Part shown: positions 1 through 57,710 of the stretch, in pieces | Numbering within the stretch: the stretch's first letter is position 1 | Layout of the letters: every line of letters starts with the position of its first letter | Source of the DNA: a virus | DNA length: 57,710 bases | Direction: 5' to 3' (one strand) | Virus record (IMG/VR): IMGVR_UViG_3300045988_104231 | Program-made: the position numbers and the translations under genes | Notes under the pieces: model-generated | What the model was told of the DNA's origin: nothing | What the model saw: only the letters and a program-made list of their open reading frames with translations | The model's database searches: none

Positions 1-50
1 CTAAGAGCCATACCCGGCGGGAGTCGTATCCTGCGGGGTATGGCTCTTTT
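1..50 (+). terminator. Hairpin part of promoter+leader-hairpin cassette 1 (promoter part at 57611-57641, across the junction)
   Basis: 13-bp stem AAGAGCCATACCC (3-15) / GGGTATGGCTCTT (36-48) followed by TT. Identical to 38403-38452. Ends 18 nt before the ATG at 66. Confidence 0.7.
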
Positions 51-65
51 GGCGTTTATAGGCGT

Positions 66-956
66 ATGATAAACGTGAGCAAGATATCACCATTGCTTTT
101 TGACGTGGGCTATAACGGCATCGAGATGGAGCGTGAGTATGTACAACGCTTCTCTAATGTCGATAATGTAACTGTGCAATGCGTAGTATCCCCTTCCATC
201 ACTTTGTCAATGAAGCTGCAAGACCTCTGTTCTGGTGTGATATCTACGTTATCGCCGGTGTCGCATAATATCAATGACTCTAACAAATTGCTTGAGTTTA
301 TCATCCCGCCCGGCAATAGTGTGTATCGTGCGACAATTACCGGAAGCGGCGATCATTCAAGCAGCGTGCCATTCCGTTTCTGCGGCCAAGACGAGCTATC
401 GGATATGGTTAAGATGTCATATACAAACCGAGATAATATAACATCGTTCGGGGCCGTGTTCAAGGTCGGTAGTTCCCAAAGGGTGTTCAGCCTGTGGATA
501 GAGGGGGGATTCAAGTCGGACGGGCATTCATTAAACGTTAGCAACGAGCAATTTAGGACACAGGGACAAGAGATCATAGAGCTTTACGCCGTACCGTATC
601 AGGTGGACACGATCACGATAGGGGATAACGAGGGTGTACCTTTCGAGATGGCCCGCTTGATCAATAACATATTTTGCCTTTCGGACGTGAGATTAAACGG
701 CGTTAGGTATGTCCGTAGTGAGTCTAGCGTGCCCGAGAGACAGGTGATAGCTGAGAGATATCCGCTGTTTAATTACACGATGAATATAGAGAATGCCGAG
801 AACGTATCTTATAATGGGTTCACAGAGCAGGATGATGGGTCATGGGTGACAGGAACGATAAGTGTTAATGTCGATAACGCCAAGGATGGTCAGGTCTTGG
901 TGTATGATGATTCTGTTGGAGCGTTTGTTAATCAATCAAATTTGGATTCGTTATGA
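66..956 (+). CDS. Hypothetical protein, probable tail-tip/baseplate component (function inferred from position only)
   Basis: 296-aa ORF between the 643-aa tail protein and the tail fibre. Its stop overlaps the next start (ATGA). Confidence 0.55.
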   Translation: MINVSKISPLLFDVGYNGIEMEREYVQRFSNVDNVTVQCVVSPSITLSMKLQDLCSGVISTLSPVSHNINDSNKLLEFIIPPGNSVYRATITGSGDHSSSVPFRFCGQDELSDMVKMSYTNRDNITSFGAVFKVGSSQRVFSLWIEGGFKSDGHSLNVSNEQFRTQGQEIIELYAVPYQVDTITIGDNEGVPFEMARLINNIFCLSDVRLNGVRYVRSESSVPERQVIAERYPLFNYTMNIENAENVSYNGFTEQDDGSWVTGTISVNVDNAKDGQVLVYDDSVGAFVNQSNLDSL

Positions 957-3900
957 GCAAGAAGAAATTAACCAAGCATATATGGTACGGGTCTGATACC
1001 GTAAACGAGAACGGCGAGTTGCAGGCGGCTCCTCCCCCAAAAGCCGTGGATGACGGAACGGAGGAATGGCATCTGTCAGGCATAACCAGAGGCGAGCTTT
1101 ACCTTAACGATTATGAGGAAGATCCCTCCTTGTTTGTCTTATGCAGGGATGGTAAAATCAGAAAGATAAGCGGAGGGGGAAACGGGAATAAAGCCCCTTT
1201 ATATTGGAAACTTGTTGACAAGGACAGCGACGGCAATCCCCTTCCTGAGGACAAGTGGTACATCCTCACGGATTACCACGCCAAATCGGTAGGGGACGTT
1301 GTCGCTTACGCTACCTCGGATCACGACATTGTACTCCCTCATGCTGGCTACAACATGTTGGGTGCTGTTATGGTAAAGGAGGGTAGTGGGCTCATCATTG
1401 ATTCTACCACCGGCCTATTGTCGCTGGATCCGAATTTCGGCGGCAAGGGTAAGATCTATTATGCCGGAGCGGGCTTGCAATTACTGAACCAACCTGACAC
1501 GGAGGACACGCAGAACCAGTTCGCCGTGAAGTTCGGTAACGCCAAGGGCACTGTACTGGAAGGAGACAAGCTATACGCCGCCACATGGTGGGGGCAGAAA
1601 CTCAACTCCAACGGGATAGCTACCGGGGCGATGACAGGCGTGCCGAGCATCAACGGCCTTATACACCTTAACAGCGACAAGACGTTTGACGTGGCCAAGG
1701 ATAAATCGGCGCAATGGGTCCGTTTCTCGGGCGGGAACTCGATTAACGGGATGACCGGGACGAACGCCGTGCTGTCCAACCTATACCTCAATTATAAGGA
1801 CGCTAGCCATTATGTCAAGGTGGACGCCAGTGATAACATCCTTGCGACCGGTGATGTCGTGGCCTACGCTGCCGGGAATTATGATATCATAAGTCCTATA
1901 GCCGGTACCGGGGCGTTAGGCATGGTCAAGGTTGGGAGCGGTCTTAATATAGCTACAGATGGAACGCTGAGCGTGGCGGGTGATGTCGGTGGTAGCGTGT
2001 CTGGTATAACGAAAACAGGAACCGGGAACGCCCTTACGGATGTCGAGTTGAGTGAGGACAAAAAGATAATAGCGTTTACAAAGGGACTTACGTTCTGGCA
2101 TGCCGGGAATGATGGCTCTGGCTCTGGGTTGGACGCTGATCTATTAGACGGATGGCATACGAGTGAAATAAGAAGGAGGATATTGTCATTTGAAAACCAT
2201 GCCAAAAATTCAGAAAACAAATATAACCCAGATGATATAACAGATGGTGGTATGATGTATAATTACGAAAATATGACCAATTGGTTAAATATGCCTTCCG
2301 GATTTTCATACGGTTCAGTCATTCGTTTTTATCCATATCAAAAACCTCTACTTAATGGTATGTTAGCATGGGATATAAACCACGATAGCACAACGGATGT
2401 AACAAGGAAACTGTATTTTCGTGCGAATGGTAATGTTAATAACGTGAATACATGGGGGAAATGGCATGAGATAGCGTTCACGGACGGAAATATTGCGTCA
2501 GCCACCAAACTCCAAACAGCCCGAACTATTTGGGGGCAGTCTTTCAACGGCACCGCTAATGTTAGAGGTAATATGAGTGATGTGGATCATATTTATATGA
2601 ACAATAATAATAACTTTTTCATAAAAGACACCAATGGCAACGATATAAATGTTCTTGTTTTTAATGCCAACAATAGCCTACATATAGGTTATGGGGCGGC
2701 GGCTAATAATTACTTATTATGTTTAGAAGGAAACATAATTTTATTTAGGACTACTGCTTCTCATACCGAGAGAATGCGAATATCGGCCGACGGCAATGTC
2801 GGAATCGGGACATCATCCCCAGTAGATAGACTGGAAGTTGCAGGGGCTATTACGGCTAATGATATATATCCTAGAAGTAATAATTCTTATAGTGTTGGCT
2901 ACTCATCAAGAAGGTTCTCAAATGGATATTTTACGCAAGGCGTATACGTTGGAAACGCTAATACTAGTGCTAATAGTAATAGCAATAATACTCTTGTTGG
3001 CAAAGGATACTTGGAATTGAATGGTACCACCCCCTATATCAACTTCCATCACGGTAATTCCTCGTCTGATTACACTTCACGACTTGTAACAACCTCGAAC
3101 GACACGTTGAACTGCACTAGCAATTTCACGTCTAGCAAAAATATAAGAGCCACTGGTGATGTCGTGGCATATTCCACAGGGAACGCTCCAGCTCCATTTA
3201 AATACTGGTACCCATCGGTTGATACTAGTGGTAACCTTAGCTGGACGAACAGCACGTCAACGACAACGCCTACAACGAGGAACATCCGTGGGCCGCAAGG
3301 GGCTACCGGGCCACAGGGACCTAAAGGGGATACGGGGCCTAAAGGTGCTACCGGGGCAACAGGAGCGACTGGGCCACAAGGACCTGCGGGGCCTTCGTTC
3401 AATGGGGGGAATATAACAAATATGCTAAGTATTCGAAACAGCGGTTACCCAACACTAGAGCTATACCAAAGCACAAGCGTTTATTGGCGTATTTGTGCCA
3501 ATACGTCAAACAATACTTTTTGCTTCAAAAAATGGGACACGATTGTCAGTTACATAAATGGCGCTGGAGATTATGTAAAAAACTCAGATATGAGGCTTAA
3601 AAATCGGATATCTACAGTTAAAGATGTACTTGACAGGATAATGAGACTAGACGTATTCCGATATACATTGAAGTATGATCCGGATAAAACCGTATCTATA
3701 GGTTTATCTGCACAGCAGGTTAGTAACGAATTCCCCGAGATCGTCAGCAATGACGGTGATTATCTTGGAATATACTATGGTCAGATAGGGCCTATCGCTA
3801 TTCAAGGTATCAAGGAGTTGTATCGTAATATGATAGATGTGGATAGATTTGTTCGCTCCACAAAGTCATGGATGACCGACAAGGACAAGCGCATAGCAGA

Positions 3901-3958
3901 CCTTGAAGAAGAGGTGAAAGAGTTAAGAGAAGAGTTGAACAATTTAAAAGCGGCGTAA
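953..3958 (+). CDS. Tail fibre with collagen-like run and C-terminal S74-type intramolecular chaperone (self-cleaving) domain
   Basis: GDVVAYA repeats and an ERMRISADGNVGIGTSSPVDRLEV fibre motif. GPQGATGPQGPKGDTGPKGATGATGATGPQGPAGP collagen-like run. NSDMRLKNRI...IGLSAQQV...IKELY resembles the endosialidase-chaperone domain. Coiled-coil tail. Confidence 0.85.
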   Translation: MSKKKLTKHIWYGSDTVNENGELQAAPPPKAVDDGTEEWHLSGITRGELYLNDYEEDPSLFVLCRDGKIRKISGGGNGNKAPLYWKLVDKDSDGNPLPEDKWYILTDYHAKSVGDVVAYATSDHDIVLPHAGYNMLGAVMVKEGSGLIIDSTTGLLSLDPNFGGKGKIYYAGAGLQLLNQPDTEDTQNQFAVKFGNAKGTVLEGDKLYAATWWGQKLNSNGIATGAMTGVPSINGLIHLNSDKTFDVAKDKSAQWVRFSGGNSINGMTGTNAVLSNLYLNYKDASHYVKVDASDNILATGDVVAYAAGNYDIISPIAGTGALGMVKVGSGLNIATDGTLSVAGDVGGSVSGITKTGTGNALTDVELSEDKKIIAFTKGLTFWHAGNDGSGSGLDADLLDGWHTSEIRRRILSFENHAKNSENKYNPDDITDGGMMYNYENMTNWLNMPSGFSYGSVIRFYPYQKPLLNGMLAWDINHDSTTDVTRKLYFRANGNVNNVNTWGKWHEIAFTDGNIASATKLQTARTIWGQSFNGTANVRGNMSDVDHIYMNNNNNFFIKDTNGNDINVLVFNANNSLHIGYGAAANNYLLCLEGNIILFRTTASHTERMRISADGNVGIGTSSPVDRLEVAGAITANDIYPRSNNSYSVGYSSRRFSNGYFTQGVYVGNANTSANSNSNNTLVGKGYLELNGTTPYINFHHGNSSSDYTSRLVTTSNDTLNCTSNFTSSKNIRATGDVVAYSTGNAPAPFKYWYPSVDTSGNLSWTNSTSTTTPTTRNIRGPQGATGPQGPKGDTGPKGATGATGATGPQGPAGPSFNGGNITNMLSIRNSGYPTLELYQSTSVYWRICANTSNNTFCFKKWDTIVSYINGAGDYVKNSDMRLKNRISTVKDVLDRIMRLDVFRYTLKYDPDKTVSIGLSAQQVSNEFPEIVSNDGDYLGIYYGQIGPIAIQGIKELYRNMIDVDRFVRSTKSWMTDKDKRIADLEEEVKELREELNNLKAA
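3290..3394 (+). repeat. Collagen-like Gly-X-Y run (35 aa) inside tail fibre 1
   Basis: Uninterrupted G-X-Y triplets read directly from the translation. Confidence 0.9.
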
Positions 3959-3959
3959 A

Positions 3960-5027
3960 ATGGCTACATTACCGAATAACGATATATCAATAATGTTGGT
4001 GCGTAATGCATTAAATTGCCCAAGCACTGATCTTGGTACATTATGTGCCAAGGCAAAATCTGGAGGTAAAGGCGGGTATGCTTTTGAGATAGTAGAAAAT
4101 GGCTACACGCAAGTCCATGGAAGAAATATTATTGATTCTGAAGGTTTACCTTCTTCCCACCCGTATTGGAATATATGGTGTAATAATTCCCCGGGCCAGT
4201 GGAAATTGGTTGATAGCCCATCTAAGCCTGTACGCTTTGAGCTAAAAAGAGATTCCTCTAATAAATATATTTTTAGTCTTGGGGGCTTCAGGGGGCACAA
4301 CACCGACGCTTCAATCCCGATAATGCCAAATATAAAAAAGACGTTTGTACGGCACGGTACGTTGCCTATAAACACAGATATAGAACTCAAAGCCAATCTT
4401 GGCGATTACGATTGGTCTAAGATTAGCGGGGTAAATGGGTGCCAACTTTTTGTATACGATGGCAACTCAATATATTCTAGATCGGAAGTCAAGGCAATAA
4501 CCCGTAATTCGCTTATGAGTATGGGTAAAATTCCGTTGATGATAAACACTACAAGTACATATACTAAAAAATATACTATTAAAATGGCTTTAGGTACTGC
4601 CGCTGGTATAGGCACGCCAACGGTTGATTTTAATATGCTTGGGGTATTGCCTGTATTCGGAGAGTTATCTATTACTGTCGCGGATGCTTCTCCAGCATAT
4701 ATAGCCGATGTGTATATAGAAAACTTTGCGCATGCTTTCCGTTTAACCGATGTCATAAATGAAAATCATGTCAACGGTACATACACAGGTCTAGGTGGTA
4801 TAAGCGCTGATAACAGAAGGCTTGTTAGACTAAGATATGAGAAAGTAAGCAACGCTGATAATTCAATATTGGAGACTATAGATGTAACATCCGCTTTTAA
4901 GCCTACAGAAAGACCTCCTATGTTATCTGTATATCATGTCGGGGATACGGAGTCTTTTTATTTTGACCAGAATAGGATGTATAACTCACAAGGAACGCAT
5001 ATAGTTGTAACATTTTTTTATGAATAA
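3960..5027 (+). CDS. Hypothetical protein adjacent to tail fibre (possible receptor-binding or assembly partner)
   Basis: 355-aa ORF starting 1 nt after the fibre stop. Visibly AT-richer than the genome backbone. Confidence 0.5.
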   Translation: MATLPNNDISIMLVRNALNCPSTDLGTLCAKAKSGGKGGYAFEIVENGYTQVHGRNIIDSEGLPSSHPYWNIWCNNSPGQWKLVDSPSKPVRFELKRDSSNKYIFSLGGFRGHNTDASIPIMPNIKKTFVRHGTLPINTDIELKANLGDYDWSKISGVNGCQLFVYDGNSIYSRSEVKAITRNSLMSMGKIPLMINTTSTYTKKYTIKMALGTAAGIGTPTVDFNMLGVLPVFGELSITVADASPAYIADVYIENFAHAFRLTDVINENHVNGTYTGLGGISADNRRLVRLRYEKVSNADNSILETIDVTSAFKPTERPPMLSVYHVGDTESFYFDQNRMYNSQGTHIVVTFFYE

Positions 5028-5048
5028 ACATTTTAAAAACTAAAGATT

Positions 5049-5342
5049 ATGACATTACAAGAAGTAAAGACAGAGAGCGTAACAAAAATCATCAATGGTA
5101 CTGGAGAAACTCTTGATATCAAGGAGAGCCGTGTTACGATAACGAGCGAGAACAAGGTATCCGAGGCGAACGGACAGGTTTATAACAAGCAAGCCGGTTA
5201 TATCGGAAGCTATAACTACACCAGATTTGGTGGATTGAGCGTCAATGCAAATGATAGCACATTTACCGCTCTGCAAGTAAGCGGTGAGGTATTGAAATAC
5301 ATCGACGCTATCGAGAACCAAGTATCGGTAGTGATGAATTAA
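5049..5342 (+). CDS. Hypothetical protein
   Basis: 97-aa ORF, co-directional and tightly spaced. Confidence 0.5.
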   Translation: MTLQEVKTESVTKIINGTGETLDIKESRVTITSENKVSEANGQVYNKQAGYIGSYNYTRFGGLSVNANDSTFTALQVSGEVLKYIDAIENQVSVVMN

Positions 5343-5408
5343 TTATTTTTCCGGTCGTGTCATTCAGACGCGACCGGGCTACAAGTTGAATTATAACATA
5401 AAAAACAT

Positions 5409-5855
5409 ATGAAAAAGAAAGAAGCCATTGAATTGTACAAGGTGTTGAACGGATGCAAGCTGACCGGTATGGTGTCATCCTCGAAGATGACGGTGTTGAA
5501 CAACCTTAGAAAATTGCGCCCCATATCGGAGACATACGAGGCTGATATAAAAGAAGCCATTGAGAAGTTTAAGCCGGAGGGCTTTGACGACCTGATGAAA
5601 AAGGTTCGTGGTCATAATGATTCCGTGAACACGGGCGGTAAGCCTGTGATGTCTGGGGATGAGCTGAGGGATGCGTCCTCGATCATCGAAGAGTACAACA
5701 AGGAGGTAAATGATTTTGTCGAGAAGATACTGGATGAGGATGCCGGGATTGAGTTAAATAAGCTTGACAATCCAGACTTGGAGAAGCTTTTGGACGCTAA
5801 TGATATAGAGGCTAGCCAACTGGAGATAATCTATTCACGCTTGTCATGTAATTAA
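5409..5855 (+). CDS. Hypothetical acidic protein
   Basis: 148-aa ORF with no recognisable motif. Confidence 0.5.
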   Translation: MKKKEAIELYKVLNGCKLTGMVSSSKMTVLNNLRKLRPISETYEADIKEAIEKFKPEGFDDLMKKVRGHNDSVNTGGKPVMSGDELRDASSIIEEYNKEVNDFVEKILDEDAGIELNKLDNPDLEKLLDANDIEASQLEIIYSRLSCN

Positions 5856-6017
5856 TTACCCATGCAATATAGCCACAATCGTAGCTACCATATTGGGATC
5901 TTCGATGGTTAGGCGGTTAAGCCAAGAAGCATATTTTATTATTAAATGACTGTAATTATGAAAACTGTTAATTTCAAGAGGTTTTAGTTTTTACCTAATT
6001 GATAAATATTTTATATC

Positions 6018-9000
6018 ATGGAGAGTATAAGGATAGGTAACGACATAAACATAGAATGGAGCATCCTTAGGAATGGTGATCCAGAGACACTGGAAGGTAA
6101 GGACTTGCGTGTCGTGATGACCAATGGTTACAGGAAGATGGAGGTAAAAGACCTCCACTTCCGGGATAACGTGATACGATTCACCTACCTAGGCAAAGAC
6201 CAAGATTATAACGGAGTCTATACGCTGACCCTTATCGAGAACAAAGGGAAGGAGGGCATGTACACCGTAGATGCTTGCGATGCGTTCCGTCTTATCCCAC
6301 GGTCGTGCTCCGTAGGTGGAGATACGGGATGCGGTAGCGTCAAGGTGACAACGGTAAGGCTAACGGGAGATATATCCGTTCCTGCCGTAGGAACCGGCGA
6401 TTATGAAAGTATAACCAATAAACCACGGATCAACGGGGTTGAGTTGGTCGGGGATAAGTCCCTAGAGGAGTTAGGGATACCCATTCTACCTGATAATATC
6501 GTGACTGATGCAGATTACACGCATACGGATAACAACTTGACGGACGCTCTTTTAGAAAAGCTCGACGGATTGAGTAATTACGATGATACGGCGTTAAGAG
6601 AGGCTTTAACCTCCGAGATCAGCAGGGCAAAGGAGGTAGAGGAGGATCTTGACACGGCCATAAGGAAAGTGGCTTCCGATCTGTCCACGTTTATAACGGG
6701 AGATCCGGACGCGGACAATGTCATCAACAGATGGCAGGAGGTGGTGGAGTTCTTGTCCGGTATGACAGAGGATAAGGATATGGCCGGAGTGTTGCTGGAT
6801 TTGAAAAAACAAATACTTGCGGAGGTCACGAGTATCTTGTCAGGTTATTACACGTCCGGACAGATTGACGATAGGTTTGTCGAGAAGATCAAAGGGAAGG
6901 GACTTAGCACAAACGACCTTACGGATGAGCTGTTATCTAAGATCAACGGCTTATCCAACTATGATGATGAATGGGTCAGGAGTGAGATCGCCTCTATCAA
7001 GGCGGATATCGACACGTTATTGGGTGATGGAGCGAGCGACGCTATAGATACTTTCCATGAGATCGAGCTTTTTTTGCAGGGTATTACGGATAAGGAAACC
7101 CTAACCGGTCTTCTCAATGACTTGCGTGCGGAGATAACGGCTTTGATCCCAACCAAGACATCCCAGTTAACAAATGACGATCACATCGTAAAGGACGCTA
7201 ATTACGTCCATACGGACAATAATTATACAGACGAAGATAAGGGTAAGTTGGATGGATTGGATAATTACGACGATACGGGTATCCGGAATCTGGTCACCGG
7301 TCTAAGGACGGGCGTTGATAAGTTAAAGCCCGTTGTCACCTCCACCCCGTCTAGCGGTCAGATAACCATAACGCCGGACAAGGCCAAAAACGAAGATCCG
7401 GACGTGTCGATAACGCTGAAGACCAAGGGGGACAAGGATAAGTCGCTGATGGCCGACGGCAAGTACCGCAAGCTGCCCGTGTACGGGAGGAACCTGTTGC
7501 TGGGATCGGGTAAAGAGGTTAGCAACTCGAATTACAATATCGCTAATTATTGGTTGGCAGAACAGATACCAGAAGGGACACAAGTAACTGTTACTATATG
7601 GGGAGAATTAGGAGAAGATAGAACTGGATTTAAACTGTTTAATAGCGGAGAAAATGTAACAGCTAATGGTGGTTTCCACGGTGATACAAATGAAGCTTTT
7701 ATAGTACTGGACGAGGGTGTTGGAAAAACAACATTTAATTGGTCTACAACTGATAAAAATTCAGGATCTATTGCACCTAACACTTACTTAAGAATATATG
7801 CTTTCCCTTATAAAAGTACTCCTAATACAACCTCCACCATCCATAAGATTAAACTTGAATATGGTGACATCTCGACCGAGTGGACCCCCGCTTGGGAGGA
7901 CATCCCGGATATAGAGGAGCGGTACGCCTACGGTGTAGAGTGGGACATGGCTTCGTCAAGCCCGGACGGGAAGCGTGTGGGGAATATGCAATTGCATAGG
8001 GAGTTGCCGGTGCAAAACAGGATGAGAAGGTGTATTCTTGACACAAATGGGGGGATTCCTGCATATGATACGGAAGTTCTTACAGGAGAATATTCAAACC
8101 CATCTGTTTTTTCTGCTATGGTTGAAATCCCAGATCATTGGTATAAAATATATATCCAAGGTACTAAATTTAGGGTGATGTTGTCGGCTATGCCATTACC
8201 CGGGTATAACCACATTGATAAATTCTATATATCTACCACGGAAGCTCGTATTTCCCGATCTAATTTGATTCTGTTTAGCTCTTATGGTGTTGGTTCTTCC
8301 GATACAAACGTGCGTGGTGGAGACAACACAGCCGAATGGGATGGCACCTACCGTTCCTTGTTAGGGTGTCCCGTCACCAACCTCACCCGAGACCAATTCC
8401 GGCAAGCCGCGAGGAAAAGAGGCAGCGGATGGGAAATGTATACCTACAACGCCCACAAGATCCTGTTCTGGCTATTCGCCGTCGAGTACGCCACGCTGGA
8501 CAGCCAGAAGCCTTTCAACGCCCAGAAGGACGCTAACGGTTTCGCCCAAGGTGGCCTAGGTCCGGGACCGAAGCAAATGACGGATTGGACTAACTTCAAT
8601 AACTTAAACCCCCTTATCCCATGCGGCTATACCAACGAGTTCGGGAACGGCTCGGGAGAGAAGGCATATGTGGTGAAGAACGCTTCCGGCGGTACTCATG
8701 CCACATTGATGGCTAACAGGTATCGTGGCATAGAGAATCCGTTCGGCCATATATGGAAATACACTGACGGGGCCAATATACAGGTCACCACGGGTGATTC
8801 CGGATTGTCTATCTTATGGACTACCGATGACCCGTCGAATTTCAGCGACACCTCTTACACCGGCTATGACAAGAAGGGCAATATCTGCCGTACAAACGGT
8901 TATGCCAAGAAGATGTTGCTTGGGGAAGATGGCGATATAGTGGCCACGGAGGTCGGCGGTAGCTCCTCTACCTACTGGTGCGACTACTACTACACCTACA

Positions 9001-9164
9001 CATCGGCTAACCGCATGCAGGTGGTGCTGGTTGGCGGTCGCGCGGACAACGGGTCGAATGCGGGCCTCGCTTACGTGGATACGCATCTTGCGCCTTCCGG
9101 TGCGTATCGTAACCTCGGTTCGCGCCTTTGCTTTTTCCCCGAATATCGTAAAACGTCGGCGTAG
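6018..9164 (+). CDS. Large tail fibre / host-specificity protein with C-type-lectin/FGE-like C-terminal domain
   Basis: Three Y(T/V)HTDNN.TD...KL(D/N)GL.NYDD repeats. KLEYGDISTEWTPAWEDI motif is typical of phage fibre CBM-like modules. C-terminus RGIENPFGHIW...GGRADNGSNAGLAYVD...NLGSRLCF resembles an FGE-sulfatase/CLec fold. Confidence 0.75.
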   Translation: MESIRIGNDINIEWSILRNGDPETLEGKDLRVVMTNGYRKMEVKDLHFRDNVIRFTYLGKDQDYNGVYTLTLIENKGKEGMYTVDACDAFRLIPRSCSVGGDTGCGSVKVTTVRLTGDISVPAVGTGDYESITNKPRINGVELVGDKSLEELGIPILPDNIVTDADYTHTDNNLTDALLEKLDGLSNYDDTALREALTSEISRAKEVEEDLDTAIRKVASDLSTFITGDPDADNVINRWQEVVEFLSGMTEDKDMAGVLLDLKKQILAEVTSILSGYYTSGQIDDRFVEKIKGKGLSTNDLTDELLSKINGLSNYDDEWVRSEIASIKADIDTLLGDGASDAIDTFHEIELFLQGITDKETLTGLLNDLRAEITALIPTKTSQLTNDDHIVKDANYVHTDNNYTDEDKGKLDGLDNYDDTGIRNLVTGLRTGVDKLKPVVTSTPSSGQITITPDKAKNEDPDVSITLKTKGDKDKSLMADGKYRKLPVYGRNLLLGSGKEVSNSNYNIANYWLAEQIPEGTQVTVTIWGELGEDRTGFKLFNSGENVTANGGFHGDTNEAFIVLDEGVGKTTFNWSTTDKNSGSIAPNTYLRIYAFPYKSTPNTTSTIHKIKLEYGDISTEWTPAWEDIPDIEERYAYGVEWDMASSSPDGKRVGNMQLHRELPVQNRMRRCILDTNGGIPAYDTEVLTGEYSNPSVFSAMVEIPDHWYKIYIQGTKFRVMLSAMPLPGYNHIDKFYISTTEARISRSNLILFSSYGVGSSDTNVRGGDNTAEWDGTYRSLLGCPVTNLTRDQFRQAARKRGSGWEMYTYNAHKILFWLFAVEYATLDSQKPFNAQKDANGFAQGGLGPGPKQMTDWTNFNNLNPLIPCGYTNEFGNGSGEKAYVVKNASGGTHATLMANRYRGIENPFGHIWKYTDGANIQVTTGDSGLSILWTTDDPSNFSDTSYTGYDKKGNICRTNGYAKKMLLGEDGDIVATEVGGSSSTYWCDYYYTYTSANRMQVVLVGGRADNGSNAGLAYVDTHLAPSGAYRNLGSRLCFFPEYRKTSA

Positions 9165-9215
9165 CCGCACGTCTCACGTCGGGAATTTTTTTGTATAACG
9201 ATTAAATAACAAGAC

Positions 9216-9608
9216 ATGAAAAGAACATATAGCGACACTATACCGATCACTATAGAAAAGGACGGTGACGGATCCTACCTTTACCGGTGGGACGTTAGAG
9301 AGGAGACAAGGGAGATGGGTGACGATATGGCCCTCGTGATCTCCTATAGTTACAACGAGGTCATGGTATGGCCCACGTTGACTGCCAACAAGATATTGGA
9401 GGCCTGTATCAATGCCCTATGGGACAAGGACGTGGAGCAAAAGAAGCTGAACGACTACAACGCCGCCCAGCTAGGCATACTGGACTTGTCATACGTGGAG
9501 TCTTATAAGACGTTCCTTAACGAGAGGAAGGCGTTGAAAGACCGTGTGGATAGCGATTTCGCCGAGTGGGAGGCGGCGAGAGAGGAGGAGAGCGTAGTGG
9601 TTTTATAA
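9216..9608 (+). CDS. Hypothetical protein
   Basis: 130-aa ORF. Confidence 0.5.
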   Translation: MKRTYSDTIPITIEKDGDGSYLYRWDVREETREMGDDMALVISYSYNEVMVWPTLTANKILEACINALWDKDVEQKKLNDYNAAQLGILDLSYVESYKTFLNERKALKDRVDSDFAEWEAAREEESVVVL

Positions 9609-9631
9609 CTAAATAAAAAAGGATCGGAAGA

Positions 9632-10108
9632 ATGGAGTTTTTTAAGATGATTTGCAGTATGAGGGAGCTACTGACTGTAGTCGTGTTTGAGATGTTCATC
9701 GTTATGGTGGCGATGGGGTGGGATTTCGCCTCGGGTTATTACAAGGCTAAATTGAGGGGCGAGGAGCGTAATTCGTATGGCATGCGTAGGACGGTCAGTA
9801 AGTTCATACTTTACGCTGGTAGCGTATGTATAGCGTGCGGGATAGACTCGGTTTGCTACGTGTGTCGGTTCTGGGAATTTATCCATCTGCCTTTCTTGAC
9901 CAATGCCCCGGTCGTATCCTCGATAGTGACCGTATTTATCTTGATAACGGAGGTTAGGTCTATCTGGGAGAAGGCAGACGCTAAACAAAGGAGGCAGGCG
10001 ATTAAGACAGCCGACATGATCGGTAAGGTTGTAACGCAAAAGGTTTTGGAGGACGCTTTGACAAACGCTTTATCCAATGCCATGAATAAAAAGAAGAAAG
10101 GAGAGTAA
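9632..10108 (+). CDS. Holin (phage_holin_4-like)
   Basis: GWDFASGYYKAKLRGEE.NSYGMRRTVSKF motif, at least 3 hydrophobic helices, basic C-terminal tail. Immediately upstream of the lysin. Confidence 0.65.
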   Translation: MEFFKMICSMRELLTVVVFEMFIVMVAMGWDFASGYYKAKLRGEERNSYGMRRTVSKFILYAGSVCIACGIDSVCYVCRFWEFIHLPFLTNAPVVSSIVTVFILITEVRSIWEKADAKQRRQAIKTADMIGKVVTQKVLEDALTNALSNAMNKKKKGE

Positions 10109-10111
10109 AAT

Positions 10112-10522
10112 ATGGGGAAAAATAATTTACCTCGTGGGTATCGGAACAACAACCCGGGAAACATCCGGATCAACGGAGACTTGTTCCAAGGTGAGATACG
10201 TCCGAGCAAGGACAAGTCATTTAAACAATTCGAAACGATGGCTTATGGCTATCGGGCGATCTTTAAGATCCTGTCGAACTACTATAACAACTATAAGCTT
10301 GACACGATTCGCAAGATGATAGGAAGATGGGCGCCTCCGGAGGAGAACCATACCGAAAAGTATATCCAGTTTGTATCAGATTACGCCGGTATCCCGGCTG
10401 ATGATCCTATCAACATCAACGATCGTGAGCAGATGATCCGGATCGTGGGCGGGATGAGCAAGGTGGAGAATGGTAGGGAGGCTGATATGTCGGATGTTAT
10501 TGCGGGGTGGAATCTGTTATGA
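10112..10522 (+). CDS. Putative endolysin / peptidoglycan hydrolase (RNNNPGNIR-motif family, often labelled structural protein P5)
   Basis: RNNNPGNIR motif. Positioned between the holin and a membrane-anchored protein. Confidence 0.5.
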   Translation: MGKNNLPRGYRNNNPGNIRINGDLFQGEIRPSKDKSFKQFETMAYGYRAIFKILSNYYNNYKLDTIRKMIGRWAPPEENHTEKYIQFVSDYAGIPADDPININDREQMIRIVGGMSKVENGREADMSDVIAGWNLL

Positions 10523-10986
10523 GAGCATGGCAGGTTATATTAATACTAGTGTGCTTGGTAGCCAGTTTCACGGCTGGCTACCATATCCGGGGGGATGTGG
10601 CTAGTGATTCGATATCCAAGACCGGCAAGTTTACCAAGGTGGATACGATACATGACAGCATCCCGTACCCGGTCTATGAGACACTGGTACAAACAATACC
10701 TGAGCCGTTCCCTGTTTATATCACGTTGGACGGTGACACGGTAAAGGAACCTGTATATGTTCCGGTACCCATAACCAGCAAGGAGTACAAGACAGATGAT
10801 TACCGACTTTCAATTTCGGGTTACAAGCCTAATCTTGATTACATCGAGGTTTATAGAAGGACTGAGTATATAACCAAGACGATCAACCCACGTAGATGGG
10901 GAATCGGAGCGATAGCCGGTTATGGAATCGGTAAACACGGGTTGTCTCCCTATGTCGGGATAGGCGGGTTCTATAGGATTTGGTGA
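10519..10986 (+). CDS. N-terminally membrane-anchored protein, possible spanin-like lysis accessory
   Basis: MRAWQVILILVCLVASFTAGY anchor. ATGA overlap with the lysin stop. Confidence 0.4.
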   Translation: MRAWQVILILVCLVASFTAGYHIRGDVASDSISKTGKFTKVDTIHDSIPYPVYETLVQTIPEPFPVYITLDGDTVKEPVYVPVPITSKEYKTDDYRLSISGYKPNLDYIEVYRRTEYITKTINPRRWGIGAIAGYGIGKHGLSPYVGIGGFYRIW

Positions 10987-11188
10987 GGCTTCCGTGGCTC
11001 ACACCCGGGAAACCTCTGATAATAGAATGAATGCGTTATATGAATAACAAGGGCTGACGTTTTTTTGTTCATGATAATTTATATTAGTTTGATGGTGACT
11101 TCGTGAGAACGAACCGGAAAGGGAAGATAAAGAAAAAGAATCTTCCCTAAATAATCGGATCGGAAGTTTGATTATTTTTTCATGCCAC

Positions 11189-11233
11189 GCACGACGGGAA
11201 GATTCTTGTATGTCTTTCTGCCGTGCATTTTTT
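11189..11233 (+). terminator. Intrinsic terminator after the lysis cassette
   Basis: Long imperfect hairpin GCACGACGGGAAGA...TCTTTCTGCCGTGC followed by ATTTTTTG. Confidence 0.6.
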
Positions 11234-11277
11234 GTGCCCGGCTTTGATAGTAAAACAAACCACGAAATAAAAAGTTT

Positions 11278-11595
11278 ATGAATAAGGTGGAAATTTTTTA
11301 CAAAAAAGTGATAGAGGCAGTCTGCAAGGAGTGCGGGACCGATCCGGTAATGATGTTTAGCAACAACAAGGAGAGGAACGTTGACGCTAGGGGAGTGGCT
11401 ATAACCACACTGGCCGATCTCAAGTTGAGCGACAATATCATATCCGATCTGACTGGAATGACGAGGCAAGCCGTCAACCGGATGCGTAACTTGTACCCGG
11501 ACAGGATAAGGAGGAGTTATTTCCTGAGAGGAGTATTAGAAAGCGTGAAGGAAAAATTAGCTATAGAAATCCTCTATATTCGTGAACTTTTTTGA
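11278..11595 (+). CDS. Small HTH protein (DnaA-C / sigma region-4-like), possible regulator
   Basis: RNVDARGVAITTLADLKLSDNIISDLTGMTRQAVNRMRN resembles a DnaA domain IV-type HTH. Stand-alone gene between terminators. Confidence 0.35.
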   Translation: MNKVEIFYKKVIEAVCKECGTDPVMMFSNNKERNVDARGVAITTLADLKLSDNIISDLTGMTRQAVNRMRNLYPDRIRRSYFLRGVLESVKEKLAIEILYIRELF

Positions 11596-11645
11596 TCTTA
11601 AAATAGTTGTATATACGAAATAGTGGAAAAATAGTTATCGTTTTG

Positions 11646-11676
11646 TTTGGAGATAGTAGAATTATAGTTACCTTTG
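11646..11676 (+). promoter_or_regulatory. Bacteroidota sigma-A type promoter for hicAB
   Basis: TTTG (11646-11649), 19 nt, TACCTTTG (11669-11676). Matches the TTTG-N19-21-TAnnTTTG consensus. Confidence 0.65.
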
Positions 11677-11737
11677 CCCCTATCAAACCTTCGTTGTTTG
11701 TTATCTTTTTTTATAATTAAAAAAGAAAGGAGGCCAA

Positions 11738-11929
11738 ATGGTAATGAGAGTCAAGGATGTTATATCCTTACTTGAAGAAAACGGATGGCGTTTTGTCCGG
11801 ATGCGTGGAGATCATAGGATTTACTATAGGAAAGGAGCCAGAAGACCCATAGTAATTCCGGGTAATCTCAACGATGATCTAAAGGAAGGGACGTTGAATT
11901 CCGTTTTAAGGGAGGCAGGACTTAAATAG
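11738..11929 (+). CDS. hicA: HicA mRNA-interferase toxin
   Basis: 63 aa: VKDVISLLEENGWRFVRMRGDHRIYY...IPGNLNDDLKEGTLNSVLREAGL is the classic HicA pattern. Confidence 0.9.
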   Translation: MVMRVKDVISLLEENGWRFVRMRGDHRIYYRKGARRPIVIPGNLNDDLKEGTLNSVLREAGLK

Positions 11930-12004
11930 TCCTGCTGATGCCGCCTCCAGAAAACTTTTGAATTAATACATGAAAAACATAAGAAGAAAAAAAGACAAAA
12001 ATGT

Positions 12005-12409
12005 ATGCACACACTAAGAGTTATCATTGAACGGGCCGACAATAATTACTCGGCTTATATTGATGGTTTGGATGGTATAATAGCTACCGGTAAAACTATT
12101 GATGAGATAAAAATGGGTATGATAGAATCTATTGATACCTTTGTTTCGGAATGTGAGGAGCTAGGCTGTGATATTCCGGAAGAGTTGCAAGGTGATTACG
12201 AGTTGGTGTTTAAAATGGATGTACGGTCATTGTTGGAGTTTTATTCTGGCATATTTTCAAAGGCTGGTTTAGAACGTATTACAGGGATAAATCAAAAACA
12301 ACTATGGCATTATGCTTCTGGAGGGAGAAATCCTAGACCCGAACAAAGCTTAAAATTGGAAAAAGCCTTGCATAAATTAGGAGAAGAGCTCCTTTCCATA
12401 TCATTATAA
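12005..12409 (+). CDS. hicB: HicB antitoxin (HicB N-domain + C-terminal HTH)
   Basis: LRVIIERADNNYSAYIDGLDGIIATGKTIDEIKMGMIESI plus ITGINQKQLWHYASG HTH. Immediately downstream of hicA. Confidence 0.85.
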   Translation: MHTLRVIIERADNNYSAYIDGLDGIIATGKTIDEIKMGMIESIDTFVSECEELGCDIPEELQGDYELVFKMDVRSLLEFYSGIFSKAGLERITGINQKQLWHYASGGRNPRPEQSLKLEKALHKLGEELLSISL

Positions 12410-12427
12410 AGCCTCCCTTAAAAGGTA

Positions 12428-12462
12428 AAAGCGTCGTCAATACAAATTGGCGGCGCTTTTTT
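12428..12462 (+). terminator. Intrinsic terminator after hicB
   Basis: AAGCGTCGTC / GGCGGCGCTT stem (two G-U pairs) followed by T7. Confidence 0.7.
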
Positions 12463-12599
12463 TGTCTCATCCCCTTCCGCAAAGAACTAGCAACAACCTC
12501 GCAACAAGCTAGCAAGGAGATATTTATTTAGCAAAGCCCTTCTCATGATTTTTGTCGTGTCCGGTAATGGTGCCGGATTAACGACAAAAATTAAAGATA

Positions 12600-13574
12600 A
12601 TGGATAGAAATTATTTTATCGGTACTCCCGAAGGAGGCAATTCCGGTGGAAGTAAGTTTGACATCATGGCCTTTCTCCCGAGCTTGATGGGCGGTGGTGG
12701 AAAATCATTGGACCCCAATTTGGTAGCGGCTTTGATGAACAATAAGGGCAATCAAGACGCTTGGGGCGGTGGTGGTTGCTGGTGGATCTGGATCATCCTC
12801 CTGTTCTTCGTATGGGGAGGCTGGGGTGGCAACGGCTTCGGCAACAACGGGGCTAACGGATTACCGGCTCAATTGAACAATGACGCTGGTCGTGAATTGT
12901 TGATGAACGCTATCCAAGGAAACGGAACGGCTATCAGCCAATTGTCATCTTCCTTGAATTGCTCTACCCAGCAATTACAAAACGCTATCTGCCAGATCCA
13001 AGGACAGATCCAGAGCGTGGGTAACCAAGTAGGCATGAGTTCTCAACAAATCATTAATGCCGTCCAAAGTGGTAACAATCAATTATTGAGCCAGATCGCC
13101 GAGTGCTGCTGCACGGTTAACAACAACATCACTAAGATGGGCTACGAGAACCAATTGGCTAGCTGCAACCAGACAAACACGCTGGTGAATACGATGAACA
13201 ACAACACGTTGACTCTCCGTGACTCAGGTCTGCAGAACACCCGTGATATCATCAACGAGGTTCGTGATTTCAAGAACTTGTATCAACAAGACAAGATGGA
13301 TCGCTTGACGGCGGAGAACCTAGCCTTGAAAGGACAGATCTCCCAAAGCAACCAGAACGCCTATTTCGCCGCTACTCTACAGGCGCAGACCGCCCCTCTA
13401 GGTAACGCCTTGGGTGATTTGAGCTCAAGATTGGCCAAGATCGAGTGTAACCAGCCGGAGGTGGCAAAGGTTCCTTACTCCCCCGTGGTAGGCATACCCA
13501 CTTGCGTGGCCGCCCAGTACGGATTAGGCCTAGGTCTCGGTAACTGGGGAAACTTCGGCAACGGATGGGGATAA
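12600..13574 (+). CDS. Gly/Trp-rich, Gln/Asn-rich membrane protein of unknown function
   Basis: 324 aa: GGGGCWWIWIILLFFVWGGWGGNGFGNNG transmembrane segment, long Q/N-rich central region with a CCC cluster, C-terminal GLGLGLGNWGNFGNGWG. Confidence 0.55.
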   Translation: MDRNYFIGTPEGGNSGGSKFDIMAFLPSLMGGGGKSLDPNLVAALMNNKGNQDAWGGGGCWWIWIILLFFVWGGWGGNGFGNNGANGLPAQLNNDAGRELLMNAIQGNGTAISQLSSSLNCSTQQLQNAICQIQGQIQSVGNQVGMSSQQIINAVQSGNNQLLSQIAECCCTVNNNITKMGYENQLASCNQTNTLVNTMNNNTLTLRDSGLQNTRDIINEVRDFKNLYQQDKMDRLTAENLALKGQISQSNQNAYFAATLQAQTAPLGNALGDLSSRLAKIECNQPEVAKVPYSPVVGIPTCVAAQYGLGLGLGNWGNFGNGWG

Positions 13575-13602
13575 TGAGTTAATAACCTAAAAATAAAGAG
13601 TT

Positions 13603-13947
13603 ATGGCATTCATTAGTCCTTTCATAATGGCGAACAAGAACGGTATCCCACGTTTGGAGAGCACGGGCGTTACGGTCGGGACGACCAACGTTCGTTTCTC
13701 CTTCCGCAATCACCCGTTCCTGTCAGCCCCGTTTAGCGGGTTGATCTTGTTTCGTCTGGCCCAGCCTATCCCGGCTGGTACTACCGGGACATTGCCGGTA
13801 GTGTTTGACACGAACGGCTCCACGCAGGCGCTAACGACCATTAACGGCGCAGATGTCACGGCATCCGATATAACCGGCACCGGAATCTACTTGTGTTACT
13901 ATGAGTCGGGCAATAATACGCTCCAGATAATGACGGGAGTGGTGTGA
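13603..13947 (+). CDS. Hypothetical protein
   Basis: 114-aa ORF in the orphan block. Confidence 0.5.
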   Translation: MAFISPFIMANKNGIPRLESTGVTVGTTNVRFSFRNHPFLSAPFSGLILFRLAQPIPAGTTGTLPVVFDTNGSTQALTTINGADVTASDITGTGIYLCYYESGNNTLQIMTGVV

Positions 13948-14000
13948 GAGAGTATCAACGAGAGACCGGAGCGATCCGGCTCTCATAAAAACCAAGAAAT

Positions 14001-14546
14001 ATGTTCAAGAATCAGAGACAAGGGAATCCTTTATATATCCTTCATAAGGGGAATACGCCGTTTTGTGAGGTTGGAAGCATAGTCAGCGTGTCCCCTCCGA
14101 GACCGGAGAATCCAAATTTCAATATGTATGGTCCGCAAGCTAAAATCGTGGTGGACATAAAGGCCAAGGTAGGTGAGGACAACGTCAGCTTCTCCAACGT
14201 CTTGTCCGACGTCACCATTACGGATTACCCCACTACAAACGGGGAGAAACTGGTTGTGTCATGCGATCTAGGTGCCCTGAATACGGAGATCAACGCCATG
14301 ATGCAGCAAAGCCGACAGGCACTTGACAGCATCGATTACCATAAATCCGTGATTGGGGGGTGCGAGAAGATGCTGGTAATACTGAACCCTGAGTTTGCCC
14401 GGGAGAAGGAGAGGGAGAGTGAGATCGCTAACATGAGAAACGAGATGTCCGATCTGAAGGAGGCTAACGCAAGGTTGGTTGCCATGATGGAGCAACTTGT
14501 CGGTTCCGTGAACGGTAATAATAACAAGAATAAAAAAACAGAGTGA
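14001..14546 (+). CDS. Hypothetical protein with C-terminal coiled coil
   Basis: 181-aa ORF. Confidence 0.5.
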   Translation: MFKNQRQGNPLYILHKGNTPFCEVGSIVSVSPPRPENPNFNMYGPQAKIVVDIKAKVGEDNVSFSNVLSDVTITDYPTTNGEKLVVSCDLGALNTEINAMMQQSRQALDSIDYHKSVIGGCEKMLVILNPEFAREKERESEIANMRNEMSDLKEANARLVAMMEQLVGSVNGNNNKNKKTE

Positions 14547-14547
14547 T

Positions 14548-14865
14548 ATGGGAACATATAGCAGAAAACTGAGAGAGCTGATCGAGGAATTCGACGCCAT
14601 GGAAGACGAGGATATGTTGGAACTGGCGAAGGAGGCCTATAAGCTTGGCTGTAAGGAAGGAAAGCGGAAGGCCATGGAAGGCTATGGCAACCGTATGGAG
14701 GAAGACGATGACGATGAGTTCGAGGACGACGACGAGTTCCGTGAGATGTGGGAACGTGGCGGCTACGGCAACCGTGGCGGCGGTCGTGGATCATCTGGGG
14801 GAGGCTATGGCAATCGCCGTGGGGTGCCGGGCACCGGACGCTACTCGAGACGATATCGTAGATAA
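14548..14865 (+). CDS. Low-complexity acidic + RGG/GYGN-repeat protein
   Basis: EEDDDDEFEDDDEF followed by GGYGNRGGGRGSSGGGYGNRRG...RRYRR. Confidence 0.5.
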   Translation: MGTYSRKLRELIEEFDAMEDEDMLELAKEAYKLGCKEGKRKAMEGYGNRMEEDDDDEFEDDDEFREMWERGGYGNRGGGRGSSGGGYGNRRGVPGTGRYSRRYRR

Positions 14866-14867
14866 CC

Positions 14868-15320
14868 ATGAGGGGGGACCGGTTTCCCCCTCCTAAAAAA
14901 CAGAGGAATATGAGACTAGATATGTATGATGATTTCCCTTCCGGGATGCGATCCTACCTGAAGGCGTATGGCTGGCATTTTTCCAAGGCCATGTGCGATT
15001 GGGCCGTATCCATGATGGAGAAGGAGGACGGAAACGGGAAGAAGGTCAAGATAACCCCTTTCACGAAGGAACAGGTGGATGAGATGCTGAAGAAGTATAG
15101 CGTTGACGTGAAGAAAAAGGGTGGATACGATTATGTTTACGCCGCCAACATGTGCAAGGCCGATTACCTTGGCTCCTCCGTGCCTAACGAGCAGTACGCC
15201 GCTCTTTATGTCAAGAACGTCTGCGAAGATCCGGACGCTTACGACGGGATAGTGTTCACCCGGTTCTACGCTGATTGCATCGGGTCCGGCACGCCTATAA
15301 TCTGGGAGGAGATGATGTGA
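14868..15320 (+). CDS. Hypothetical protein (alternative start 14910)
   Basis: 150-aa ORF. The internal ATG at 14910 is preceded by AGGAA. Confidence 0.5.
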   Translation: MRGDRFPPPKKQRNMRLDMYDDFPSGMRSYLKAYGWHFSKAMCDWAVSMMEKEDGNGKKVKITPFTKEQVDEMLKKYSVDVKKKGGYDYVYAANMCKADYLGSSVPNEQYAALYVKNVCEDPDAYDGIVFTRFYADCIGSGTPIIWEEMM

Positions 15321-15502
15321 TGGGAGGCTGGGGCTACATACTGAGGATCTTGAAGGGAGAGTCCCCCAAGGACGTGCTGGCGAGTATGCCGGAGAAGGAT
15401 TTTGACAAGGTATCCGAGGTGGTGGGCAATCTCAAGGCAACCAATCTCACCCGGCAACAAAGGAGGAGGATAGAGCGGGAGTTCAAGACGGTAAGGAGAT
15501 GA
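15320..15502 (+). CDS. Hypothetical small basic protein
   Basis: ATG at 15320 overlaps the upstream TGA (TGATG). The track ORF 15275 start lies inside the previous gene. Confidence 0.45.
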   Translation: MGGWGYILRILKGESPKDVLASMPEKDFDKVSEVVGNLKATNLTRQQRRRIEREFKTVRR

Positions 15503-15969
15503 TACGACGGGATTACCATATCAAGAGATACGATTGGGTGATCCACGTGCTGTATAACGTCACCTGCCCGAGGACATCCGATATCATAGCCCTATTGAGG
15601 AGGGTCGGTTGCCCGGAAAGCAAGATACGGGAGGCTTATGGCAACGTAGGCTCCTGCAAGCTGGACGTGGGACTGACCTATTCTAATTACCGCAGCCGGG
15701 AATCCGTCATGGTGATAGGCCGGACCTCGTCCTATAGGGAGTTCGCTAATTCCCTGTTCCATGAGTGCCGCCATTTGACGGATCATATGTCCTTGGCCTT
15801 GGATATGGAGATAGGAGGGGAGCCTATCGCTTACTTGGCTGGCGATATAGGAGCCTTGATGTCCGATGAGATAAGGATGTTCATCTGCGATTGCCATTGT
15901 CACAGGAACGATATAAACGATGAGTTATGGGAAAGAAAAAAGAAGATAAAAAGAAAAAGGAATCCGTAA
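15499..15969 (+). CDS. Hypothetical protein with HExxH motif (possible Zn-metallopeptidase)
   Basis: SLFHECRHLTDH motif plus a CDCHCH cluster. ATGA overlap with the upstream gene. Confidence 0.4.
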   Translation: MIRRDYHIKRYDWVIHVLYNVTCPRTSDIIALLRRVGCPESKIREAYGNVGSCKLDVGLTYSNYRSRESVMVIGRTSSYREFANSLFHECRHLTDHMSLALDMEIGGEPIAYLAGDIGALMSDEIRMFICDCHCHRNDINDELWERKKKIKRKRNP

Positions 15970-16061
15970 GACGGGAGATAGACCGCCTCACGGATTCCTT
16001 GGATTTCGAGCCTATCAACTTCCATGAGGTGATGGCCCGGATACGGCACTTGATGTGCCTG

Positions 16062-16886
16062 TTATGATGACATGTGTTTTTTTACTATATCCATCTTACT
16101 GAAAGACATGGATAGAATCCGCATCGCATCATTCTTTACACTAGTCAATACCTCCACGTTGTCTTCAAACGGGTTCAACGATCTTATGACAGAGACAATA
16201 TCCCGCATACAATAGCAAACCAACAATACGTACGATCCCATGACCTCTGAATTGTTCTGTTCAGCGGCCTTATGCAATACTTTGTCTGCGAATCCCATCT
16301 TAACCATATTACCGTTATCATCTTTTTGATACATAGGGATATCAACTCCCATTTTGACCTTGATAAAATCAGTTATGGAAAAATTAGCCTTTGCTTGTAG
16401 GCATCCGTAGAGCCTCTCCAAGTCTTTCGGGCTGGTCTCTTGAACGATATCAGTCCAATCGTCACAGACCAACTCCCTTATGACTGAGTAAGGCTCAAGC
16501 CTGTCATTGGGGATATCGATGACCTTAACGCTCCCATCCTCGTTATAGTCATCGCTATCGCCGCCATATTCATTAACGCTCTCGATACGTTTCGAGGAAG
16601 CGTAATATTTCCAGTTCCCATCAAACTCTATCAGGTATTCATCCAGTGTTCTTATCCATCCCTTCAGCTTGTATATGGATTGATGCAGATACATTTCCCA
16701 CAAGCATGTATCATAAAAAAGATCAATGTAATATCGGCTATTCTCATCATCCTTATGACGAAAAGTACGGGGTGCGGATACGATTCTCGCCATATCCAAA
16801 TTCCCTAACACCTTATTGAAAAAGTTGGCCAATAAACTGTCATCATCTATGCGTGATAACAGCTCATAAAAAGGTTTATCTCTCAT
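16062..16886 (-). CDS. Hypothetical protein
   Basis: 274-aa ORF, last gene of the leftward arm. Start is adjacent to the stop of the Bro gene. Confidence 0.55.
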   Translation of the reverse strand: MRDKPFYELLSRIDDDSLLANFFNKVLGNLDMARIVSAPRTFRHKDDENSRYYIDLFYDTCLWEMYLHQSIYKLKGWIRTLDEYLIEFDGNWKYYASSKRIESVNEYGGDSDDYNEDGSVKVIDIPNDRLEPYSVIRELVCDDWTDIVQETSPKDLERLYGCLQAKANFSITDFIKVKMGVDIPMYQKDDNGNMVKMGFADKVLHKAAEQNNSEVMGSYVLLVCYCMRDIVSVIRSLNPFEDNVEVLTSVKNDAMRILSMSFSKMDIVKKHMSS

Positions 16887-17683
16887 TAGGCTGAAATTTT
16901 AAGGTTATACAAATCAAGGATGAACTTCTTCCCGGCCTCCGTCCAATACATATGCTGGCGTGTCTTTATCTCACCATTGCTATCCGTATATGGATGTGGC
17001 TTGTGAAAGGTAAGCCCCTTGTCCCTGTATTTAGAGTAAAGAAAGTATGTGCCGCTTTCCTTGTATTGCACGCCCCACTCGCAAAGCAGCTTGTTTAATT
17101 TGATGTCGGAGATACCGAGGCATGAAGCTATCATATTAACCGTTAGATAACCCTTGGACGAAAGAACCTTGTCGCAATATTCCGCTTTTGGTGCGGATAT
17201 CCTTAATTCTTGCGCTTGCAGCTCTATCGTGGCTTGTTTATGCTCATTCTCGATCTCAAGCGTTTTTAGCCGTTCCTCTTTCCTTAATAGAGTGGCTTGC
17301 GCTATGGTCAATGCCCGTGCCATGATCTCCTCCGGGGTATCCTCCGGTTTGGCGACCATGTAACCTCCGGTCTTGCGGATTGAAGGGAGAACCTCGTGTG
17401 TTATCCAACGAGAGAAGGGTCTAGCTTTTGGGCTATCGCTTTTTAATACCGCATCATACATCCCGGCTTCTGATACAAATACCGCTTGTTGGGTTCTACC
17501 TAAACTATCTATGATGTCCACCAGATGGACGTCATCTTCATCTAACCTGTTCTTCACGTTTCTGCTATTCGCTATATCGACCGCCTTGCATATATCTACC
17601 AAGCAGAACAAAGGGTTCTCATTAGTCCCGGCTACTCTCACTTCACCGAAACGATCGTTCTTGAATATTTCGATTCCTTTCAT
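16886..17683 (-). CDS. Bro-N / KilAC-type antirepressor
   Basis: N-terminus FKNDRFGEVRVAGTNENPLFCLVDICKAVDI...FVSEAGMYDAVLKSDSPKARPFSRWITHEVLPSIRKTG is a Bro-N domain. The C-terminal half is KilA-C-like. Confidence 0.85.
   Translation of the reverse strand: MKGIEIFKNDRFGEVRVAGTNENPLFCLVDICKAVDIANSRNVKNRLDEDDVHLVDIIDSLGRTQQAVFVSEAGMYDAVLKSDSPKARPFSRWITHEVLPSIRKTGGYMVAKPEDTPEEIMARALTIAQATLLRKEERLKTLEIENEHKQATIELQAQELRISAPKAEYCDKVLSSKGYLTVNMIASCLGISDIKLNKLLCEWGVQYKESGTYFLYSKYRDKGLTFHKPHPYTDSNGEIKTRQHMYWTEAGKKFILDLYNLKISA
17382..17661. repeat. Left copy of a 280-bp perfect inverted repeat (partner at 49515-49794)
   Basis: Base-by-base comparison of several 60-nt stretches. Both-frame ORF translations are identical (17373..17717 vs 49486..49821). 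Confidence 0.9.
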
Positions 17684-17989
17684 AATACGTAAGTCTTTAA
17701 AATTTCTGACAAAATAATTTTCAATTTTGATTTACAGTGGGGGCCAAAACAGCAACCCCCTTTTTACAATGTGATTAATGATTTAACTGATTGATCTTAA
17801 TTTCCTTAACTCGCTATAAAGTAGATATATTGTCCCGACATCATCCTTGAAAGTCTCGGAACGCTCCTCATTCACGGTCATGGAGTAATTAAACAGAAGG
17901 TCTATTAAAGCCTCGCATAACTCCTCTGGGGGTAATGACCTTGGAAAAGAAATCATCTAGACCGGACAGGTCAAAATGAATCTTGTCGA

Positions 17990-18208
17990 TCATGGCATAC
18001 CTCCTTTCTCCATCCCTGCTAAAATGAATGCGGATATCAGTAAGATCAACGCCTTGACATAGCCTTTGGCATCGTCAACGCTTTTACACTCGCATATACC
18101 GAACGGTAATACGTTAAACACTCTGGCGACATTTCGCCACGAAAAGAACTTTCCGGCTCTTACGGACACGGGTACGGGCGTACCGGTGGCTTGAATCGTT
18201 TGCTTCAT
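17990..18208 (-). CDS. Hypothetical small protein
   Basis: 72-aa ORF. A TATCTTTG -7 box lies on the minus strand at 18281-18288 upstream. Confidence 0.35.
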   Translation of the reverse strand: MKQTIQATGTPVPVSVRAGKFFSWRNVARVFNVLPFGICECKSVDDAKGYVKALILLISAFILAGMEKGGMP

Positions 18209-18457
18209 CTGGTGTGACAGTTAGATGAATAAAAAATAGCGACCCCACATAATCCAAAAGTTGTCACACCACACATATCGCAAAGATATATGAACGGATT
18301 ATGGGAGCCGCTTATGCTTCTCTCATCTTTGCTGGCCTACTCGCTTGCAGCGCCTATGTGTAATGTGACGCCGCAAACTTACGAATTTTCCCGGAAAAGC
18401 AAGCGATATTTTCATATCTTTTTAATTAAGCGCCTTCATGGGAAGGCTCGGTTAATA

Positions 18458-18841
18458 CTATTCCTCAAGATCGGGTATAGGCATCCACATATCACATTCA
18501 TAATCTCCGTAATCTTCAAACTCAAAATTCCCGGGTGTTGCGACACGTGGAGGTTTCCCGGCTTCAACAACTATATAACCACTAACTATTGCTCCATTTG
18601 ATACCATCCTGCAAAGAACCATCTCATTTTCTTTAGGTAATCTTTCTTTAATGCTTACCCACGGGGATTGCTTTGCCTGCCATTCGGCACCTGCTTTGAA
18701 GTCCTCACGACAATTATCTTTGCGAAGCACATAGTCATCCGCATCCACCTCTTTGAGGACATTCTTGCGAAAAAACGTTTTACCTATGGCGTAATCCTTT
18801 GCCGCTTCTTCTACTGTCTGTCTCTTATCAATCTTGCTCAT
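18458..18841 (-). CDS. DUF551-like protein
   Basis: WVSIKERLPKENEMVLC...DMWMPIPDL resembles the DUF551 pattern. Confidence 0.45.
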   Translation of the reverse strand: MSKIDKRQTVEEAAKDYAIGKTFFRKNVLKEVDADDYVLRKDNCREDFKAGAEWQAKQSPWVSIKERLPKENEMVLCRMVSNGAIVSGYIVVEAGKPPRVATPGNFEFEDYGDYECDMWMPIPDLEE

Positions 18842-19169
18842 ATTTATTTCTCCTTTTTATAACTTTTACAAATGTTACTTCTTGATCCGGATTTTCTTCC
18901 TCAAACCTAAATTTCTCGTTATAGAAGTCTATGAGTTCATCGAGGTCTGTAAATTCCTTTTCCACGTTATCAATGTAGTATGTCGTTTTTGGCTTGCCGT
19001 ATGATAGTTCGTCTTTTCTTGGGGTGATAGTAACAGCGGAAATCTTGTTAACGTCATCCCTGTACTTAACGATTCCACTACCTTCCATAGACATACAGGA
19101 CAATATCCTTAATTGTAAATCATCACGTGTGATCATGGTTACCTCCTTTAAGTAGTTCGGGATTGTCAT
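18828..19169 (-). CDS. Hypothetical protein
   Basis: 113-aa ORF. Confidence 0.5.
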   Translation of the reverse strand: MTIPNYLKEVTMITRDDLQLRILSCMSMEGSGIVKYRDDVNKISAVTITPRKDELSYGKPKTTYYIDNVEKEFTDLDELIDFYNEKFRFEEENPDQEVTFVKVIKRRNKYEQD

Positions 19170-19270
19170 ACACTGAGCCTATAACACTTCCTTGGCACAC
19201 CTCTGAGTCTAGCAGTTCACATGGATTAACCCCATCTAGGGATATGCACCATCCTGTATGTTCATATATA

Positions 19271-19603
19271 TCAATTATTTTTTAGAAACTCTCTTTTCTC
19301 TTCATATTTCCATGTTGAGAATATAACGGCATAAATACGTCCGCTTGGAGCTTTTATTAAATCCCCCTCGTAAATCTCCTTTCCGCTCTTGCCTTTTAAG
19401 CCTGTGAACTGGCCTACGGTGTCTTTATGAATGTAATCCCATTCCATAAAAAACGGAGAGGCAGAGCCTTCATTGAATACTCCTTCATTTTTTATGATTA
19501 TCATATTTTGCATTTCTGTCTCTAAATTCTTTAGTGTCGTAAGCATACCATGTACCCATTTCCCGCTTGTCGTACTTTTTCCTCTGAATTTAATCTCACG
19601 CAT
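19271..19603 (-). CDS. YopX-family protein
   Basis: MREIKFRGK...GKWVHG...VGQFTGLKGKSGKEIYEGDLI. Confidence 0.7.
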   Translation of the reverse strand: MREIKFRGKSTTSGKWVHGMLTTLKNLETEMQNMIIIKNEGVFNEGSASPFFMEWDYIHKDTVGQFTGLKGKSGKEIYEGDLIKAPSGRIYAVIFSTWKYEEKREFLKNN

Positions 19604-19871
19604 TTTGTACTCCTTTCTTTAAAATATCCTCACAAGCTCTACTATCGCATCTTACCAGTTTTTGATGGAAAGCACACCAAGCGTCCCCGCTTGCGTCTTC
19701 ATCCTCGATAAGTAGGCAATCGCCACATTTACCCCTCCTGTATTATGACATCCCCATCCTTATCCGTGAACACGTCCACTAAATCGTAGTAATATTGATC
19801 GTCGGACGTGCGTATCATTACCTCCGCTTCCGGGTCTTGCTCTTGAAGCAATGTTATAAGATCTTTATTTC

Positions 19872-20141
19872 TCATGATTCACCTCCTTCCTTTAATTTAT
19901 TTATAAGTAGGTCCGCTAGCTCGACAGACCATCCCACTACTTTAGAATAAAGTATACCGCATTCAGTACGGCCTTGATAATGTTGCAATTTCACAAACTC
20001 GATAGAATAGAGCTTTGCCAAATCATATCTTCGTTGTTCCCAATCAACGGCTTTATCCTCCGTCTTATCTATAACCTCTAGATCCTCTAGAGCGTTGAGT
20101 TCCTGTATGAGATCAAACCCCTCGGAATCCACATAGCGCAC
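19872..20141 (-). CDS. Hypothetical protein
   Basis: 89-aa ORF. Confidence 0.5.
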   Translation of the reverse strand: MRYVDSEGFDLIQELNALEDLEVIDKTEDKAVDWEQRRYDLAKLYSIEFVKLQHYQGRTECGILYSKVVGWSVELADLLINKLKEGGES

Positions 20142-20226
20142 CCAATCCTTTTCAGGACAGGCTTCGGAAGATTTGAAGGCGATAACATCAACAATCTCCC
20201 CTGTTTTTCTTATTTTCGCTTTAATG

Positions 20227-21054
20227 TCAAAACAATGTTTTCTCTAAATCATAATTAATCCAAATCACCTCTTGTACCTCACTGCTCCGGATGTTATTCT
20301 TCTTGACCGGGAACTTTATCATGTTCCAATCCCCGTACAACTCCCGCATTAACGGACAGTCATAACTACTTATCATTGCCTTGCCTTTGATCGAATGCAA
20401 ACGATCGGAAAGCTCACGATGCTTATCGTCAGAGAACTCGTACTTGTAATCATTCGAAGAGGCCCGGCACTCAAGCGGATAGGGTGGGTCGGCGTAGAAG
20501 AAAGCGTTTGGGAAATCAAGCCGATCAATGCAATCCTTATAGTCCAGATTGGTGATCTGGAAATTGCCCCTGATCACCTCTGCGACCTCATGCAGTTTCT
20601 CTATCGCGTTGTTCCATCGGGAGACAGTCTCTCCGCCCTTGGCGTTGACATGTTGCTTGGCACAATGCCAACCCTTGTTCTTCTGTTGCGCTCCCAACCC
20701 GAAGAATGATTGCCGGATACGGACGTAAAACCTCCTTGCACGCTCTATCTTATCCCCGGAAGGTTCCCATGAGTTATTATACTCCAGTTCGGAGCATGGG
20801 GTTAACAGCAATAACCTTGTCAACTCCGGCTCATGATCCCTTAATACCTCGAAGAAGTTGGTTATATCCCCGTTTATCTCGTTGGCCGTCTTGATAACCC
20901 TTCCCGGATAATTGATGGACACGGCCATGCTTCCGGCGAACAGATCGACCAGATGGGTGAAATCTCTTGGAAAGTTCGTGTACAGATACTCCAACCAAGT
21001 GAATTTCCCTCCGAAGTAATTGAAGGCTATAAGTTTATTTCTGTTTCCGCTCAT
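20227..21054 (-). CDS. dam: Dam-like (D12 class) N6-adenine DNA methyltransferase
   Basis: FNYFGGK...LVDLFAGSMAV (AdoMet site) and FFYADPPYP (catalytic DPPY). Confidence 0.85.
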   Translation of the reverse strand: MSGNRNKLIAFNYFGGKFTWLEYLYTNFPRDFTHLVDLFAGSMAVSINYPGRVIKTANEINGDITNFFEVLRDHEPELTRLLLLTPCSELEYNNSWEPSGDKIERARRFYVRIRQSFFGLGAQQKNKGWHCAKQHVNAKGGETVSRWNNAIEKLHEVAEVIRGNFQITNLDYKDCIDRLDFPNAFFYADPPYPLECRASSNDYKYEFSDDKHRELSDRLHSIKGKAMISSYDCPLMRELYGDWNMIKFPVKKNNIRSSEVQEVIWINYDLEKTLF

Positions 21055-21079
21055 GAATCATAATGATCAAATTAATAAT

Positions 21080-21727
21080 TTACCCCGCTTTCTCAAAAGC
21101 CTTCTCAAAGACCTCCGGCCTTAGCAAGGCGTTGCTTATCGCCGTGAACGCCTTCACGATCCCGGGCTGCTCATTTAAGTTTATTCTCACGTCCTTTCCA
21201 GTGACCTCGCTTGATAACCGGTCACTTAGGAACTCTACCCTGCCCAAATCTAGATAGGACAGGGGATTGTACGCCAAGGGGACGATCCCCCGCATCCTTT
21301 CGCCGAAATCGTATATCGTGATCCTAGACATCTGCGCAATCATGTTTATCGTGGATGACAAGGATGCTATCCTGTTCGCCGAACCGGATACCCCGTGATC
21401 CAGCAATATCTGGCTGATCGTGTAGTAATACCGGTCTATGTGAGGCTGCACGTCCTCCTCCATGCTTTGCGTTATCTCGGCTAACGCCTCCTTGTTGGCC
21501 TTGGCTATCCGGAAGATGTTGGTGTTATAAGCGTTTATCCCCCTCTCGATAGCGTTGGCCGTCCGTTTTGCGTTATGCCTGTAGTGCTCGCTATTCCTTA
21601 TGGCCTCCATGAGTGATACCGTGTAGTTATACACTTGGTCGTTCAAGAAAAGCACCATGTAGGTTAGCGAGGTGACAAGGCCGTTCGTGTCCTTGTCGAT
21701 CTCTTCCCAATCGTTGTATTGTTTCAT
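21080..21727 (-). CDS. Hypothetical protein, translationally coupled to the ACP-like gene
   Basis: 215-aa ORF. Its start overlaps the ACP-like stop by 4 nt. Confidence 0.55.
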   Translation of the reverse strand: MKQYNDWEEIDKDTNGLVTSLTYMVLFLNDQVYNYTVSLMEAIRNSEHYRHNAKRTANAIERGINAYNTNIFRIAKANKEALAEITQSMEEDVQPHIDRYYYTISQILLDHGVSGSANRIASLSSTINMIAQMSRITIYDFGERMRGIVPLAYNPLSYLDLGRVEFLSDRLSSEVTGKDVRINLNEQPGIVKAFTAISNALLRPEVFEKAFEKAG

Positions 21728-21975
21728 TCCTCCATCCTCCTGATCATATAATCAACAACGTCCTTTACGGTATGGCATCGTCCGAGATCATCATCAGGGA
21801 TCAATATGCCAAACTCTTTCTCCAGCTCCATCAATATCTCTACCTTGTCAAGACAGTCCATCCATAGATCATCCTCCAGCTTGGATTTCATCGTAAGTGG
21901 CGTATCTTCGTTAAAAAGTCTACTCTTTATGATCTCAAATACTTTGTTCTTTATAGTTTCTTTTTCCATTTTCAT
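21724..21975 (-). CDS. Acyl-carrier-protein homologue with Cys replacing the phosphopantetheine-attachment Ser
   Basis: EDDLWMDCLDKVEILMELEKEFGILIPDDD aligns with E. coli AcpP [29 protein letters not shown]. The DSL position is DCL (TGT codon at 21853-21855). Confidence 0.7.
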   Translation of the reverse strand: MKMEKETIKNKVFEIIKSRLFNEDTPLTMKSKLEDDLWMDCLDKVEILMELEKEFGILIPDDDLGRCHTVKDVVDYMIRRMEE

Positions 21976-21986
21976 GATCGTTTTAT

Positions 21987-22670
21987 TTATAATTGAAACA
22001 TTGATGTCTGTATTATCTTTTTACCACTAGGTAATATGATTTCACCTAGGCATTCTTCCTTAAACCTTTTATCTTGGGCATTGAAATATTCCTTGTCTAT
22101 CTCGGTTGCGTAAAAATCAAAACCCATTTTATAGGCGGCTATACGGCTGCTTCCGCTCCCCAAATGAGAGTCATAAATTTTGTCACCGGGATTGGCGTAA
22201 TTTTTCAAAATCCATAAATACAATGAGAGCGGTTTTTGGTGTGGATGTATCTTTCCCTTTCCGGTCTCATGTCCCATCCTATATCCATCCCACGGAATGG
22301 AGACAAGATTGCATGGGATTTTTTTTGGCACGTAGGCTATCTCACATTTCGAGTATTTAAACACATCGTTATTGTTGCTCATCTTATCCCAAACAATCAA
22401 ATAGTTGGTATTTCCTAGATATTGGGTGTAATAATTATATCCCCATATGATCTGATCCTTGCTAATTCTTTTTAACTCATCGAAGTATGACGCATCCTTG
22501 ATGGGGCTATTCTTATAGGATGTATCCTTGAATTTATACCCATTATTCCTTTTCTTCCAGTCCTCTCCTATACCATACGGTGGACCTACGATAGCTAGAT
22601 CAAAGAATTTATCAGGAATGTTTCTCATATAGTCCATACAATCCTCGTTGTAAACATTGCTTATAGCCAT
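21987..22670 (-). CDS. Beta-class N6A/N4C DNA methyltransferase
   Basis: N-terminal IVGPPYG (catalytic motif IV) and C-terminal YDSHLGSGSSRIAA (motif I). Permuted order as in N4/N6 MTases. Confidence 0.8.
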   Translation of the reverse strand: MAISNVYNEDCMDYMRNIPDKFFDLAIVGPPYGIGEDWKKRNNGYKFKDTSYKNSPIKDASYFDELKRISKDQIIWGYNYYTQYLGNTNYLIVWDKMSNNNDVFKYSKCEIAYVPKKIPCNLVSIPWDGYRMGHETGKGKIHPHQKPLSLYLWILKNYANPGDKIYDSHLGSGSSRIAAYKMGFDFYATEIDKEYFNAQDKRFKEECLGEIILPSGKKIIQTSMFQL

Positions 22671-22731
22671 AATATTTGATTTTTATTTACTCTCATCATA
22701 GATGAATGCAGCTTTCAACTATGATGAATGA

Positions 22732-22968
22732 TTAAACCTTATTTGTTTTAGCGAACACCACGCTCTCATGATCCGGCCTAAGATGGGCCATGCAAGCCTT
22801 GCTGTATTCGCAGAATCTCGCTCCCTCGTCCCGGAAGACGCATCCCCCGCACGGGATCTTGTTCTGACCGTTATAATACGGCCTGTACTTTTCAACGATA
22901 ATTTTCATGTCTCCTACCAACACGATCAAACCGGTAGGGGTGTTCTTCAGTCTGTTGATTATTTCCAT
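22732..22968 (-). CDS. Hypothetical Cys-rich small protein
   Basis: 78-aa ORF containing CGGC...C...C. Confidence 0.45.
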   Translation of the reverse strand: MEIINRLKNTPTGLIVLVGDMKIIVEKYRPYYNGQNKIPCGGCVFRDEGARFCEYSKACMAHLRPDHESVVFAKTNKV

Positions 22969-22978
22969 GATTTGTTTT

Positions 22979-24334
22979 TTAAAATGGTTCTTCTTGTGAT
23001 ACTTCTTGGCTTATAGTGAACCCGCTATCATCATATTCCATAAAGTGAGTGGTCTTTGCCTCAAATTTCACGATAAACTTGGCTAATCCGATATTTCTTC
23101 CTTTCGCTATATCTATCATGGCTGTTCCTCCCACGGGATAATTCTGGAAAGGCTCAGGATAATATTTTCCATAAAGCTCAGGCCTATAGATCAGCATGAC
23201 AACATCGGCGGCCTCCGCTATTTGTCCGCTGGCCCTTAATCTTGCCAATGAGGGGGCCGGATTCATTTGGTCCCTGTTTAGCTGGGACAAGGCGATGATC
23301 CATATGTCTAGTTCCTTGGCCAGATTCTTCAACCTACGAGCGGCCTCACCCATTTGTTGCTCGGTATTGCTACCTCTCATATTCACGGACAATATTTGCA
23401 GGTAATCCACTACCGCCCCAGATATGCCGTATTTGAGTTTCATCGTACGGATGGATGAAAGTATCGTGTCTATGTTAGAAGTGCTCCTGTCGTCAAAATA
23501 AACAGGCTTATCGTAGATCTTTCCTATTCCCATGTCGATACGGTTGAATTGCTCGGGCAAGAGTCTTGAATACATGATCTCGTTGGCGGGTATCCCAGAC
23601 TCCATGGATATCATCCTAGCCGCTATCTGCTCTTTTTTCATTTCCATAGAGTAGAACGCTATCCCATCACCATTCTTGGCGGCGGATAACGATAAGGCTA
23701 CCGCTAGGGATGTTTTTCCAGAAGACGTATCTGCCGCTATGATTATGAGATCTGATCTCTGTAATCCCCCGCTACGCTTGTCTATTTCATGGAATCCGGT
23801 AGGCGTTCCTGTTAGCTGTTTGTCATCGGATGCGTTAAGCGCCATTTGCCTTGATACCTCCTTGATCGCTTCCCTAAGGGTAAATACGCTGTCTTTCGAT
23901 GTCTGGAAAAGCCCCTTGAGCTTGTCCTCTGTATCCGATAACGTGTCAACGATATCGTCCGACTCGGAGTAAGCCCTTGATATCAACTCCTCTCCGATAT
24001 CAATAAATCTCCTTCTCTTCTCCTTGTCATGCAGTAGGGCGGCATGCTGGTAGATGTCGAATGTCATGCATGTGGATACTTGGCTTAACCTTAGCATGTC
24101 CGTGGAAGGGTCTATTTTCATCATCTCGTTGGCTACGGCTATCATGTCCGGTCTATCTCCTCTGCCGTCTATGTTGGATATAGCCTCGAACATGGCCCTA
24201 TGGAAAGGATCATAGAAACAAGAAGGGGATAATATATCCCTTACCTCATTCAATGCGTTTCTTTCCGTCATTATCGTCCCCAGCACGACTTTCTCGGCCT
24301 CCGTATCGTGGGGGACTACCCTGTTAATTTCCAT
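22979..24334 (-). CDS. dnaB: DnaB-type replicative helicase
   Basis: PHDTEAEKVVLGTIM N-terminal domain, Walker A AADTSSGKTS, and IIALSQLNR motif. Confidence 0.9.
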   Translation of the reverse strand: MEINRVVPHDTEAEKVVLGTIMTERNALNEVRDILSPSCFYDPFHRAMFEAISNIDGRGDRPDMIAVANEMMKIDPSTDMLRLSQVSTCMTFDIYQHAALLHDKEKRRRFIDIGEELISRAYSESDDIVDTLSDTEDKLKGLFQTSKDSVFTLREAIKEVSRQMALNASDDKQLTGTPTGFHEIDKRSGGLQRSDLIIIAADTSSGKTSLAVALSLSAAKNGDGIAFYSMEMKKEQIAARMISMESGIPANEIMYSRLLPEQFNRIDMGIGKIYDKPVYFDDRSTSNIDTILSSIRTMKLKYGISGAVVDYLQILSVNMRGSNTEQQMGEAARRLKNLAKELDIWIIALSQLNRDQMNPAPSLARLRASGQIAEAADVVMLIYRPELYGKYYPEPFQNYPVGGTAMIDIAKGRNIGLAKFIVKFEAKTTHFMEYDDSGFTISQEVSQEEPF

Positions 24335-25370
24335 AATCTTTTTTCTTTACCTCCATTATCGTCTCAAAAATGCTATTCTTGAACTTTATGAGGCGATCGT
24401 CGTTGTTAATTTTCTTGACTATTTCCGTTAATTGCTTTCTGTTCATACGGTTTAGGATCTCTATCTCCTCGTCTGAAGGGAATATGGGCATCTCTAGTAT
24501 CAGAGGAGCCTCCTTTTCCAGATATGAGTATAGATTAGTTTGCTTTATTGATGTTAGGGATTTGATATCCACTTTACCTCTAGCTTTTTTTACTTGGTTA
24601 GAAGGAAGATCCAAGGCGTTTATGAACGTCCTTTTCCAGTCTATATTAGAGCTTTTCGAGCTTTTTTTCTTCTTCCATCCTAATTCGGTGCTCCAGTAGT
24701 CTAAATACGCTTTCTTTAGCGACAATCGGATGTCTATGCCCGGATGCAGACTTTGGCGTTGAGCTATGAACTCGTCATCGTTAGATAAGGATTCATAGGC
24801 TTCTCTCAACCGATCGCAGTACACATCGAAGCTTTCTCTCCAATTATCCGTATTTTCATCTTCCTCTTCCTCTTCTCCTTCTTTTTCCCCCATACCCCCT
24901 ATATTATCCTTAACTCTATTACTATCTATATTACCTATACCTATACCATAGGGGCTATCAAGCCCCTTTGAAGGGGCTACTAAGGGGCTACCAAGGGGCT
25001 TTTTAAAGAAATCTTCAATTGATTGGAAACCAAACAATTGCTTCATTTCCTCTAATCTTCTTATTATACCTCTATGCGCAGCGTTCTTAGAATTCAAGGG
25101 AAGGTTCTTTTGGTGCTTGATGAAATTACGTATATAAATATACTTACCGTCCACCGAATAAAGTAATCGTCCTTCAAGCTCCCTTAGGCCTCTTTCAACT
25201 TCTTGCTTACCTAGTACTAGATCAAAGCTGATCTTCTTCTCGTTTATTTCCATGAAGCCAGCTAGGTCGCAAAGGTCGCACAAGTACAAGAACAGAAGCT
25301 TGCTAGTCGCTTTCAGGTCGCAGAACCAGTTATCCGTCCATTTGTTCGTATCTGTATATCTATATGCCAT
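24324..25370 (-). CDS. Putative replication initiator / helicase loader
   Basis: 348-aa ORF overlapping the dnaB start. Acidic EEEEEDE linker. Function inferred from synteny only. Confidence 0.45.
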   Translation of the reverse strand: MAYRYTDTNKWTDNWFCDLKATSKLLFLYLCDLCDLAGFMEINEKKISFDLVLGKQEVERGLRELEGRLLYSVDGKYIYIRNFIKHQKNLPLNSKNAAHRGIIRRLEEMKQLFGFQSIEDFFKKPLGSPLVAPSKGLDSPYGIGIGNIDSNRVKDNIGGMGEKEGEEEEEDENTDNWRESFDVYCDRLREAYESLSNDDEFIAQRQSLHPGIDIRLSLKKAYLDYWSTELGWKKKKSSKSSNIDWKRTFINALDLPSNQVKKARGKVDIKSLTSIKQTNLYSYLEKEAPLILEMPIFPSDEEIEILNRMNRKQLTEIVKKINNDDRLIKFKNSIFETIMEVKKKDYGN

Positions 25371-25384
25371 GTTCTAGTGTTTTA

Positions 25385-25879
25385 TTAAAAAGGAATATCT
25401 TTGTTCTTTTCTCTAAAGTCTTTTCGTTTTCTTTCGTTTTCTTTATATAGTTTTTCTTTAGCTTTAATCCTTCTTTGGGTTAAGGCTAATATTTCGTTTT
25501 CTCTATGGAAATAGCTTCCGTCATTGCCCGTCACTTTTAATATTGCATCATCGTGCTCAAGATATATCGATATATTTATATCCCATAGTAAAGAGGATAT
25601 TTCAAATAAGGTTATTCCCATCTTCTGTAAGGATCTTATTGTTTCAAGTATATCGTTAAGCGCATTCTTATGTTCATCTTCATGACATTTTTCGCAAAGT
25701 GAAATCAATTGCCAGTCATCGTATTCCCATATTTTTTTATTTTGTTCGTATGCTAGATGATGTACATGAAGCGTATTATCTGTATCTCCGCATATTTGGC
25801 AAGCGAAATTATCTCTGCTCAATATTTCTAACCTTCTTCTTTGCCATCTAGGGTCTTTTATTTGTTCCTTATAATCCAT
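25385..25879 (-). CDS. HNH-motif endonuclease-like protein
   Basis: RWQRRRLEILSRDNFACQICG...LHVHHL...LCEKCHEDEH. Confidence 0.55.
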   Translation of the reverse strand: MDYKEQIKDPRWQRRRLEILSRDNFACQICGDTDNTLHVHHLAYEQNKKIWEYDDWQLISLCEKCHEDEHKNALNDILETIRSLQKMGITLFEISSLLWDINISIYLEHDDAILKVTGNDGSYFHRENEILALTQRRIKAKEKLYKENERKRKDFREKNKDIPF

Positions 25880-26210
25880 CGTGCCTTCCTTTAATATATT
25901 ATCCCCCTGTTATACAACTCCTGCCTATATTGCTCCAACGCCTGAAGGCATCGTTCCTTGTCCATGTATCCCATTGGCATTATCCCGGCCAACCTTGCGT
26001 TGCATCGGTCTATGCCATATTTGAGATCCCTGTTTGACATTTTCTTTATATCCATGTTATCTCTTTTTAAAAGTGTTACAAAATCTCGTGGAGTTAGCTA
26101 CCCGTCCAGCGTCATGTATGATGCACCAAACGCATAGCCCCTTGTGAGGATGTCCGTTGGCGCAATCGCCACATTTCACCTTTTCTTGCTCGTCTTTCTT
26201 CTTCGCCATA

Positions 26211-26708
26211 TCACCAAGTCTTTATTTTTATTGGTAGATCGGCGTACCACCAAGCCAGAATCGTAGCGTCACGTTGGTCTTGGTTCGTTCTCTTAGGCAA
26301 GGGACCGACTATGTAGGAGAGTTCCTCATGGGTTATCTTGCCCTCGTCCCCTTTCCAATGCTTGGTCAAAGGCTTTACCTCCTCGCAGGGAATCCCTATG
26401 TGCTCGCACATCTGGAGAAGCAATATCCCGGTTTGCTGGTTACGACCTACATACTTGGCTATCCTCTCGCCGGATTTACCCCTAGCCTTATGGTAGTTGC
26501 TTTTTTCGTTAAGCCATCCGGCCTCGACAATGACCACTATGTCTACCCCCTTGTATCTCTCTCTTGCCTCCTTTATGAAATCGACCAACACAGGGAAGGG
26601 GAGGCTCTTTAGAATTAGCTGTCTCGTTGAAGGAGACAGTACGCATATGCCGGATTTATCTATGTCCGGGTCAACGGCTATCACTAAATCATGTTTTTTC
26701 TTTCCCAC
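26211..26708 (-). CDS. RuvC-like Holliday-junction resolvase (GTG start)
   Basis: LVIAVDPDIDKSGICVL catalytic Asp motif and EAGW. AAGGAGGA lies upstream of the GTG start. Confidence 0.55.
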   Translation of the reverse strand: MGKKKHDLVIAVDPDIDKSGICVLSPSTRQLILKSLPFPVLVDFIKEARERYKGVDIVVIVEAGWLNEKSNYHKARGKSGERIAKYVGRNQQTGILLLQMCEHIGIPCEEVKPLTKHWKGDEGKITHEELSYIVGPLPKRTNQDQRDATILAWWYADLPIKIKTW

Positions 26709-26853
26709 GGATTCCTCCTTTCTTTATCGTTTATTAGTAAGAATATGGCCAAGATCACTGCTATAAGTCCGAGTATTGCGGTGATAAGGTACATGGCCAT
26801 TGTCAAGTGATCTAAATTCTGTATTGTTTCCATAATTATATGTTTGTTATTCG

Positions 26854-26930
26854 TGGACGCTGCCGGGATCGAACCGGCCTCTTTACGTCATGCGCACTCC
26901 GTAACGTTTCATCCCGGAATACTTACCGCC
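26854..26930 (-). ncRNA. Degenerate tRNA-like element (paralogue of the CAT tRNA) with a 12-nt anticodon loop
   Basis: Intact T-arm GCCGG/TTCGATC/CCGGC. 5-bp TTACG/CGTAA anticodon stem enclosing GAGTGCGCATGA. Acceptor and D stems are mostly unpaired. Confidence 0.35.
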
Positions 26931-27004
26931 CGAAATCCCCGCATATCCTCACGGACGGCGGGGATAAAAACTAAATCTAATACCATGAAAAACACACTCT
27001 AATA

Positions 27005-27463
27005 TTAATTATCTGTTTTGCCCTTTGGTACGCTATCAGCGTCAAACGGGAAGATGTCCATAATAAGGGTCTCGCTTACCATTGCCAAGGTATAATCCGC
27101 CAAGGTCCCTTTCATATTCTCCTCGAAGCATGAGATCGCTTCCTTTAGGCCGCTCGCCTGTACTATGAATCTGGCCGCTGTTTTCTTCTCTATGCCGCTC
27201 TTCTCATCAAGCGTGATAAAATAGATCTTAATCTCATAAAATCTATCACCGTTATCGTTAAAGAATAGTTCCGCTATCTTTTTACGTGTTATGTCGGCGA
27301 TAGTGAACTCTCCGGTAATGTACGGCCTTAATTCCTCTATCGTGCGTGCTTCAGCCTCCGTATAGGAGAGGGCATCCACTAAATAGGGTTCGACCACTCG
27401 TTTTTGCATGCCGTTCTCCAGCATCTTCTCATATGCGACCTTGCTAATAAACCAGTTTCTCAT
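27005..27463 (-). CDS. DUF4494-family protein
   Basis: MRNWFISKVAYEKMLENGMQKRVVEPYLVDALSYTEAEAR...FITLDEKSGIEKKT matches the Bacteroidales DUF4494 pattern as I recall it. Start taken at the internal ATG 27463. Confidence 0.6.
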   Translation of the reverse strand: MRNWFISKVAYEKMLENGMQKRVVEPYLVDALSYTEAEARTIEELRPYITGEFTIADITRKKIAELFFNDNGDRFYEIKIYFITLDEKSGIEKKTAARFIVQASGLKEAISCFEENMKGTLADYTLAMVSETLIMDIFPFDADSVPKGKTDN

Positions 27464-27642
27464 ATATACTTTAATAATTAATGTTATACTTCTTTCTTTC
27501 GTATTGTGGGACATACCCTTTGCAAGGAGTATTCCCGTCAAGTAAGGCCGATTCCGGCCTCACAGTTTCCCCTTCTTTTTTAGACGGGTCTGTCCAATGC
27601 CTCTGCCGTTGATGGCAAAGGCAATGTCTTTTAGAACATGCC

Positions 27643-27831
27643 TCATTGAGGCATAATATCAGTTCTTTCATCTTGGATTATTTTCTCGAGTTTCTTTAGA
27701 TCCTTTTTGGCCAATCTTACGGTATCGGCTATCCTTGGTCTTCCCTTGGAATCCACGTGTTCTAGGATAACCGATAGATGGCGGGACAGTGTTTTAATGA
27801 AAGACTCGGATAGCTGGTACCTTTTAGCCAT
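27643..27831 (-). CDS. Hypothetical small protein
   Basis: 62-aa ORF. Confidence 0.45.
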   Translation of the reverse strand: MAKRYQLSESFIKTLSRHLSVILEHVDSKGRPRIADTVRLAKKDLKKLEKIIQDERTDIMPQ

Positions 27832-27836
27832 GGCCG

Positions 27837-29930
27837 TTATTTTTTATAAAAACCTTGGAACCTCACGATACCTAGATACTCGGGAGATTTCATTAGTCCG
27901 TCCCCCATGCCGCCCAACGTCTCGGCTCCCGGCTCGTCAAGGACAACCTTGGAGTCAATCTCCTTAGGTACACGGAAGCATATCTGTACGGGGAAATTCA
28001 CCTTAGCGTCTCCCGTGATCACGTTAACCGACGCTCTTTGCGTAGCCGCCATGATCCGGAACCCAAGCGATCGTCCCTTTTGTAGCAACATCTTCAGATT
28101 CTCCTCCAATGACTTTTCACGACCGACCGTGCGTAGTTCCATTTTAGGCTCGAGGAATCCGAAGGCGTTCTTTCGCTGGCCAACCTCGACCATTTCCTTT
28201 ATGTCAAGTTCTGTTCCCGAACGGGAGGACGCTACCGCGTCGGCGAACTCATCGAACACCACCAGCGTTTTCCATGATGCCCTCGATTTAGCCCTTTCTT
28301 GCATATCCTGTACGAGCTCTTTCATCTTGGCCTCTATTTCTTCTATATCATTATAGACCTTTATGTATTTCTCGGAGGAATAATTACAGAACTCGTATTT
28401 CGGATCGAAAATTACGATGTCCCGGATACCGGCTAAGCGGGCGTATTCTATCGTGGATATGATACACACGGATTTACCGCTACCGGTAGCTCCACAAATC
28501 AAGGCGTGAGGCGTGGAGTTGTTATCGAGATCCCACACCACGAGCCTACCGAAGTTATCCGTTCCTATGGGAATCCTCATGCCGTCGATATACTTCTTGT
28601 CCCAATACAAGGACTTGGTTCTTTTCTTCGGTGATTCTATGGAGAGGTAGGATTTTTCCTCATACACCATAAGCTCGTTACCCATCCTTATGGATGGCAC
28701 GTCCAGCGCGTTCGCTATGTCTAGCTTGTATTTCATCACTGTCGTGATCTTTGTCCCAGCGGATACCTCTAGCAGATACGTGTCTGACGAGTACCCGTTA
28801 ATCTCCTTGGCCACGTTCACGATCACCCCGAATGTCCGTAGGATATGCTCTATTTTCTCGCTGTTTGTCATATTACTATTGGATAAATCATATTGAATGA
28901 ATGAGGAAGCGTTCCTCTTGAACTCGGATATTACCTTGGGGTTTACCGATCCAAGGGAAGCGTCCCGTATTTTTTTCTGTCTCTTCGATATCAATTCCTT
29001 CTTTGACTCGGGCACGTTGAAATCATCGACCTCCGCTATCAGCGTCTTGGCCCAGAAATTATAAAGCTCGGCCCTGTCCACGAAGTTGTCGCTATCGTTG
29101 ATCATGTACACGTAATCCGGATCGGACACGGCCTCTATCATCCTTTTTAGCGGCTCGTACAATATGGCCTCGTAAAGTTTCCTCGTGTCGTTATCGAGAT
29201 TGATCACGAATTTCTTCAACTGGGAGGAGCCGTCCTTGTTTTTCGAGATCTTGTTCTCCACGAACCATACCTCGTCAACATTCTCCCCGAAGCGGGACTC
29301 ATAGCACTTAACGTAGGTCATCGCCTGTTTCCCGCAGGTAAACGTTAGTTCCTCGTCATCGGTGAACTTGGCCCTTGACTTATGGTCTATGATGACCGTC
29401 CGACCGCTCTCCGTCCTTATCGCCAAGTCTAGCCTAGCGTGGCAGGGCAGGGGGATGTCCACCCCGTTTACCGTTACCCATTCCTCGCATCTTAATTCCA
29501 CGGCGATTATCTCCTTGATACCGGAAAGATATATATCCTTTTCCCCGTAGAAGTTATTGATAAGCCTCGTGGCGTTCTTGGTGGCCTCGATCTTGCATTC
29601 CTCTACGGTAGGTGTCGTTTTCTGTATTTTCCAATCATTCGGGTGTACCTCCTCTATGTATGAGAACGCTACCCTCTCCATTTCCGTGATCGGTATTATC
29701 TGCCCCTTGCGCTGTAGCTCCATGAAGAAATACTCCAAGGCCGAATGATAGGCGTTACCCGCCACCGTGCTGGAGGATGATCTGGATCTTTCCCGGTAAA
29801 TCTCCCGTTTCTCGAACTCCTTCTCGTTCCGGGAGAAAGAGGCCACCTTGCTGTAACTCCAAGAGTCGATAAGGTAGTTTGATAAATGCTCCTCCAGCTC
29901 GGCGTTGGTATAGGATGAGTACTTGTTCAT
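27837..29930 (-). CDS. Fusion protein: N-terminal PD-(D/E)XK RecB/Cas4-like nuclease + C-terminal FtsK/SpoIIIE-type ATPase
   Basis: N-terminal half: ARLDLAI...VIIDHKS...GKQAMTY (D / D-x-K / QxxxY motifs). C-terminal half: GATGSGKS Walker A, LVVFDEFAD Walker B, and ATQRASVNVITGDAKVNFPVQICFRV (FtsK signature). Confidence 0.75.
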   Translation of the reverse strand: MNKYSSYTNAELEEHLSNYLIDSWSYSKVASFSRNEKEFEKREIYRERSRSSSSTVAGNAYHSALEYFFMELQRKGQIIPITEMERVAFSYIEEVHPNDWKIQKTTPTVEECKIEATKNATRLINNFYGEKDIYLSGIKEIIAVELRCEEWVTVNGVDIPLPCHARLDLAIRTESGRTVIIDHKSRAKFTDDEELTFTCGKQAMTYVKCYESRFGENVDEVWFVENKISKNKDGSSQLKKFVINLDNDTRKLYEAILYEPLKRMIEAVSDPDYVYMINDSDNFVDRAELYNFWAKTLIAEVDDFNVPESKKELISKRQKKIRDASLGSVNPKVISEFKRNASSFIQYDLSNSNMTNSEKIEHILRTFGVIVNVAKEINGYSSDTYLLEVSAGTKITTVMKYKLDIANALDVPSIRMGNELMVYEEKSYLSIESPKKRTKSLYWDKKYIDGMRIPIGTDNFGRLVVWDLDNNSTPHALICGATGSGKSVCIISTIEYARLAGIRDIVIFDPKYEFCNYSSEKYIKVYNDIEEIEAKMKELVQDMQERAKSRASWKTLVVFDEFADAVASSRSGTELDIKEMVEVGQRKNAFGFLEPKMELRTVGREKSLEENLKMLLQKGRSLGFRIMAATQRASVNVITGDAKVNFPVQICFRVPKEIDSKVVLDEPGAETLGGMGDGLMKSPEYLGIVRFQGFYKK

Positions 29931-30763
29931 GGCATGTCCTCTTTGTTTTTGCCCTTAGACTGTCTCATCGCCTCCTTTTTTTGATCGACATCTTTCTTTG
30001 TCTCACGAATTGGAAGGATTAGATCGTTTACCGTGGTATCCCCGTCCTTTAACGCTTGTATGATCCCGATCAGCATGGCGATCTCGTCGGGGCCTATCTG
30101 ATTGCTGGTCTGTTTGCCGCATAGCTTAATGACCTCCTCTTCCGTTATGGCGTATTCGTTCTTGAACTTGTTGATGATATTAGTTCTCGTTTTTAATATC
30201 TTGTCAGCGTCGGATAGATCCCCCGTGATGAATTTTTGGGCGGCTTGATAGACCCTGTCCACTATGGCCTTGGGGATAACGGCGAATACGGAATTGCGAT
30301 AAGCTATGGAGTTGGCGGCGTTTCCCGTTACGGTAATCATGTCGTCTGAGTAACGTTTCCCCTTGCTATCCACTATGCTCCTGCGAACCTCGAACGCGGA
30401 CGCTACGTTTGTCTCCAGATCCCAGCATGTACCCCTGCTGATGATCTGCTTGTCCGTTATCTGGATAACCTTGGCCTCAGTCCTGATATTACCCCAATTG
30501 GATACGATTATCTTGGCGAGGTGTACGGATGGCCCAGTAATAGGTTTCCCTCCCCTTGGCAAGGCATAACTGCATGACCTTGCCGTGTCTTGATTCATCG
30601 TGGCCATTACCACGGAATTATCAATACTCCTTCTGATATCCCTAGGATATCTTTTCGCGGTCGCAACTTGTGAGTCCACGTTTGCTCTCTCAACCGCATC
30701 TACCTGTAAAATTTGTACTTCATGGCTTTCTGCTGGAAGTACCTCGTAACTGCTTGATTCCAT
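29927..30763 (-). CDS. Possible single-strand annealing / recombination protein (RecT/Red-beta-like)
   Basis: Sits directly upstream of, and overlaps, the nuclease gene. C-terminal NAANSIAYRNSVFAVIPK resembles the RecT AKKTAIRRLFKYLP region. The similarity is weak. Confidence 0.3.
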   Translation of the reverse strand: MESSSYEVLPAESHEVQILQVDAVERANVDSQVATAKRYPRDIRRSIDNSVVMATMNQDTARSCSYALPRGGKPITGPSVHLAKIIVSNWGNIRTEAKVIQITDKQIISRGTCWDLETNVASAFEVRRSIVDSKGKRYSDDMITVTGNAANSIAYRNSVFAVIPKAIVDRVYQAAQKFITGDLSDADKILKTRTNIINKFKNEYAITEEEVIKLCGKQTSNQIGPDEIAMLIGIIQALKDGDTTVNDLILPIRETKKDVDQKKEAMRQSKGKNKEDMP

Positions 30764-30923
30764 GATTATTTATTTTGAATGATTTCCTTTACCAATATAA
30801 AGTGCTGGTTTCCCAATCTCGTTGATACCGATCTTCCTCATATTCCTCGTTGTCCTCCTCCCCGTCGTACTCCGGTTCGCCGTCGGGGTCTTTGATGTAG
30901 ATGTCTCTCATATATCTTGATTA

Positions 30924-30991
30924 GTAGGCCTCCGGGAGTCGAACCCGGCCATCCCCATGTTAGGGGCGCTCTACCGATAAGCTAAGGCCTT
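30924..30991 (-). tRNA. tRNA-like gene with non-canonical (shortened) anticodon arm; possible pseudogene
   Basis: Good D-arm (GCTT/ATCGGTA/GAGC), T-arm (CCGGG/TTCGACT/CCCGG) and 6-7 bp acceptor. The anticodon arm is only CCCC/TAACAT/GGGG, and the total length is 68 nt. Confidence 0.4.
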
Positions 30992-30995
30992 GAAT

Positions 30996-31607
30996 TTATT
31001 CGATCTCGATAATCTCGAATTTTCCTTTCTTTATATATATCTTATGATTGTAGTAATCTTTGACTATTCCACGATCGGAAACTGTATTTATGTTTCCAGC
31101 GCAATCCTCGACATATGAGTTATTGCAAGCCTCGACCGTGGCAGAGTTGTAAGCCTCGACCGTGGCAGAGTCGTAAGCCTTGACCGTGGCAGAGTCGTAA
31201 GCCTTGACCGTGGCAGAGTTGTAAGCCTCGACCGTGGCAGAGTCGTAAGCCTCGACCGTGGCAGAGTCGTAAGCCTTGACCGTGGCATAGCCGCAAGCCT
31301 TGACCGTGGCATAGCCGCAAGCCTTGACCGTGGCATAGCCGCAAGCAAATGATTCAGTATCAGAGGCGTGTTCTTTTCTTGTGTAAATGCCAGCTTCGGT
31401 TAATTCCTCCTCAGTAAAGTTTTCTTCTAGGTAATTTGCGTCAATCATCTTGGACGTACTCAAGACCCAATACCAATTATCGGTTATAGCTTTCAGCAAG
31501 TCTTGTTTGCTTTTTGCGTTTAACCCCATACTGTATCCATCTTGGCAAGCGTGATGTTTTTTAGCCCGTTCAAGCAGATCTTTTTTTAATTCTTCGAATG
31601 TCTTCAT
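30996..31607 (-). CDS. Octapeptide-repeat protein (A-[YC]-[GDN]-[YS]-A-T-V-[KE] x about 10)
   Basis: 203-aa ORF. The repeat is encoded by a 24-bp tandem array. Confidence 0.65.
   Translation of the reverse strand: MKTFEELKKDLLERAKKHHACQDGYSMGLNAKSKQDLLKAITDNWYWVLSTSKMIDANYLEENFTEEELTEAGIYTRKEHASDTESFACGYATVKACGYATVKACGYATVKAYDSATVEAYDSATVEAYNSATVKAYDSATVKAYDSATVEAYNSATVEACNNSYVEDCAGNINTVSDRGIVKDYYNHKIYIKKGKFEIIEIE
31125..31346. repeat. 24-bp tandem repeat, about 9 copies, in-frame within the CDS
   Basis: The GCCT[CT]GACCGTGGCA[GT]AG[TC][TC]G[TC]AA unit is read repeatedly on the plus strand. Confidence 0.9.
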
Positions 31608-31752
31608 TTATTTATTATTTATTAGTTCTACAATATCTTTTCTTATCTCTATTAGTTCTTCTTTGCTAAGTGTCTTTAATTCGTCTAGGATATCGTCCTT
31701 CTTGGATCGGTTAGGCCTTGAAGGGGCTTGCACCACATATAACACCCCGAAA

Positions 31753-32022
31753 TCATTTTTCTGACTCATAAGTCATTATAACTATTTGGTGTACCACAAT
31801 AAAGATTGATATGATCGCTAGGATCAAGAGGTGAATATTGAGAGGTTTTTCGTACCACTCAAATATTGACACTATTGACATTAGCCCTAGTACGGTAGCT
31901 GCAATCATCCTTAGCGAGAAGATGATAATGCTCTTTATGGCCCGGAATATCTTCCAGAACCATGCTTGGTTTCTCTTTATCATATATATTGTTGTTTTTA
32001 AAAATCGGAAGAAAGGCCTCAT
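31753..32022 (-). CDS. Small membrane protein
   Basis: Start taken at ATG 32022 (MRPFFRF...), because the longer track ORF runs through the tRNA gene. Two hydrophobic helices. Confidence 0.5.
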   Translation of the reverse strand: MRPFFRFLKTTIYMIKRNQAWFWKIFRAIKSIIIFSLRMIAATVLGLMSIVSIFEWYEKPLNIHLLILAIISIFIVVHQIVIMTYESEK

Positions 32023-32097
32023 ATCCTCACGGACGGAGACCTGCGTTGCAATTGTGACTGATTTTCTGATTGAATAAGCACCCCTAGGGGTGAAACG

Positions 32098-32172
32098 TGC
32101 TCCCTGCCGGGCTTGAACCGGCGACCTCTCGCTTATGAGGCGAATGCTCTCGACCAACTGAGCTAAGGGAGC
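32098..32172 (-). tRNA. tRNA, anticodon CAT (Met, or Ile2 if lysidine-modified)
   Basis: Perfect 75-nt cloverleaf: GCTCCCT TA GCTC AGTTGGTCGA GAGC A TTCGC CTCATAA GCGAG AGGTC GCCGG TTCAAGC CCGGC AGGGAGC A. Confidence 0.9.
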
Positions 32173-32512
32173 GTTTGCCGGGGAATCCCACCCCGGCACA
32201 GTTTAAGTAAAAACTAATATTCCCTAATTGCCTGCCTCACGGCGGTATTGTAAGGTCTTGGTAGCTTTATTACACATAAACAGCAAATAGTGTGAATTGT
32301 GATAGTGGTAGCCGGGGAACTCGCACCCCTTGTAACCCTAGATAATAATATAACTAGATAACCGGATTTCCACCGGACGTACTCCTTTTTAGTACGATAT
32401 GAAGACGGATTAAAATTGTTTCTGCGGTTCGCTACCTGCCCTAGCCATTTCCTAGGGTGGAATTCTTCTTTCTTTCATGTGATTAACTTGGTTATTAATA
32501 GGTCTATCGGTT

Positions 32513-32866
32513 TTATTCGTTTTCTTCCTCTATTGTATCATCCAATAACTTGTCGATAGCCATGATAACCTTATCCGGCAACTCCTTGGCGGTATCATTA
32601 GACTTGAGATATTCTATGGTTCCGCCTATTCCGATAATCATCAGCATATCCCTTTTAGAGGGGATGAACACTAGCAAAAAAATAGGGATTGATATATAGG
32701 CGGCACATTTGATAGCCATGTCCTTAAACTTGGAATCGTTTTCAAAGTCATCTTCAATAAACCATCCGAGAATATATATGGAAGTTAATATTCCCAAGAT
32801 AAATACTGCGATTATCGCCAACGTTTGTATGGCATCTAGCCTTGTGATCCAATAAATCTCATTCAT
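32513..32866 (-). CDS. Membrane protein, unknown function
   Basis: 117 aa with 3 hydrophobic segments. Confidence 0.55.
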   Translation of the reverse strand: MNEIYWITRLDAIQTLAIIAVFILGILTSIYILGWFIEDDFENDSKFKDMAIKCAAYISIPIFLLVFIPSKRDMLMIIGIGGTIEYLKSNDTAKELPDKVIMAIDKLLDDTIEEENE

Positions 32867-33212
32867 GTTGTTATTATTTTAAATGTTCGCTCCCCCACAA
32901 CCTCCAACGGTTTCGAACCCGAATCATAGACGGGTAGGGGAGTGTATCTTATGCGTTAGATAGACAGTTTGACACCGATACGGAAATATCCGTACTTCAC
33001 TGACACGACGTAATATCTAACCTTTGTATATACATTATTAAATATGTAGACTCCAACACCAGAACCGATCAAACTACATCGGGAGCGGGGATCATCATCC
33101 CTTCCGGTATCTTCGCCTGTCATAACCTTACCCTCCATACCTATATCTCTTACGTATATCCTCTTATGGGGATAAGGATTTATTCACTAAGTCAAAGAAC
33201 TCTTTTTTTTAG

Positions 33213-33284
33213 TAGCCCCACCGGTAATCGAAACCGGATATCTCCTTTAGGGGAGGAGCGCTCTATCCGTTGAGCTATGGGGCT
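33213..33284 (-). tRNA. tRNA-Arg (anticodon CCT), with C at position 33
   Basis: 72-nt cloverleaf: AGCCCCA TA GCTC AACGGATA GAGC G CTCCT CCCCTAA AGGAG ATAT CCGGT TTCGATT ACCGG TGGGGCT A. Confidence 0.8.
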
Positions 33285-33293
33285 TGGTTGTGT

Positions 33294-33473
33294 TTACTTG
33301 TTCAGTTTTACTCCCCTGTAGAGTTGTAATGCTCTTTTTCTTATCATGTAAGAATTAGGGGAATTAGTCATTCCCTTTAAGGCGTGTCTAATCGTTACAT
33401 CGGTTAATCCCGTGTCCTTGGCCAAGGCTCTTATTGAGCCATGCGGCACTATGATCTCTTCTAATCTTGCCAT
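33294..33473 (-). CDS. Small HTH protein (59 aa, below the ORF-track cutoff)
   Basis: Hand translation: MARLEEIIVPHGSIRALAKDTGLTDVTIRHALKGMTNSPNSYMIRKRALQLYRGVKLNK. Confidence 0.5.
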   Translation of the reverse strand: MARLEEIIVPHGSIRALAKDTGLTDVTIRHALKGMTNSPNSYMIRKRALQLYRGVKLNK

Positions 33474-33483
33474 ATCTTTTTAT

Positions 33484-33741
33484 TTATCTGTTCATATACG
33501 CTATAAGGCCGGCCTTGCTAAACACCCTTTTCCGGCCTTTATGAGCGTGAGGTATTTCCTTTATATGTTCCCTCAGATATCGGATAGATAGCTTGGTGAT
33601 CTTGGAGGCTTCATCGAAGCCAACGAACTCGTCCTCTTTCTGGGCCTCTTTCTCCAAAACGGACTCCACGATCCTTTTTACCTCCTTTCGCATGAGGGGA
33701 ATCAATTCCTCGGCTATAAGCCTTGCGTCGTTCCTTGTCAT
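33484..33741 (-). CDS. Excisionase/MerR-like HTH DNA-binding protein
   Basis: C-terminal FDEASKITKLSIRYLREHIKEIPHAHKGRKRVFSKAGLIAYM fits the Xis/AlpA-type HTH pattern. Confidence 0.55.
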   Translation of the reverse strand: MTRNDARLIAEELIPLMRKEVKRIVESVLEKEAQKEDEFVGFDEASKITKLSIRYLREHIKEIPHAHKGRKRVFSKAGLIAYMNR

Positions 33742-33746
33742 AGCGT

Positions 33747-33953
33747 TTACTTTAATCTCGTTACAATCACGTCATCAATGCGTCCCGCTGTTTGTATCGT
33801 AAAATCATATCCTTTAGTCTTCAAGTAATCCACACCCCTTTTTACCTTTAAGTATGGTATGGTCTTGTTTTTTATGATTGTGGGTTCTCCTATATTGAAT
33901 CCCAATAAGATTTCCTCCAACAATTCGGAGGTTGTCATGCTTGTCGTAATCAT
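33747..33953 (-). CDS. Hypothetical protein
   Basis: 68-aa ORF, overlap-coupled to the upstream gene. Confidence 0.45.
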   Translation of the reverse strand: MITTSMTTSELLEEILLGFNIGEPTIIKNKTIPYLKVKRGVDYLKTKGYDFTIQTAGRIDDVIVTRLK

Positions 33954-34147
33954 ATTATTTCTATTTTCACTTCGAGCGCATCACATATCTTCGCAAGGAT
34001 ATCTATCCCAACGGAGAATTTACCGTTCTCAACGTTGGAGATAGTTGCGGCTCGAAGGTTGGCAAGTTCGGCCAGTTGTCGCACCGTGTAGCATCTTTCC
34101 TTACGTATTTCGGCTATTCGTTTCCCTATTCGTTCACGTTCATTCAT
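33950..34147 (-). CDS. XRE/Cro-type HTH regulator
   Basis: IGKRIAEIRKERCYTVRQLAELANLRAATISNVENGK. Confidence 0.8.
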   Translation of the reverse strand: MNERERIGKRIAEIRKERCYTVRQLAELANLRAATISNVENGKFSVGIDILAKICDALEVKIEII

Positions 34148-34412
34148 TCAATCCCTCCTCTCTTACTATGTTTTCATCTTCCCACTCAGCCCAATCGCAA
34201 TACCATTGAGCCGCAGGTTTTATGATTTCCTTTTTTATCATTTCGGAATCATATTTGACATCAAGCGTGGCGCAATAATGTAACGCCGCAATCATTGGCT
34301 CTTTAATGCCAAATCTATTGGTATAGCTAAACTTTAATGTCGGAACATCCGGATTTAAGGCTACATCCTTCCTGCCAAATATTTCGATGATACTGGCAGA
34401 ACGTATGTGCAT
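34140..34412 (-). CDS. Hypothetical protein
   Basis: 90-aa ORF. Confidence 0.45.
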   Translation of the reverse strand: MHIRSASIIEIFGRKDVALNPDVPTLKFSYTNRFGIKEPMIAALHYCATLDVKYDSEMIKKEIIKPAAQWYCDWAEWEDENIVREEGLNE

Positions 34413-34529
34413 TATGACATTTCTCCCATATAGGGGATCCCCGCCTTTTTAGTGACCGGAACCTTCGATGAAGGCGAACTCGGGCAATGTTAAATTCATG
34501 ATATATGTCTTTGTTATCTTTTATCTCCA

Positions 34530-34715
34530 TTAGGCTATATCTTCTATCGCATAGTCGCCAGACGCAAAGGGGGCGAAATCTTCAACAATGGTAGCAATGC
34601 GCATTGCGTCCTCGTCAGATATTACGATTTCCATATTTTCATTACAAATCATTTCTATCCCATTATTTTCTAGAATCTCTAATAACTCGCTATTTTCGCA
34701 ATATAATGTTTTCAT
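34530..34715 (-). CDS. Hypothetical acidic small protein
   Basis: 61-aa ORF. Confidence 0.4.
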   Translation of the reverse strand: MKTLYCENSELLEILENNGIEMICNENMEIVISDEDAMRIATIVEDFAPFASGDYAIEDIA

Positions 34716-34756
34716 GTTTATTGTATTTATTTGATTATTAATTAATATAGATATAT

Positions 34757-34939
34757 TTATTTTTCAATCACTTCAAGATCATTTAAAATCTTGATAGCTT
34801 TTTCTTTCCCCAAGCTTGCACATTTCACAAGGGCCTCATAAGCGGACAGCCTATGACCTCCATTAATGCCGGCATAACGAAGAATTGAAATAAAACGAAT
34901 GTGAGAGATTGACTGCCCTTTATAAATGTAAGTTGTCAT
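34757..34939 (-). CDS. Hypothetical small protein
   Basis: 60-aa ORF, first gene downstream of the leftward promoter. Confidence 0.4.
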   Translation of the reverse strand: MTTYIYKGQSISHIRFISILRYAGINGGHRLSAYEALVKCASLGKEKAIKILNDLEVIEK

Positions 34940-34989
34940 GATATTATCGCTGAATTGTTACTGTTGCCACCAGCTCTATTGTTATGATG

Positions 34990-35021
34990 CAAAGATAAGC
35001 ATAATATTGTTTGCTACCAAA
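34990..35021 (-). promoter_or_regulatory. Leftward (early) Bacteroidota-type promoter
   Basis: Minus strand TTTG (35021-35018), 20 nt, TATCTTTG (34997-34990). Confidence 0.6.
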
Positions 35022-35125
35022 TAGCGTAACGGAAATATTTATAGAATTAACAACAATTAATATTCCAGCCCTGTGTTATCCTTCCATCCTTTTTTTGTTT
35101 GATTATATCATTATGTTTCCTTGTT

Positions 35126-35413
35126 TTATACGGGCGATGTGGTCTTGGTATACGGCGTGTTTTCTTCCTCTTTTTCCTCCAGTACCTTTTTAAGCTGATA
35201 TAGACTCAAAATATCATACTCAAATGTCGGATTGTCCCAATTTTTCCGGACAGAGTTCGTTTGGACAGAGATAAATTTTCGTAAGTCAAAGATATATTGA
35301 CATTGTGACAGTCTTATCTCGTTAAATGTTATCTCGTAGTTATCAAACCACGCAAGCAGTTTTTTTAGTTCCTCGTTCATGATATAAATGATTAACCCCG
35401 CGAATATACCCAA
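35126..35413 (-). CDS. Hypothetical protein
   Basis: 95-aa ORF at the divergent junction. Confidence 0.45.
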   Translation of the reverse strand: MGIFAGLIIYIMNEELKKLLAWFDNYEITFNEIRLSQCQYIFDLRKFISVQTNSVRKNWDNPTFEYDILSLYQLKKVLEEKEEENTPYTKTTSPV

Positions 35414-35450
35414 TTTAACCTTGCGATTTTAGGATATAAATAATTTTGTC

Positions 35451-35458
35451 TATATTTG
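35451..35458 (+). promoter_or_regulatory. Candidate -7 box (TATATTTG) of the rightward promoter ahead of terS
   Basis: Same TATATTTGC core as in the four cassettes. The -33 element is poor (TTTTA). Confidence 0.4.
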
Positions 35459-35522
35459 CTTCAAGTTTGTGACTTGTATTATTGATTGGATATTATGTTT
35501 AACAATATAATATAGGTCACTT

Positions 35523-35681
35523 ATGGATTTTTATAACAACTCATCTCAAAGGCAACAAGTGGACGTTTACTGTCCTGTCCATCATAATTGGATTGGCCAC
35601 TATGATTATGGCTCCAAGGGGGTCTATTATTGCTGGTGCAAGAAATGCAAGAAAGAAATCAAAATCGTTATGGGAAAATGA
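35523..35681 (+). CDS. Small Zn-ribbon-like protein (52 aa, below the track cutoff)
   Basis: Hand translation: MDFYNNSSQRQQVDVYCPVHHNWIGHYDYGSKGVYYCWCKKCKKEIKIVMGK. Its stop overlaps the terS ATG (ATGA). Confidence 0.45.
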   Translation: MDFYNNSSQRQQVDVYCPVHHNWIGHYDYGSKGVYYCWCKKCKKEIKIVMGK

Positions 35682-36214
35682 AGAGGTTAACACAAAAACA
35701 AGAGAATTTCTGTAATTATTATATCGAGTGCGGCGGAAACGCTTCCGAGGCGTACAGGCGTGCCTACTCTTGCGATAAATGGAAGGATAAGTCCGTATGG
35801 GAGAAGGCTTCGGCTTTATTGGATGATGTCAAGGTTCAGTCAAGGGTAAGGGAACTGCAAGAGGAGCAGAAAGTTAAATCTGATATAACCAAGGAGAAAT
35901 TACTGGGCGAGTTAGGTAACATAGCGTTCTCGTCCATAGCCCACCTTCATAATACATGGATAGAACGCAAGGAGTTCGAGAATCTTACGGACAAGGAGAA
36001 GTCGGCTATCAAGAGCATATCTACTAAAATTCTGAAGAAAAATATAGGGACGAGCGATGACCCGGAGATCATTGACGTGGAATATGTCAAGATAGAGATG
36101 CACGATAAGCTGAAAGCCATAGAACGTATCTGCAAGATGCTTGGCTTTGACGCTCCAACCGTTGTAGACCTTGGCAAATCGCTGATCGGAATAGATACCG
36201 GAATAGATGATTAG
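35678..36214 (+). CDS. terS: Terminase small subunit (Terminase_2/P27-like)
   Basis: MKRLTQKQENFCNYYIECGGNASEAYRRAY... is the hallmark N-terminus. Sits directly upstream of terL. Confidence 0.8.
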   Translation: MKRLTQKQENFCNYYIECGGNASEAYRRAYSCDKWKDKSVWEKASALLDDVKVQSRVRELQEEQKVKSDITKEKLLGELGNIAFSSIAHLHNTWIERKEFENLTDKEKSAIKSISTKILKKNIGTSDDPEIIDVEYVKIEMHDKLKAIERICKMLGFDAPTVVDLGKSLIGIDTGIDD

Positions 36215-36296
36215 TGTTCTATTTTTAAATAAATGGCTATGTTTGTTAGAAAAAATACGAGGTCTATAATTTTATAATTGTTCTATATTTAATATT

Positions 36297-38330
36297 TTGG
36301 GAGCTGAGACGGATAACAGGAGGATAATAAGCTACAAGAGGTTCAATCCGAACTTTCACCATTTGAAGCCGGCGTTGGGGAATGACGATATAAGGTTCAT
36401 CTTCATGTACGGGGGATCGTCTTCCGCCAAGTCTTTCTCAGCGGCCCAAGCCTTCCTGTTGGAATGTATATCCAAGGGCTATAACACGATTGTCTTTAGG
36501 AAGACCGGAGCAACCATAGCGGACAGTATCTACAAGACGTTCCAAGAGGCGGCTAAATCATTGCATATAGATACTTTTTTCAAATTCCAAGAAAACCTTA
36601 TAAGGTGTTTCAACGGTTCCTATATCCGGTTCAAAGGGCTGGACGATCCGGAGAAGATCAAGGGTCTCGAATCTTATCAGTACGTGTTTTGCGAGGAGAT
36701 ATCCGAGTTCGATGAATCCGACTTGAAACAGATAAGGAAGCGTCTCCGTGGTCGCAAGGGACAGAAGATCGTAGCTCTATTTAACCCGATATCGGAGGAT
36801 CATTGGATCAAGAAAAAGATATTTGATACCGAGACATTGACCGAGGTGGACAATCATCTGTACGGGAAGCTCAAGGATAGCGTAACGGGTAAGATACTGC
36901 CAAAGGAATATTCCGAGGTAGGGAGGAAATGGGTCAATTCCGAGCGGACCATATACAACCCAAGAAAAAAGACTTACGAGACGCACCGCCCGGATATGGT
37001 TATCATCAAGTCCACCTATCTTAATAATTTCTGGGTTGTAGGGTCTCCTGATGGCACGTATGGCTTTTATGACGCTCAGACGATAGCGGATTTCGAGAGG
37101 GACAAGGAAAGGGATTACGCTTATTATCTGATATATGCCTTGGGCGAGTGGGGGACGATAAGGACGGGTGGAGAGTTCTTCCACGCCTTCGACCCCGCCA
37201 AGCATAAGGGCAAGTGCCCATATGTCAAGGCTCCTTTGCATATATCGATAGATAACAACGTCCTACCTTATATCTCCATCTCTTTTTGGCAGGTTGAGAC
37301 CGGGGATATAACGAGGATAAGGCAAATTCACGAGGAAACCCCGTCCGATCCGTTCAACACGGTCACCAAGGCCGCCGAGATCGCCGTTGAATATCTGGAG
37401 GGGATAGGGCATGATGATATGGTCTATCTTTATGGGGATGTATCGACCAAGGCCGGGAATACGATAGATGACGATAAGAGGTCTTTTTTCGATAAGTTCA
37501 AGGAGGGTATAGACAAGAGATTCCGTAGCGAGGACAGGCTGCCCAGATCGAACCCTTCCGTATCCATGACCGGGGAGTTTATCAACGCGATATATTCTGG
37601 AGATATAAAAGACGTGTCCATCATGATCGACGAGAGTTGCGAGACATCGATAAACGATTATATCACCGTAAAGAAGGATGTCAACGGGGCGATGCTCAAG
37701 CAGAGGGTAAAGGACAAGATTACGGGTCAGTCCTACGAGAAGGCCGGTCACCTTAGCGATGCCAAGCGTTATTTTGTCACGGAGATATTAAAGGATAGAT
37801 ATACGGCTTTCTCGTTGAGAAGAAAAAGAAACACTATAAAAGAAAGCGATATGAGATATTATGATCAAAGCATGGTGGATTTGTCCGGATTGACCGGATT
37901 GGTTGAGATTCATCCGGATAATGGAGGAAAGTTCGTTTACGCTAAGTGCATGGTCAAGGGAGGATTTGTTTACATTACGGACGCCTCAGTCCTTGATGAT
38001 CGTATAAAAGAGGAGGATATGGCCTCAAGGCTGGGGAAAGGCGATCTTTTGGTGCATGTTGAATGTGATAAGTTCAATGCTACATACGTTCGAAATCTAA
38101 GGGATTATCTCAATGACGTTCGAGGCAGGAGCTTGCCAGCGAATGTTGCGGGAAGAATAGAGGCACATTCTGAATTTATTCGGGATCATTTTCTTTTTCG
38201 TAAGGATTACGATGAAGATGACGGATACTTGAGGTTTGTTGAAAGCGTCTTGGATTATAGGGAAAAATCGGATATTGAGGCTATAAGCGTATTGTCAGCA
38301 TTGGCTGAGCGCATAAAAAACAAGACCTAG
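36297..38330 (+). CDS. terL: Terminase large subunit (PBSX/Terminase_3-like) with a long C-terminal extension
   Basis: Walker A-like YGGSSSAKS, Walker B VFCEEISE, NPISEDHW motif. TTG start in the track. Confidence 0.85.
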   Translation: MGAETDNRRIISYKRFNPNFHHLKPALGNDDIRFIFMYGGSSSAKSFSAAQAFLLECISKGYNTIVFRKTGATIADSIYKTFQEAAKSLHIDTFFKFQENLIRCFNGSYIRFKGLDDPEKIKGLESYQYVFCEEISEFDESDLKQIRKRLRGRKGQKIVALFNPISEDHWIKKKIFDTETLTEVDNHLYGKLKDSVTGKILPKEYSEVGRKWVNSERTIYNPRKKTYETHRPDMVIIKSTYLNNFWVVGSPDGTYGFYDAQTIADFERDKERDYAYYLIYALGEWGTIRTGGEFFHAFDPAKHKGKCPYVKAPLHISIDNNVLPYISISFWQVETGDITRIRQIHEETPSDPFNTVTKAAEIAVEYLEGIGHDDMVYLYGDVSTKAGNTIDDDKRSFFDKFKEGIDKRFRSEDRLPRSNPSVSMTGEFINAIYSGDIKDVSIMIDESCETSINDYITVKKDVNGAMLKQRVKDKITGQSYEKAGHLSDAKRYFVTEILKDRYTAFSLRRKRNTIKESDMRYYDQSMVDLSGLTGLVEIHPDNGGKFVYAKCMVKGGFVYITDASVLDDRIKEEDMASRLGKGDLLVHVECDKFNATYVRNLRDYLNDVRGRSLPANVAGRIEAHSEFIRDHFLFRKDYDEDDGYLRFVESVLDYREKSDIEAISVLSALAERIKNKT

Positions 38331-38348
38331 TAATTTTAGTGATAATTG

Positions 38349-38460
38349 TTTGATGTTTATCCGAATATTGTTATATTTGCGGTAACATAAAAATAAAGAA
38401 ATTAGAGCCTAAGAGCCATACCCGGCGGGAGTCGTATCCTGCGGGGTATGGCTCTTTTTA
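38349..38460 (+). promoter_or_regulatory. Promoter + leader terminator-hairpin cassette 2 (ahead of portal)
   Basis: TTTG 38349-38352, 19 nt, TATATTTG 38372-38379. Hairpin arms 38411-38423 / 38444-38456 followed by TTTTT. ATG at 38471. Confidence 0.7.
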
Positions 38461-38470
38461 TTTGTACGCT

Positions 38471-39886
38471 ATGAGTTGGTATGACAAATTATTGCCTTCG
38501 ATATTGAGGTTTGGCACTCGATCTAGTGTCAAGTCAATGTCTATGCTGGGGCATGTCGGCCAAGTGCATGTGGACAATGGGGGGGATATATGGTATATGT
38601 CCGGATTATCCTCATTGCTTGAACGTAATGATTTTAAGATTGATATGTCATCTATTCCCGGAAAGGCGTTAGCTCTGAGAGTCTGTACGCCATTCGCTAC
38701 CGTAACGGACAGGGCCGGCTCCATGTTCTCCAATGGCAAGTTTTATGTCGTGGACAAGAATGACAACGAGCATGGCATGTATAAGACAAGGGATGGAAAG
38801 ACCGACTCCTTATATCCCCGATTTGAGAAGATGAGAAGATTCCTGTCTCGTCCAAATCCATTGCAAAGTGGAAGGCAGTTTAACAAACAGGTCGAGATGA
38901 CCATGAAAGCCTTTGGCTTTTGTCCGATATTCACGTTAAGGCCTATACCGGGAGAGTTGCCCATATCCATGTGGATCATTCCCCCGGAGTTGTTCCACGT
39001 GATCCTTAGCGGGAAATTATGGTCTCAAAGTGATTTGGATGGGATAATATCAGAGGCGTACATAGAATGGAATGGAGAGAGGATCAACTTGGAGAAGGAT
39101 GATTATTTCATCGTGTCCGACTCGACCGCTATCATTGGTGGGTATCAGTCAGAATTAAGGTTTGAGACTACGGTAGATAGCTTGTCAAAGCCGGTAAATA
39201 ATTGGATCAACCAGATGTCTGCCCGTAACACGTTGATAATCGATGGAGGCCCTAAGGGTATTATATGCGATGATAGTGGCGGGGACGTATATGGTAATAG
39301 TTCCTTGACCTCAAAGGAGCAGAGGGAACTAAACGATAATTTCAAGAGAAAGTATGGATTGGTAGGAAAGTTGTATTCCATATTGGTCACCACGGCCAAG
39401 CTGAAGTGGGTACCGATCACGCATAGCTCCAAGGATCTGATGCTTCATGAGGAGGATGAGTCGTGTCGTAATATAATATCGAACGCTATCGGCCTTAATC
39501 CTAACGTCTTGATGCCGGATAGCAAGTTCGCCAACTTGCAGGAGGCCAAGACCGCCGCTTATCAAGACTTGATCATACCCGACTCCGAGAACTACACGGA
39601 GATCCTTACCGAGAATATCGCCTATGATGGAATGAGGATAAGGCTGGATTACTCGCATATATCCTGCTTGCAGGAGGACAAGCTAAGCTCCGCTCAAGCG
39701 TTCTCTACGTCTTCCACATCGGCGAAGGATCTGTACGGCATGGGATTGATAACGATGCAGGAGGCGAGAAGAGAGATCGCTAATTACATGGACATAAACC
39801 CCGATGATCCAGAGGGGGATTTTAAAGACAACAAGGAGGAAATCAGTAATGAAAGTCAAGAAGAGAACAATAGGGAAGCAATATAA
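38471..39886 (+). CDS. Portal protein
   Basis: About 470 aa. Position in the order terL - portal - protease - capsid. ATG at 38471 preferred over the TTG at 38462. Confidence 0.75.
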   Translation: MSWYDKLLPSILRFGTRSSVKSMSMLGHVGQVHVDNGGDIWYMSGLSSLLERNDFKIDMSSIPGKALALRVCTPFATVTDRAGSMFSNGKFYVVDKNDNEHGMYKTRDGKTDSLYPRFEKMRRFLSRPNPLQSGRQFNKQVEMTMKAFGFCPIFTLRPIPGELPISMWIIPPELFHVILSGKLWSQSDLDGIISEAYIEWNGERINLEKDDYFIVSDSTAIIGGYQSELRFETTVDSLSKPVNNWINQMSARNTLIIDGGPKGIICDDSGGDVYGNSSLTSKEQRELNDNFKRKYGLVGKLYSILVTTAKLKWVPITHSSKDLMLHEEDESCRNIISNAIGLNPNVLMPDSKFANLQEAKTAAYQDLIIPDSENYTEILTENIAYDGMRIRLDYSHISCLQEDKLSSAQAFSTSSTSAKDLYGMGLITMQEARREIANYMDINPDDPEGDFKDNKEEISNESQEENNREAI

Positions 39887-40580
39887 GCGGCTTCCTTTCG
39901 ACGTGAAGGAAATGGCGTTGGATAGCCGTAAGATCAGCGGATACGCCGCTATTTTTGGCGTTAAGGACAAGGCGGATGATATCTTGATAAAGGGATGCTT
40001 CGCTAAATCCATAGCCGAGAGAGGCCCCGATAGCCAAGCGAACGATAAGATCATCCTGCTGTGGATGCACGATATGAGTGAGCCTATAGGTCGTATCACC
40101 AAGCTCATCGAGGATGATAAGGGACTTTATTTCGAGGCCGATATTGACGATATACCGTTAGGGGATAGGGCTATAAAACAAATGGAATCAGGCACTATCA
40201 ATCAGTTTAGTTTTGGGTACTCGTATGTATGGGACAAGATTGATTACGATGAGAAGATGGACGCTTATATCGTCAAGGAGGTCGTGTTATACGAGATTTC
40301 CCCGGTATCCATAGGGTGTAATGGCATGACGGAGTATACTGGACTCAAGTCTGAGGATGACATAGCCGAGCGTATCGAAAAACTTAGGGAGGATATCGAT
40401 AGTGAGTTGATCACCATGTCTGTCTCCAAGAGATCAAGGATGCAAGAATTATTCGGAAAGGTATGGGCACTCGCTAGTCTTGAGCCGGAGAGGGGCCGAA
40501 AAGACTCCGTGGGAAATCCACTCAAGGACAAGGGAGCCGAACATGCAAGGAAGAGTCTATTCGATATAAAATTCAATTAA
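39849..40580 (+). CDS. HK97-family prohead serine protease
   Basis: ISGYAAIFGVKDKADDILIKGCFAKSI...LLWMHD...PIGRI...GLYFEADI...FSFGY. Confidence 0.85.
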   Translation: MKVKKRTIGKQYKRLPFDVKEMALDSRKISGYAAIFGVKDKADDILIKGCFAKSIAERGPDSQANDKIILLWMHDMSEPIGRITKLIEDDKGLYFEADIDDIPLGDRAIKQMESGTINQFSFGYSYVWDKIDYDEKMDAYIVKEVVLYEISPVSIGCNGMTEYTGLKSEDDIAERIEKLREDIDSELITMSVSKRSRMQELFGKVWALASLEPERGRKDSVGNPLKDKGAEHARKSLFDIKFN

Positions 40581-40602
40581 TAATCAAAAAAAAGAGAACA
40601 AA

Positions 40603-42084
40603 ATGAGAGGTTATTTGAAAAACAAGAAGTATTGCTGGATGATGGCGGTATTCGCTATCGCCACGTTAGTGTTATCAATGTTGTCTCCAGACACAAGCGT
40701 GGTGTCTTTGGCCGGTCTAGGGTTGCTGGGATTTGTTGATCTGGAAAGCATGGATGAGGATCAAAAGAAATTCATCAAGGGCTTGGACGACAAGTTAGAG
40801 GAGATAAATATGAAGTTCTTGAAGGACGCTCTTCCTAAAAGCGAGTACGTCAAGGAGCTTACGAGCTTAACCGAAGCCATGAAAGATTTGAATGATAACG
40901 TATTGTCCGATAAGATCGACAAGAAGGACTTTGATACTTTCAAGGAGAACGTTCTTGGAGAGCTCGTTAAGATCAAGGGAGCTATGGAGAAGACCGATGA
41001 AGGTAAGTTAAAGGTCAAGACGCTGGAAGACCAGATCAGAGACCAGTTAAAGGCTTATATCAGCAAGGATGGAAGAGGCCGTGAGATCGTGGACCTAAAA
41101 TCGGCTTGCAAGGCTATGCCGGGTAATAAATTGAATCTTTCCATTATTCCCAATGTGAAAGCCAATACGCCTATCACGTCGAGCGTAACCACAACAGGAG
41201 TCCCTATGAGTCCGGGTGTGGTTTTCGACTCATCTATTTCCACCCCACCGTTAGCTGAAAGCGAGATCCGTCAGTTCGCCAATGTTGCCACTATAAATGC
41301 CCGTACTATCATCTATACTCAGCTTAAGGATTCACAAGGTGACGCTGAGTGGGTTCCGGAGGGAGGACTGAAACCCTCCATGACCGCAACAATCGAGGAG
41401 AAGAACGTTACAGCGGGAAAGGTAGCCTTGACCGCCACGTTGACAGAGGAGGTTCTTACCGATCTGCCGCAATTGGTAGCTGAGGTCAGGAGCGAGATCA
41501 TCTATAAGATCGGAGTGGCCGAGGAAGAGGGCATATTGTTCGGGTCTGGATCTGATGGTAATATCAAGGGCGTTTTCTCTGATATTCCCGAATATTCGCT
41601 TACGTCCGTAAAGGTGACATCGCCGAATAACTTTGACGCTATAGTAGCGGCATACACTCAGATCGTATCGACATCCAAGAGAAACTATTCCCCGAATTTG
41701 GTTCGGGTCAATCCCGTGGATCTGGCGAACTTGAAACTCACCAAGGACTCGTCCGGCGCTTATCTGTTCCCCCCATTCACGCTGCAAGACGGTACATTGA
41801 TCTCGGGAGTCCAGATCAAGCCATCCACGACTATCACGGAGGGTGAGTTCTACATCGGGGATTTCCGTTATTTGAATATCCGTGACTACCAGCCGTTGAG
41901 CATCACTTTCGGCTGGGTTAACGATGATTTCCAGAAGAATCAGGTGACGATGGTTGGTGAGAAGAGATTGCTTGCTTATATCAAGTCTAATTACTTGACG
42001 GCTTTCGTGAAAGGTAAATATTCCACGATCAAGGAAGCCATTGACGCTAATCCGGCAAGCGATAGCTCGGGAATTGGAAGTTAA
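40603..42084 (+). CDS. HK97-fold major capsid protein with N-terminal delta/scaffold-like region
   Basis: EWVPEGGLKPSMTATIEEKNVTAGKVALTATLTEEVLTDLPQLVAEV...EEEGILFGSG. Confidence 0.85.
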   Translation: MRGYLKNKKYCWMMAVFAIATLVLSMLSPDTSVVSLAGLGLLGFVDLESMDEDQKKFIKGLDDKLEEINMKFLKDALPKSEYVKELTSLTEAMKDLNDNVLSDKIDKKDFDTFKENVLGELVKIKGAMEKTDEGKLKVKTLEDQIRDQLKAYISKDGRGREIVDLKSACKAMPGNKLNLSIIPNVKANTPITSSVTTTGVPMSPGVVFDSSISTPPLAESEIRQFANVATINARTIIYTQLKDSQGDAEWVPEGGLKPSMTATIEEKNVTAGKVALTATLTEEVLTDLPQLVAEVRSEIIYKIGVAEEEGILFGSGSDGNIKGVFSDIPEYSLTSVKVTSPNNFDAIVAAYTQIVSTSKRNYSPNLVRVNPVDLANLKLTKDSSGAYLFPPFTLQDGTLISGVQIKPSTTITEGEFYIGDFRYLNIRDYQPLSITFGWVNDDFQKNQVTMVGEKRLLAYIKSNYLTAFVKGKYSTIKEAIDANPASDSSGIGS

Positions 42085-42102
42085 ACTATAATAAGGATAG
42101 AT

Positions 42103-42348
42103 ATGAAAAGAAAGAGAACTGAGATTGGTTCGGCCAAGGGCTATAAGCTTGATTTGGCCGAGGTATATGAGATCACCTACGCAAAGAAAACGAAATACCA
42201 TAATGTGGGAGACAAAGATTTTGTGTCATTGCCGTTGGCGATCATGTTCATAAACGACAAGAGGATATTATCAACCTCGGAGATCGACGAGGCTATTTCC
42301 AAGTATGGAATGACAGAGTTGCTCAATAGCTCCAAGAGATCAAAATAA
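42103..42348 (+). CDS. Hypothetical protein
   Basis: 81-aa ORF. Confidence 0.45.
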   Translation: MKRKRTEIGSAKGYKLDLAEVYEITYAKKTKYHNVGDKDFVSLPLAIMFINDKRILSTSEIDEAISKYGMTELLNSSKRSK

Positions 42349-42354
42349 ACCGTT

Positions 42355-42882
42355 ATGTTGATCGATGAGACATATTTCACTGGTGATATTCATATAGACG
42401 GCTTGGTGCCCTCCAGCGGGGTGCCAAGCCTCACGAATGAGGCCATAAACTTGGAGTTCAAGGCGTTGGCCGCCAAGTTCGAGAGGGATTTTTATAGGCA
42501 AATTCTAGGAAAGGATAACGCGGACGCTTTCGTGTCTTTCTTGGACTTGTTGGAGAAAGATCCGGATAAGGCGGATGAGAGGAGATGGCTGGATCTAATG
42601 GAGGTATTGGTCGATGATGCCGGAGGGACGCTCGAGTCTCCTATAGCTTACTATATCTATTTCTTCTATCTTAGAAGGAATCAGTTGGAGGCTACTCCCG
42701 TGGGAGTCACGGAGGCGGACGCTAAAATTGTCCCTTGTAACCGGAAGATGATTGACGCATGGAACCAGATGGTGTATATGAACGATTACCTGTCGAAGTG
42801 GCTCTTTGATCATCGTGATGATTACGGAGGGTATTTTTTCGATAATGATATGCTGGAAACGATAAATCAATTTGGCATATGA
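42355..42882 (+). CDS. Probable head-tail connector/adaptor (function from position only)
   Basis: 175-aa ORF following the capsid gene. Confidence 0.4.
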   Translation: MLIDETYFTGDIHIDGLVPSSGVPSLTNEAINLEFKALAAKFERDFYRQILGKDNADAFVSFLDLLEKDPDKADERRWLDLMEVLVDDAGGTLESPIAYYIYFFYLRRNQLEATPVGVTEADAKIVPCNRKMIDAWNQMVYMNDYLSKWLFDHRDDYGGYFFDNDMLETINQFGI

Positions 42883-43421
42883 CAAATCTGGTGGATATAT
42901 TCAAGGATATAAGCGTAAAGGTAGGGAACCGGCTTGGGGTTGAGACCGGATTGGACAGGAATGTGCCAGTAAATTATCTTTTCGGGGATTGGCCTTATAT
43001 ATCCAAGGCCATGGAGACTATTAGCAAGTCGAGGTTCACCGAGAGGGACAGATACCCTTTACTGGCGTTATTCACTCCCTTCAAGGAGGTTAGGGACGAT
43101 CCTGATACTTATTGCACGGTCTCAGTGGATATATTGTTAGCGACCCGGACATTGTCGGATTACAGCAACGAGCAGCGTCTAGAGATATCATACAAGGGGC
43201 TTCTTTATCCATTGTATGACATATTGATTGACGAGATAAGTAAAGACCGTAGATTCGATACCGGTTCAAGATCTTTCGTGAGCCACACGAAATCTGATAA
43301 TATGCGTTACGGGAGCCGTGGCGTATATGGATCGGATGGGAAGACCCCTTTCAAGGACTTGTTCGACGGGATTGATATCTCCGGTATGGAATTAATTATT
43401 AAGAATAAAACATGTAGATAA
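42879..43421 (+). CDS. Probable head-tail joining protein (function from position only)
   Basis: 180-aa ORF, overlap-coupled to the upstream gene. Confidence 0.4.
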   Translation: MTNLVDIFKDISVKVGNRLGVETGLDRNVPVNYLFGDWPYISKAMETISKSRFTERDRYPLLALFTPFKEVRDDPDTYCTVSVDILLATRTLSDYSNEQRLEISYKGLLYPLYDILIDEISKDRRFDTGSRSFVSHTKSDNMRYGSRGVYGSDGKTPFKDLFDGIDISGMELIIKNKTCR

Positions 43422-43423
43422 TT

Positions 43424-44272
43424 ATGGCAGTAAAAATGTTCAGGGACTGCGGTTCCGAGATTTTCAATACCGGCACGAGCAAGTGTCCGTTTGTTCCCGA
43501 CTATATCAAGGCGATCATACTCACTCCAGTAGGTATGACCTTCAAGGTATCCGATTTTGACACGAAGCTGGGAGAGTACGCCCACTCCGACCGTCCGAAC
43601 CGTGTCTATCCGATCTCGACGATAGCGGAGTACGCCACTTCCGGAGGCGAGGCACAGACATCGGCTACCGGTTATGGCTCGTCCAAGATCACGGGTTATA
43701 GCGAGCTTGTCGAGACTTACACGATGAACGATTATGACGAGGGCTTGCGAACCAATCTCATGAAGCTCAAGAACGAGAGCATGAGGGTGATCTTCATCGA
43801 CAAGAATAATGTCGTATATGGCGAGAAGACCGATACGGAAGGTGATTTCAGGGGATATGAGCTCGGTGCCGTTTATCCGGGTGGACAGAGGTTCAAGAGT
43901 TCCGGAGAGAACGCATCGCTTACGATCAACCTCGTTTATAAGGATGTTGAGAAAGCATGGATGAACGCTATATCTTTCACTAGCGATATCGATATCTTGG
44001 ACGAGGCGAAGGGATTGGTCTGGGTGGATGTCAAGAAATTACCCGAAGGAGAGAATAAGTTTAAGGTGGTGGAGCATTACGGAGGTTTTGACCTTACCGA
44101 GATGTACGGGACGTTGTTAGGTAACTCCTCTGTATGGAATAACGCTTCTGCGGCTACTTATAACGCTGATGACGGCACTCTTACTTTGACCCCTTCATCC
44201 GGCACTCCCGCGCTCAAGAGGCCATCCGAGTTATACGCCGAGGACGTTAAAGGAATAGAGCAATGGTCATAA
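43424..44272 (+). CDS. Candidate major tail protein (function from position and size only)
   Basis: 282-aa ORF. Confidence 0.35.
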   Translation: MAVKMFRDCGSEIFNTGTSKCPFVPDYIKAIILTPVGMTFKVSDFDTKLGEYAHSDRPNRVYPISTIAEYATSGGEAQTSATGYGSSKITGYSELVETYTMNDYDEGLRTNLMKLKNESMRVIFIDKNNVVYGEKTDTEGDFRGYELGAVYPGGQRFKSSGENASLTINLVYKDVEKAWMNAISFTSDIDILDEAKGLVWVDVKKLPEGENKFKVVEHYGGFDLTEMYGTLLGNSSVWNNASAATYNADDGTLTLTPSSGTPALKRPSELYAEDVKGIEQWS

Positions 44273-44419
44273 ACGGGGTATCGTTCAATGATGAGGCTTG
44301 TCTCGGTATGGGAAGGAAGGCTTTCGTGAAGGCTCACGAGGGATCTTTCTTCCTTGACCGGGGAATGGCGGATCGAAGGAGGATATTAGGTGACGCTTAT
44401 GATATAATGGAGAGGAACC

Positions 44420-44968
44420 ATGGGGACGATAGCGGGAGTGGCGAACGCCGTGAGGATGCTGGAGAAGAACTTCTGGCCGGAGGTTACGAACAGCTTGAGA
44501 GAGAGCGGGGGATTGATCCATGACTTGATCACTGATCAACTCATGTCCGGGTTAGACGAGAACAAGGAGCCTTTGAAGCCTACCTATCTGGATGACCCGT
44601 ATTTCGTGGAGACGACGAAGACCCCAAAGGCGGCGAGGGCCAAGGCCAGATGGTACAAGGCGATGAAGGAAAGCATAACCCCACCTAGATCCTCCGACAT
44701 ACTCCATCTTCCGCCACGAGACCCTAACACCCCAAATCTTATCATACGAGGCGATTACCACGCCAGTATAACGCCGATCGTGCAAGGCGGCAAGGATGGT
44801 GGCAAGATAGTCACGAGATCCATCGGTTTCTATGCCGGTGACGACGCTTTAGAGAAGAAATACGGCCCCGGTCATCTGGGTTTGACCACGGAGGCTAGGG
44901 CTTATTTGATTGAGGAGCGGGTTGTCCCCGCATTGGATAAGTTATTCAAGAAATACGGGTTCAAATGA
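44420..44968 (+). CDS. Hypothetical structural protein
   Basis: 182-aa ORF. Confidence 0.45.
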   Translation: MGTIAGVANAVRMLEKNFWPEVTNSLRESGGLIHDLITDQLMSGLDENKEPLKPTYLDDPYFVETTKTPKAARAKARWYKAMKESITPPRSSDILHLPPRDPNTPNLIIRGDYHASITPIVQGGKDGGKIVTRSIGFYAGDDALEKKYGPGHLGLTTEARAYLIEERVVPALDKLFKKYGFK

Positions 44969-45165
44969 TAAAGCCGTGCAATTGCGCCTCGCAGAACAGG
45001 GCGATGGCCACATACGAGAACATAAGGAGGCTGGCTATCAAGATGGCCGTTTCCGATAAACGCATTTACGTGCTTATCCGTAAAGCGGATGGGACGTTTG
45101 CCTTCGAGCCTTTAGATGCCATGGTGTCTAAAGGCGATATTGTTGAATATATCCATTATTTATAA
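44965..45165 (+). CDS. Hypothetical protein
   Basis: 66-aa ORF, overlap-coupled to the upstream gene. Confidence 0.4.
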   Translation: MIKPCNCASQNRAMATYENIRRLAIKMAVSDKRIYVLIRKADGTFAFEPLDAMVSKGDIVEYIHYL

Positions 45166-45170
45166 GTAGT

Positions 45171-45767
45171 ATGGCGAATATATACACGACATGCGACGAG
45201 ATACCCTTATGCAAGTTCATCGAGATGTACAAGGGAAATCTTAACGCCCTTATAAAAGGAGGGAGGACCAAGCCCACCGATGGGGAGTTAAGGAAAGCGG
45301 CGATGGGGCTTATCGACGAGTATTCCGTTATAACCGGGAACAAGAATATCGCTATCGAGATAGAGGATCGGTCAAGGGTGGTGGATTGCAATATCAAGCT
45401 TATCCTGTTGGAGTCAGCGGATCATTTGATAGACGCTATGATGTACGCTGATGCTTCGGATATTCTTGGCAGGGTAGGTATCCGCATGCCGGAGGAGCCG
45501 GGAGAGCAAGATCTGATCGTCGCTAAAAAGAGAATCCAGTCCAAGATGTCACAGGTGAAATATAGCCTGAGCGTTCTGGATAGGAACAAGTCTAAGGTGG
45601 TAGACCCCAAGGATAAAGATTTCACCCGTGAGAGAATGATCGTGTCCACCTATTTCAAGATGCGTATCGACCCAGACACGTTCACCGCGGCTGAGTACGG
45701 GAATATGATAAGGATTATGTTTAACCAATTAGAGGACATGAAGAATTATGGCGGGAAACGAGACTAA
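45171..45767 (+). CDS. Candidate tail assembly chaperone (function from position only)
   Basis: 198-aa ORF immediately upstream of, and overlapping, the tape-measure gene. Confidence 0.4.
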   Translation: MANIYTTCDEIPLCKFIEMYKGNLNALIKGGRTKPTDGELRKAAMGLIDEYSVITGNKNIAIEIEDRSRVVDCNIKLILLESADHLIDAMMYADASDILGRVGIRMPEEPGEQDLIVAKKRIQSKMSQVKYSLSVLDRNKSKVVDPKDKDFTRERMIVSTYFKMRIDPDTFTAAEYGNMIRIMFNQLEDMKNYGGKRD

Positions 45768-48700
45768 GATCACTGATATAGTAGGGAAAGAGGCGTTTGA
45801 TCAACTGGAGCGTCTGGATAGGAAATTAGCGGATACGCAGAATGTCTATATCGGGTTGGTAAAAGAGATAGGGAAAGGGTTGACGATAAATCCCTCAAGC
45901 TTGTCAGAGTTGAACGCCAAGATCGAGGAGTACAAGAAAAATGTATCAGCGCTTAAAAGCACGATTGACACTCTCAATAAGACCAATGACCAGTACAAGA
46001 GAAAGATTGATGAACTGATAGAGGTTAACAAGAGATATGCGGAAGCGGCTGGGAGAGTTCAGAATAGTTTAGATCAATCATCCTCTTCCATAGCCAAGGA
46101 ATCAAACGCTATCTCGGAGAACATGAAAGCCAAGCAGCAAGAGGTTGTCATAAGTCAGGAATTGAAGGGACTCATTGACCATACATTGGGATCTAGGGAG
46201 GAGAATATACGCAGGGTCGCTCAAGAAAGGACGATATTGGCCCAACTATCCAAGGAGAAAAGCCAATTGAATAAAATGGAGAAAAGCGGGGCTATCTCAA
46301 CTAAAGATGCCGTGCAAAAGAGGCAGGATCTGGTAAGGTCTGAATTGCTTCATCGAGAATCCTTGAGAGAGCTGTTGAACATTCTTACGAATGAGACAAA
46401 AATGATCAACTCGGCCAACGATAGTTATCAAGAGCAATCGTTGCAATTGGAGAGGCTGAGAAAGGCGTATCGGATGCTTTCCACGGAAGCCGCTAACAGC
46501 AAGTTAGGGGTAGAGTTACAAAAGAATATAGCGGCTTTGGACACTCAGGTAAAATCTGTTGATAAAAGTCTGGGACAGCATCAGAGAAACGTGGGTAATT
46601 ATGTCTCCACTTGGGATGGAATGGGAAACGCAATCAATCAATTAACCCGTGAGTTTCCAGCATTCTCGGTATCGCTCCAGACCGGATTCCTCGCTATCTC
46701 TAACAATATCCCTATATTGGTCGACCAAATATCTCGGATAAGGAAGGAGAACGCCGCCTTACGTGAGGAGGGACTGAAAGGTGTTCCCGTATGGAAGCAA
46801 ATAGCTAAGTCCGCTTTGTCTTGGAATACCTTGTTGTCGGTTGGTATAACTCTACTTACCGTATATGGTAAGGATATCTTTGAGTGGGGTAAAAACTTAT
46901 TGTCATCCTCTAGCTCGGCTAAGGCCGCTTCGGAAGCCCAGAGAGACTTGAATTCATCCACCGGGGATTATGCCAAGGCTTTAAAGAACTCGACATCATC
47001 ATATGGGGAGAATCTTGTAACATTACGCAACTTACAAGCGGAATGGAATAATTTAGGAGATAATCTCAATAAGCAGAAGCAATTTATCATTGATAACGCC
47101 TCTGAGTTTAAGAAATTAGATGTGTCAGTTACGGATGTTAATGACGCTGAGAATCTGCTAGTAGATAATACGGATGCTTTTGTTAAAGCAATGGCTTTGA
47201 GAGCGCAAGCAACGGCTGCGCAAAAATTAGCTCAAGAAAAATATGCTGAGGCTTTACAAAAAAGGATTGAAGCCGAAAATCTACAAAAAAAAGCAGATGA
47301 GGCAAGAGAAAAAGGGCAATATGCGGCTACGGCTGTTATGCAAGATACTAGATTTGGCGTAAAATCAGTGAAAGAACTTGCTGAGGAGAATGCGAAGGCT
47401 ATAGAAGTGGATGTTAAATCTTTGAATGATCAAGCTGATGCTCTTGATGAGGCAGGATTCGCTTATTTCAATTATAACAAAAAGCAGATGGAAGCCGCAA
47501 GGAGTGAATTAGAGAGCGCAGGTATAAGAGAATCCTCTAACGAGGAGAAACTTAAACGACAGCAGGAGCAAATAGAACGAGAGGCCAAGCGTAGGGAGAA
47601 ATTAGAGATGGAGGCCGAACGGAATATTCAGGAGGATCGTCTTAATGTGATGGATGAGGGGTATAAGAAAGACCGTCTTCTCTTGGAACAATCTTTCCAG
47701 AAACGGATAGATGACGTAAAGACGAAAGGCGTAAGGGTTAATGAGCAAATCGAGGCTATTGAGGCTGAGAGAAGCAAGAGGTTGGCGGAATTCGACCGTA
47801 AGATCTCGGAGCAAAGGGCTAATGAGGAGGCTCAAAATCGTCTTGCGATTGCAGAAAAGGGAAGTTTGCAAGAGCTTGACGCTCGCTTGGATATATTGCA
47901 ACTACAAAAGGATAAAGAATTAAGAGAGGCGGACAAAACAGGCCAAGACAGGGCGTTGATAGAGGAAAAGTATCTAAAACTAATAGAGAATCTATATAAT
48001 GATTACGGAAAACGTCTTATGTCTACGGAGCAATCTCAGAACGAGATACTCCTTTCTCAAAGACAGATAGAGATAAACGAAGAGCTTAATGCCTTGACTA
48101 AACAATATGAGCAAGGTATTATCAAGAAAAAAGAGTATGAGAAACAGAAATCGGATCTGGAGCATCAGTATGCTATGGAGTCTTTACAAAGTCAATTAAG
48201 TATACTTGAATCAAATCTGTATTTGTTTGAAGGCGATGAGAGGCTAGAGAAAGAGAAGGAGATCGCTCGCCTCCGTGTTCAGTTATCGAAAGAGACCAGC
48301 GATAAAATCATAGAGGATGCCAAACGAGAGGAAGAGGAGCGAAAAAAAGTAGAACAGGCTAAAAAGCGCTTGATACAAGAATCGATCTCTGCTATCATAT
48401 CAATCGGTAATTCATTATTCCAGCGTCAAATAGATAATGTAGATGCGGAAATAGAGGCCAACCAAGAGGAGTATGACGCTAAGGTTGAGACTATAGACGC
48501 TCTTGCCGAGAAAGATATAATAACGACAGAGGAGGCCGAGGCCCGCAAGCGTGCGGCGGAGGAAGAGACCAGCCGCAAGAACAAGGAACTGGAGAAGAAA
48601 AAAGCTGAGTTGCAGACTAGACAGGCTAAGTTCCAGAAGTCTATAGATATAGCTCAGACTATTGCGGCCACAGCGCAAGCGATAATGGTAGCTTACAAAG

Positions 48701-49170
48701 ATGCGGGACCTATCGCTGGAGCTATCTTTGCGGCGATGATAGCGGCTACCGGAGCCGTGCAACTAGCCACGATCATAGCCCAGCCCATCCCCAAATACGC
48801 CCATGGTACCGACAATCACCCCGGCGGTCTGGCTATCGTTGGCGATGGAGGCCGTAGCGAGGCGGTACTGGTAGGCGATAAGGCGTACATTACCCCGGAT
48901 AAGCCCACCCTGCTGTCATTGCCTGCGGGAGCCGAGGTCGTTCCGGATCTCAATGATCCGGCCTTCCTTAGCCGCTTCGTGGATAACACGTATTGGCTTA
49001 CCCATAACAAGAAAGGCGAGCCGGTTCAGATCGTCAATAATTTCGATGCTGAAGGGATAATAAGGGCTAATAATGAGATAAAAAAAGAGATAGGCAAGCT
49101 ATCTAAAACCATATCCAAGGGTAGCAAGAACATCGATTTCGAGAATTACAAGAGATCGAGGATGAATTGA
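45748..49170 (+). CDS. Tail tape-measure protein
   Basis: 1,140 aa, overwhelmingly coiled-coil, with internal hydrophobic segments (FLAISNNIPILV, LLSVGITLLTV, AGAIFAAMIAATGAVQLATIIA). Confidence 0.85.
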   Translation: MAGNETKITDIVGKEAFDQLERLDRKLADTQNVYIGLVKEIGKGLTINPSSLSELNAKIEEYKKNVSALKSTIDTLNKTNDQYKRKIDELIEVNKRYAEAAGRVQNSLDQSSSSIAKESNAISENMKAKQQEVVISQELKGLIDHTLGSREENIRRVAQERTILAQLSKEKSQLNKMEKSGAISTKDAVQKRQDLVRSELLHRESLRELLNILTNETKMINSANDSYQEQSLQLERLRKAYRMLSTEAANSKLGVELQKNIAALDTQVKSVDKSLGQHQRNVGNYVSTWDGMGNAINQLTREFPAFSVSLQTGFLAISNNIPILVDQISRIRKENAALREEGLKGVPVWKQIAKSALSWNTLLSVGITLLTVYGKDIFEWGKNLLSSSSSAKAASEAQRDLNSSTGDYAKALKNSTSSYGENLVTLRNLQAEWNNLGDNLNKQKQFIIDNASEFKKLDVSVTDVNDAENLLVDNTDAFVKAMALRAQATAAQKLAQEKYAEALQKRIEAENLQKKADEAREKGQYAATAVMQDTRFGVKSVKELAEENAKAIEVDVKSLNDQADALDEAGFAYFNYNKKQMEAARSELESAGIRESSNEEKLKRQQEQIEREAKRREKLEMEAERNIQEDRLNVMDEGYKKDRLLLEQSFQKRIDDVKTKGVRVNEQIEAIEAERSKRLAEFDRKISEQRANEEAQNRLAIAEKGSLQELDARLDILQLQKDKELREADKTGQDRALIEEKYLKLIENLYNDYGKRLMSTEQSQNEILLSQRQIEINEELNALTKQYEQGIIKKKEYEKQKSDLEHQYAMESLQSQLSILESNLYLFEGDERLEKEKEIARLRVQLSKETSDKIIEDAKREEEERKKVEQAKKRLIQESISAIISIGNSLFQRQIDNVDAEIEANQEEYDAKVETIDALAEKDIITTEEAEARKRAAEEETSRKNKELEKKKAELQTRQAKFQKSIDIAQTIAATAQAIMVAYKDAGPIAGAIFAAMIAATGAVQLATIIAQPIPKYAHGTDNHPGGLAIVGDGGRSEAVLVGDKAYITPDKPTLLSLPAGAEVVPDLNDPAFLSRFVDNTYWLTHNKKGEPVQIVNNFDAEGIIRANNEIKKEIGKLSKTISKGSKNIDFENYKRSRMN

Positions 49171-49178
49171 GCGTAAAA

Positions 49179-49285
49179 CTTGCTTTTCTTATTCTTTCTA
49201 GTTATATTTGCTGGACATATAAGAAGACAGTAGAGCCTAAGAGCCATACCCAATAGAGTCACGTCTATGGGGTATGGCTCTTTTT
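49179..49285 (+). promoter_or_regulatory. Promoter + leader terminator-hairpin cassette 3 (opens the accessory island)
   Basis: CTTG 49179-49182, 20 nt, TATATTTG 49203-49210. Hairpin arms 49239-49251 / 49270-49282 have the same sequence as cassettes 1 and 2 but a different loop. Followed by T5. Confidence 0.65.
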
Positions 49286-49492
49286 GTTTTTACTGGTCAG
49301 CCTACCACGACAGGCTAGGAAGATTTTGGGCGACAGCGGTCGCTAACAGCCTCCTTGATACGATGTGTTGTGGCTCGTGTCGGGGAGGCTTTTTCATTAA
49401 GAGGTGCCAAAGTAATCAAAATAACAAAGTCGTTTTGATCTTGTGGCTAAAATTGCGGGAGAAAATATTTTGAACAATTAAAATTTTAAGAT

Positions 49493-49816
49493 ATGGAAGC
49501 AATTAAAATTTTTGAGAACGATCGTTTCGGTGAAGTGAGAGTAGCCGGGACTAATGAGAACCCTTTGTTCTGCTTGGTAGATATATGCAAGGCGGTCGAT
49601 ATAGCGAATAGCAGAAACGTGAAGAACAGGTTAGATGAAGATGACGTCCATCTGGTGGACATCATAGATAGTTTAGGTAGAACCCAACAAGCGGTATTTG
49701 TATCAGAAGCCGGGATGTATGATGCGGTATTAAAAAGCGATAGCCCAAAAGCTAGACCCTTCTCTCGTTGGATAACACACGAGGTTCTCCCTTCCATCCG
49801 TAAACATGGGGCGTAA
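49493..49816 (+). CDS. Stand-alone Bro-N domain protein (duplicate of the N-terminus of the 16886-17683 gene)
   Basis: 107 aa. Residues 9-101 are identical to the Bro/KilAC protein. Confidence 0.8.
   Translation: MEAIKIFENDRFGEVRVAGTNENPLFCLVDICKAVDIANSRNVKNRLDEDDVHLVDIIDSLGRTQQAVFVSEAGMYDAVLKSDSPKARPFSRWITHEVLPSIRKHGA
49515..49794. repeat. Right copy of the 280-bp perfect inverted repeat
   Basis: Reverse complement of 17382-17661. Confidence 0.9.
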
Positions 49817-49860
49817 ATCAAGCAATATAGAATATTTTTAATAGCTAAAAACTTAATAAT

Positions 49861-50601
49861 ATGGATAGTTTAGTATTTAAAGGCAATAATGGGCAAGTTG
49901 TTACTAATAGCTTGCTAGTAGCGGAGAAGTTTGGGAAAAGACATGCGGATGTAATTCGCTCAATCGAAAATTTACTAAAATCCTCTGATGAAGAACTGAA
50001 CGCAAAAATGCGTTTAGCTTTTGTATCAAACACTTATGAGGATTCTACCGGGAAAAGTAATCCTGTATACATTATGAATAGAAAAGGATTCTCTATCCTT
50101 GTTATGGGGTATAACGGGATTAAGGCTCTAAGGTTTAAGAATGATTTTTATGACGCTTTCGAAGAAATGGAGAAAGCGTTGAAAGAGCAAAGCAAACCTC
50201 TTTCATCCGCACAGATGTTTGCCATGCAAGCTAACATCAACTTGGAATATGAGAACAGGATATCCAATGTGGAAAAACGAATAGAAGCGATAGAACAAGA
50301 ACGAGAAGAAAATGGAAAACTCCTTTTGGCTATTCCTGTTTCAACGGAAAAGATACCGGAAATGAGTTTAAGAGATAAGATCAGACAGATGGTTAATAGA
50401 TACTCTTCCGCCCATAATGTGAAACAACAGGATGTTTGGCGCAAGATATACGATCAATTGTACTATCTATATCATATATCTATTCGTAGCTATAAGAAGA
50501 AAAACGGAGAGTCTAATTTGGATATCGCTGAGAAGCATCGTTTTATTGAGTATATCTACAATATTATCTCCAATATGATCAGAGAGAAAGGGGTTGCTTG
50601 A
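49861..50601 (+). CDS. Rha-family phage regulatory protein
   Basis: VVTNSLLVAEKFGKRHADVIRSIENLL...YIMNRKGFSILVMGYNG. Confidence 0.8.
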   Translation: MDSLVFKGNNGQVVTNSLLVAEKFGKRHADVIRSIENLLKSSDEELNAKMRLAFVSNTYEDSTGKSNPVYIMNRKGFSILVMGYNGIKALRFKNDFYDAFEEMEKALKEQSKPLSSAQMFAMQANINLEYENRISNVEKRIEAIEQEREENGKLLLAIPVSTEKIPEMSLRDKIRQMVNRYSSAHNVKQQDVWRKIYDQLYYLYHISIRSYKKKNGESNLDIAEKHRFIEYIYNIISNMIREKGVA

Positions 50602-50679
50602 TTATTATGGTTGCTCAAACAAAATATAGACATGATTTGGTTTAGTTTTCATAATCCTCCCTCATGTCGTGAGACAGCA

Positions 50680-50726
50680 AGGGGGATAAAAAATCCCCTC
50701 CAGAGCCTTTTGGATGGAGGGGATTT
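50680..50726 (-). terminator. Terminator for the LRR gene, located between convergent genes
   Basis: 12-bp stem AAATCCCCTCCA / TGGAGGGGATTT. On the minus strand it is followed by TTTT. Confidence 0.6.
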
Positions 50727-50735
50727 GAATTGGGT

Positions 50736-51323
50736 TTATAGCGAGATCTTGAATCTCTCTTTTCCGCATTCAATGATGTATTTGCCTTTTGGAAGGTTTA
50801 TACGGGTATCTTGACCATTGGATTTACCTTGATATCTCATGATTCCTTTGAAATCGTATACTCTAATATCAGTATTTTTGTCTATGTTTTTTAATATTAA
50901 ATATTTACCTATTCTTGAAATGGAAATTTCATGATAATCCTCATTAATAGATTGAATAGATACAGGAGAAGATGATAGGTGTTTTATATTATAATCTTTC
51001 CATAGATCGTGTTGAGCATATTCTTGAAAAAGTTCATCAGGAACATAAACATTTAATTCTTCATTCCAAATGTTTATCGAATTAGGATATATGAATACAG
51101 GATTCGATGATTTCAAGTACAAATTATCTATTTGCGTATCTATTGCTTCTTGTTCTATCTCCTCTAAAGTAGAAGGTAATATTATATTTCTAGTATGTTT
51201 TAAGTTGAAAAAAGCATGTTTTCTTATTGTCTTAATGTCTTCTGGTACTTGGCAAATTTTTTGGTTGGAAGCATTTGCGTATATAATGACATTTTTTTTC
51301 TTCATTTGATATAAGACATCCAT
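50736..51323 (-). CDS. C-terminal part of BspA-like LRR protein, ending in a T9SS C-terminal sorting domain
   Basis: LRR_5-like IPEDIKTIRKHAFFNLKHTRNIILPSTLEEIEQEAI. The tail DIRVYDFKGIMRYQGKSNGQDTRINLPKGKYIIECGKERFKISL fits the Por secretion tail pattern. Confidence 0.6.
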   Translation of the reverse strand: MDVLYQMKKKNVIIYANASNQKICQVPEDIKTIRKHAFFNLKHTRNIILPSTLEEIEQEAIDTQIDNLYLKSSNPVFIYPNSINIWNEELNVYVPDELFQEYAQHDLWKDYNIKHLSSSPVSIQSINEDYHEISISRIGKYLILKNIDKNTDIRVYDFKGIMRYQGKSNGQDTRINLPKGKYIIECGKERFKISL

Positions 51324-52149
51324 TTATAGATTCCAAAAATGGATTTTCTTTGGAAACGGTTATTTCTTTAAGGTCATATCCGCACGACAATCCTCCTTCT
51401 CCGATGTATCTTAATTTTTTTCCGATGTCTATTCTTTCAATTTTACTTAATCCAAATATCCAATTACCAAGCTCTTCCGTACTATCAGGTATACTAATAT
51501 ATTTTAAAGGACAATCCCAAAACGCATTATCGCCTATATAAGTTACTTTGCTGGGGATTTCTATTTTCGTGAGATTTTTACAACCGGAAAAAGCTTGCAT
51601 AGGTATATCTTGTATATTATCAGATAATCTAATATTTGTCAATGATTCAAGACTGTAAAAAACATGTTTGTCAATAAATTGAACGCTATCATACATGTAT
51701 ACACTTTGAAGTTTATCGCAATGCGATAATGCCCATTCAGAAATACCAACAAGGCTCTTTGGTAGTATAATCTTCTTTAATTTATCACATTCGCTAAATG
51801 CGTTATTTCCAAGTACGTCATTCTCCTCTATGCAGCAAAGATGATTTTCATTAATATAGTATCCATCTCCTCCCTTTCTTATATGAGCATCACTCATGTC
51901 TAATATGGCTAATTTCCCTTCTCTATTATCTATTCCGAATTGGCTTTTCCCCAACATATATCTGAGTGTGGCTATATCATCTGAGTTAATATATCCATTT
52001 AAAGTTAGATTAGTGATTTTAGAAATACTATCTCCTAATATTTTCGACAATGAACCGGCCTTATCTACTTCGATGAATGTTGAATCTTGATTATTCCCAA
52101 ATACATAGTTGGATAAAGAAATAAATAAAAAAAGTAATATTTTCCTCAT
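51232..52149 (-). CDS. N-terminal part of BspA-like leucine-rich-repeat protein with signal peptide
   Basis: MRKILLFLFISLSNYVFG signal peptide. Repeated ..I.IP.SV..I...AF..C..L.. units. The frame is lost at an A8 tract (plus-strand T8 at 51292-51299). Confidence 0.7.
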   Translation of the reverse strand: MRKILLFLFISLSNYVFGNNQDSTFIEVDKAGSLSKILGDSISKITNLTLNGYINSDDIATLRYMLGKSQFGIDNREGKLAILDMSDAHIRKGGDGYYINENHLCCIEENDVLGNNAFSECDKLKKIILPKSLVGISEWALSHCDKLQSVYMYDSVQFIDKHVFYSLESLTNIRLSDNIQDIPMQAFSGCKNLTKIEIPSKVTYIGDNAFWDCPLKYISIPDSTEELGNWIFGLSKIERIDIGKKLRYIGEGGLSCGYDLKEITVSKENPFLESINGCLISNEEKKCHYIRKCFQPKNLPSTRRH

Positions 52150-52178
52150 GACTTGATTTAGTTTAATTAATGATGAGA

Positions 52179-52210
52179 CAAAGGTAGATAATAGTGTTAA
52201 CAAAAGCAAA
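52179..52210 (-). promoter_or_regulatory. Bacteroidota-type promoter of the LRR gene
   Basis: Minus strand TTTG (52210-52207), 20 nt, TACCTTTG (52186-52179). Confidence 0.65.
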
Positions 52211-52273
52211 TAGTATAGAAGGGAATTACATGTTCGATAACATATTTCTTAATTTAAGTAGTACAAACCTTGT

Positions 52274-52552
52274 CTACCTCTTTTTTCCGAACAACTCGGA
52301 ATGACTACCAATTCTAAGCAAGTCGATTATTTCTCCGTCAATCCAAATAAGAAGAAAATCCCCTTCTATATGGCACTCCATACAACCTTTATACTCACCT
52401 TTCAACATGTGAGGTTTGTATTCTTGTGGAATCGGATGGTCATTTATAAGCAGATTTGCGATATATTCAAAAGCTGCGATTTTTTTGGGGAATTTCTGAA
52501 TACGTTTGAAATCTTTCTTAAACTGGCTTGTTGGGTGTAATTTCTTTTTCAC
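52274..52552 (-). CDS. yafQ: YafQ/RelE-family toxin
   Basis: FKKDFKRI...HMLKGEYKGCMECHIEGDFLLIW..DGEIIDLLRIGSHSELF. Confidence 0.85.
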   Translation of the reverse strand: MKKKLHPTSQFKKDFKRIQKFPKKIAAFEYIANLLINDHPIPQEYKPHMLKGEYKGCMECHIEGDFLLIWIDGEIIDLLRIGSHSELFGKKR

Positions 52553-52791
52553 TTCATTAATTCCTCCATCAAACTATCCACGCTGTCGAACGTTTCTTTA
52601 TTCTTGGTCGTGCGTGCTTCCCTTATAGCCGCTATCGTTTCCTCGTTTGGCTCGGAGTATACAGCGTCCATCAAGGTGCTCTCTACAAAATTATTCAAAC
52701 TCCTGTTCGCTTTCTTGGCTTGTTCCTGCAAGACTTGCAACAAGTCCTCACGTAAACGGAACGATGTTTGCTTTCTTATTACTGCTTCCAT
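52549..52791 (-). CDS. Ribbon-helix-helix antitoxin (DinJ/RelB-like partner)
   Basis: TSFRLREDLLQVLQEQAKKANRSLNNFVESTL RHH motif. 4-nt overlap with the toxin gene. Confidence 0.75.
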   Translation of the reverse strand: MEAVIRKQTSFRLREDLLQVLQEQAKKANRSLNNFVESTLMDAVYSEPNEETIAAIREARTTKNKETFDSVDSLMEELMK

Positions 52792-52816
52792 ATTACTTAT
52801 GTATTATATTGTATCG

Positions 52817-52847
52817 CAAAGGTAATGTATTGTATGCATAAAACAAA
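52817..52847 (-). promoter_or_regulatory. Bacteroidota-type promoter of the antitoxin-toxin operon
   Basis: Minus strand TTTG (52847-52844), 19 nt, TACCTTTG (52824-52817). Confidence 0.65.
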
Positions 52848-52883
52848 CTTTCATGATTTTTATTTAGAGGATTGCAGGTTATA

Positions 52884-53162
52884 TCATTCCATCTTAATCT
52901 TAACATCCACTTCAACAGGTATTGGTTTTTGACAATGGGGGCAAATGATCGTTTTGCTACTATTGATTTCATCAGAAAAGAAATCCCCGACTTTACACCC
53001 TATCACATTTGCTATCTTTTGAAGTGTTTCCACCGTTGGGTTTTTATTAATTGATTGAGATAAAGCACCTCGTGTTATAGGCTTACCGTTTTTGCTTTCC
53101 CATTCCGCAGCTATACGTTCGATAGTATAACCTTGAGCCTTAATAATTGATTTTATGTCCAT
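52884..53162 (-). CDS. XRE-family HTH repressor-like protein with C-terminal CxxC element
   Basis: ITRGALSQSINKNPTVETLQKIANVIGCKVGDFF HTH, then ICPHCQKPI. Confidence 0.7.
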   Translation of the reverse strand: MDIKSIIKAQGYTIERIAAEWESKNGKPITRGALSQSINKNPTVETLQKIANVIGCKVGDFFSDEINSSKTIICPHCQKPIPVEVDVKIKME

Positions 53163-53287
53163 CAGATGAATGTTTAGTTATTACTAACGGCAAAGATAAA
53201 TATAAAAATGATATATGATTAGGAATAACTATTCGAAATATAGTTTTTGATATATTTTAATTAAACATTGGACTTGTGTTAAAGATT

Positions 53288-53338
53288 AGTTAAACCTAAC
53301 GATCTACTTGTGTTTCGTTAGGTTTAACTATACATTTG
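53288..53338. promoter_or_regulatory. 14-bp perfect inverted repeat (candidate operator) abutting a rightward -7 box
   Basis: AGTTAAACCTAACG (53288-53301) / CGTTAGGTTTAACT (53316-53329), followed by TACATTTG at 53331-53338. A minus-strand TATCTTTG box at 53196-53189 lies ahead of the XRE gene. Confidence 0.55.
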
Positions 53339-53364
53339 CATCATCAAAATAAAACAACAGTACA

Positions 53365-53628
53365 ATGGCAACACAGAAATACAACAAGAGCGAGATCATG
53401 AAAGACGCATGGAGATTATTCAGACTTTACCGAAAATTCTCTTGGTCTTTTGGCAAGTGCCTTTCTATAGCATGGGATAATGCCAAGATAGAGATAAAAA
53501 ATAATGAGGCCAAGGCCAAGAGATTGGCAGAGGAAGAAGCTAGACGCATCGAGTATCGCAAGCATGTTGTCTTATCTCATGTCGGTATGGCTAGCCTTTA
53601 CGGTAACAGGGTTTATTCGGGTGATTGA
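53365..53628 (+). CDS. Hypothetical protein (Cro-position gene of the divergent pair)
   Basis: 87-aa ORF. Confidence 0.45.
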   Translation: MATQKYNKSEIMKDAWRLFRLYRKFSWSFGKCLSIAWDNAKIEIKNNEAKAKRLAEEEARRIEYRKHVVLSHVGMASLYGNRVYSGD

Positions 53629-53654
53629 TAACTATACATTAATAATATAAGGAT

Positions 53655-53915
53655 ATGGAAACGATAGAAGTATTGAAGAATGTGCAAAGGATTGCGTTGG
53701 AGTGTATGATCGGAAGGAAACCGGTACATATAAACGTAGGCGTAATGCCGGAGACGGGCGGTTTATGCGTCACCGTACAGGACAGATTTCACGAGGTGGT
53801 CTACATGGAGATATTCAATGACTGGATGCCGGATCACAAGGAATGGAATAAAAAGACCTACGATAGATTCATGAGCGTAATTAGCGACATGACTTGCGTA
53901 AGGCTTGCGGGATAA
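53655..53915 (+). CDS. Hypothetical protein
   Basis: 86-aa ORF. Confidence 0.45.
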   Translation: METIEVLKNVQRIALECMIGRKPVHINVGVMPETGGLCVTVQDRFHEVVYMEIFNDWMPDHKEWNKKTYDRFMSVISDMTCVRLAG

Positions 53916-54226
53916 CTCGAACGACGGGGAGAGGATCGGAAGTAGATGCCCCTCCGGTAATACGGCCGGAGGGTTTGGTGGAGTTATTTCAATGATAATT
54001 AAATGATTGCATGAAATAATAAGAAATAGGATGATTTTAGTATCTGATGGTATTATTGTTTATCTATCTGAAATACATTGATATAGAGTGTTAATAAAAT
54101 ACATTATTTAGAATGGTTCTAAATTAATGCGATTTTAGGTACCGTTATCTGTCCTTATCTATCCGTTTTGTTTTGTGCTTAAAATAAGGATGTTGTTTGA
54201 TTATTTTTTAATTATAAACTTTGCGC

Positions 54227-54421
54227 ATGGGAATACCAGAATTAAGCGGGAATAAGTTCTCCGCTATAGAGCAAAAGGAAGTCTTGGTCAAGTTGATGGA
54301 CTTTGACGGGGACAAGGAATTATGGATTCACTCGGAACTTGGTGGCAACACCATGACATTCGGGATGGAGGAAGCAAGGCGGTTAAGGGATTTCTTCAAC
54401 AGTCTCGATCTAAGGGACTAG
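54227..54421 (+). CDS. Hypothetical protein
   Basis: ATG at 54227 preferred to the TTG at 54221. Confidence 0.4.
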   Translation: MGIPELSGNKFSAIEQKEVLVKLMDFDGDKELWIHSELGGNTMTFGMEEARRLRDFFNSLDLRD

Positions 54422-54435
54422 AAGGATGGCCTTGT

Positions 54436-54460
54436 CGGGGTTCGATTCCCCGGCCACTAC
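54436..54460 (+). other. tRNA 3'-half-like fragment (T-arm plus 3' acceptor strand)
   Basis: CGGGG TTCGATT CCCCG GCCACTA C. No matching 5' acceptor strand is found upstream. Confidence 0.4.
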
Positions 54461-54549
54461 AATCAGTCAAAGTAAATCCCCGAAAGCGGAAGTGACTGAG
54501 CCGCTAACGGGGATATAATTAGTAATTCAAACAAAATTAAAACAAAGGT

Positions 54550-55173
54550 ATGAAAGATTTATCATTAAACAAAGAGACAATGAGTTCAATCGAAGTATCT
54601 GAACTTACAGGGAAACGTCATGATGCTATCTTGCGTGACATCAGAAACTTACTATGTCAAGGGGTAAACGCCCACAATTTTGTGGAGGTTGAATATGTAG
54701 ATAAAAAGGGAGAAGCAAGGCCTTGTTTCGAACTAACTAAGAAAGGATGCCTGATACTTGCTTCTGGGTATGACGCTAAACTTCGTGAAAAAATTATCGA
54801 TCGATGGGAAGAACTGGAACTGGACAAATCTCCGAAAACTTTATCCCCTGCCGAGATCATCCTCCAGCAATCTCGTCTTCTTGTTGAGAACGAGAGAAAG
54901 ATAAGAGAGCTAGAGGCGACAACCGTTAAACTTCAAAACGATCTTGAAGAGGTGAATCAGAGAACCACTGCAAACCTTAATCAATCCACCATTGTCGCTT
55001 ACGTTACTAGAAATAACATCAAGCTGGAAGTTACGAAATACGGTGCGATGGGACGAAAGGCTACATCTATTTGCAAGAAGCGAGGCATAGAGATCACCAA
55101 GATAAACGATGTTCGCTGGGGTATGGTAAGCGTTTATCCGGATAGCGTGCTGGACGAGGTGTTTAATAAGTAA
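54550..55173 (+). CDS. Second Rha-family phage regulatory protein
   Basis: MSSIEVSELTGKRHDAILRDIRNLL...ELTKKGCLILASGYDAKLREKIIDRWEELE. Confidence 0.8.
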   Translation: MKDLSLNKETMSSIEVSELTGKRHDAILRDIRNLLCQGVNAHNFVEVEYVDKKGEARPCFELTKKGCLILASGYDAKLREKIIDRWEELELDKSPKTLSPAEIILQQSRLLVENERKIRELEATTVKLQNDLEEVNQRTTANLNQSTIVAYVTRNNIKLEVTKYGAMGRKATSICKKRGIEITKINDVRWGMVSVYPDSVLDEVFNK

Positions 55174-55282
55174 ATTTTTGTGACCAAATAATTATTCGAG
55201 GTACGGCGTAAGTACGTACGGCCAAGGCTTTAACCTATTGTGACTTGAAAATAATTGTGAAATATTAAAAGATTGATTGAAT

Positions 55283-55579
55283 ATGAAAGAGAACGAGATT
55301 AAAAGCATCGTCGTGAAAGCCGACGGTAACGAGATCAAGGTTGATCACGCTCATGAGTTGGTAATAGGGAGCTTGACCATAACCCCGGAAATGATGAGAG
55401 AGATAAAGAGTATGTCCACTTGCCTGTTCTCTAAGGATATGGACGATATGATAGATACGCTTATCAATTTGAGTTGCGAGGGTAATTACGAGGACGGGTA
55501 TATCATGGACAAGATGAGGGCCGTGTCATGCGTGAGGGACTTCTTGAGGGATATCGAGAAATCAAGATCAAGGGCTTGA
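55283..55579 (+). CDS. Hypothetical protein
   Basis: About 98-aa ORF. ATG at 55283. Confidence 0.45.
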   Translation: MKENEIKSIVVKADGNEIKVDHAHELVIGSLTITPEMMREIKSMSTCLFSKDMDDMIDTLINLSCEGNYEDGYIMDKMRAVSCVRDFLRDIEKSRSRA

Positions 55580-55662
55580 TATTACGCAGACAATAGTTAT
55601 CTTTGTGACAGAGCCAAAGAGCCGTACCGGAGACGTATTTGTCCCCGGGCGGCTCTTCTTAT
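55575..55662 (+). promoter_or_regulatory. Promoter + leader hairpin cassette 4 (diverged copy, closes the island and sits ahead of the 643-aa tail gene)
   Basis: CTTG 55575-55578, 19 nt, TATCTTTG 55598-55605. AGAGCCAAAGAGCC leader. Imperfect hairpin 55617-55657. ATG at 55673. Confidence 0.6.
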
Positions 55663-55672
55663 TTATAAGCGT

Positions 55673-57604
55673 ATGATAAAAGCTGTATTATTGATAGGGG
55701 GGAAGAGGTACGACGTGACGGATCACCTCAAGAACTGGGAGGATGTGGAGATATCGGCTAAGAGGAAGGATCTTGGAGGTGTCGTTCGATCCTTCTCCAA
55801 CAAGTTCGAGTTCGTGAAGGGGGCATACGACCTTCTTGAGGCCGAGTACCTATCCAATTATACGAAAGCCTCGGCCATATTGGTGATAGGCGTGTTGAAC
55901 GATAGCTGGGGGTATAACGAGAAGTTTCGTTGCAAGCTCGATTTCTCCACGTACCAGAGCGACGGGTATACGATATCCATAAACGCCATTGATGATAGCG
56001 TAGCGTCTATCATCAACGCCAACAAGTCACAGGTATACGATATCCCGGTGTCGGAGCTAAAGGAGAACGTTTTGTATTATGACAGGATCTATCTTAACAA
56101 CAATACGAAATGGTCCATAAATCCAAATGTGGATCAAACGCAAGATGACGTATATGAGGTTATCATAAATACAAAAGACATATATACGCTATTGCCAATA
56201 ACTTATATAGATACAAATTTTGCCGTAAAGAACATAATAGATGTGTCGGATCAAATATTGAGTATCCATGAGGCTACTGGCGACAATTATATGATAAAAG
56301 GGATTACGCCACATCCTATAAAAATAAGAATTTCCTTCAGTATCAAAGCTGGTAAGACTAGTGAGGAGATCGTATTGGCTTTGTTTTTTGTTATACTAAA
56401 CAAGGGAGGGGATATTTTACGGGAAGAAAGGACCTACATACCATTATCGGATACATATATAAATATAGATAAGACATTTGACATATCATTAAATCCGGAT
56501 GATAGATTTGCCGTTTATTTCAACTCGGCGGGAGGTCATAGCACTGATATTCATTTGACAATTAAGGATGTAAAAGACATATCCGTATCTTATATAGGTC
56601 GAAATAAGCCGGTGGAAATAGACACTTTCTCTCCTAAAAAACTATTATCCTCGTTATTGTCAAGGATGGGTGTGTCATTGTCCAGCGATATCGTCTCCGG
56701 TTCCATGCCCATACCTTGGATGATGGCCGCTGAGAGCGTGAGAGGAATAAAGGATGCGAAGGTCCATACGTCCTTCTCCAAGTTCTGTGATTTCGCCAAG
56801 GCGTTGCTTGGGTATGATTACGAGATACTGGATAATAGCGTGCGTTTCCGGCATATGAATGATTTCTTCGTCAATGAGACGAAAGAATTGGATCACGTGA
56901 GCAATATGGAGCTATCCGTGGATGAGTCGTTGATATACTCTGGGATTGAAATTGGATTCGACAAGCAGGACTATGATGAGATAAACGGGCGTGACGAGTT
57001 TCACTTCAAGAGCAGTTTCAGCACGGGATTGGACATAAAGGACAACATATTGTCATTGATAAGCCCGTATAGGGCAGATTGCTACGGATTGGAGTTCCTC
57101 GCTAACGAGCGTGACGAGGAATCCAAGGATACGGATTCCGACAATGACATATTCATTGCCCACGCTAGGAAAGATGGGGATAGATTAGTTCTGGTAAGAG
57201 AAGAGAATGGGGGAGCTATATATGCCGTTACGGGAGTATTGTTCCCCGACACTATCTTTAACGCCCCCTACTCGCCGAGAAATATGCTTCTCGTCAATAA
57301 GGAAAGGCTCGGGATATGCACGGATTACCTGTCTTTCACGGCCTCGGACGGAAACTCCTCAATATCGATAGGAGGCGTATCGGAGACCCTTCCTATATCC
57401 CTGCCGGTTAACGACCGGAGGATTAGGATCGATAAGGTGTCCTTGGAGACCCCGGGGTTATCCCCGTTCCCGGGTAATTACAGGGGCAAATTATCGTTCT
57501 CGTACGCAGGGAGATCGTACGAGGGATGGGTTAGCGAGATAACGGAGAAGATAGGGAAATACCAAACGGCATCCTATTCGCTGATATTGTCTAAAATTAC
57601 ATGA
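55673..57604 (+). CDS. Large tail protein (distal-tail / tail-tip candidate; function from position only)
   Basis: 643-aa ORF. It is the first structural gene after the tape measure once the island is ignored. Confidence 0.5.
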   Translation: MIKAVLLIGGKRYDVTDHLKNWEDVEISAKRKDLGGVVRSFSNKFEFVKGAYDLLEAEYLSNYTKASAILVIGVLNDSWGYNEKFRCKLDFSTYQSDGYTISINAIDDSVASIINANKSQVYDIPVSELKENVLYYDRIYLNNNTKWSINPNVDQTQDDVYEVIINTKDIYTLLPITYIDTNFAVKNIIDVSDQILSIHEATGDNYMIKGITPHPIKIRISFSIKAGKTSEEIVLALFFVILNKGGDILREERTYIPLSDTYINIDKTFDISLNPDDRFAVYFNSAGGHSTDIHLTIKDVKDISVSYIGRNKPVEIDTFSPKKLLSSLLSRMGVSLSSDIVSGSMPIPWMMAAESVRGIKDAKVHTSFSKFCDFAKALLGYDYEILDNSVRFRHMNDFFVNETKELDHVSNMELSVDESLIYSGIEIGFDKQDYDEINGRDEFHFKSSFSTGLDIKDNILSLISPYRADCYGLEFLANERDEESKDTDSDNDIFIAHARKDGDRLVLVREENGGAIYAVTGVLFPDTIFNAPYSPRNMLLVNKERLGICTDYLSFTASDGNSSISIGGVSETLPISLPVNDRRIRIDKVSLETPGLSPFPGNYRGKLSFSYAGRSYEGWVSEITEKIGKYQTASYSLILSKIT

Positions 57605-57610
57605 ATTTGT

Positions 57611-57710
57611 TTTGACAATTGATCCTTATCCCCTATATTTGTAGGACATAACAAAAAAGAAATTAGAGCCTAAGAGCCATACCCGGCGGGAGTCGTATCC
57701 TGCGGGGTAT
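57611..57710 (+). promoter_or_regulatory. Promoter + leader hairpin cassette 1 (continues into nt 1-50)
   Basis: TTTG 57611-57614, 19 nt, TATATTTG 57634-57641, then AAAGAAATTAGAGCCTAAGAGCCATACCC... identical to cassette 2. Confidence 0.7.

Follow-up and report, generated by a model that had tools for sequence, protein, structure and literature searches.

Why would a temperate phage encode an acyl carrier protein (ACP) in which the phosphopantetheine-accepting Ser has been replaced by Cys, and does the position of its gene between two DNA methyltransferases (MTases) tell us anything about what the protein does? The question is raised by the virus record IMGVR_UViG_3300045988_104231 (57,710 nt; the whole stretch that was analyzed is hereafter called the window). 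The four open reading frames (ORFs) that a preliminary description, made from the sequence alone, had placed at 20227-22670 were all recovered at those positions, and all of them are on the minus strand. These genes, the codons of special interest and the nearest conserved upstream gene are as follows.

20227-21054, minus strand: Dam-like MTase (D12, alpha-class, N6-adenine; PF02086, 1.5e-17; phrog_56, 8.8e-57).
21080-21727, minus strand: 215-aa all-helical protein (AlphaFold model), without a Pfam, PHROG or PADLOC match.
21724-21975, minus strand: 83-aa phage-type ACP homologue, Cys41 allele (PF00550; phrog_5934; identical to DAE01128.1).
21844-21846, minus strand: E44K, private to the window-type Cys haplotype (haplotype comparison).
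21853-21855, minus strand: Cys41 codon TGT at the phosphopantetheine-accepting Ser position (codon comparison).
21886-21888, minus strand: E30K, private to the window-type Cys haplotype (haplotype comparison).
21907-21909, minus strand: K23E, on the stem of the Cys clade (haplotype order via h3).
21987-22670, minus strand: beta-class N6A/N4C MTase (PF01555, 1.1e-12; phrog_67, 2.9e-38).
22584-22586, minus strand: GGT (codon 29) of the beta-class MTase, giving GPPY for DPPY in motif IV (ortholog comparison).
22732-22968, minus strand: 78-aa Cys-rich protein, conserved upstream anchor of a variable slot (locus comparison).

The stop codon of the ACP gene and the start codon of the 215-aa gene overlap by 4 bp (ATGA, 21724-21727), which bears out the translational coupling suggested earlier for this pair, and the remaining gaps among the four genes are 11 and 25 nt. 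No terminator-like site was seen between the four genes on the minus strand. Searches for RNA elements and signals on both strands of the 17-26 kb region returned MIR159 as the sole match, below its threshold (27 bits versus 74), and promoter-like sites were not more frequent in this region than in shuffled sequence.

The identity of the 83-aa protein could be established by both sequence and fold. In a Pfam profile search it matched PF00550 (PP-binding; 26.9 bits versus a cutoff of 20.8), all of its Pfam matches being ACP-like families, and its best PHROG match was phrog_5934 'acyl carrier protein' (1.5e-17, residues 3-80). ACPs of the PDB matched it with 130 sequences (best 2ehs, 6.1e-13, residues 8-79), and the profile alignment placed D-C-L of the query on D-S-L of the solved proteins. 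In the AlphaFold model (pLDDT 75), helix II comprises residues 44-55, just past residue 41, and the best 50 Foldseek matches in the PDB were all ACPs (probability 1.00, TM 0.6-0.75). The whole-length alignment with ACP and the replacement of the phosphopantetheine Ser by Cys, both noted in the preliminary description, are therefore confirmed, the latter by the codon as well as by the alignment. The protein is acidic (pI 4.73; 21 D/E versus 14 K/R), as is its conserved helix II, LDKVEILMELEKEF, and it contains the motif DDLWMD-C-LD; the phage-type form of this motif, DDL-x-x-D-x-LD, is common to Vibrio and Serratia phage ACPs. It is thus a genuine ACP homologue; since the carrier Ser of D-S-L is replaced (D-C-L, TGT), it should not be filed as a canonical holo-ACP.

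Cys is not the usual residue among the orthologues, which mostly carry Ser. Ser was found at the carrier position in 38 of 41 cluster representatives and in 44 of the 45 ACP-bearing IMG/VR loci, and among 62 ACP genes it was encoded in 50, always by AGT, the other 12 having Cys, always by TGT. It should be noted that the representatives were clustered at 90% and that this clustering concealed Cys alleles; the idea that Cys is private to the window was rejected once the clusters were opened. A protein identical to that of the window (DAE01128.1, Siphoviridae sp. ctZE52) is encoded on at least 32 contigs, with index entries from many samples, and its Cys is therefore no read or assembly error. 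Its 246-nt haplotype recurs unchanged in 11 contigs that were assembled independently and come from different samples; 6 further contigs carry a second Cys haplotype (h3; L108-L113), and the two are indexed in 70 blocks (DAE01128.1 type) and 30 blocks of the collection, respectively. The Cys protein is also encoded in an isolate genome of Parabacteroides distasonis (WP_349217485.1). An artefact might be suspected because Cys differs from the orthologues by a single nucleotide, but these independent assemblies have already refuted such a reading, which we give practically no credence. The Cys sub-clade is real and widespread, with two haplotypes. Thus, of the alternative that Cys is a mutation of one strain, the part that stands is that orthologues have Ser, and the part that does not is the restriction to one strain.

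The two Cys haplotypes (h0 and h3) are monophyletic, with the Ser haplotype h6 as their sister, and the change from AGT to TGT is one A>T transversion that arose once in the window lineage. This comparison indicates that Cys is the derived state of one sub-clade and not the design of the family. The order of substitutions was deduced from the intermediate haplotype h3 (P0113). The window-type Cys haplotype has four private changes, all of them non-synonymous and none synonymous, and the Cys lineage in total shows 6 non-synonymous versus 1 synonymous change (omega near 1), compared with a pN/pS of 0.36 among Ser alleles; against this background the 6:1 ratio is not significant (binomial P ~0.18), the test having little power. 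The sites of E30K and E44K vary among ACPs generally. The lineage is common on several mosaic backbones, with the ORF intact in every copy, and is therefore at least not harmful. A diversity-generating retroelement was also considered as the source of the substitutions and rejected, as the changes are mixed (A>T, A>G, G>A, C>A and T>C); no reverse transcriptase was found among the best 25 of the 41 Pfam families matched in the window.

Comparison of related loci revealed that the ACP is dispensable in these phages. It is absent in 35 of 80 sister phages whose 215-aa gene is at least 90% identical and in all 7 divergent loci of Parabacteroides genomes. The constant element of the module is the 215-aa gene, which is present in all loci, with or without an ACP, and the ATGA overlap is kept in 64 of 64 ACP-bearing loci. 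The 78-aa Cys-rich protein has no Pfam match. Of the 45 ACP-bearing IMG/VR loci, 21 have a homologue of it as the immediate upstream neighbour of the ACP, and in 10 ACP-less loci such a homologue immediately precedes the 215-aa gene; the 78-aa gene is the upstream anchor of a variable slot that holds an MTase and/or an ACP. No PPTase, acyl-ligase or acyltransferase was found among the best 25 of the 41 Pfam families of the window (74 ORFs) or in the flanks of ~100 loci. Similarly, ACP-using enzymes (FAS, PKS, NRPS, PPTase and acyl-ACP synthetase) were absent from these best 25 families and, as judged by precomputed Pfam annotation, from the regions flanking L001-L016, L106-L113 and L124.

MTases indeed lie on both sides of the ACP in the window, one Dam-like and one beta-class, but as a meaningful context this arrangement does not hold up. 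An MTase is directly upstream of the ACP in only 24 of the 45 ACP-bearing IMG/VR loci, the other 21 having no adjacent MTase, and besides the window only L029 has MTases on both sides. When the occurrence of MTases next to Cys-type ACPs was surveyed, as had been proposed, the six loci with the second Cys haplotype proved to have none on either side. On the other hand, a beta-class MTase 97-99% identical to that of the window adjoins Ser-type ACPs in 18 loci. The MTases near the ACP are of three unrelated types (beta N6/N4, C5 and Dam) and take the same position without any ACP as well; the Dam-like enzyme follows the 215-aa gene in no more than 9 of the 80 IMG/VR loci, most of these being ACP-less. 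We read the flanking MTases as probably independent and interchangeable cargo of the same hotspot.

The two enzymes of the window also differ in their motifs. In the Dam-like MTase, PF02086 covers residues 13-246 and DPPY is intact (...FYADPPYPLE...). The beta-class MTase has the motif order IV then I, with GPPY at residue 29 and GSG at residue 171, and all 28 of its orthologues read VDPPY (GAT) where the window reads GPPY (GGT); judged by this sequence, its activity appears doubtful. It differs from the L007 type by three non-synonymous and no synonymous changes, and the exact protein was found on 6 contigs. GPPY and this 3:0 ratio agree with a relaxation of constraint on the accessory block in the sub-lineage of the window.

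For the 215-aa protein, the structure check suggested earlier gave a helical predicted fold (pLDDT 90.5, pTM 0.89) and no counterpart among solved structures: there was no PDB profile match, and the best Foldseek matches in the PDB had a TM of only 0.2-0.3. Its BFVD matches (TM ~0.7) were all uncharacterised gut-phage proteins. The family comprises 259 clusters in the representative library; an exhaustive profile search returned stand-alone homologues only, and domain fusions gave no functional clue. An aldehyde-deformylating oxygenase was considered and rejected (Foldseek TM 0.2, no ExxH pairs). The idea of an ACP-partner module conserved across phage families was also rejected, because the Serratia-phage ACP is followed by a gene that has no relationship to the 215-aa family and the most divergent ACP relative (P0042) has no 215-aa homologue behind its ACP.

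Loss of the carrier Ser is not limited to Parabacteroides phages. P0290, an R16F-like ACP 44% identical to the window ACP, is encoded on a 135-kb contig of a Vibrio-type phage (Logan SRR26726376_35) and reads DDLWMD-C-LD with the codon TGC; its nearest relatives have Ser, its Ser>Cys change is independent of that in the window lineage, and no MTase was seen near this gene. In the Serratia Miltonvirus ACPs (phiMAM1 AFX93560.1, 3M AYP28353.1 and Kevin XCN27956.1), Glu (GAG) is fixed at the carrier site across the genus, and the pN/pS of 0.07-0.20 at a pS of 0.20-0.28 indicates strong purifying selection; therefore, a Ser-less phage ACP can be functional. By these comparisons, Ser has been lost at least three times in phage ACPs: to Cys in Parabacteroides phages, to Cys in P0290 and to Glu in Miltonvirus.

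We suggest, with about equal weight for and against, that the window allele is a cofactor-less variant within a known phage ACP family, in which a dispensable accessory gene has had its carrier function lost or weakened. The gene belongs to a phage-type auxiliary ACP family (DDLWMD-S-LD), optional in temperate Parabacteroides siphoviruses, and occupies a variable region after the replication genes, always directly upstream of and coupled to the 215-aa gene. Ser-type proteins are presumably turned into holo-ACP by the AcpS of the host. The single AGT>TGT transversion observed in one sub-lineage then made Ser into Cys, and the resulting protein would no longer carry 4'-phosphopantetheine. It is most likely locked in the apo form because E. 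coli AcpP S36C is non-functional: like S36T, it fails to replace wild-type AcpP (PMC9456370). The Cys allele may persist and spread because the gene is unneeded, its ORF acts as a coupled leader for the 215-aa gene, and a successful recombining module carries it along. Several observations speak against simple decay. The Cys lineage is common, and its age has been sufficient for two haplotypes to form; the excess of non-synonymous changes lacks significance, E30K and E44K fall at generally variable sites and the ORF is always intact; and loss of Ser recurs in phage-type ACPs, including a Glu form under purifying selection.

These observations bear on another reading, which we consider possible if somewhat doubtful, namely that the Cys form keeps a cofactor-independent function as an apo-ACP mimic, decoy or regulator, so that Ser>Cys was tolerated or even favored. 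The main role of phage-type ACPs may be binding through their acidic helix II, with the co-translated 215-aa protein or ACP-client enzymes of the host (for example, AcpS, Fab enzymes, PlsX/PlsB-type acyltransferases, Lpx enzymes or SpoT-like proteins) as candidate partners. Such a role is supported by the constrained Glu-type Serratia phage ACPs, the second Ser>Cys change in P0290, the wide spread and intact ORF of the Cys lineage, the conserved helix II and the invariant overlap with the 215-aa gene. In addition, ACP is a structural subunit of larger complexes in many solved structures, and apo-ACP is said, in work by Keating, Carey and Cronan from 1995, to inhibit both the growth of E. coli and glycerol-3-phosphate acyltransferase potently. 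However, most lineages of phage-type ACPs retain Ser, at identities as low as 37%, which speaks for an ancestral function that depends on the cofactor; 35 of the 80 sister phages have a 215-aa gene that works with no ACP of the phage; and the omega of the Cys lineage is near 1, unlike that of the Glu-type proteins. A bolder version, tentative and in our view rather unlikely, would have phage-type ACPs as a distinct family with a repeatedly dispensable Ser, and the window protein as a functional, selected apo-ACP mimic that binds the 215-aa protein or host ACP-client enzymes and rewires host lipid or stress metabolism, possibly with a disulfide or thioester adduct on its thiol.

It is very unlikely that Cys41 itself is the working group, whether as a thioester or persulfide carrier or as a CoA/pantetheine disulfide site, shuttling a group for the modification of nucleotides or DNA or for some other pathway of the phage. 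Cys does sit exactly where the carrier residue belongs, at the N-terminus of helix II, and Ser>Cys occurred twice independently in phage ACPs, yet Cys is only one of several one-step changes from AGT. Ser sister alleles share the same genomic context, and therefore no dedicated partner enzyme co-varies with Cys; moreover, no ligase, transferase, radical-SAM or other loading enzyme was found among the best 25 of the 41 window families or in any flank, the link to MTases is not conserved, and E. coli S36C is non-functional in vivo. For the thiol carrier for DNA or nucleotide modification proposed in the preliminary description, the analysis yielded no evidence of a tie to DNA modification, and we do not think that the protein is a purpose-built thiol carrier or DNA-modification factor; nor is this probably a new DNA-modification system. 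It is extremely unlikely that the ACP and the flanking MTases work together in anti-restriction or DNA modification, with the ACP as, for instance, a cofactor of the MTases or a mimic of DNA by its acidity. The acidity of the protein, the MTase-rich accessory hotspot (24 of 45 loci with an MTase directly upstream) and counter-defence-type genes a few kb away in relatives (for example, an Acb2/Tad1-hairpin protein in L014) would fit, but acidity is normal for every ACP. An adjacent MTase is missing in 21 of the 45 ACP-bearing IMG/VR loci, as it is in each of the six h3 Cys loci, and the three unrelated MTase types and the MTases at the same position without an ACP also point the other way. Nor was there any Ocr or ArdA Pfam match, and PADLOC had no match for the ACP, the 215-aa protein or three neighbour proteins. 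With ACP folds only in Foldseek, the DNA mimic suggested at the outset finds no support.

Phage ACPs are annotated in many genomes, and the cofactor-attachment Ser is evidently not sacred in them, at least one Ser-less protein being clearly maintained by selection. The natural allelic series (Ser, Cys, Glu or absent) in otherwise near-identical gut prophages could serve to ask what phage ACPs do and to separate a carrier role from that of a protein-binding mimic. If the window allele is merely decaying, which we think most likely, it provides a clean example of accessory-gene erosion in a phage hotspot and a caution against inferring function from the gene neighbourhood of a single genome.

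Our literature search found no published tested function for any phage ACP and no paper on the use of Cys by PPTases; the genetics of E. coli S36C/S36T and the work on AcpB were the sole pertinent publications. The bacterial type II FAS AcpP (PF00550) and the window ACP have equal length, the same four-helix fold, 35-45% full-length identity (AcpP-type ACPs) and an acidic helix II with D-x-L at its N-terminus, whereas AcpP has Ser at the phosphopantetheine site and G-A instead of W-M in the loop before it; unlike AcpP, the window ACP is an optional temperate-phage gene without fatty-acid or polyketide genes nearby. In engineered AcpP S36C and S36T the equivalent carrier residue is changed, S36C being the same substitution, whereas the Cys allele of the window is natural, belongs to a phage-type ACP and circulates widely in gut phages. 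Enterococcus faecalis AcpB, a second ACP with a role beyond bulk fatty-acid synthesis, is likewise additional to the housekeeping ACP, but it is phosphopantetheinylated by AcpS and acts acylated (PMC6509188), whereas the window ACP lacks the attachment Ser. Compared with the window ACP, P0290 has a C-terminal CWWCGK tail and a different genome type and neighbours. The Miltonvirus ACPs share DDLW.D-x-LD and the missing carrier Ser with it, but they have Glu and are strongly constrained, whereas the Cys lineage is young, nested in Ser alleles and has an omega near 1. Finally, the PHROG 5934 phage ACPs (Vibrio phage 1.187.O AUR93416.1, ICP1 and Prochlorococcus phage P-HM1) have the motif DDL[W/R/E][M/L/F]D-x-LD, as the window ACP does, with Ser in place of Cys and with different neighbour genes, and DDLWMDSLD is identical in Vibrio phage 1.187.O and the Ser alleles of the window family.

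The preliminary description had placed the 83-aa acyl carrier protein (ACP) homologue in a block of four genes, and all four were found at the stated coordinates, each on the minus strand:

21987-22670, minus strand, beta-class N6A/N4C DNA methyltransferase (MTase; PF01555, 1.1e-12)
21724-21975, minus strand, 83-aa ACP homologue (PF00550, 26.9 bits; cutoff 20.8)
21080-21727, minus strand, 215-aa ORF with no Pfam or PHROG match
20227-21054, minus strand, Dam-like D12 MTase (PF02086, 1.5e-17)

The block is compact, with intergenic gaps of 11 nt and 25 nt, and no terminator-like sites were found between the four genes on the minus strand. The coupling claimed for the ACP and 215-aa genes is present in the window as an ATGA at 21724-21727, shared by the stop codon of the former and the start codon of the latter. 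The window represents a complete temperate siphovirus with terminase, portal, capsid, tail, endolysin, Ant/Rha regulators, DnaB, an FtsK-like protein and a YafQ toxin. The Pfam scan of all its ORFs assigned the toxin to the YafQ type (2.4e-29) and revealed a BspA-type leucine-rich-repeat protein (9e-53); the FtsK/SpoIIIE-like protein has a PD-(D/E)XK domain, and there are several Ant/Rha/Bro regulators. The DnaB helicase (22979-24334) has 451 aa; many relatives (those compared were L002, L007, L011-L014, L016 and L107 of the fetched loci) encode a DnaB of 802 aa that contains a LAGLIDADG-type insertion, which is presumably an intein, and in other relatives DnaB is missing at the equivalent position. 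At 24494-24625 on the plus strand, antisense to a coding sequence that encloses it, Rfam gives a sub-threshold match to the plant MIR159 precursor (27.3 bits, gathering score 74, E = 0.0085), which we regard as almost certainly spurious.

The 83-aa protein is a real ACP homologue without the canonical attachment serine. Its homology is agreed on by PF00550, PHROG 5934 ('acyl carrier protein', 1.5e-17), 130 solved ACP sequences (best 6.1e-13, residues 8-79) and an AlphaFold model (pLDDT 75) whose top 50 PDB matches are all ACPs (TM 0.6-0.75). Its D-C-L aligns on the D-S-L of the solved ACPs, and the codon of Cys41 is TGT (21853-21855), so that the reported replacement of the phosphopantetheine Ser by Cys also stands. 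In E. coli AcpP, S36C, like S36T, has been used as a non-functional allele that cannot replace the wild type (PMC9456370). The window ACP carries the same Ser>Cys change and, by this analogy, most likely cannot leave the apo state; that Cys41 acts as a thiol-based carrier, as had been proposed, appears quite improbable to us. Phosphopantetheinyl transferase (PPTase), acyl-ligase and acyltransferase families were absent from the 25 strongest of the 41 matching Pfam families of the window as well as from the flanks of related loci, and the Ser-type proteins would therefore have to depend on AcpS and enzymes supplied by the host.

A search of 5.8 billion proteins yielded 43 relatives of the window ACP, mostly with 72-89% identity and all from human-gut metagenomes or Parabacteroides; 38 of the 41 having a residue at the carrier site contained Ser. 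The initial impression that Cys was private to the window proved wrong, since clustering at 90% had masked Cys variants. A protein identical to that of the window (DAE01128.1, Siphoviridae sp. ctZE52) was found on at least 32 contigs and is listed in 70 index blocks of the searched collection, from many samples; further Cys alleles in the same 90% cluster are P0110, known from an isolate of P. distasonis (WP_349217485.1), P0117 and P0113 (30 index blocks). Ser alleles occur in several hundred such blocks, Cys alleles in roughly 100. We give a sequencing or assembly artefact practically no chance. In the collected set, the carrier codon was AGT in 50 of 50 Ser genes and TGT in 12 of 12 Cys genes, with the 12 window-type Cys genes all having the same 246-nt haplotype. 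A neighbour-joining tree of 19 ACP haplotypes placed the Cys haplotypes h0 (window type) and h3 (P0113 type) in one clade, sister to the Ser haplotype h6. It follows from this codon split and the single Cys clade that Ser>Cys arose once in the window-type family, via a single A>T transversion. Among the ACPs of 80 IMG/VR loci selected solely for the 215-aa gene, 44 had Ser and one had Cys. The Cys lineage is real and widespread, yet a derived minority state of a Ser-type phage ACP. Cys is not a trait of the ACP family, given Ser in 38/41 relatives and 44/45 IMG/VR loci; the orthologues do have Ser, as a strain-specific mutation would predict, but Cys marks a widespread lineage with two haplotypes and not one strain.

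Loss of the serine was also observed in more distant phage proteins. Other phage 'ACP' genes have the motif DDL[W/R/E][M/L/F]D-S-LD (exactly DDLWMDSLD in Vibrio phage 1.187.O), whereas cellular ACPs have DLGADSLD. A wider-family profile search added 83 new clusters, in which the carrier residue was Ser in 80 (including all cellular-type ACPs), Glu in 2 and Cys in 1. Annotated ACPs of Serratia Miltonvirus (Ackermannviridae) have Glu (GAG) at this position, within DDLW[L/F]D-E-LD, and the sole Cys cluster, P0290, reads DDLWMD-C-LD with codon TGC:

L115, 1501-1773, Glu-type ACP of Serratia phage Kevin
L120, 201-473, Glu-type ACP of vB_SmaA_3M
L121, 159-431, Glu-type ACP of phiMAM1
L124, 5001-5333, Cys-type ACP P0290 on a 135,326-bp phage contig (Logan SRR26726376_35); also in L125

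Besides this 135-kb contig, two more contigs carry P0290. Ser is found in its nearest relatives (Vibrio phage R16F, P0288), and with the Ser-type ACP-like protein of R16F it shares 58% identity and a C-terminal CWWCGK tail. The Cys of P0290 arose independently of that of the window lineage. Around the gene lie small ORFs, an HTH protein, a GIY-YIG protein and a UvrD helicase, and no MTase is nearby. Purifying selection on the Glu-type genes of the three Miltonvirus phages is strong (pN/pS 0.07-0.20 at pS 0.20-0.28); their products are stably Ser-less ACPs, of which literature searches found no mention, and the Glu form at least is a maintained, functional protein. Considering the window Cys lineage, P0290 and the Miltonvirus Glu form, the carrier serine has been lost at least three times in phage-type ACPs, two of them to Cys.

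The genomic context was compared across about 110 related loci, the 80 IMG/VR loci chosen by the 215-aa gene serving as the unbiased sample. The 215-aa gene is the constant element, with a variable slot directly upstream. Replication genes are followed by a 77/78-aa Cys-rich protein, an optional MTase (beta N6/N4 or C5), then the ACP, a 113-aa DUF7694 protein or nothing, and the 215-aa gene; downstream of it, Dam, a distant beta-like MTase, AntA or small ORFs may occur. The ACP was present in 45 and absent in 35 of the 80 IMG/VR loci, and it was missing from all 7 Parabacteroides genome loci of greater divergence (P. segnis, P. hominis and others), whose 215-aa gene is 33-56% identical. In all ACP-bearing loci (64/64), the end of the ACP gene and the start of the 215-aa gene overlap by 4 bp. 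The DUF7694 protein (PF24746, 7.9e-15), directly upstream of the 215-aa gene in about 21 loci including L017, L019 and L021-L023, and the ACP are mutually exclusive in the slot. The Cys-rich protein (78 aa in the window, 22732-22968, minus strand; CGGC...C...C...H), a conserved left anchor of the MTase/ACP slot, has no Pfam match and could bind zinc. An Acb2/Tad1-hairpin protein (anti-CBASS/Thoeris sponge family; L014, 13952-14197), a SocA_Panacea protein (L011, 17152-17745) and HicA toxins (L008, 19125-19310; L012, 16962-17174) lie within a few kb of the slot, which suggests that this region is a hotspot of conflict-related cargo.

Upstream of the ACP in the 45 IMG/VR loci we found a beta MTase in 16, a C5 MTase in 8 and no MTase in 21, and the h3 Cys loci (L108-L113) had an MTase on neither side. 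In 18 loci, including L069-L087 and L106-L107, it is a Ser-type ACP that adjoins the window-type beta MTase (97-99% identical). Dam was downstream of the 215-aa gene in only 9 of 80 loci, mostly ACP-less, and the window alone among the loci compared combined it with a Cys ACP. The window is a mosaic: with the ACP-less type of L017 and L019 it has 100% identity in the 215-aa and Dam genes, and its ACP and beta MTase are those of the L007-L016 type, which has AntA in place of Dam and a 215-aa gene 97.2% identical to that of the window. The two parts meet at the 5' end of the 215-aa gene or close to it. Such neighbour counts and mosaicism show that the nesting of the ACP between two MTases, although true of the window, is an accident of one recombinant genome and not a conserved system. 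The ACP gene is optional, and its MTase context is incidental. An MTase-linked anti-restriction role of the ACP is very improbable in our view, and the recurrent serine loss in phage ACPs gives no support to a link with DNA methylation.

The 215-aa family is well conserved, with invariant motifs including LFxNDQVYN and SMExD..PHI. AlphaFold predicted a confident all-helical fold (pLDDT 90.5, pTM 0.89) of eight helices, one of 59 residues. A PDB profile search gave no match, Foldseek against PDB found nothing below E = 0.001 (best TM 0.2-0.3), and all Foldseek matches in the BFVD viral library (TM about 0.7) were to uncharacterised proteins, from gut Siphoviridae and crAss-like viruses. An exhaustive profile search collected 259 clusters (50% identity), nearly all of stand-alone proteins of 200-250 aa, whose domain fusions offered no functional clue. 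In the window and its L017-L103 homologues, the start of the gene is always tightly joined to the upstream gene, by ATGA overlap or a 3-44-nt gap. The 215-aa protein is not recognisable as a PPTase or acyl-handling enzyme and does not depend on a phage ACP.

Ser alleles of the ACP showed moderate purifying selection (pooled pN/pS 0.36). On the stem of the Cys clade there are three non-synonymous changes (H22N, K23E, S41C) and no synonymous one, and from h3 to the window haplotype K4E, E30K and E44K with one synonymous change; the total of 6 N : 1 S gives an omega near 1, which, with so few changes, does not differ significantly from background (P about 0.18). In the sub-lineage of the window, the adjoining beta MTase has lost the catalytic Asp of motif IV at codon 29 (22584-22586, minus strand; VDPPY to VGPPY, GAT>GGT), whereas all 28 orthologues of the fetched loci have Asp (DPPY). 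It differs from the L007-type gene by three non-synonymous changes (D29G, S115P, R139G) and no synonymous one. The GPPY variant must be real, since 6 contigs encode this very protein (DAE01141.1), and the enzyme is probably inactivated or altered. Two adjoining accessory genes, each altered at its defining residue, fit relaxed constraint on the block.

Overall, the observation in the preliminary description was sound and its interpretation was so in part: an ACP homologue without the serine was confirmed, but the Cys is lineage-specific, the gene optional and the MTases incidental. We consider the chances about evenly balanced that the window ACP comes from an allele locked in the apo state and weakened in function, in an accessory gene that is dispensable and evolves under relaxed constraint. 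The intact frame despite an omega near 1 would be explained if the ORF stayed open merely as the coupled leader of the 215-aa gene. A binding or mimic function of the Cys protein that needs no cofactor seems rather unlikely, yet it is made more probable by the repeated serine loss and by the Glu form maintained under purifying selection. The main value of these data lies in the recurrent serine loss and in a natural series of Ser, Cys, Glu and absent states from which the role of phage ACPs could be learned. Auxiliary ACPs of phages are already a known kind, and the window Cys form is a variant among them.

What the first reader, a model, noticed from the sequence alone, without database searches (positions are those of the whole stretch)
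27837..30763. RecB/Cas4-type nuclease fused to an FtsK/SpoIIIE ATPase, paired with an SSAP-like gene
The 697-aa protein combines an N-terminal PD-(D/E)XK nuclease (ARLDLAI, VIIDHKS, GKQAMTY = D / DxK / QxxxY) with a C-terminal FtsK-family motor (GATGSGKS, LVVFDEFAD, ATQRASVNVITG...ICFRV). Phage recombination modules normally pair a stand-alone exonuclease with an annealing protein. Here the exonuclease is welded to a dsDNA-translocase module. It overlaps a 278-aa upstream ORF whose C-terminus faintly resembles RecT/Red-beta. A nuclease driven by an FtsK-type pump could act as a minimal end-processing machine, a host-chromosome degrader, or a device clearing or translocating replicated concatemers.
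Basis: partly seen in the sequence, partly recalled or inferred. Interest (0 to 1): 0.7.

Follow-up and report, generated by a model that had tools for sequence, protein, structure and literature searches.

The report
Motor-driven exonuclease in phage recombination module
A gut Bacteroidales phage has replaced the usual stand-alone recombination exonuclease with one fused to an FtsK-type DNA-pumping ATPase, always encoded next to a DNA-annealing protein gene, which points to an uncharacterised ATP-powered version of the classic two-protein phage recombination system.

Summary
ORF 27837-29930 (-) encodes 697 aa with an N-terminal PD-(D/E)XK nuclease (Pfam PDDEXK_1, above threshold) and C-terminal FtsK alpha and motor domains (PDB FtsK E=2e-26). 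It has no membrane anchor, gamma domain or Cas4-type cysteines.

The fusion is not an assembly artefact. More than 120 clusters at 90% identity, and about 50 listed representatives at 50% identity, share the architecture down to 25% identity. D168, D182, K184, Q202, the Walker A lysine and the Walker B glutamate are invariant.

In every related locus with intact upstream DNA, the gene just upstream is an annealing-protein gene:
- the window's 278-aa family in 67 loci;
- RecT-like proteins in 9 close and 5 distant loci.

Phages whose fusion-gene DNA is about 98% identical to the window's carry a cleanly swapped RecT-like cassette.

In 11 of 11 GenBank phage loci examined, the 278-aa family sits beside or within two genes of a stand-alone PD-(D/E)XK exonuclease (RecE-like in 10, YqaJ in one). 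It is not a RecT member by sequence. Its fold matches ERF, RecT and Rad52 models only weakly.

Best reading: an exonuclease/annealase recombinase whose exonuclease is driven by a ring translocase, analogous to HerA-NurA. The activity is inferred, not shown. I found no published description. Verdict: new variant of a known kind.

The parts
29927..30763 (-). 278-aa candidate single-strand annealing protein. It belongs to PHROG 3657 (the 'RecE-linked protein' family) and has no Pfam model.
   Evidence: ORF. PHROG 3657 at 4e-52. No Pfam hit for any of 84 members. Homologues sit beside or within two genes of PD-(D/E)XK exonucleases (DUF3799 in 10, YqaJ in 1) in 11 of 11 GenBank phage loci. The slot is exchanged with RecT-like genes. 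AF2 model has pLDDT 75.5. BFVD fold hits to ERF, RecT, Rad52 and Bet fall at E 1e-5 to 1e-2.
29927..29930 (-). ATGA stop/start overlap joining the annealase-candidate gene to the fusion gene. Translational coupling is inferred.
   Evidence: Sequence read. The same head-to-tail arrangement occurs in 67 of 67 related loci that carry the 278-aa family.
27837..29930 (-). 697-aa PD-(D/E)XK nuclease / FtsK alpha-beta ATPase fusion protein.
29226..29873 (-). N-terminal PD-(D/E)XK nuclease domain (about aa 20-235). Catalytic residues are E145, D168, D182-x-K184, Q202...Y206 and E225-x-K227.
   Evidence: Pfam PDDEXK_1 at 31.5 bits, above the cut-off of 22. 15 of 17 diverse members hit PDDEXK_1. D168, D182, K184, Q202 and K227 are invariant in 51 sequences at 25-64% identity. 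hhalign against the DUF3799 RecE-like profile gives probability 95%, E 2.6e-8.
28881..29225 (-). Conserved middle region (about aa 236-350) between the nuclease core and FtsK alpha. No family assignment.
   Evidence: Strongly conserved in A2 (LYEALLYEPLKRMIEAVSDPDYVY...). N278 is at least 90% conserved in A3. No Pfam hit.
28629..28880 (-). FtsK alpha domain (aa 351-434).
   Evidence: Pfam FtsK_alpha at 29.9 bits, above the cut-off of 22.9. Aligns to FtsK structures 2ius and 2iuu.
27837..28628 (-). FtsK beta (RecA-like motor) domain. Contains Walker A GATGSGKS (28470-28493), Walker B FDEFAD (28239-28256) and TQRAS with R632. The protein ends right after this domain, so there is no gamma domain.
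   Evidence: Pfam FtsK_SpoIIIE at 36.1 bits, above the cut-off of 24. PDB FtsK at E 2e-26. G480, G483, G485, K486, E561, R620 and Q631 are invariant, and R632 is present in 48 of 51.
27643..27831 (-). 62-aa ORF immediately downstream. Conserved, function unknown.
   Evidence: A homologue is present in 58 of 80 related loci and as a 64-aa gene in the Bacteroides prophage L191.
27005..27541 (-). DUF4494 gene (probable true start at 27463). Frequently linked to the fusion gene, function unknown.
   Evidence: Pfam DUF4494 at 1.3e-52. Found downstream in 46 of 72 related loci. No PDB relative.
26211..26708 (-). RuvC-like Holliday junction resolvase. It belongs to the same recombination/replication gene block.
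   Evidence: PHROG 1770 at 2.2e-18.
30832..30911 (-). Conserved non-coding stretch upstream of the annealase gene. It is the left boundary of the exchangeable annealase cassette; the right boundary is at 29936.
   Evidence: blastn of L134 and L136 against the window: 97.5% identity at 30911-30832, no homology over 30831-29937, then 98.4% from 29936.

Best explanation
The two genes form a phage two-component recombinase, an exonuclease plus a single-strand annealing protein, in which the exonuclease is fused to a ring-forming dsDNA translocase.

Proposed mechanism:
1. The FtsK alpha-beta module assembles as a hexamer on a double-stranded DNA end.
2. It hydrolyses ATP and pumps the duplex towards the N-terminal PD-(D/E)XK domains tethered to the same ring.
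3. Those domains degrade the 5'-ended strand processively.
4. The 3' single strand that is exposed is bound by the 278-aa protein, or by RecT in related phages. That protein anneals it to a complementary strand for recombination-dependent replication, repair and genome circularisation.

In classical systems a passive toroid (lambda Exo trimer, RecE tetramer) gives processivity. Here an ATP-driven ring would do that job, as HerA does for NurA.

Shown: the domain architecture, conservation of both active sites, invariable linkage to annealase genes, annealase cassette swapping, and absence of any other detected exonuclease or annealase in the window.

Inferred: nuclease polarity, hexamer formation, ATP-coupled resection, and physical contact with the annealase.
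For: 1. Both domains pass curated thresholds.
2. Across 51 full-length relatives at 25-64% identity, the nuclease residues D168, D182, K184 and Q202 and the ATPase residues K486, E561 and Q631 are invariant. E145, D560 and R632 are at least 90% conserved. Both activities are therefore under selection together.
3. The 278-aa family gene lies directly upstream on the same strand in 67 of 80 close loci. Four of the remainder are cut by contig ends. All other 9 have a RecT-like gene in that slot.
4. Five of 5 distant fusion loci (about 26-37% identity) also have RecT-like genes just upstream.
5. Phages whose fusion-gene DNA is about 98% identical to the window's carry a different annealase. Homology breaks exactly at the cassette borders, 30831 and 29937.
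6. Elsewhere the 278-aa family lies beside or within two genes of a stand-alone PD-(D/E)XK exonuclease (DUF3799 or YqaJ) in 11 of 11 loci. One GenBank annotator recorded '20/20 phages'.
7. The nuclease core is homologous to those RecE-like partners (hhalign 95%).
8. Blautia phage Montmirail encodes the same three functions as separate, overlapping genes: 278-family, then DUF3799 exonuclease, then a HerA-type ATPase.
9. HMMs for DUF3799-type exonucleases and RecT-like proteins detected no other such gene in the window. The window has its own terminase and portal, so the ATPase is not the packaging motor.
10. Precedent: NurA-HerA performs translocation-coupled 5' resection (PMC9960219). A ring is the key architectural feature of processive recombination exonucleases (PMC11611040).
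Against: - No biochemical or genetic data exist for any member.
- No structure of the fusion was predicted; both prediction jobs went to the 278-aa protein. Domain geometry is therefore unknown.
- Six nuclease domains per ring have no precedent in lambda Exo, RecE or NurA.
- Classical exonuclease/annealase systems need no ATP, so the benefit of a motor is unexplained.
- The annealase identity of the 278-aa protein is indirect. It has no Pfam, PDB or RecT profile similarity. The BFVD fold hits have low TM-scores of 0.2-0.3.
- PHROG files FtsK-like phage proteins under 'host takeover'.
- PADLOC shows related ATPase modules in defence systems.
Confidence: 0.6

Rival explanations
1. The FtsK module is not a processive pump here. 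It serves as an oligomerisation scaffold, loader or regulator that assembles the nuclease domains into a ring or gates their activity. ATP is used for loading or turnover rather than for translocation-coupled resection. The protein is still the exonuclease partner of the annealase.
For: It has the same contextual evidence as the best explanation. Classical partners work without ATP and need only a ring (PMC11611040). A variable insertion directly after Walker B (aa about 566-605) distinguishes this family from cellular FtsK and could alter motor behaviour.
Against: Walker A, Walker B and the TQR arginine are conserved as strictly as in true translocases. The alpha and beta domains align end to end with FtsK motor structures.
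Confidence: 0.2
2. The fusion is a host-takeover or conflict weapon. It would be an ATP-driven nuclease that degrades the host chromosome or competing mobile DNA, or a superinfection-exclusion or defence effector. Its position next to the annealase gene would be incidental.
For: PHROG 1358 is categorised as 'moron, auxiliary metabolic gene and host takeover'. The ATPase half resembles components of defence systems: mad8 at 2e-21, plus SspH and HerA.
Against: - The PADLOC hits cover only the generic ATPase half, and no defence model covers the nuclease half or the whole protein.
- Linkage to an annealase gene is universal across 25-100% identity and survives annealase replacement.
- The gene sits with replication and recombination genes: RuvC-like resolvase, replication initiator and DnaB.
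- The HMM and Pfam scans run found no other recombination exonuclease in the phage.
Confidence: 0.1
3. The protein acts like cellular FtsK, in resolving or segregating replicated phage genomes (concatemer or dimer resolution), or in DNA packaging.
For: Solved FtsK structures are the best PDB matches by sequence. There is a weak hit to a PHROG labelled terminase large subunit (phrog_2666, 1.4e-8).
Against: - There is no gamma domain and no membrane anchor. The protein ends at the beta domain, and the maximum 19-residue hydropathy is 1.35.
- The NCBIfam FtsK equivalog scores 90.8 bits against a cut-off of 1566.
- The window encodes a canonical terminase large subunit and portal.
- This reading does not explain the conserved nuclease active site or the annealase linkage.
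Confidence: 0.05
4. The long ORF is an artefact: two genes joined by a sequencing or assembly error.
For: None found.
Against: Identical architecture appears in more than 120 clusters at 90% identity from independent sources, including finished Bacteroides and Parabacteroides genomes. It also appears in about 50 representatives at 50% identity and in about 60 IMG/VR contigs at 99-100% identity.
Confidence: 0.01

Closest known systems
RecE/RecT and lambda Exo/Red-beta two-component recombinases (exonuclease plus annealase; EATR systems)
   Same: - Adjacent, co-oriented exonuclease and annealase genes in a phage early region.
- A PD-(D/E)XK exonuclease whose catalytic core aligns with RecE-like DUF3799.
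- RecT-like genes pair with the same fusion in sister phages.
   Different: - The exonuclease carries a C-terminal FtsK alpha-beta ATPase of about 350 aa. Known systems are ATP-independent passive toroids (PMC11611040).
- The window's annealase candidate belongs to a family with no Pfam model and no detectable RecT or Red-beta sequence similarity.
HerA-NurA DNA-end resection complex (archaea, Deinococcus)
   Same: A hexameric FtsK/HerA-superfamily dsDNA translocase coupled to a nuclease, generating 3' tails for recombination (PMC9960219). A phage with separate exonuclease and HerA-type ATPase genes next to a 278-family gene shows the same pairing.
   Different: - Here it is one polypeptide, not two proteins.
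- The ATPase is of the FtsK clade (alpha plus beta) and matches no HerA family beyond the generic central ATPase domain (DUF87).
- The nuclease is PD-(D/E)XK, not NurA; the NurA fold is recalled from memory.
- The stoichiometry would be 6:6 rather than 6:2.
- It is partnered with an annealase, not with Mre11-Rad50/RadA (also from memory).
Cellular FtsK/SpoIIIE DNA translocases
   Same: Alpha and beta motor domains with Walker A, Walker B and the TQR(P/A)S arginine. Best solved-structure matches are 2ius and 2iuu at E about 1e-26 to 1e-24.
   Different: - No N-terminal membrane domain, no linker and no KOPS/XerD-binding gamma domain.
- Far below the FtsK equivalog cut-off.
- A variable insertion after Walker B.
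- The N-terminus is replaced by a nuclease.
RecBCD / AddAB / AdnAB helicase-nuclease resection machines
   Same: ATP-driven motor plus PD-(D/E)XK (PDDEXK_1-type) nuclease processing dsDNA ends.
   Different: Those use SF1 helicase motors that unwind DNA and are regulated by Chi sites. Here the motor is a ring dsDNA pump, no helicase domain is present, and the product would be handed to an annealase rather than to RecA. This comparison rests on established knowledge and was not tested here.
Stand-alone phage FtsK/SpoIIIE-like proteins (PHROG 1358; Bacillus, Mycobacterium and other phages)
   Same: Homologous ATPase module (1e-43; 231 GenBank phage records match the C-terminal half).
   Different: None of the 231 records covers 80% or more of the query. 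The nuclease domain alone has no tblastn match among 50,697 GenBank phage records. The stand-alone genes sampled (L175-L185) carried no domain matching the fusion's nuclease HMM; their neighbours were listed but not searched against Pfam.

Membership tests
PD-(D/E)XK nuclease superfamily (Pfam PDDEXK_1, PF12705) | Profile match above the curated threshold | tested here: met
   31.5 bits against a cut-off of 22, residues 23-226. 15 of 17 diverse family members match, best E 1.2e-15.
PD-(D/E)XK nuclease superfamily (Pfam PDDEXK_1, PF12705) | Catalytic D ... (D/E)xK motif with accessory E and QxxxY | tested here: met
   D168, D182, K184 and Q202 are invariant. E145 is present in 48 of 51 and Y206 in 33 of 51 relatives at 25-64% identity.
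Cas4 | Four conserved cysteines binding an Fe-S cluster | tested here: not met
   No alignment column reaches 40% Cys in 51 relatives.
RecE-like exonuclease (DUF3799, PF12684) | Profile match to DUF3799 | tested here: inconclusive
   No direct Pfam DUF3799 hit. However, hhalign of the N-terminal profile against 9 DUF3799 partner exonucleases gives probability 95%, E 2.6e-8 over the catalytic core only, 71 columns.
RecE-like / lambda Exo-like recombination exonuclease | Processive 5'-to-3' digestion from dsDNA ends; toroidal oligomer | not testable with these tools
   Requires biochemistry or structure determination.
FtsK/SpoIIIE family ATPase | FtsK alpha and FtsK_SpoIIIE motor profiles above threshold; Walker A, Walker B and arginine finger | tested here: met
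   29.9 bits against 22.9 and 36.1 bits against 24. PDB FtsK at E 2e-26. K486 and E561 are invariant, and R632 is present in 48 of 51.
Bona fide FtsK (chromosome segregation translocase) | N-terminal membrane domain, gamma (KOPS/XerD) domain, and equivalog-level score | tested here: not met
   No hydrophobic segment (maximum 19-residue hydropathy 1.35). The protein ends at the beta domain; the alignment stops at chain residue 403 of 512 in 2ius. NCBIfam FtsK scores 90.8 bits against a cut-off of 1566.
HerA-NurA | A HerA-family ATPase (HAS-barrel type) with a separate NurA nuclease | tested here: not met
   Only weak, generic hits to the HerA central ATPase domain (DUF87 7.9e-6; PADLOC HerA models 7e-7 or weaker). 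No match to any other HerA family, and no NurA family, appears in the Pfam results. The nuclease is PD-(D/E)XK. The resemblance is functional only.
RecT / Red-beta family (for the 278-aa protein) | Sequence-profile membership (PF03837 or a related profile) | tested here: not met
   No Pfam hit for the window protein or for any of 84 relatives. hhalign against 7 RecT-like slot-mates gives probability 0.1%. No PDB sequence relative of any annealase; the one hit below 0.001 is an unrelated RNA-editing protein.
Rad52-superfamily annealase fold (for the 278-aa protein) | Structural similarity to ERF, RecT, Rad52 or Red-beta | tested here: inconclusive
   AF2 model has pLDDT 75.5. Against PDB, no hit with E below 0.04 and no annealase. 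Against BFVD, once same-family hits are set aside, the named hits are almost all ERF (1.2e-5), RecT (4.6e-4), Rad52/59/22 (3e-3) or Bet (7e-3), with probabilities up to 1.0 but TM-scores of 0.2-0.3.
Exonuclease/annealase two-component recombinase (EATR) module | Adjacent, co-oriented exonuclease and annealase genes that co-vary as a module | tested here: met
   67 of 67 278-family loci and 14 of 14 RecT-like loci have the annealase gene directly upstream (one has a 96-aa ORF between). The 278-family lies beside or within two genes of DUF3799 or YqaJ exonucleases in 11 of 11 other phages.
Exonuclease/annealase two-component recombinase (EATR) module | ssDNA annealing activity and exonuclease-annealase protein contact | not testable with these tools
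   Requires biochemistry or complex prediction. No multimer prediction was available.

The most novel reading that the evidence does not exclude
This is a previously unrecognised class of DNA-end resection machine. It would be a single-polypeptide, ATP-powered ring exonuclease (PD-(D/E)XK nuclease plus FtsK pump). It would have arisen in phages as a one-gene analogue of HerA-NurA. It would work with interchangeable annealases, including a large annealase family (PHROG 3657) that has no Pfam model. Together these would form an ATP-dependent recombineering system native to Bacteroidota.
Probability: 0.45. Interest if true: 0.75.

Novelty: new variant of a known kind. Interest (0 to 1): 0.62.

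Why it matters
Phage exonuclease/annealase pairs (Red, RecET) are the basis of recombineering. They are textbook examples of ATP-independent recombination.

A widespread lineage of gut Bacteroidales phages, with distant relatives in other metagenomes, has a DNA-pumping ATPase fused to the exonuclease. This would show that end resection in these systems can be motor-driven. It would link phage recombinases mechanistically to HerA-NurA. It also raises the question of what the motor buys, for example speed, removal of bound proteins, or resistance to host end-binding factors.

Practically, the gene pair is a candidate recombineering tool for Bacteroides and Parabacteroides. In these hosts I know of no established phage-derived recombineering tool, and one literature search returned none.

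The work also flags the 278-aa 'RecE-linked' family as a likely unclassified annealase family. It has thousands of database clusters and no Pfam model. Finally, it shows that database labels such as 'DNA translocase FtsK' or 'terminase large subunit' on these genes are misleading.

Tried and rejected
1. The first AF2 run of the 278-aa protein used 23 near-identical sequences and failed (pLDDT 43.8). It was rescued by searching with distant GenBank homologues to deepen the alignment.
2. Foldseek of that model against PDB gave nothing significant. Sequence and profile searches of the 278-aa family against PDB gave no annealase or other plausible relative.
3. hhalign of the 278-family against RecT-like slot-mates found no similarity. 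A Pfam scan of 84 members found no family. RecT/Red-beta membership is therefore rejected.
4. The N-terminal nuclease profile against PDB sequences gave no hit.
5. The single genome-contig scan, run with the full-length alignment, was wasted. The tool chose a generic FtsK motif and returned 80 ordinary FtsK loci with no nuclease domain. The taxonomic range of the distant fusions therefore remains unknown.
6. The N-terminal alignment was too variable to seed a collection scan. Viral-contig scans with P0259, P0299 and P0283 found nothing.
7. 'Bacteriophage sp.' and 'Acinetobacter phage MD-2021a' records matching the ATPase half turned out to be cellular FtsK.
8. A cluster look-up of 10 distant representatives gave no organism names.
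9. Literature searches for this fusion found no description. Iyer et al. 2004, on the FtsK-HerA superfamily, is not held in the library, so an earlier mention cannot be excluded.
10. Packaging ATPase, true FtsK, Cas4 and sequencing artefact were considered and rejected on the evidence listed under rival explanations and membership tests.


Full report
**1. The observation**

The minus strand carries a 697-aa ORF at 27837-29930 and a 278-aa ORF at 29927-30763. They overlap by the four bases ATGA.

Pfam places three domains in the 697-aa protein, each above its curated cut-off:
- PDDEXK_1 at residues 23-226;
- FtsK_alpha at residues 351-434;
- FtsK_SpoIIIE from residue 451.

PHROGs give an FtsK/SpoIIIE-like family (1e-43, residues 339-695) and two 'exonuclease' families for the N-terminus. 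Solved FtsK motor structures match residues 355-694 at E about 1e-26 to 1e-24.

The 278-aa protein has no Pfam or NCBIfam family. It does match PHROG 3657, of unknown function, at 4e-52.

**2. The fusion is real and old**

The 120 best clusters in the 5.8-billion-protein collection are 64-99% identical, 677-708 aa long, and cover 100% of the query. They come from Parabacteroides, Bacteroides, Phocaeicola, Coprobacter, Rikenellaceae and Caudoviricetes assemblies, usually labelled 'DNA translocase FtsK'.

A word-index-free search of representatives clustered at 50% identity found about 50 full-length proteins of 600-720 aa. These match from the N-terminus to residue 695 at 25-64% identity.

In an alignment of 51 of them:
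- invariant: G58, D168, D182, K184, Q202, K227, the Walker A residues G480, G483, G485 and K486, the Walker B glutamate E561, R620 and Q631;
- at least 90% conserved: H62, E145, D560 and R632.

Both active sites have therefore been kept together over deep divergence.

No column is cysteine-rich, so there is no Cas4-type Fe-S cluster. No hydrophobic segment is present. The protein stops at the end of the FtsK beta domain, so the membrane anchor and gamma domain of cellular FtsK are absent. The FtsK equivalog model scores 90.8 bits against a cut-off of 1566.

The nuclease core aligns with RecE-like DUF3799 exonucleases by profile-profile comparison (probability 95%, E 2.6e-8).

**3. The surroundings**

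The window is a tailed-phage genome or prophage. It has its own terminase large subunit (36297-38330) and portal (38462-39886), so the FtsK module is not the packaging ATPase.

Downstream of the pair on the same strand lie:
- a conserved 62-aa ORF;
- a DUF4494 gene;
- a RuvC-like resolvase;
- an HNH protein;
- a replication initiator;
- a DnaB helicase;
- two DNA methyltransferases.

HMMs built for DUF3799 exonucleases and RecT-like proteins detected no other such gene in the window.

About 60 IMG/VR gut contigs of up to 68 kb carry the same fusion at 99-100% identity. A 68%-identical copy lies in a prophage of a finished 6.57-Mb Bacteroides chromosome, next to housekeeping genes.

**4. Linkage to annealase genes (the key result)**

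Among 80 IMG/VR loci carrying close relatives of the fusion:
- 67 have a 278-family gene directly upstream on the same strand;
- 4 are cut by a contig end;
- 9 have a different gene in exactly that slot.

Those nine are all RecT-like:
- canonical RecT (PF03837, 1e-44 to 1e-46) in L150, L165 and L168;
- PHROG 561 'RecT-like ssDNA annealing protein' (about 1e-58 to 1e-60) in L127 and L169, with L128, L134, L136 and L139 encoding the same 257-aa ORF as L127.

L134 and L136 have about 98% DNA identity to the window across the fusion gene, yet a different annealase. DNA identity is 97.5% down to window position 30832. It is absent across 30831-29937, which is the annealase gene. It resumes at 98.4% from 29936, six bases before the fusion's start codon. 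This is a clean cassette exchange.

Five distant fusion loci, about 26-37% identical to the window protein, also have RecT-like genes immediately upstream, or one small ORF away:
- L172: PF03837 at 2.5e-34;
- L173 and L174: 5.5e-16, Bet/RecT PHROGs;
- L193: 1.8e-31;
- L192: PHROG 4171 at 8e-13.

Every locus with readable upstream DNA therefore pairs the fusion with an annealase or annealase candidate.

**5. The 278-aa protein**

tblastn finds 70 GenBank phage records with homologues at 23-41% identity. Hosts span Actinomycetota, Bacillota, Pseudomonadota and Cyanobacteriota. Annotations range from 'hypothetical' to 'RecT-like ssDNA binding protein'.

In all 11 loci fetched, the homologue lies beside or within two genes of a stand-alone PD-(D/E)XK exonuclease. 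Ten are DUF3799 (RecE-like; one of these, in the Acinetobacter phage, only weakly and below threshold) and one is YqaJ. The annotator of Bacillus phage 0105phi7-2 called it 'RecE-linked protein: a homolog found next to a recE homolog in 20/20 phages checked'.

It is nevertheless not a RecT or Red-beta member by sequence:
- no Pfam family matches any of 84 diverse members;
- hhalign against the RecT-like slot-mates gives 0.1% probability;
- PDB sequence and profile searches find no annealase relative.

With a deepened alignment, AlphaFold2 gave a usable model (pLDDT 75.5, pTM 0.65). It has N-terminal helices, a beta-hairpin, a three-stranded sheet and two long helices (aa 18-180), followed by a helical C-terminal domain.

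Foldseek found nothing in the PDB. In the viral predicted-structure library, once members of the same family are set aside, the named matches are almost all annealases. These are ERF (1.2e-5), RecT family (4.6e-4), Rad52/59/22 (3e-3) and Bet (7e-3). Probabilities are high but TM-scores are only 0.2-0.3.

I read this protein as a probable, divergent annealase (about 0.7).

**6. Independent pairing of exonuclease and pump**

In Blautia phage Montmirail, three genes overlap head to tail:
- a 278-family gene;
- a DUF3799 exonuclease;
- a 515-aa HerA-type ATPase (DUF87 2.6e-25; PHROG 7035), mislabelled 'terminase large subunit'.

This is a split counterpart of the fusion that uses the sister clade of the FtsK-HerA superfamily.

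In Enterobacter phage phiT5282EW, an SMC/SbcC-like ATPase sits between recE and the 278-family gene.

**7. Mechanism**

Classical recombination exonucleases are ATP-independent toroids whose ring gives processivity (PMC11611040). recT genes normally sit beside YqaJ or DUF3799 exonucleases (PMC8093625). NurA-HerA shows that a hexameric FtsK/HerA-type dsDNA translocase can drive nuclease digestion of the 5' strand to leave a recombinogenic 3' tail (PMC9960219).

I therefore propose that the FtsK ring of this protein loads on a DNA end and feeds duplex DNA to its own N-terminal nuclease domains. The annealase would then take over the 3' strand.

- Architecture, conservation and linkage are shown.
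- Polarity, hexamer formation, ATP coupling and protein contact are inferred.

A scaffold or loader role for the ATPase is the main rival. Host-takeover or defence, FtsK-like segregation, packaging and artefact are each disfavoured by the evidence above.

**8. Comparison and novelty**

The system works like RecET or Red, and like HerA-NurA. It is a member of neither:
- it lacks an ATP-independent stand-alone exonuclease;
- it matches no HerA family beyond the generic central ATPase domain, and its nuclease is PD-(D/E)XK rather than NurA;
- it fails the defining features of true FtsK and of Cas4.

The nuclease domain has no match among 50,697 GenBank phage records, and none of those records covers the whole protein. 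Full-text searches found no description of this fusion or of its pairing with annealases. One key older paper could not be read.

I classify the finding as a new variant of a known kind, with interest about 0.6. It is a widespread, testable, motor-driven form of a textbook recombination system, and a plausible recombineering tool for Bacteroidota. No activity has yet been demonstrated.

Noticed in passing
window 30996-31607 (repeat array 31127-31346): A 203-aa ORF (PHROG 15773) holds a 24-nt tandem repeat of 9.2 copies, 95% matching, which encodes octapeptide repeats. In phages that are otherwise about 99% identical, the protein is 211 aa (L134, L136) or 403 aa (L139). Many IMG/VR contigs end about 1.3 kb upstream of the fusion gene, which is inside this array. 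It is therefore a copy-number-variable gene that breaks assemblies.
   Followed up: partly
window 30924-30991, 32097-32172, 33212-33284: Three tRNA-like genes lie on the minus strand just upstream of the recombination genes: one with an undetermined anticodon, tRNA-Met(CAT) and tRNA-Arg(CCT). The mechanical ORF 31753-32199 overlaps the tRNA-Met and is probably spurious.
   Followed up: no
window 27005-27541 (probable start 27463): A DUF4494 gene follows the fusion gene here, in a Bacteroides prophage, and in 46 of 72 related loci. It has no PDB relative and no known function. It may be a further component of the module.
   Followed up: partly
window 27643-27831 and 27471-27671: Two small ORFs lie between the fusion and the DUF4494 gene. 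The 62-aa one is conserved in 58 of 80 related loci. The Cys/His-rich 66-aa one (MKELILCLNEACSKRHCLCHQ...) recurs, as a longer 107-aa ORF, in L127. Functions are unknown.
   Followed up: partly
L005 (Blautia phage Montmirail, ON453898) 4522-6069: The gene annotated 'terminase large subunit' in the replication module is a HerA-type ATPase (DUF87 2.6e-25; PHROG 7035 at 1e-116). It overlaps the end of a DUF3799 exonuclease gene, which in turn follows a 278-family gene. The annotation is likely wrong, and the locus is a split analogue of the fusion.
   Followed up: yes
L007 (Enterobacter phage phiT5282EW, PQ352032) 631-4218: The gene order is recE (DUF3799), then a 444-aa SMC/SbcC-like ABC ATPase annotated 'recF', then a 278-family gene. 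This is another ATPase inserted into an exonuclease/annealase module.
   Followed up: partly
L187, L188, L189 (MT835527, MT835572, CAKLQH020000030): GenBank records labelled 'Bacteriophage sp.' or 'Acinetobacter phage MD-2021a' carry membrane-anchored cellular ftsK flanked by what appear to be cellular genes (minCDE and trxB are annotated in L189). These stretches appear to be bacterial rather than phage DNA.
   Followed up: yes
window 28116-28235 (aa about 566-605 of the fusion): A glycine- and lysine-rich insertion directly after Walker B varies in length between relatives. It is about 40 aa in most, and is much shorter and different in sequence in P0072, P0084 and P0095. It is absent from cellular FtsK as I recall the sequence. 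Its role is unknown.
   Followed up: no
window 29927-30763 and relatives (alignments A5, A6): The 'RecE-linked' family (PHROG 3657) has thousands of 90%-identity clusters: 5,853 found with the window protein and 2,305 with distant members. It spans several bacterial phyla, yet it has no Pfam model and only ad hoc names in GenBank.
   Followed up: yes
window 20227-21054, 21987-22670, 25385-25879: The same early block encodes two DNA methyltransferases (D12-class N6-adenine and N6_N4_Mtase) and an HNH endonuclease. These may relate to anti-restriction or packaging.
   Followed up: no

Follow-up and report, generated by a model that had tools for sequence, protein, structure and literature searches.

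In phage lambda, the constitutive host-type promoter PR' is followed within ~50-200 nt by the intrinsic terminator tR' and then by the late genes, and only a short RNA is made unless the Q antiterminator acts. Phage T7 promoters precede the RNase III sites R1.1, R3.8, R4.7, R6.5 and R13. In the morons of lambdoid phages a promoter stands before the gene and a terminator after it, and the stoperators of mycobacteriophage L5 are DNA sites for the repressor. To our knowledge, almost nothing is known about the timing of gene expression in phages of gut Bacteroidota.

The leaders of Bacteroides capsule operons carry a pause hairpin and an ops element, with UpxY (a NusG paralogue) encoded by the first gene; no termination was observed at these hairpins (PMC11685472). 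The consensus of the primary sigma factor of Bacteroidota (sigma-A, sigma-ABfr) consists of a -7 element TAnnTTTG (TAHHTTTG) and a -33 element TTTG ~19-21 nt before it (PMC7366714; PMC6847099). In Flavobacterium johnsoniae the -7 element occupies positions -12 to -5 and transcription starts 4-5 nt after it (PMC6847099); the transcription start sites (TSS) predicted below were placed by this 4-5 nt spacing.

The DNA studied here, referred to as the window, is a 57,710-nt stretch from a virus (IMG/VR record IMGVR_UViG_3300045988_104231). An end-to-end comparison has shown that its ends share 41 nt (57670-57710 is the same as 1-41), so the genome is circular with a length of 57,669 bp. Genes were mapped with PHROGs and Pfam. 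The structural block on the + strand includes the small terminase (35630), large terminase (36297), portal (38471), protease, major capsid (40603) and tape measure (45748-49170) genes. It is followed by an accessory island (49.3-55.6 kb, partly on the - strand) coding for a Bro-N protein, two Rha proteins, BspA-type LRR proteins, a YafQ toxin and a Cro/CI-type HTH protein. Distal tail genes start at 55673, 66, 953 and 6018, lysis genes extend up to ~11 kb, and replication genes lie on the - strand between 35 kb and 16 kb.

A first-pass annotation had reported four copies of a promoter-hairpin cassette in this genome, and all of the elements that it listed are indeed present at the positions given below. 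Each cassette consists of a sigma-A promoter, a purine-rich leader, the motif AGAGCC-N-AAGAGCC, a 41-46-nt hairpin and a U-rich tail, usually with an ATG 14-17 nt further on. The pattern AGAGCCNAAGAGCC / AGAGCC-N-AAGAGCC was found exactly four times, with 0 mismatches. As the two ends of the window overlap, the cassette lying across them (D) is one copy, not two, and the 57,669-bp genome has exactly four. The break at cassette D, within a repeat common to A, is presumably an assembly artefact.

Cassette A is located in front of the portal gene. Its promoter (38349-38379, + strand) comprises the -33 TTTG at 38349-38352, a 19-nt spacer and the -7 element TATATTTG at 38372-38379, with the TSS predicted at A38384. 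The upstream copy of AGAGCC (38404-38409, + strand) is single-stranded, lies 2 nt before the stem and is invariant in all family members. The hairpin and U-run (38411-38459, + strand; hairpin 38411-38456) are built of the arms AAGAGCCATACCC/GGGTATGGCTCTT, an inner 6-bp stem and a 6-nt loop, and the portal ATG follows at 38471. This hairpin folds with -39.9 kcal/mol (z = -6.0), scores 90.5 bits with a covariance model (E = 1.2e-24) and was also listed by a terminator scan.

Cassette B follows the tape measure gene at the entrance of the accessory island, and its promoter begins 8 nt past the tape-measure stop (49170). The promoter (49179-49210, + strand) has CTTG at 49179-49182 and the -7 element TATATTTG at 49203-49210, with the predicted TSS at A49215. 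The rest of the element (49232-49285, + strand) includes AGAGCC at 49232-49237, the hairpin at 49239-49282 (-39.1 kcal/mol, z = -5.5; 67.7 bits with the covariance model) and a U-run. Cassette C is placed at the exit of the island, before the gene of a 643-aa tail protein. Its promoter (55575-55605, + strand) has CTTG at 55575-55578 and the -7 element TATCTTTG at 55598-55605, and the predicted TSS, A55610, is the first base of AGAGCC, which puts this copy into a short-leader class. Its element (55610-55672, + strand) consists of AGAGCC at 55610-55615, the hairpin at 55617-55657 (-28.3 kcal/mol, z = -3.9; 38.2 bits with the covariance model) and an interrupted U-rich tail CTTATTTAT ahead of the ATG at 55673.

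Cassette D precedes the gene of a 296-aa tail protein. The promoter (57611-57641, + strand) has TTTG at 57611-57614 and the -7 element TATATTTG at 57634-57641, with the predicted TSS at A57646. The 5' part of the element (57665-57710, + strand) holds AGAGCC at 57665-57670 and the hairpin from 57672 to 57710, which runs on across the circular junction at 42-48. In the other end of the window (1-65, + strand), where positions 1-41 duplicate 57670-57710, the whole hairpin is found at 3-48, followed by the U-run (47-50), a spacer and the ATG at 66.

A and D share 97% identity over 65 nt and 100% over 50 nt, loop included, positions 1-50 being the same as 38409-38458. B has the same arms as A with a different apical stem and loop. 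In C the arms have diverged with pairing kept, one of the changes being a compensatory replacement of A-U by G-C. The first-pass descriptions of the individual copies are right if copy 1 is taken to be the one at 38349, copy 2 at 57611, copy 3 at 49179 and copy 4 at 55575, which differs from the order of its coordinate list. A short fixed gap between hairpin and ATG had been given there as 15-18 nt; the gap is real, and the measured values (14, 15 and 17 nt) are slightly shorter. The island is, as had been proposed, bracketed by two copies (B at its entrance and C at its exit).

The four cassettes stand out clearly in the window. Searched with a covariance model built from the relatives described below, they matched with E-values from ~1e-24 to 6e-9. 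No further copy was found, the next matches (E = 0.013 for the first of them) being ordinary stand-alone terminators at 12418-12455 and 15950-16008. Compared with shuffled sequences, the hairpins of the four copies fold with -28 to -44 kcal/mol and z from -3.9 to -6.0. Only five + strand sites in the window match TTTG-N18-22-TAnnTTTG, and two of them are the promoters of A and D. In Rfam 15 the cassettes matched unrelated families far below threshold, a search with a relaxed E-value also gave nothing relevant, and only two tRNAs in the window attain the Rfam gathering score. Separately, the form of the cassette hairpin resembles that of the phage's own free-standing terminator at 12418-12455.

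Scanning of IMG/VR with exact patterns has found at least 117-120 loci, mostly in human-gut contigs of 30-70 kb, and all the DNA fetched contains at least 189 occurrences in at least 80 distinct contexts; early regions are barely covered by the fetched loci. Among the matches listed, the upstream sequences of the contexts form 15 unrelated clusters and the downstream gene starts 13. In 72 of 77 contexts the -7 box comes 10-60 nt after the end of an ORF that runs in the same direction, and in 69 of 80 the stem is followed, 8-27 nt later, by the start of an ORF with 50 codons or more, again among the matches listed. The other 11 of the 80 contexts, copy B among them, have no ORF start within 130-220 nt. 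Judged by these ORF predictions, the cassette is an intercistronic punctuation mark which always brings its own putative promoter.

When one genome per species was scanned, the motif was found at 25 loci, and only Parabacteroides hominis NSJ-79 and P. distasonis NM39_I3 contained the full element. The remaining 23 loci lack the hairpin and were judged to be chance matches, as expected for a 17-base pattern. The expected conservation of the element in related genomes is thus borne out both by the IMG/VR contigs and by these two Parabacteroides genomes. Since no other scanned species has the full element, the host of the phage is most likely a Parabacteroides. The P. hominis relative resides inside a 158-kb contig and may therefore be a prophage. 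In this relative, one copy of the cassette precedes Bro-N/Rha/KilA-like accessory genes, as copy B does. Punctuation of late genes, as originally proposed, therefore describes the portal and tail gene copies, and is too narrow for copy B and its P. hominis counterpart; the same applies to the labels "late promoter" and "late switch".

Searches for phages in GenBank gave little: megablast with 13 kb of the late region had no match, and tblastn with the capsid protein found only three unannotated human-faecal contigs with 44-47% identity. There appears to be no close cultured phage in GenBank. Phages with a portal protein 55% identical to that of our phage keep the AGAGCC motif, and their apical stem is completely different. 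At 42-50% portal identity the sigma-A promoter is followed by an unrelated structured leader of 105-145 nt, which ends in a GC hairpin (9-12 bp) with U5-U7 located 4-12 nt before the portal ATG. The predicted arrangement of promoter, leader and terminator has outlived its sequence. With the same scan none of these cassettes was detected in Bacteroides phage B40-8; they are therefore not a general feature of Bacteroides phages.

The suggestion that the promoters are of the host type holds for all four copies in this genome: TAnnTTTG is present in 4/4, combined with TTTG in A and D and with CTTG in B and C. Among the matches listed for the family, the TAnnTTTG box is present in every one of the 80 distinct contexts, and the -33 TTG in 77 of the 80 and in 14 of the 15 unrelated upstream sequences. 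As these boxes are kept across 15 unrelated upstream sequences, they are conserved for their own sake. The reported order of promoter, leader and terminator-shaped hairpin is accordingly conserved as a unit (80/80 contexts among the matches listed have the -7 box).

The distance between the box and the motif is bimodal, 3-7 nt in 23 contexts and 20-25 nt in 57, and both classes occur in this genome. In long-leader copies the predicted start is the A of a conserved (A/C)ATA(A/T), from which a purine-rich leader of 16-21 nt without an AUG extends to the motif; in short-leader copies, including C, transcription is predicted to start with the first A of AGAGCC. Within one genome the motif therefore begins either at +1 or at ~+17 to +21. 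No -7-like (TAnnTTTG) pause element was found in the purine-rich leaders. Attenuation through a leader peptide was considered too and ruled out for want of an AUG in the leader. The RNAs of A, B, C and D, if ended at the U-tract, are predicted to measure 76, 71, 51 and 74 nt.

Thirty-five hairpin variants with at least eight apical types were collected, and each of them folds into a single hairpin (-21 to -38 kcal/mol) with a stem of 17-20 bp, often containing a 1x1 internal loop, and a loop of 4-6 nt of varied sequence. In a model-guided alignment 96.2% of the cells are paired and 11 of the 19 pairs have changes on both sides. None of 500 shuffled controls attained the observed pairing values, and sliding the partners by 1-3 columns reduced pairing to at most 52%. 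This covariation shows the predicted hairpin structure to be under selection. The RNA of the + strand is the more stable one in 26 of the 35 variants and contains 49 G-U pairs versus 14 in the other strand, which indicates that the selected structure is the + strand RNA.

The seven basal pairs, AAGAGCC/GGCUCUU, and the upstream AGAGCC do not vary in the family. The search patterns account for part of this invariance, and the portal-anchored sample, gathered without those patterns, is the only unbiased one; the invariance is seen there as well. The initial claim that structure rather than just sequence is conserved is thus upheld by the covariation, while the basal 7 bp and the upstream AGAGCC are invariant in sequence too, which points to sequence-specific recognition.

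These data bear on the notion that the cassettes act as DNA, as repressor stoperators, boundaries of recombination modules or packaging sites, or else constitute a family of small-RNA genes. Like the L5 stoperators, the motif is repeated in one orientation between genes; it marks mosaic junctions, joining 15 upstream and 13 downstream sequence clusters among the matches listed, and a promoter with a terminator formally defines RNAs of 51-76 nt. However, a DNA operator is a fixed duplex site that has no need of intrastrand pairing, whereas here compensatory changes in 11 of 19 pairs and the strand asymmetry of G-U pairs speak for pairing in RNA, and the distance from the direct to the inverted copy changes with the length of the hairpin. 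Mosaic junctions would be an expected by-product of any 60-80-nt repeat, four pac sites would make no sense, and the short-leader RNAs with only 8 free nt would offer a poor small-RNA seed. We regard a role of this sort as barely probable.

The hairpins look like intrinsic terminators, with a GC-rich stem, a U-tract and an A-rich 5' flank. In A, B and D stems of 13+5/6 bp are followed by U4-U5, and most family types are alike in having four or five U right after the stem. In copy C and the short-leader type the U-tract is interrupted (CUCUUCUUAUUU), and their terminator scores are the lowest on an uncalibrated scale. The score used, of the d'Aubenton-Carafa type, was negative for lambda tR2; being uncalibrated, it serves for comparison only, and on this rough scale most types are at least level with the phage's stand-alone terminator at 12418-12455. 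No other terminator was found between the upstream stop codon and the cassette. As the cassettes lie 10-60 nt past a co-directional stop codon, their hairpins would be met by polymerases arriving from upstream as well. It had been noted that transcripts initiated at the cassette must cross their own hairpin; this is so, and it is equally true for transcripts of the upstream genes, since the cassettes are placed between co-directional genes.

The terminator reading has weak points. At 17-20 bp the stems are longer than one expects of an intrinsic terminator and are of a size found among RNase III substrates, the U-tract of the short-leader type is interrupted, and no gene of a known antiterminator was found among the 87 ORFs. 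The hairpin might instead be an element of RNA processing, stability or insulation, with polycistronic transcripts running through and the promoters adding flux. It would be cut by RNase III or block exonucleases, so that upstream mRNAs gain a protective 3' hairpin and downstream mRNAs a defined unstructured AU-rich start region, whose accessibility governs initiation in Bacteroidota, which do without Shine-Dalgarno pairing. The stem size and the frequent 1x1 internal loop agree with this, as do the poor U-tract of copy C, the intercistronic position (72/77 contexts) and the constrained distance to the ATG (69/80; both among the matches listed). T7 also puts RNase III sites directly after several of its promoters. 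Furthermore, translation initiation in Bacteroidota is tuned by mRNA structure (PMC6847099).

A processing site, however, needs no promoter, and the coupling to a promoter is complete (80/80 among the matches listed). U-rich tails are kept in all contexts, and the terminators of distant relatives (9-12 bp with U5-U7) are too short for RNase III. A structure blocking decay from the 5' end would be expected within a few nt of that end, whereas most leaders leave 25-30 nt single-stranded, and the invariant upstream AGAGCC is left unexplained. On balance we consider processing, stability or insulation unlikely, yet the most serious of the rival readings.

A terminator of the same form could also be leaky in a constitutive manner and work without any factor as a fixed-ratio insulator, which blocks most of the upstream transcription, passes a set fraction of its own output and so sets the ratios of head, tail and accessory products. 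The failure of the ORF scans to detect an antiterminator gene agrees with such a design, and the type and U-tract strength differ by gene (strong before the portal, weak before the 643-aa gene), which could set the pass-through. The invariance of the tandem AGAGCC and the basal stem against a covarying remainder would nevertheless have no explanation. A strong terminator 50-75 nt after a consensus promoter would be a wasteful way merely to attenuate, and if the P. hominis relative is a prophage, the lysogen would bear the cost of lysis and structural genes being expressed through leakage. This makes a factor-free insulator quite unlikely in our opinion.

The invariant 3' arm with its tail, GGCUCUUUUUA, contains GCUCUUU, which we take to be the boxA core of E. 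coli and lambda. One could imagine that the hairpin stabilises a pause, or marks a loading site, at which transcription is not ended and a host elongation factor is recruited, either a UpxY-type NusG paralogue or Nus factors binding the boxA-like GCUCUUU, so that the long operons are transcribed processively. The geometry is similar to that of the Bacteroides capsule leaders, where a pause hairpin and ops are followed by the start codon 9-42 nt further on (PMC11685472). On the other hand, a 13-bp stem sequesters the boxA-like segment, the leaders of distant relatives have no such motif, no NGN/KOW gene was found in the phage, and the stem reaches the U-tract as in terminators and unlike pause hairpins. 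We find this very unlikely.

The distance to the ATG hardly varies, which suggests that the cassette also, or instead, helps to shape the translation start region. In its pure form this would be a translational operator: a phage protein bound to AGAGCC or to the hairpin 14-17 nt before the ATG would repress or activate ribosome loading, in the way of the MS2 coat protein or T4 RegA. A sequence-invariant motif adjoining a variable stem, at a short and fixed distance from the ATG in most contexts, would suit such a site. Yet no ORF begins within 130-220 nt in 11 of the 80 contexts, copy B being one of them, and an operator requires no tie to a promoter or a U-tract, so we hold this to be highly improbable as the main function.

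The explanation that we prefer, with a confidence somewhat short of even, is that the cassette is a promoter-coupled intrinsic-terminator leader which closes the upstream unit and gates its own promoter, relief probably being provided by a factor that reads AGAGCC on the RNA. Each cassette would then be a cis-acting boundary of transcription units operating at the RNA level. Host RNA polymerase with the primary Bacteroidota sigma factor would start 4-5 nt after TAnnTTTG, copy either no leader (the class of copy C) or a purine-rich leader of 16-21 nt, and proceed into AGAGCC-N-AAGAGCC. The long GC-rich hairpin would be transcribed next, its 3' arm entering the U-rich tract in the shape of an intrinsic terminator. 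Polymerases coming from upstream would meet the same hairpin, so that the upstream unit is closed and the cassette's own promoter gated by a single structure. Bypass of the terminator would lead to expression of the genes behind the cassette.

We propose that bypass depends on a trans-acting factor, derived from the phage or from the host, which binds the tandem AGAGCC on the nascent RNA, where one copy lies outside the stem and the other forms its 5' base. By holding the base of the stem open or by modifying the polymerase, the bound factor would presumably prevent or undo stem closure next to the U-tract; without it, the cassettes would release RNAs of 51-76 nt. Such a bypass would account for the invariant tandem motif, its invariant partner GGCUCUU and the freely covarying apical stem. 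We favour a gate over a neutral hairpin because the leaders of distant relatives end in a terminator and because the pattern of conservation fits recognition of repeats on RNA.

The first-pass annotation had likened the cassettes to lambda PR'-tR' with its Q antiterminator. Its remark that a Q-like gene is missing is in line with our scans of the 87 ORFs with Pfam, PHROGs and NCBIfam, in which no Q, N, NusG/KOW, sigma or RNA-binding family was detected; no scanned ORF has an NGN or KOW domain. With no Q-like gene, a bimodal promoter-motif distance and no -7-like pause element, the likeness to lambda is one of logic only. A Q module has its DNA binding element at a fixed position relative to the promoter and a sigma-dependent pause element early in the transcribed region. 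A motif located at +1 or at ~+17 to +21 and the lack of a -7-like pause element make a DNA-level mechanism with Q-type loading unlikely, and the variable position of the motif together with the variable spacing of its copies argues that the putative factor acts on RNA rather than on DNA.

The two candidate factors named earlier found no backing: the stand-alone HTH protein (11278-11595) has only a faint DnaA-C-like match, and the RGG protein has no family match. PDB sequence searches with 15499-15969 and 11278-11595 came back empty. The product of 15499-15969 was rejected as an antiterminator, since its HExxH motif makes it look like a small metalloprotease. The phage also encodes small basic proteins, none of which has support as an N-like factor.

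We further speculate that Bacteroidota phages possess a new kind of antitermination, unrelated to Q, N and NusG paralogues, for which the cassettes serve as cis sites and in which a sequence-specific RNA-binding factor reads the tandem AGAGCC and switches on structural, lysis and accessory genes at four or more promoters; the distant portal leaders would then be sister systems with other specificities. This wider proposal we regard as rather doubtful. We found no prior description of the cassette in the literature. The motif is undescribed and its layout is multi-copy, and control by a promoter-proximal terminator or leader is known in kind.

The element is a compact, sequence-defined handle of 110-130 nt, available in many human-gut viral contigs and in Parabacteroides isolates. 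A purified B. fragilis RNA polymerase system exists (PMC11685472), so termination and its relief could be assayed directly, with the AGAGCC repeats serving as bait for the factor. Should the cassette prove to be a processing or insulation element, synthetic biology in Bacteroides would gain a part that can be used as it stands. Whichever reading holds, the element is a conserved RNA motif new to RNA family databases, and it should help to annotate transcription units in uncultured phages.

Among the described systems, morons and stoperators share with the cassettes a repeated, oriented punctuation of late operons in which accessory genes are set off by their own signals. They differ in that here the hairpin stands between promoter and gene and covaries as RNA does. 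In T7, a promoter, a long hairpin and a gene likewise succeed one another repeatedly over co-directional late genes, and both local and upstream transcripts meet the hairpin. The T7 sites, however, have no U-tracts and are not terminators, their coupling to promoters is not absolute, and T7 uses its own RNA polymerase. RNase III sites of the T7 type have ~20 bp or more, often with an internal loop, a size for which the 17-20-bp cassette stems are borderline. UpxY leaders belong to the same host phylum, and there too elongation depends on a hairpin in the leader, a few tens of nt ahead of the first start codon; the phage, in contrast, has no NusG paralogue, and UpxY recognises the non-template strand and upstream DNA. 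The put sites of HK022 work without a protein and consist of two adjacent stem-loops over ~70 nt immediately past the promoter, unlike the single hairpin seen in 35 of 35 variants. Lambda N and nut combine boxA and a boxB hairpin, which has a GNRA-like pentaloop, with an arginine-rich N protein; here the loops have 4-6 nt of varied sequence, and no N family was found.

In the HutP, TRAP/PyrR (in the opposite sense) and lambda N-boxB systems, repeats or a hairpin in the leader RNA are read by a protein that decides on terminator formation. No homologous protein was found here, and the cassette sequence is unrelated to NAG/UAG repeats, RAT and boxB. The tandem AGAGCC, of which one copy lies within the stem, nevertheless agrees with a likeness to these RNA-binding attenuators, the factor being hypothetical in our case. 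The overall layout, with a constitutive host-type promoter, a predicted intrinsic terminator and then the genes to be expressed, is that of PR'-tR'-Q. Lambda has one such site and reads it through Q, whereas this genome encodes no Q homologue that we could find, its motif stands at a variable distance from the start with no -7-like pause element and overlaps the terminator itself, and four or more cassettes are present per genome, some of them preceding accessory genes. If the cassettes are indeed gates, the lambda late switch would have a counterpart spread over several sites, in a phylum whose sigma factor differs and which makes no use of Shine-Dalgarno sequences.

About 200 nt downstream of cassette B, the promoter and leader hairpin unit that follows the tape-measure gene, are noncoding and very structured; together with the cassette, they fold at -84.6 kcal/mol (z = -8.2). 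Two small hairpins lie at 49286-49400, along with a second terminator-like hairpin (49349-49393) followed by T5. A 68-aa ORF (49267-49473) that starts inside the cassette B hairpin is probably not a real gene, and the next gene, coding for a Bro-N protein, begins at 49493. The structured stretch may represent a small RNA, or else serve the Bro-N gene as a long, regulated leader.

Bro-N opens the accessory island located between cassettes B and C (49493-55173), which also codes for two Rha regulators, BspA-type leucine-rich-repeat proteins and a YafQ-type toxin with its partner. An 87-aa island protein has a weak AcrIIA3-like match that falls below the cutoff (E = 2e-6), and one of 46 small ORFs scanned as one set matched a HicA-type toxin domain. 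The whole genome yielded no integrase, even though a relative is located in a 158-kb P. hominis contig. A minus-strand promoter of the island (54573-54543) matches the full consensus and is followed, within 54573-54475, by a hairpin (ATCCCCG...CGGGGAT) with a T-rich tail. The first long ORF past this promoter is a Cro/CI-type HTH gene (53162-52884, minus strand). It is possible that the promoter and hairpin unit (54573-54475) represents a small RNA or a regulated leader located within the island.

The plus-strand operon at 11.7-16 kb is driven by a predicted consensus promoter at 11646, without a hairpin. It includes the genes of a 105-aa protein (14548-14865) with an acidic N-terminal half and an RGG/RG-rich C-terminal tail, and of a 156-aa protein (15499-15969) that combines a HECRH (HExxH) motif with a CDCHCH cluster and has a KKKIKRKR tail; no family match was found for either. 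On the minus strand, a 203-aa ORF (30996-31607) contains at least nine copies of a 24-nt tandem repeat (31075-31362), 84-95% identical in the core, so that each unit encodes an 8-residue protein repeat. Two tRNA genes of the early region (32098-32172 and 33213-33284) are also located on the minus strand.

The 41-nt overlap between the window ends (1-41 and 57670-57710) shows that the assembly is circular. The break lies within cassette D, the copy in front of the 296-aa tail gene, inside a 65-nt repeat common to cassettes A and D, and we infer that it arose in assembly and does not mark an end of the genome.

In relatives with portals 42-50% identical (loci L174-L224 and L143), another conserved leader lies between the sigma-A promoter and the portal ATG, e.g., at about 2870-2986 in L213. 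It contains the hairpin CGUGU-[AAGW]-GCACG followed by AAC, in some cases surrounded by a closing helix, and a canonical terminator 3' of this hairpin, 4-12 nt ahead of the ATG. The same hairpin is found again behind other promoters in L143 and L144. The leader has no match in Rfam and looks like a second leader-control RNA family unrelated to the cassettes.

In the cassettes themselves, the 3' arm, which is invariant, forms together with its tail the sequence GGCUCUUUUUA (38450-38460, 49276-49286 and 42-52). This sequence includes the boxA core of E. coli and lambda, GCUCUUUA, and the boxA-like segment is buried in the stem.

Follow-up and report, generated by a model that had tools for sequence, protein, structure and literature searches.

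The 57,710-nt record IMGVR_UViG_3300045988_104231, a gut Parabacteroides phage whose whole stretch is referred to here as the window, carries between its tape measure protein (TMP) gene and the first tail gene downstream a 6.5-kb block (49171-55672) that is, rather probably, a lineage-fixed hypervariable compound moron that includes a local repressor/antirepressor-like switch and is analogous to the immI region of phage P22. A first-pass annotation had placed this island at the same coordinates, and the GC profile that it proposed as a check gives 36.9% in the island versus 44.6% elsewhere in the genome. The 12 genes, arranged on both strands in at least five transcription units, include the annotated Bro-N, two Rha, BspA-type LRR, YafQ/RHH and XRE genes, together with small unknown ORFs that number four and not three. 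The relevant features are listed below, with promoters predicted by consensus and terminators by folding.

17373-17684, minus strand: Bro-N portion at the N-terminal end of the 265-aa early Ant gene (16886-17683), donor of the island Bro-N sequence as judged by identity
45748-49170, plus strand: TMP, 1140 aa, left flank, outside the island; four tape-measure PHROGs, E 1e-13 to 2e-6
49203-49287, plus strand: cassette copy 3; -7 box TATATTTG at 49203-49210, leader ACATATAAGAAGACAGTAGAGCCTAAGAGCC, hairpin 49239-49283, then a T-run
49348-49395, plus strand: second terminator-like hairpin with T-run, 5' of Bro-N; -36.4 kcal/mol, z -4.3
49493-49816, plus strand: Bro-N-only protein, 107 aa; Pfam Bro-N E 1.5e-19, phrog_130 Ant E 1e-39
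49861-50601, plus strand: Rha246, Rha-family regulator, antirepressor-like, 246 aa; Phage_pRha E 2.9e-25, phrog_373, phrog_518
50691-50726, no strand: hairpin between A-run and T-run (fold of 50595-50740), bidirectional terminator-like, between the convergent Rha246 and LRR genes
50736-52149, minus strand: BspA-type LRR gene with N-terminal signal peptide; LRR_5 E 9e-53
52274-52791, minus strand: type II toxin-antitoxin (TA) operon; RHH/Arc-like antitoxin 52549-52791 (80 aa), YafQ toxin 52274-52552
52884-53162, minus strand: XRE92, XRE-type HTH protein, 92 aa, C-terminal CPxC...IKVE tail; HTH_3 E 1e-4, phrog_3 E 9e-6, PDB 3b7h E 0.003
53175-53330, no strand: putative operator region; four half-sites TAGTTAwwmCTAAC in two inverted pairs (repeat search)
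53331-53915, plus strand: rightward unit; -7 box TACATTTG at 53331-53338, orf87 53365-53628, orf86 53655-53915
54221-54465, plus strand: orf66, then a tRNA-3'-like fragment with T-arm at 54437-54451
54550-55173, plus strand: Rha207, second Rha-family protein, 207 aa; Phage_pRha E 1.8e-21
55283-55579, plus strand: orf100, 98 aa from ATG, conserved unknown protein just 5' of cassette copy 4; 92-94% identical in 23 of 25 islands
55598-55662, plus strand: cassette copy 4; -7 box TATCTTTG at 55598-55605, AGAGCCAAAGAGCC, hairpin, T-rich tail
55673-57604, plus strand: first post-TMP tail gene, right flank; phrog_22157, unknown function, E 1e-109

The right flanking gene is called Dit-like by position only, and a PDB sequence search with it returned no match. 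The block had been described as an insertion between TMP and Dit, and a comparison of this junction in relatives bears the description out in part. In a set of 32 distant relatives (Pan5, the three fecal contigs L034-36 and the 28 IMG/VR relatives L162-189) the Dit-like gene adjoins the TMP region, TMP being joined straight to it, with or without a ~190-aa gene, across gaps of 0-3 bp. In three of the 28 IMG/VR members the site is occupied by a KilA-N gene alone, 43% identical to the leftmost island gene of some close relatives, which suggests that the island may have grown by accretion. In contrast, all of the ~40 close relatives (24 Dit-like-anchored loci, about 12 more anchored on TMP, and 4 ENA loci) carry an island of 4.8-8.9 kb at this same site with a GC content of 0.35-0.39. 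The island is therefore a lineage-fixed feature and not an odd insertion of one genome. The same genes at this site in all relatives, with late-gene expression kinetics, had been named in advance as an argument against the annotation's reading, and in gene content the relatives divide: the close ones share one scaffold and the distant ones are empty or nearly so.

About 19 layouts are found among 25 islands, all built on a single scaffold. Its left arm consists of Bro-N/KilA-N/Rha genes; its centre, on the minus strand, of TA modules and genes for secreted proteins or lipoproteins that have Bacteroidetes-type promoters of their own (in relatives Panacea or HicB TA modules, Big_2 and other lipoproteins, YbjQ and HNH); and its right part of the XRE gene, divergent from an orf87-orf86-(Rha/KilA-N/Bro-N+ANT)-orf100 series. 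A per-base conservation map against 32 relatives likewise shows shared and unique blocks in alternation: the TMP 3' end is conserved in 30 and the Rha246 region is covered in about 17, and the Bro-N body (49560-49800), the LRR gene and Rha207 are found in none. An IS element lies directly after TMP in L192/L193, KilA-N is truncated in L164 and Rha is frameshifted in L022. Behind near-identical TMPs the identity of the Dit-like protein ranges from 44% to 99%, and the site would correspond to the junction between a head/tail-shaft module and an exchangeable distal-tail module of temperate Parabacteroides siphophages, occupied by a constant scaffold with swappable cargo in three parts.

The two promoter-hairpin cassettes reported to bracket the block are both real. 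Copy 3 (-42.4 kcal/mol, z -6.5) marks the left border in 24 of 25 relatives and was absent when sought in the distant ones; copy 4 (-30.8 kcal/mol, z -4.3) ends 10 nt before the Dit-like ATG, and 22 of the 25 islands have its core motif at their right border. Behind copy 3 lies the first part of the cargo, the Bro-N/Rha pair, which also occurs in Bacteroides phage BF1-TP2. The duplication claimed for Bro-N holds, positions 49492-49803 being 97% identical to 17373-17684 in inverted orientation, and from this match the island Bro-N body is a copy of the phage's own early ant gene. Rha246 has copies with 95-99% identity in many relatives. Since neither Bro-N nor Rha246 has a -7 box of its own and the pair sits behind a late-type promoter and terminator cassette, there is no indication that these two genes are expressed apart from the late programme.

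The second part comprises the minus-strand units downstream of XRE, here RHH-YafQ and a secreted LRR protein gene. The TA pair was correctly recognized, with a YafQ_toxin match at E 2.4e-29 and an antitoxin gene, similar to Arc-like PHROGs (E 4e-5), that overlaps it by 4 nt. The LRR gene is indeed very AT-rich (GC 30.3%) and encodes a signal peptide, but its reading frame is broken: the sequence itself shows that a 1-nt frameshift within the A8 run 51292-51299 splits it into two ORFs (51232-52149 and 50736-51323). That this cargo is broken counts against the explanation we favour. Both units are preceded by the -7 box TACCTTTG, at 52179-52186 for LRR (with TTTG at -33) and at 52817-52824 for RHH-YafQ. 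This octamer occurs three times in the island and five times in the whole window, versus 1.6 expected, and these are the only two copies located 26-30 nt 5' of a start codon; the third island copy (54543-54550, minus strand) has no gene downstream. Thus, of the claim that at least three genes share one -7 box, what stands is that four units have Bacteroidetes-type boxes at the right distance, but XRE uses TATCTTTG (53191-53198) and orf87 uses TACATTTG. Among the relatives, a TAnnTTTG box 10-55 nt upstream is found for XRE in 25 of 25 islands, for orf87 in 23 of 23 and for RHH in all 11 (of 25) that carry RHH-YafQ, and also ahead of the leading gene in most units for secreted proteins or lipoproteins; the corresponding counts are 0/68 for Bro-N/Rha/KilA-N genes and 1/23 for late genes. 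We hypothesize that the minus-strand units are probably expressed from these host-type promoters whenever the genome is resident, and that they would confer addiction, defence or a change of the cell surface.

The third part is centred on XRE92. The divergent promoter/operator that it was said to face is present: two pairs of half-sites, 53175-53187/53219-53231 and 53287-53302/53315-53330, lie between the divergent -7 boxes. None of the 25 islands lacks the XRE gene, of which there are at least nine alleles, each accompanied by different palindromes, independently of the orf87 allele. This strict covariation, together with a gene order and strand layout identical in 25 of 25 islands, the almost universal retention of XRE, orf86 and orf100 and the constancy of the XRE and orf87 boxes, makes it quite improbable that the island lacks any coordinated function and is merely a permissive recombination hot spot, lying between exchangeable modules with repeated cassettes on either side, in which unrelated mobile genes collect and degenerate. 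The mosaic block structure, the IS element after TMP, the frameshifted LRR and truncated Bro-N genes and the damaged KilA-N and Rha genes of relatives would all fit such a site.

In the window, the operator motif was found only in the 160-bp XRE-orf87 spacer and not at early or late promoters; therefore, XRE92 looks like a local switch rather than a master repressor. This confinement weighs against the annotation's central proposal, that the island is the primary immunity/lysogeny-control centre displaced into the tail module, with XRE92 as a CI-equivalent. In its favour are the divergent arrangement with palindromic operators, the diversification of XRE and operators as alleles, as in heteroimmune phages, the TA and surface genes downstream on the XRE strand, which recall cI-rexAB, and the lack of any other long repressor gene in this genome. 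Nevertheless, a tyrosine integrase lies upstream of terS in 68 of 80 relatives, 13-20 kb from the island, and the few relatives with a CI-like repressor (BF1-TP2, L006, L052 and L053) include three, L006, L053 and BF1-TP2, in which this 278-aa protein is encoded beside the integrase; the island itself has neither integrase nor excisionase, and a 65-aa XRE/Cro-like gene resides in the early region at 33950-34147. Prophage copies are found on contigs of 0.3-0.58 Mb. The island is thus probably not the main immunity centre of the phage, and we regard the displaced-centre proposal as unlikely.

As a local switch, XRE92 would bind the palindromes between the two divergent promoters and so control its own gene and an operon running from orf87 and orf86 through a Rha/ANT-type antirepressor-like gene to orf100. 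In the relatives, the right arm contains without exception a single gene of the Rha, KilA-N or Bro-N type, in most cases one that also encodes an ANT domain, and the Rha207 slot is filled by Rha+ANT, KilA-N+ANT or Bro-N+ANT genes. Several observations count against this switch. The HTH_3 match of XRE92 is weak, below the Pfam gathering score; a hairpin after orf86 (53950-53973) may uncouple Rha207 from the XRE-controlled promoter; and the putative antirepressor activity of the Rha/ANT-type genes is a family label only, Ant, Mnt and Arc of P22 belonging to other families. In addition, a search of this genome found no integrase and no CI-like repressor, and therefore no target for an antirepressor in this phage, which also counts against our explanation. 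Between orf86 and Rha207, the orf66 and tRNA-like module is 95-99% conserved in 10 relatives. Its annotation as a tRNA 3' fragment is only tentatively retained: a T-arm and an acceptor-like 3' strand are discernible, but ARAGORN detected nothing and Rfam returned only a tmRNA T-arm at E 0.033.

The properties of orf87 raise a different possibility, that the rightward operon is an early anti-defence or host-takeover operon, acr-like, with XRE92 as an Aca-like autoregulator. The Bro-N/Rha/KilA-N proteins would then serve in counter-defence or prophage interference instead of counteracting a repressor of the phage itself. Typically, acr-aca loci have an HTH regulator with promoter palindromes, as is the case here. 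The small first gene, orf87, evolves fast (alleles 50-100% identical) and is similar to the AcrIIA3 family in an N-terminal region (E 2e-6), at a score of 27.7 bits, far under the family cutoff of 70; moreover, the locus is kept in this integrase-less genome. On the other hand, the regulator is divergent and not co-transcribed, orf86, carried by all 25 islands, and orf100 show hardly any variation, which is not typical of anti-defence genes, PADLOC and structural searches yielded no matches, fold searches with orf87 and orf86 gave no match and no DNA-binding fold, and family searches with orf100 gave no match. We consider an anti-defence role for this operon doubtful.

In phage lambda, the accessory exclusion genes of cI-rexA-rexB lie downstream of the repressor on the same strand, and the repressor faces a divergent promoter. 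The exclusion/TA genes and XRE92 are disposed in the same way here, but the downstream units are each provided with a separate -7 box, the putative operators are confined to this locus, and the locus is not beside integrase or replication genes. A parallel to this lambda arrangement has been noted in epsilon34 (PMC2629481).

The island also resembles the classical tail-operon morons, HK97 gene 15 and lambda lom (PMC3594210), in being extra DNA of deviant GC relative to related phages, in having a promoter and terminator for each unit inside the tail operon, and in its probable envelope or exclusion roles. Unlike these single small genes, it is made up of 12 genes, which form at least five transcription units on a conserved scaffold and include a regulatory switch. 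It also follows TMP, whereas HK97 gene 15 precedes TMP, next to the tail chaperone gene on its other side.

The closest counterpart to the compound moron that we propose is the ant moron, or immunity I region (mnt-arc-ant, plus sieA), of P22-like phages, known in 10 types from 16 genomes (PMC2629481). Both are hypervariable blocks in a late operon beside a tail gene, here with about 19 types in 25, both have a small repressor gene divergent from an operon with an antirepressor-type gene, both co-locate exclusion or conversion genes, and either may alter transcriptional read-through into the tail gene that follows. The present phage differs in its host phylum (Bacteroidota) and in being a siphovirus, in which the block lies at the TMP-Dit junction and not ahead of the tailspike. 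Its repressor is of the XRE-type HTH class and not ribbon-helix-helix like Mnt and Arc, and the domains encoded by its antirepressor-like genes are Rha, Bro-N, KilA-N or ANT (KilAC), unlike P22 Ant. The block is also much larger, includes TA systems and envelope proteins, and is flanked by promoter and hairpin cassettes. Functionally, the likeness would be that of a secondary immunity region, lodged inside the late operon, that controls an antirepressor and is accompanied by exclusion genes.

The genome, 57,710 nt long, is complete and circularly closed, with bases 1-41 repeated at 57670-57710, and its close homologues carry the label Parabacteroides distasonis. The sole match in the species-representative genome set (L038) is NODE_78, a 12.6-kb contig of the P. 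distasonis isolate NM39_I3, the 673x coverage of which suggests a phage actively replicating or extrachromosomal in that culture. The island lies among the rightward genes, between the gene of the tape measure protein (TMP) and a gene termed Dit-like.

Main features of the genome and the cassettes at the island borders
16062-35413, leftward: early block with DnaB, two methyltransferases, an FtsK/PD-(D/E)XK protein, a 265-aa Ant and three tRNAs
35630, rightward: terS, followed by terL, portal, major head protein and TMP and, across the origin, the tail-fibre genes
38366-38460: cassette before the portal gene
45748-49170, plus strand: TMP gene, matching TMP PHROGs
49171-55672, both strands: island
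49203-49287: cassette copy 3, before the island
52884-53162, minus strand: XRE92, the 92-aa XRE-type HTH protein of the island
55598-55662: cassette copy 4, before the Dit-like gene
55673-57604: Dit-like gene
57635-57710/1-50: cassette before the gene that follows the Dit-like gene

Within the early block, a 203-aa protein (ORF 30996-31607, minus strand) contains about 11 tandem 24-nt units at 31075-31362 encoding an 8-aa repeat, and a tRNA with no assigned anticodon adjoins this ORF at 30924-30991. The label Dit-like derives from position, as in every relative this gene is the first to follow the TMP region; neither the single protein nor an 11-sequence profile found a PDB sequence match, and its PHROG has no assigned function.

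The stretch from the TMP stop codon (49170) to the next tail gene (55673-57604) is 6,502 nt long. The genes listed there by the first-pass annotation are borne out by both Pfam and PHROG: a 107-aa Bro-N protein, a 246-aa Rha protein (Rha246), a minus-strand BspA-type LRR gene, YafQ with an overlapping Arc-like antitoxin and, by a weak match, the XRE-type HTH protein, the remaining genes being the small ORFs orf87, orf86 and orf66, a second Rha protein (207 aa, Rha207) and orf100. The GC profile it had proposed as a check likewise agrees, the island being AT-richer (36.9% GC, and 30.3% in the LRR gene) than the remaining genome (44.6%). The island is a real and well-delimited feature. A further component of that list, a tRNA 3' fragment, is weakly supported: the piece has a T-arm and an acceptor-like tail, Rfam returns just a tmRNA T-arm match (E 0.033), and a tRNA search found none in this island or in 16 relatives. 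As an attP or att site the piece was discarded, being a T-arm alone, internal to the island and travelling with the orf66 module. An integrative island with a tRNA-derived att site was likewise rejected, since no recombinase is found in the island and the tRNA-like piece is not at its border.

The body of the island Bro-N gene (49492-49803) forms a 312-bp inverted repeat, 97% identical, with the N-terminus of the early ant gene (17373-17684), which looks like gene conversion; by way of the repeat, the intervening 32 kb could also be inverted. Bro-N and Rha246 move as a two-gene module. The pair also occurs, at 96% nucleotide identity, between structural genes of the Bacteroides fragilis phage BF1-TP2 (L194, 9082-10179), which is structurally unrelated to the phage studied here. 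The LRR gene is frameshifted in an A8 run of the minus strand (51292-51299); deletion of one A fuses ORFs of 305 and 195 aa, across which the LRR pattern is then continuous, and sequencing error, phase variation or a pseudogene could account for this. Its family match is strong (LRR_5, E 9e-53), but with the ORF interrupted at the A8 run the gene as it stands does not qualify as a BspA-type LRR surface protein. By eye, its N-terminus resembles a signal peptide, and a T9SS sorting domain seemed plausible in the C-terminal ORF, where NCBIfam and Pfam gave no match to one. YafQ is a firm assignment (YafQ_toxin, 101.9 bits against a cutoff of 30); the antitoxin gene displays the 4-nt overlap and gene order expected for a type II toxin-antitoxin (TA) system, and its matches, Arc-like or HicB, are weak and under thresholds (E 4e-5 to 2e-3). 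A second TA system, hicA (63 aa) and hicB (134 aa), lies outside the island at 11669-12409, with a TACCTTTG box 61 nt upstream.

Homologues of orf87 and orf86 are confined to the lineage of this phage, and their AF2 models (pLDDT 75 and 66, respectively) gave no Foldseek match below E 0.1 and no RHH fold. An acr-aca-like locus, in which orf87 would be an anti-CRISPR gene, draws on a single similarity, that of the N-terminal half of orf87 to AcrIIA3, which reaches 27.7 bits where the NCBIfam cutoff is 70. PADLOC found no defence system among the island proteins, and the HNH protein of one relative gave a marginal match.

In the Pseudanabaena phage Pan5 the gene of a homologue of the 643-aa Dit-like protein directly adjoins the TMP-like gene, and in three human fecal contigs (Dit-like 33-37% identical) TMP, a ~190-aa gene and the Dit-like gene follow each other with gaps of 2-5 bp, an order repeated in 28 IMG/VR contigs (TMP 42-43%, Dit-like 37-39% identity). 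The ~190-aa gene is the homologue of 45171-45767; it precedes TMP in our phage and in Pan5 and stands between TMP and the Dit-like gene in sister clades (L034-36, L162-189), so it was transposed within the tail module. Close relatives, on the other hand, carry an island wherever both flanks are available: at 24 loci anchored on the Dit-like gene, at about 12 more anchored on TMP, where the Dit-like protein is just 44-58% identical, and in four ENA contigs, one of them 331 kb long. These islands span 4.8-8.9 kb with a GC fraction of 0.35-0.39. The view that tail modules normally run uninterrupted through this junction therefore stands for the 32 distant relatives, none of which has the island, and fails for the close ones, since all of about 40 have it filled. 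Absence in the former and presence in all of the latter make it a clade-specific insertion that became fixed. In three of the 28 IMG/VR contigs a KilA-N gene directly follows TMP, intact in L181 (10845-11504) and L184 and truncated in L164 (10845-11186); its product is 43% identical (E 8e-62) to that of the gene at the left end of the island in six close relatives, and this lone gene may represent a proto-island. Dit-like proteins 44-99% identical follow TMP C-termini that are 84-99% identical (L132, L133 and L145-L158 compared with L005-L032), so that the TMP/Dit junction occupied by the island marks an exchange point of distal-tail, or host-range, modules. At the same site, L192 and L193 have an insertion sequence (DDE_Tnp_1 transposase, 1836-2936) directly after TMP; in L190 and L191 a reverse transcriptase (RVT_1) starts at about 21147, downstream of the tail-fibre genes, possibly part of a diversity-generating retroelement. 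No mention of a TMP-Dit island turned up in the BV01/Salyersviridae literature.

One common layout, supported by a separate round of gene calls with Pfam, recurs in all 25 mapped islands and is filled in about 19 different ways.

Common layout of the island in 25 mapped genomes
Left arm, plus strand: Bro-N, to which KilA-N and Rha246 may be added
Centre, minus strand: TA modules (1-2) and genes of secreted proteins or lipoproteins (1-2), ending at the XRE gene
TA modules of the centre: a 156-aa protein of no assigned family with a Panacea-domain protein; HicB-like; YafQ with RHH
Envelope cargo of the centre: Big_2 protein of 503 aa, several lipoproteins of no assigned family, YbjQ-like, HNH; LRR in the present phage
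Right arm, plus strand: orf87, orf86, sometimes orf66, one gene of the Rha+ANT, KilA-N+ANT or Bro-N+ANT type, orf100

A per-base map against 32 relatives shows the Bro-N body, the LRR gene and Rha207 to be segments found in this genome alone, and individual cargo genes come and go among close relatives. The features by which morons are recognized (Juhala/Hendrix) can be compared one by one: the island is absent from the 32 distant and present in about 40 close relatives, its base composition deviates (36.9% versus 44.6% GC), and, at the level of motifs, genes with their own promoter and terminator are found, the exception being the Bro-N/Rha genes. We consider it very probable that the island is a fixed, hypervariable moron locus.

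The distribution of promoter boxes, scored as TAnnTTTG 10-55 nt upstream of the start codon, divides the cargo.

Genes with a TAnnTTTG box
XRE: 25 of 25
orf87: 23 of 23
RHH: 11 of 11
First gene of envelope-protein units: most
Bro-N/Rha/KilA-N genes: 0 of 68
Late genes of the window: 1 of 23

In the island itself these boxes stand 26-30 nt upstream of LRR, RHH-YafQ, XRE and orf87. Their presence at the XRE, RHH and envelope units and their absence from all 68 Bro-N/Rha/KilA-N genes point to minus-strand cargo that behaves like classical morons, and the antirepressor-like genes would depend on upstream promoters. The proposal that at least three island genes share a TACCTTTG box survives in part: three copies lie in the island (five in the window, against 1.6 expected), and just two of them are upstream of genes. 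A sigma-70 promoter scan, uninformative for Bacteroidetes, returned 24 sites against 22.7 expected.

Each of the four cassettes, all on the same strand, consists of a Bacteroidetes-type (host-type) promoter (-33 TTTG; -7 TATATTTG, in copy 4 TATCTTTG), then a leader that is conserved over about 25 nt (ACATAA..AAGAAATTAGAGCCTAAGAGCC, ending AGAGCC(T/A)AAGAGCC), and finally a hairpin, very stable and with a T-run. The start codon of the following late gene lies 10-15 nt further on. Copy 4 contains a compensatory stem change, and a second hairpin (49348-49395) follows copy 3. Copy 3 flanks the island in 24 and copy 4 in 22 of 25 relatives, and neither is found in distant relatives; Rfam gave no match for these two copies. 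The loop of the copy 3 hairpin is inverted between L023 and L020 (GATAGATTCACGTCTATC versus GATAGACGTGAATCTATC, island positions ~85-105). Because a promoter precedes the terminator-like hairpin, the cassettes look like regulated late units, controlled by antitermination in the manner of lambda PR'-tR', rather than simple terminators.

Where XRE92 and orf87 diverge, the half-site TAGTTAwwmCTAAC occurs four times, as two inverted pairs, between their -7 boxes; one pair is a perfect 16-nt repeat that abuts the orf87 box, and no further copy occurs in the genome outside 53173-53330. Relatives have at least nine XRE alleles, with HTH parts down to 32% identity and a common CPxCG...IKVE tail, and the spacer contains repeated, allele-specific palindromes, for example ACAAGATATATCTTGT three times, or ATATAGCATGnATGCTATAT. 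The same XRE allele is accompanied by the same spacer, even beside another orf87 allele. Such covariation is the signature of a co-evolving repressor-operator pair, with binding deduced from the pattern, and an XRE-operator switch is in our view likely. The Rha gene may be cut off from the orf87 promoter by a hairpin downstream of orf86.

The first-pass annotation went further and saw in the island the primary immunity centre of the phage. The XRE gene and its predicted operators favor this reading, but the operator motif is local and, in contrast to a CI/Cro-type immunity region, the integrase of relatives, sometimes with a CI-like repressor, is encoded upstream of terS. In 68 of 80 terS-anchored relatives the integrase gene precedes terS by 2-3 kb and often sits where the contig ends; among contigs holding both island and terS it is found in 13 of 16, the other three having too little upstream sequence. 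The related early region of BF1-TP2 encodes a 278-aa CI-like repressor and a tyrosine integrase, and the corresponding segment of our phage (33.0-34.5 kb) has a tRNA-Arg and small HTH genes. Neither tblastn with the BF1-TP2 integrase and repressor nor Pfam on the large early ORFs found an integrase in the window. Compared with L041, L045 and L053, its segment 32941-34535, at the site between the tRNA-Arg region and terS, contains no integrase and no CI-like repressor, the latter being present in few relatives. The position of the integrase, together with Dit-like homologues on contigs of up to 0.58 Mb, marks the family as temperate, and our phage is an integrase-less variant of it. A primary immunity role for the island is accordingly improbable, and the integrase-proximal module should be located before a block of this kind is named an immunity region.

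On the preferred reading, a moron locus with its own switch, the island is of value mainly as a locus of regulation and cargo that lends itself to experiment and that abundant gut prophages carry. It offers a compact and very common test bed, with hundreds of metagenome copies, including prophages in P. distasonis chromosomes, and a natural allelic series of predicted repressor-operator pairs, and its swappable cargo (TA modules, Big_2/LRR proteins, lipoproteins) may alter host surface, phage resistance and gut fitness. To our knowledge, hardly any study has addressed how gut Bacteroidales phages control lysogeny or bring about lysogenic conversion. A role as true antirepressors for the Rha/ANT-type products, as in immI, is possible, though we would put it somewhat below even chances. 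More speculatively still, the island could be an immI-like second immunity region of temperate Parabacteroides siphophages, in which ANT/Rha/KilA-N antirepressors, gated by at least nine exchangeable XRE-operator specificities, would target integrase-proximal repressors, whether of their own prophage or of co-resident ones; lying between two late-type promoter and terminator cassettes, the region would also regulate how much transcription reaches the host-range module, and it would serve as the recombination joint for host-range swaps. If true, this would add a new regulatory layer to prophage induction and cross-talk in gut Bacteroidales.

Among known systems, gene 15 of HK97 is located between the chaperone gene and TMP (PMC3594210). 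The best analogue is the ant moron, or immI, of P22-like phages, a hypervariable late-operon block upstream of a tail gene, in which a repressor gene is divergent from the antirepressor operon and an exclusion gene is also present (PMC2629481). Likewise, our island is hypervariable, sits inside the late operon and adjoins a tail gene. Its XRE gene is divergent from a putative operon with a Rha/ANT-type gene, with predicted operators at the promoters. In contrast to P22, the putative repressor is an XRE-HTH protein and not a ribbon-helix-helix protein of the Mnt/Arc type, so that homology is not found, and Phage_pRha, Bro-N, KilA-N and ANT(KilAC) domains take the place of P22 Ant. The two loci would work alike on paper, and the island may function like immI while standing outside the immI family, in which case a phage lineage and a host phylum unrelated to those of P22 show the same logic as the P22-type ant moron.
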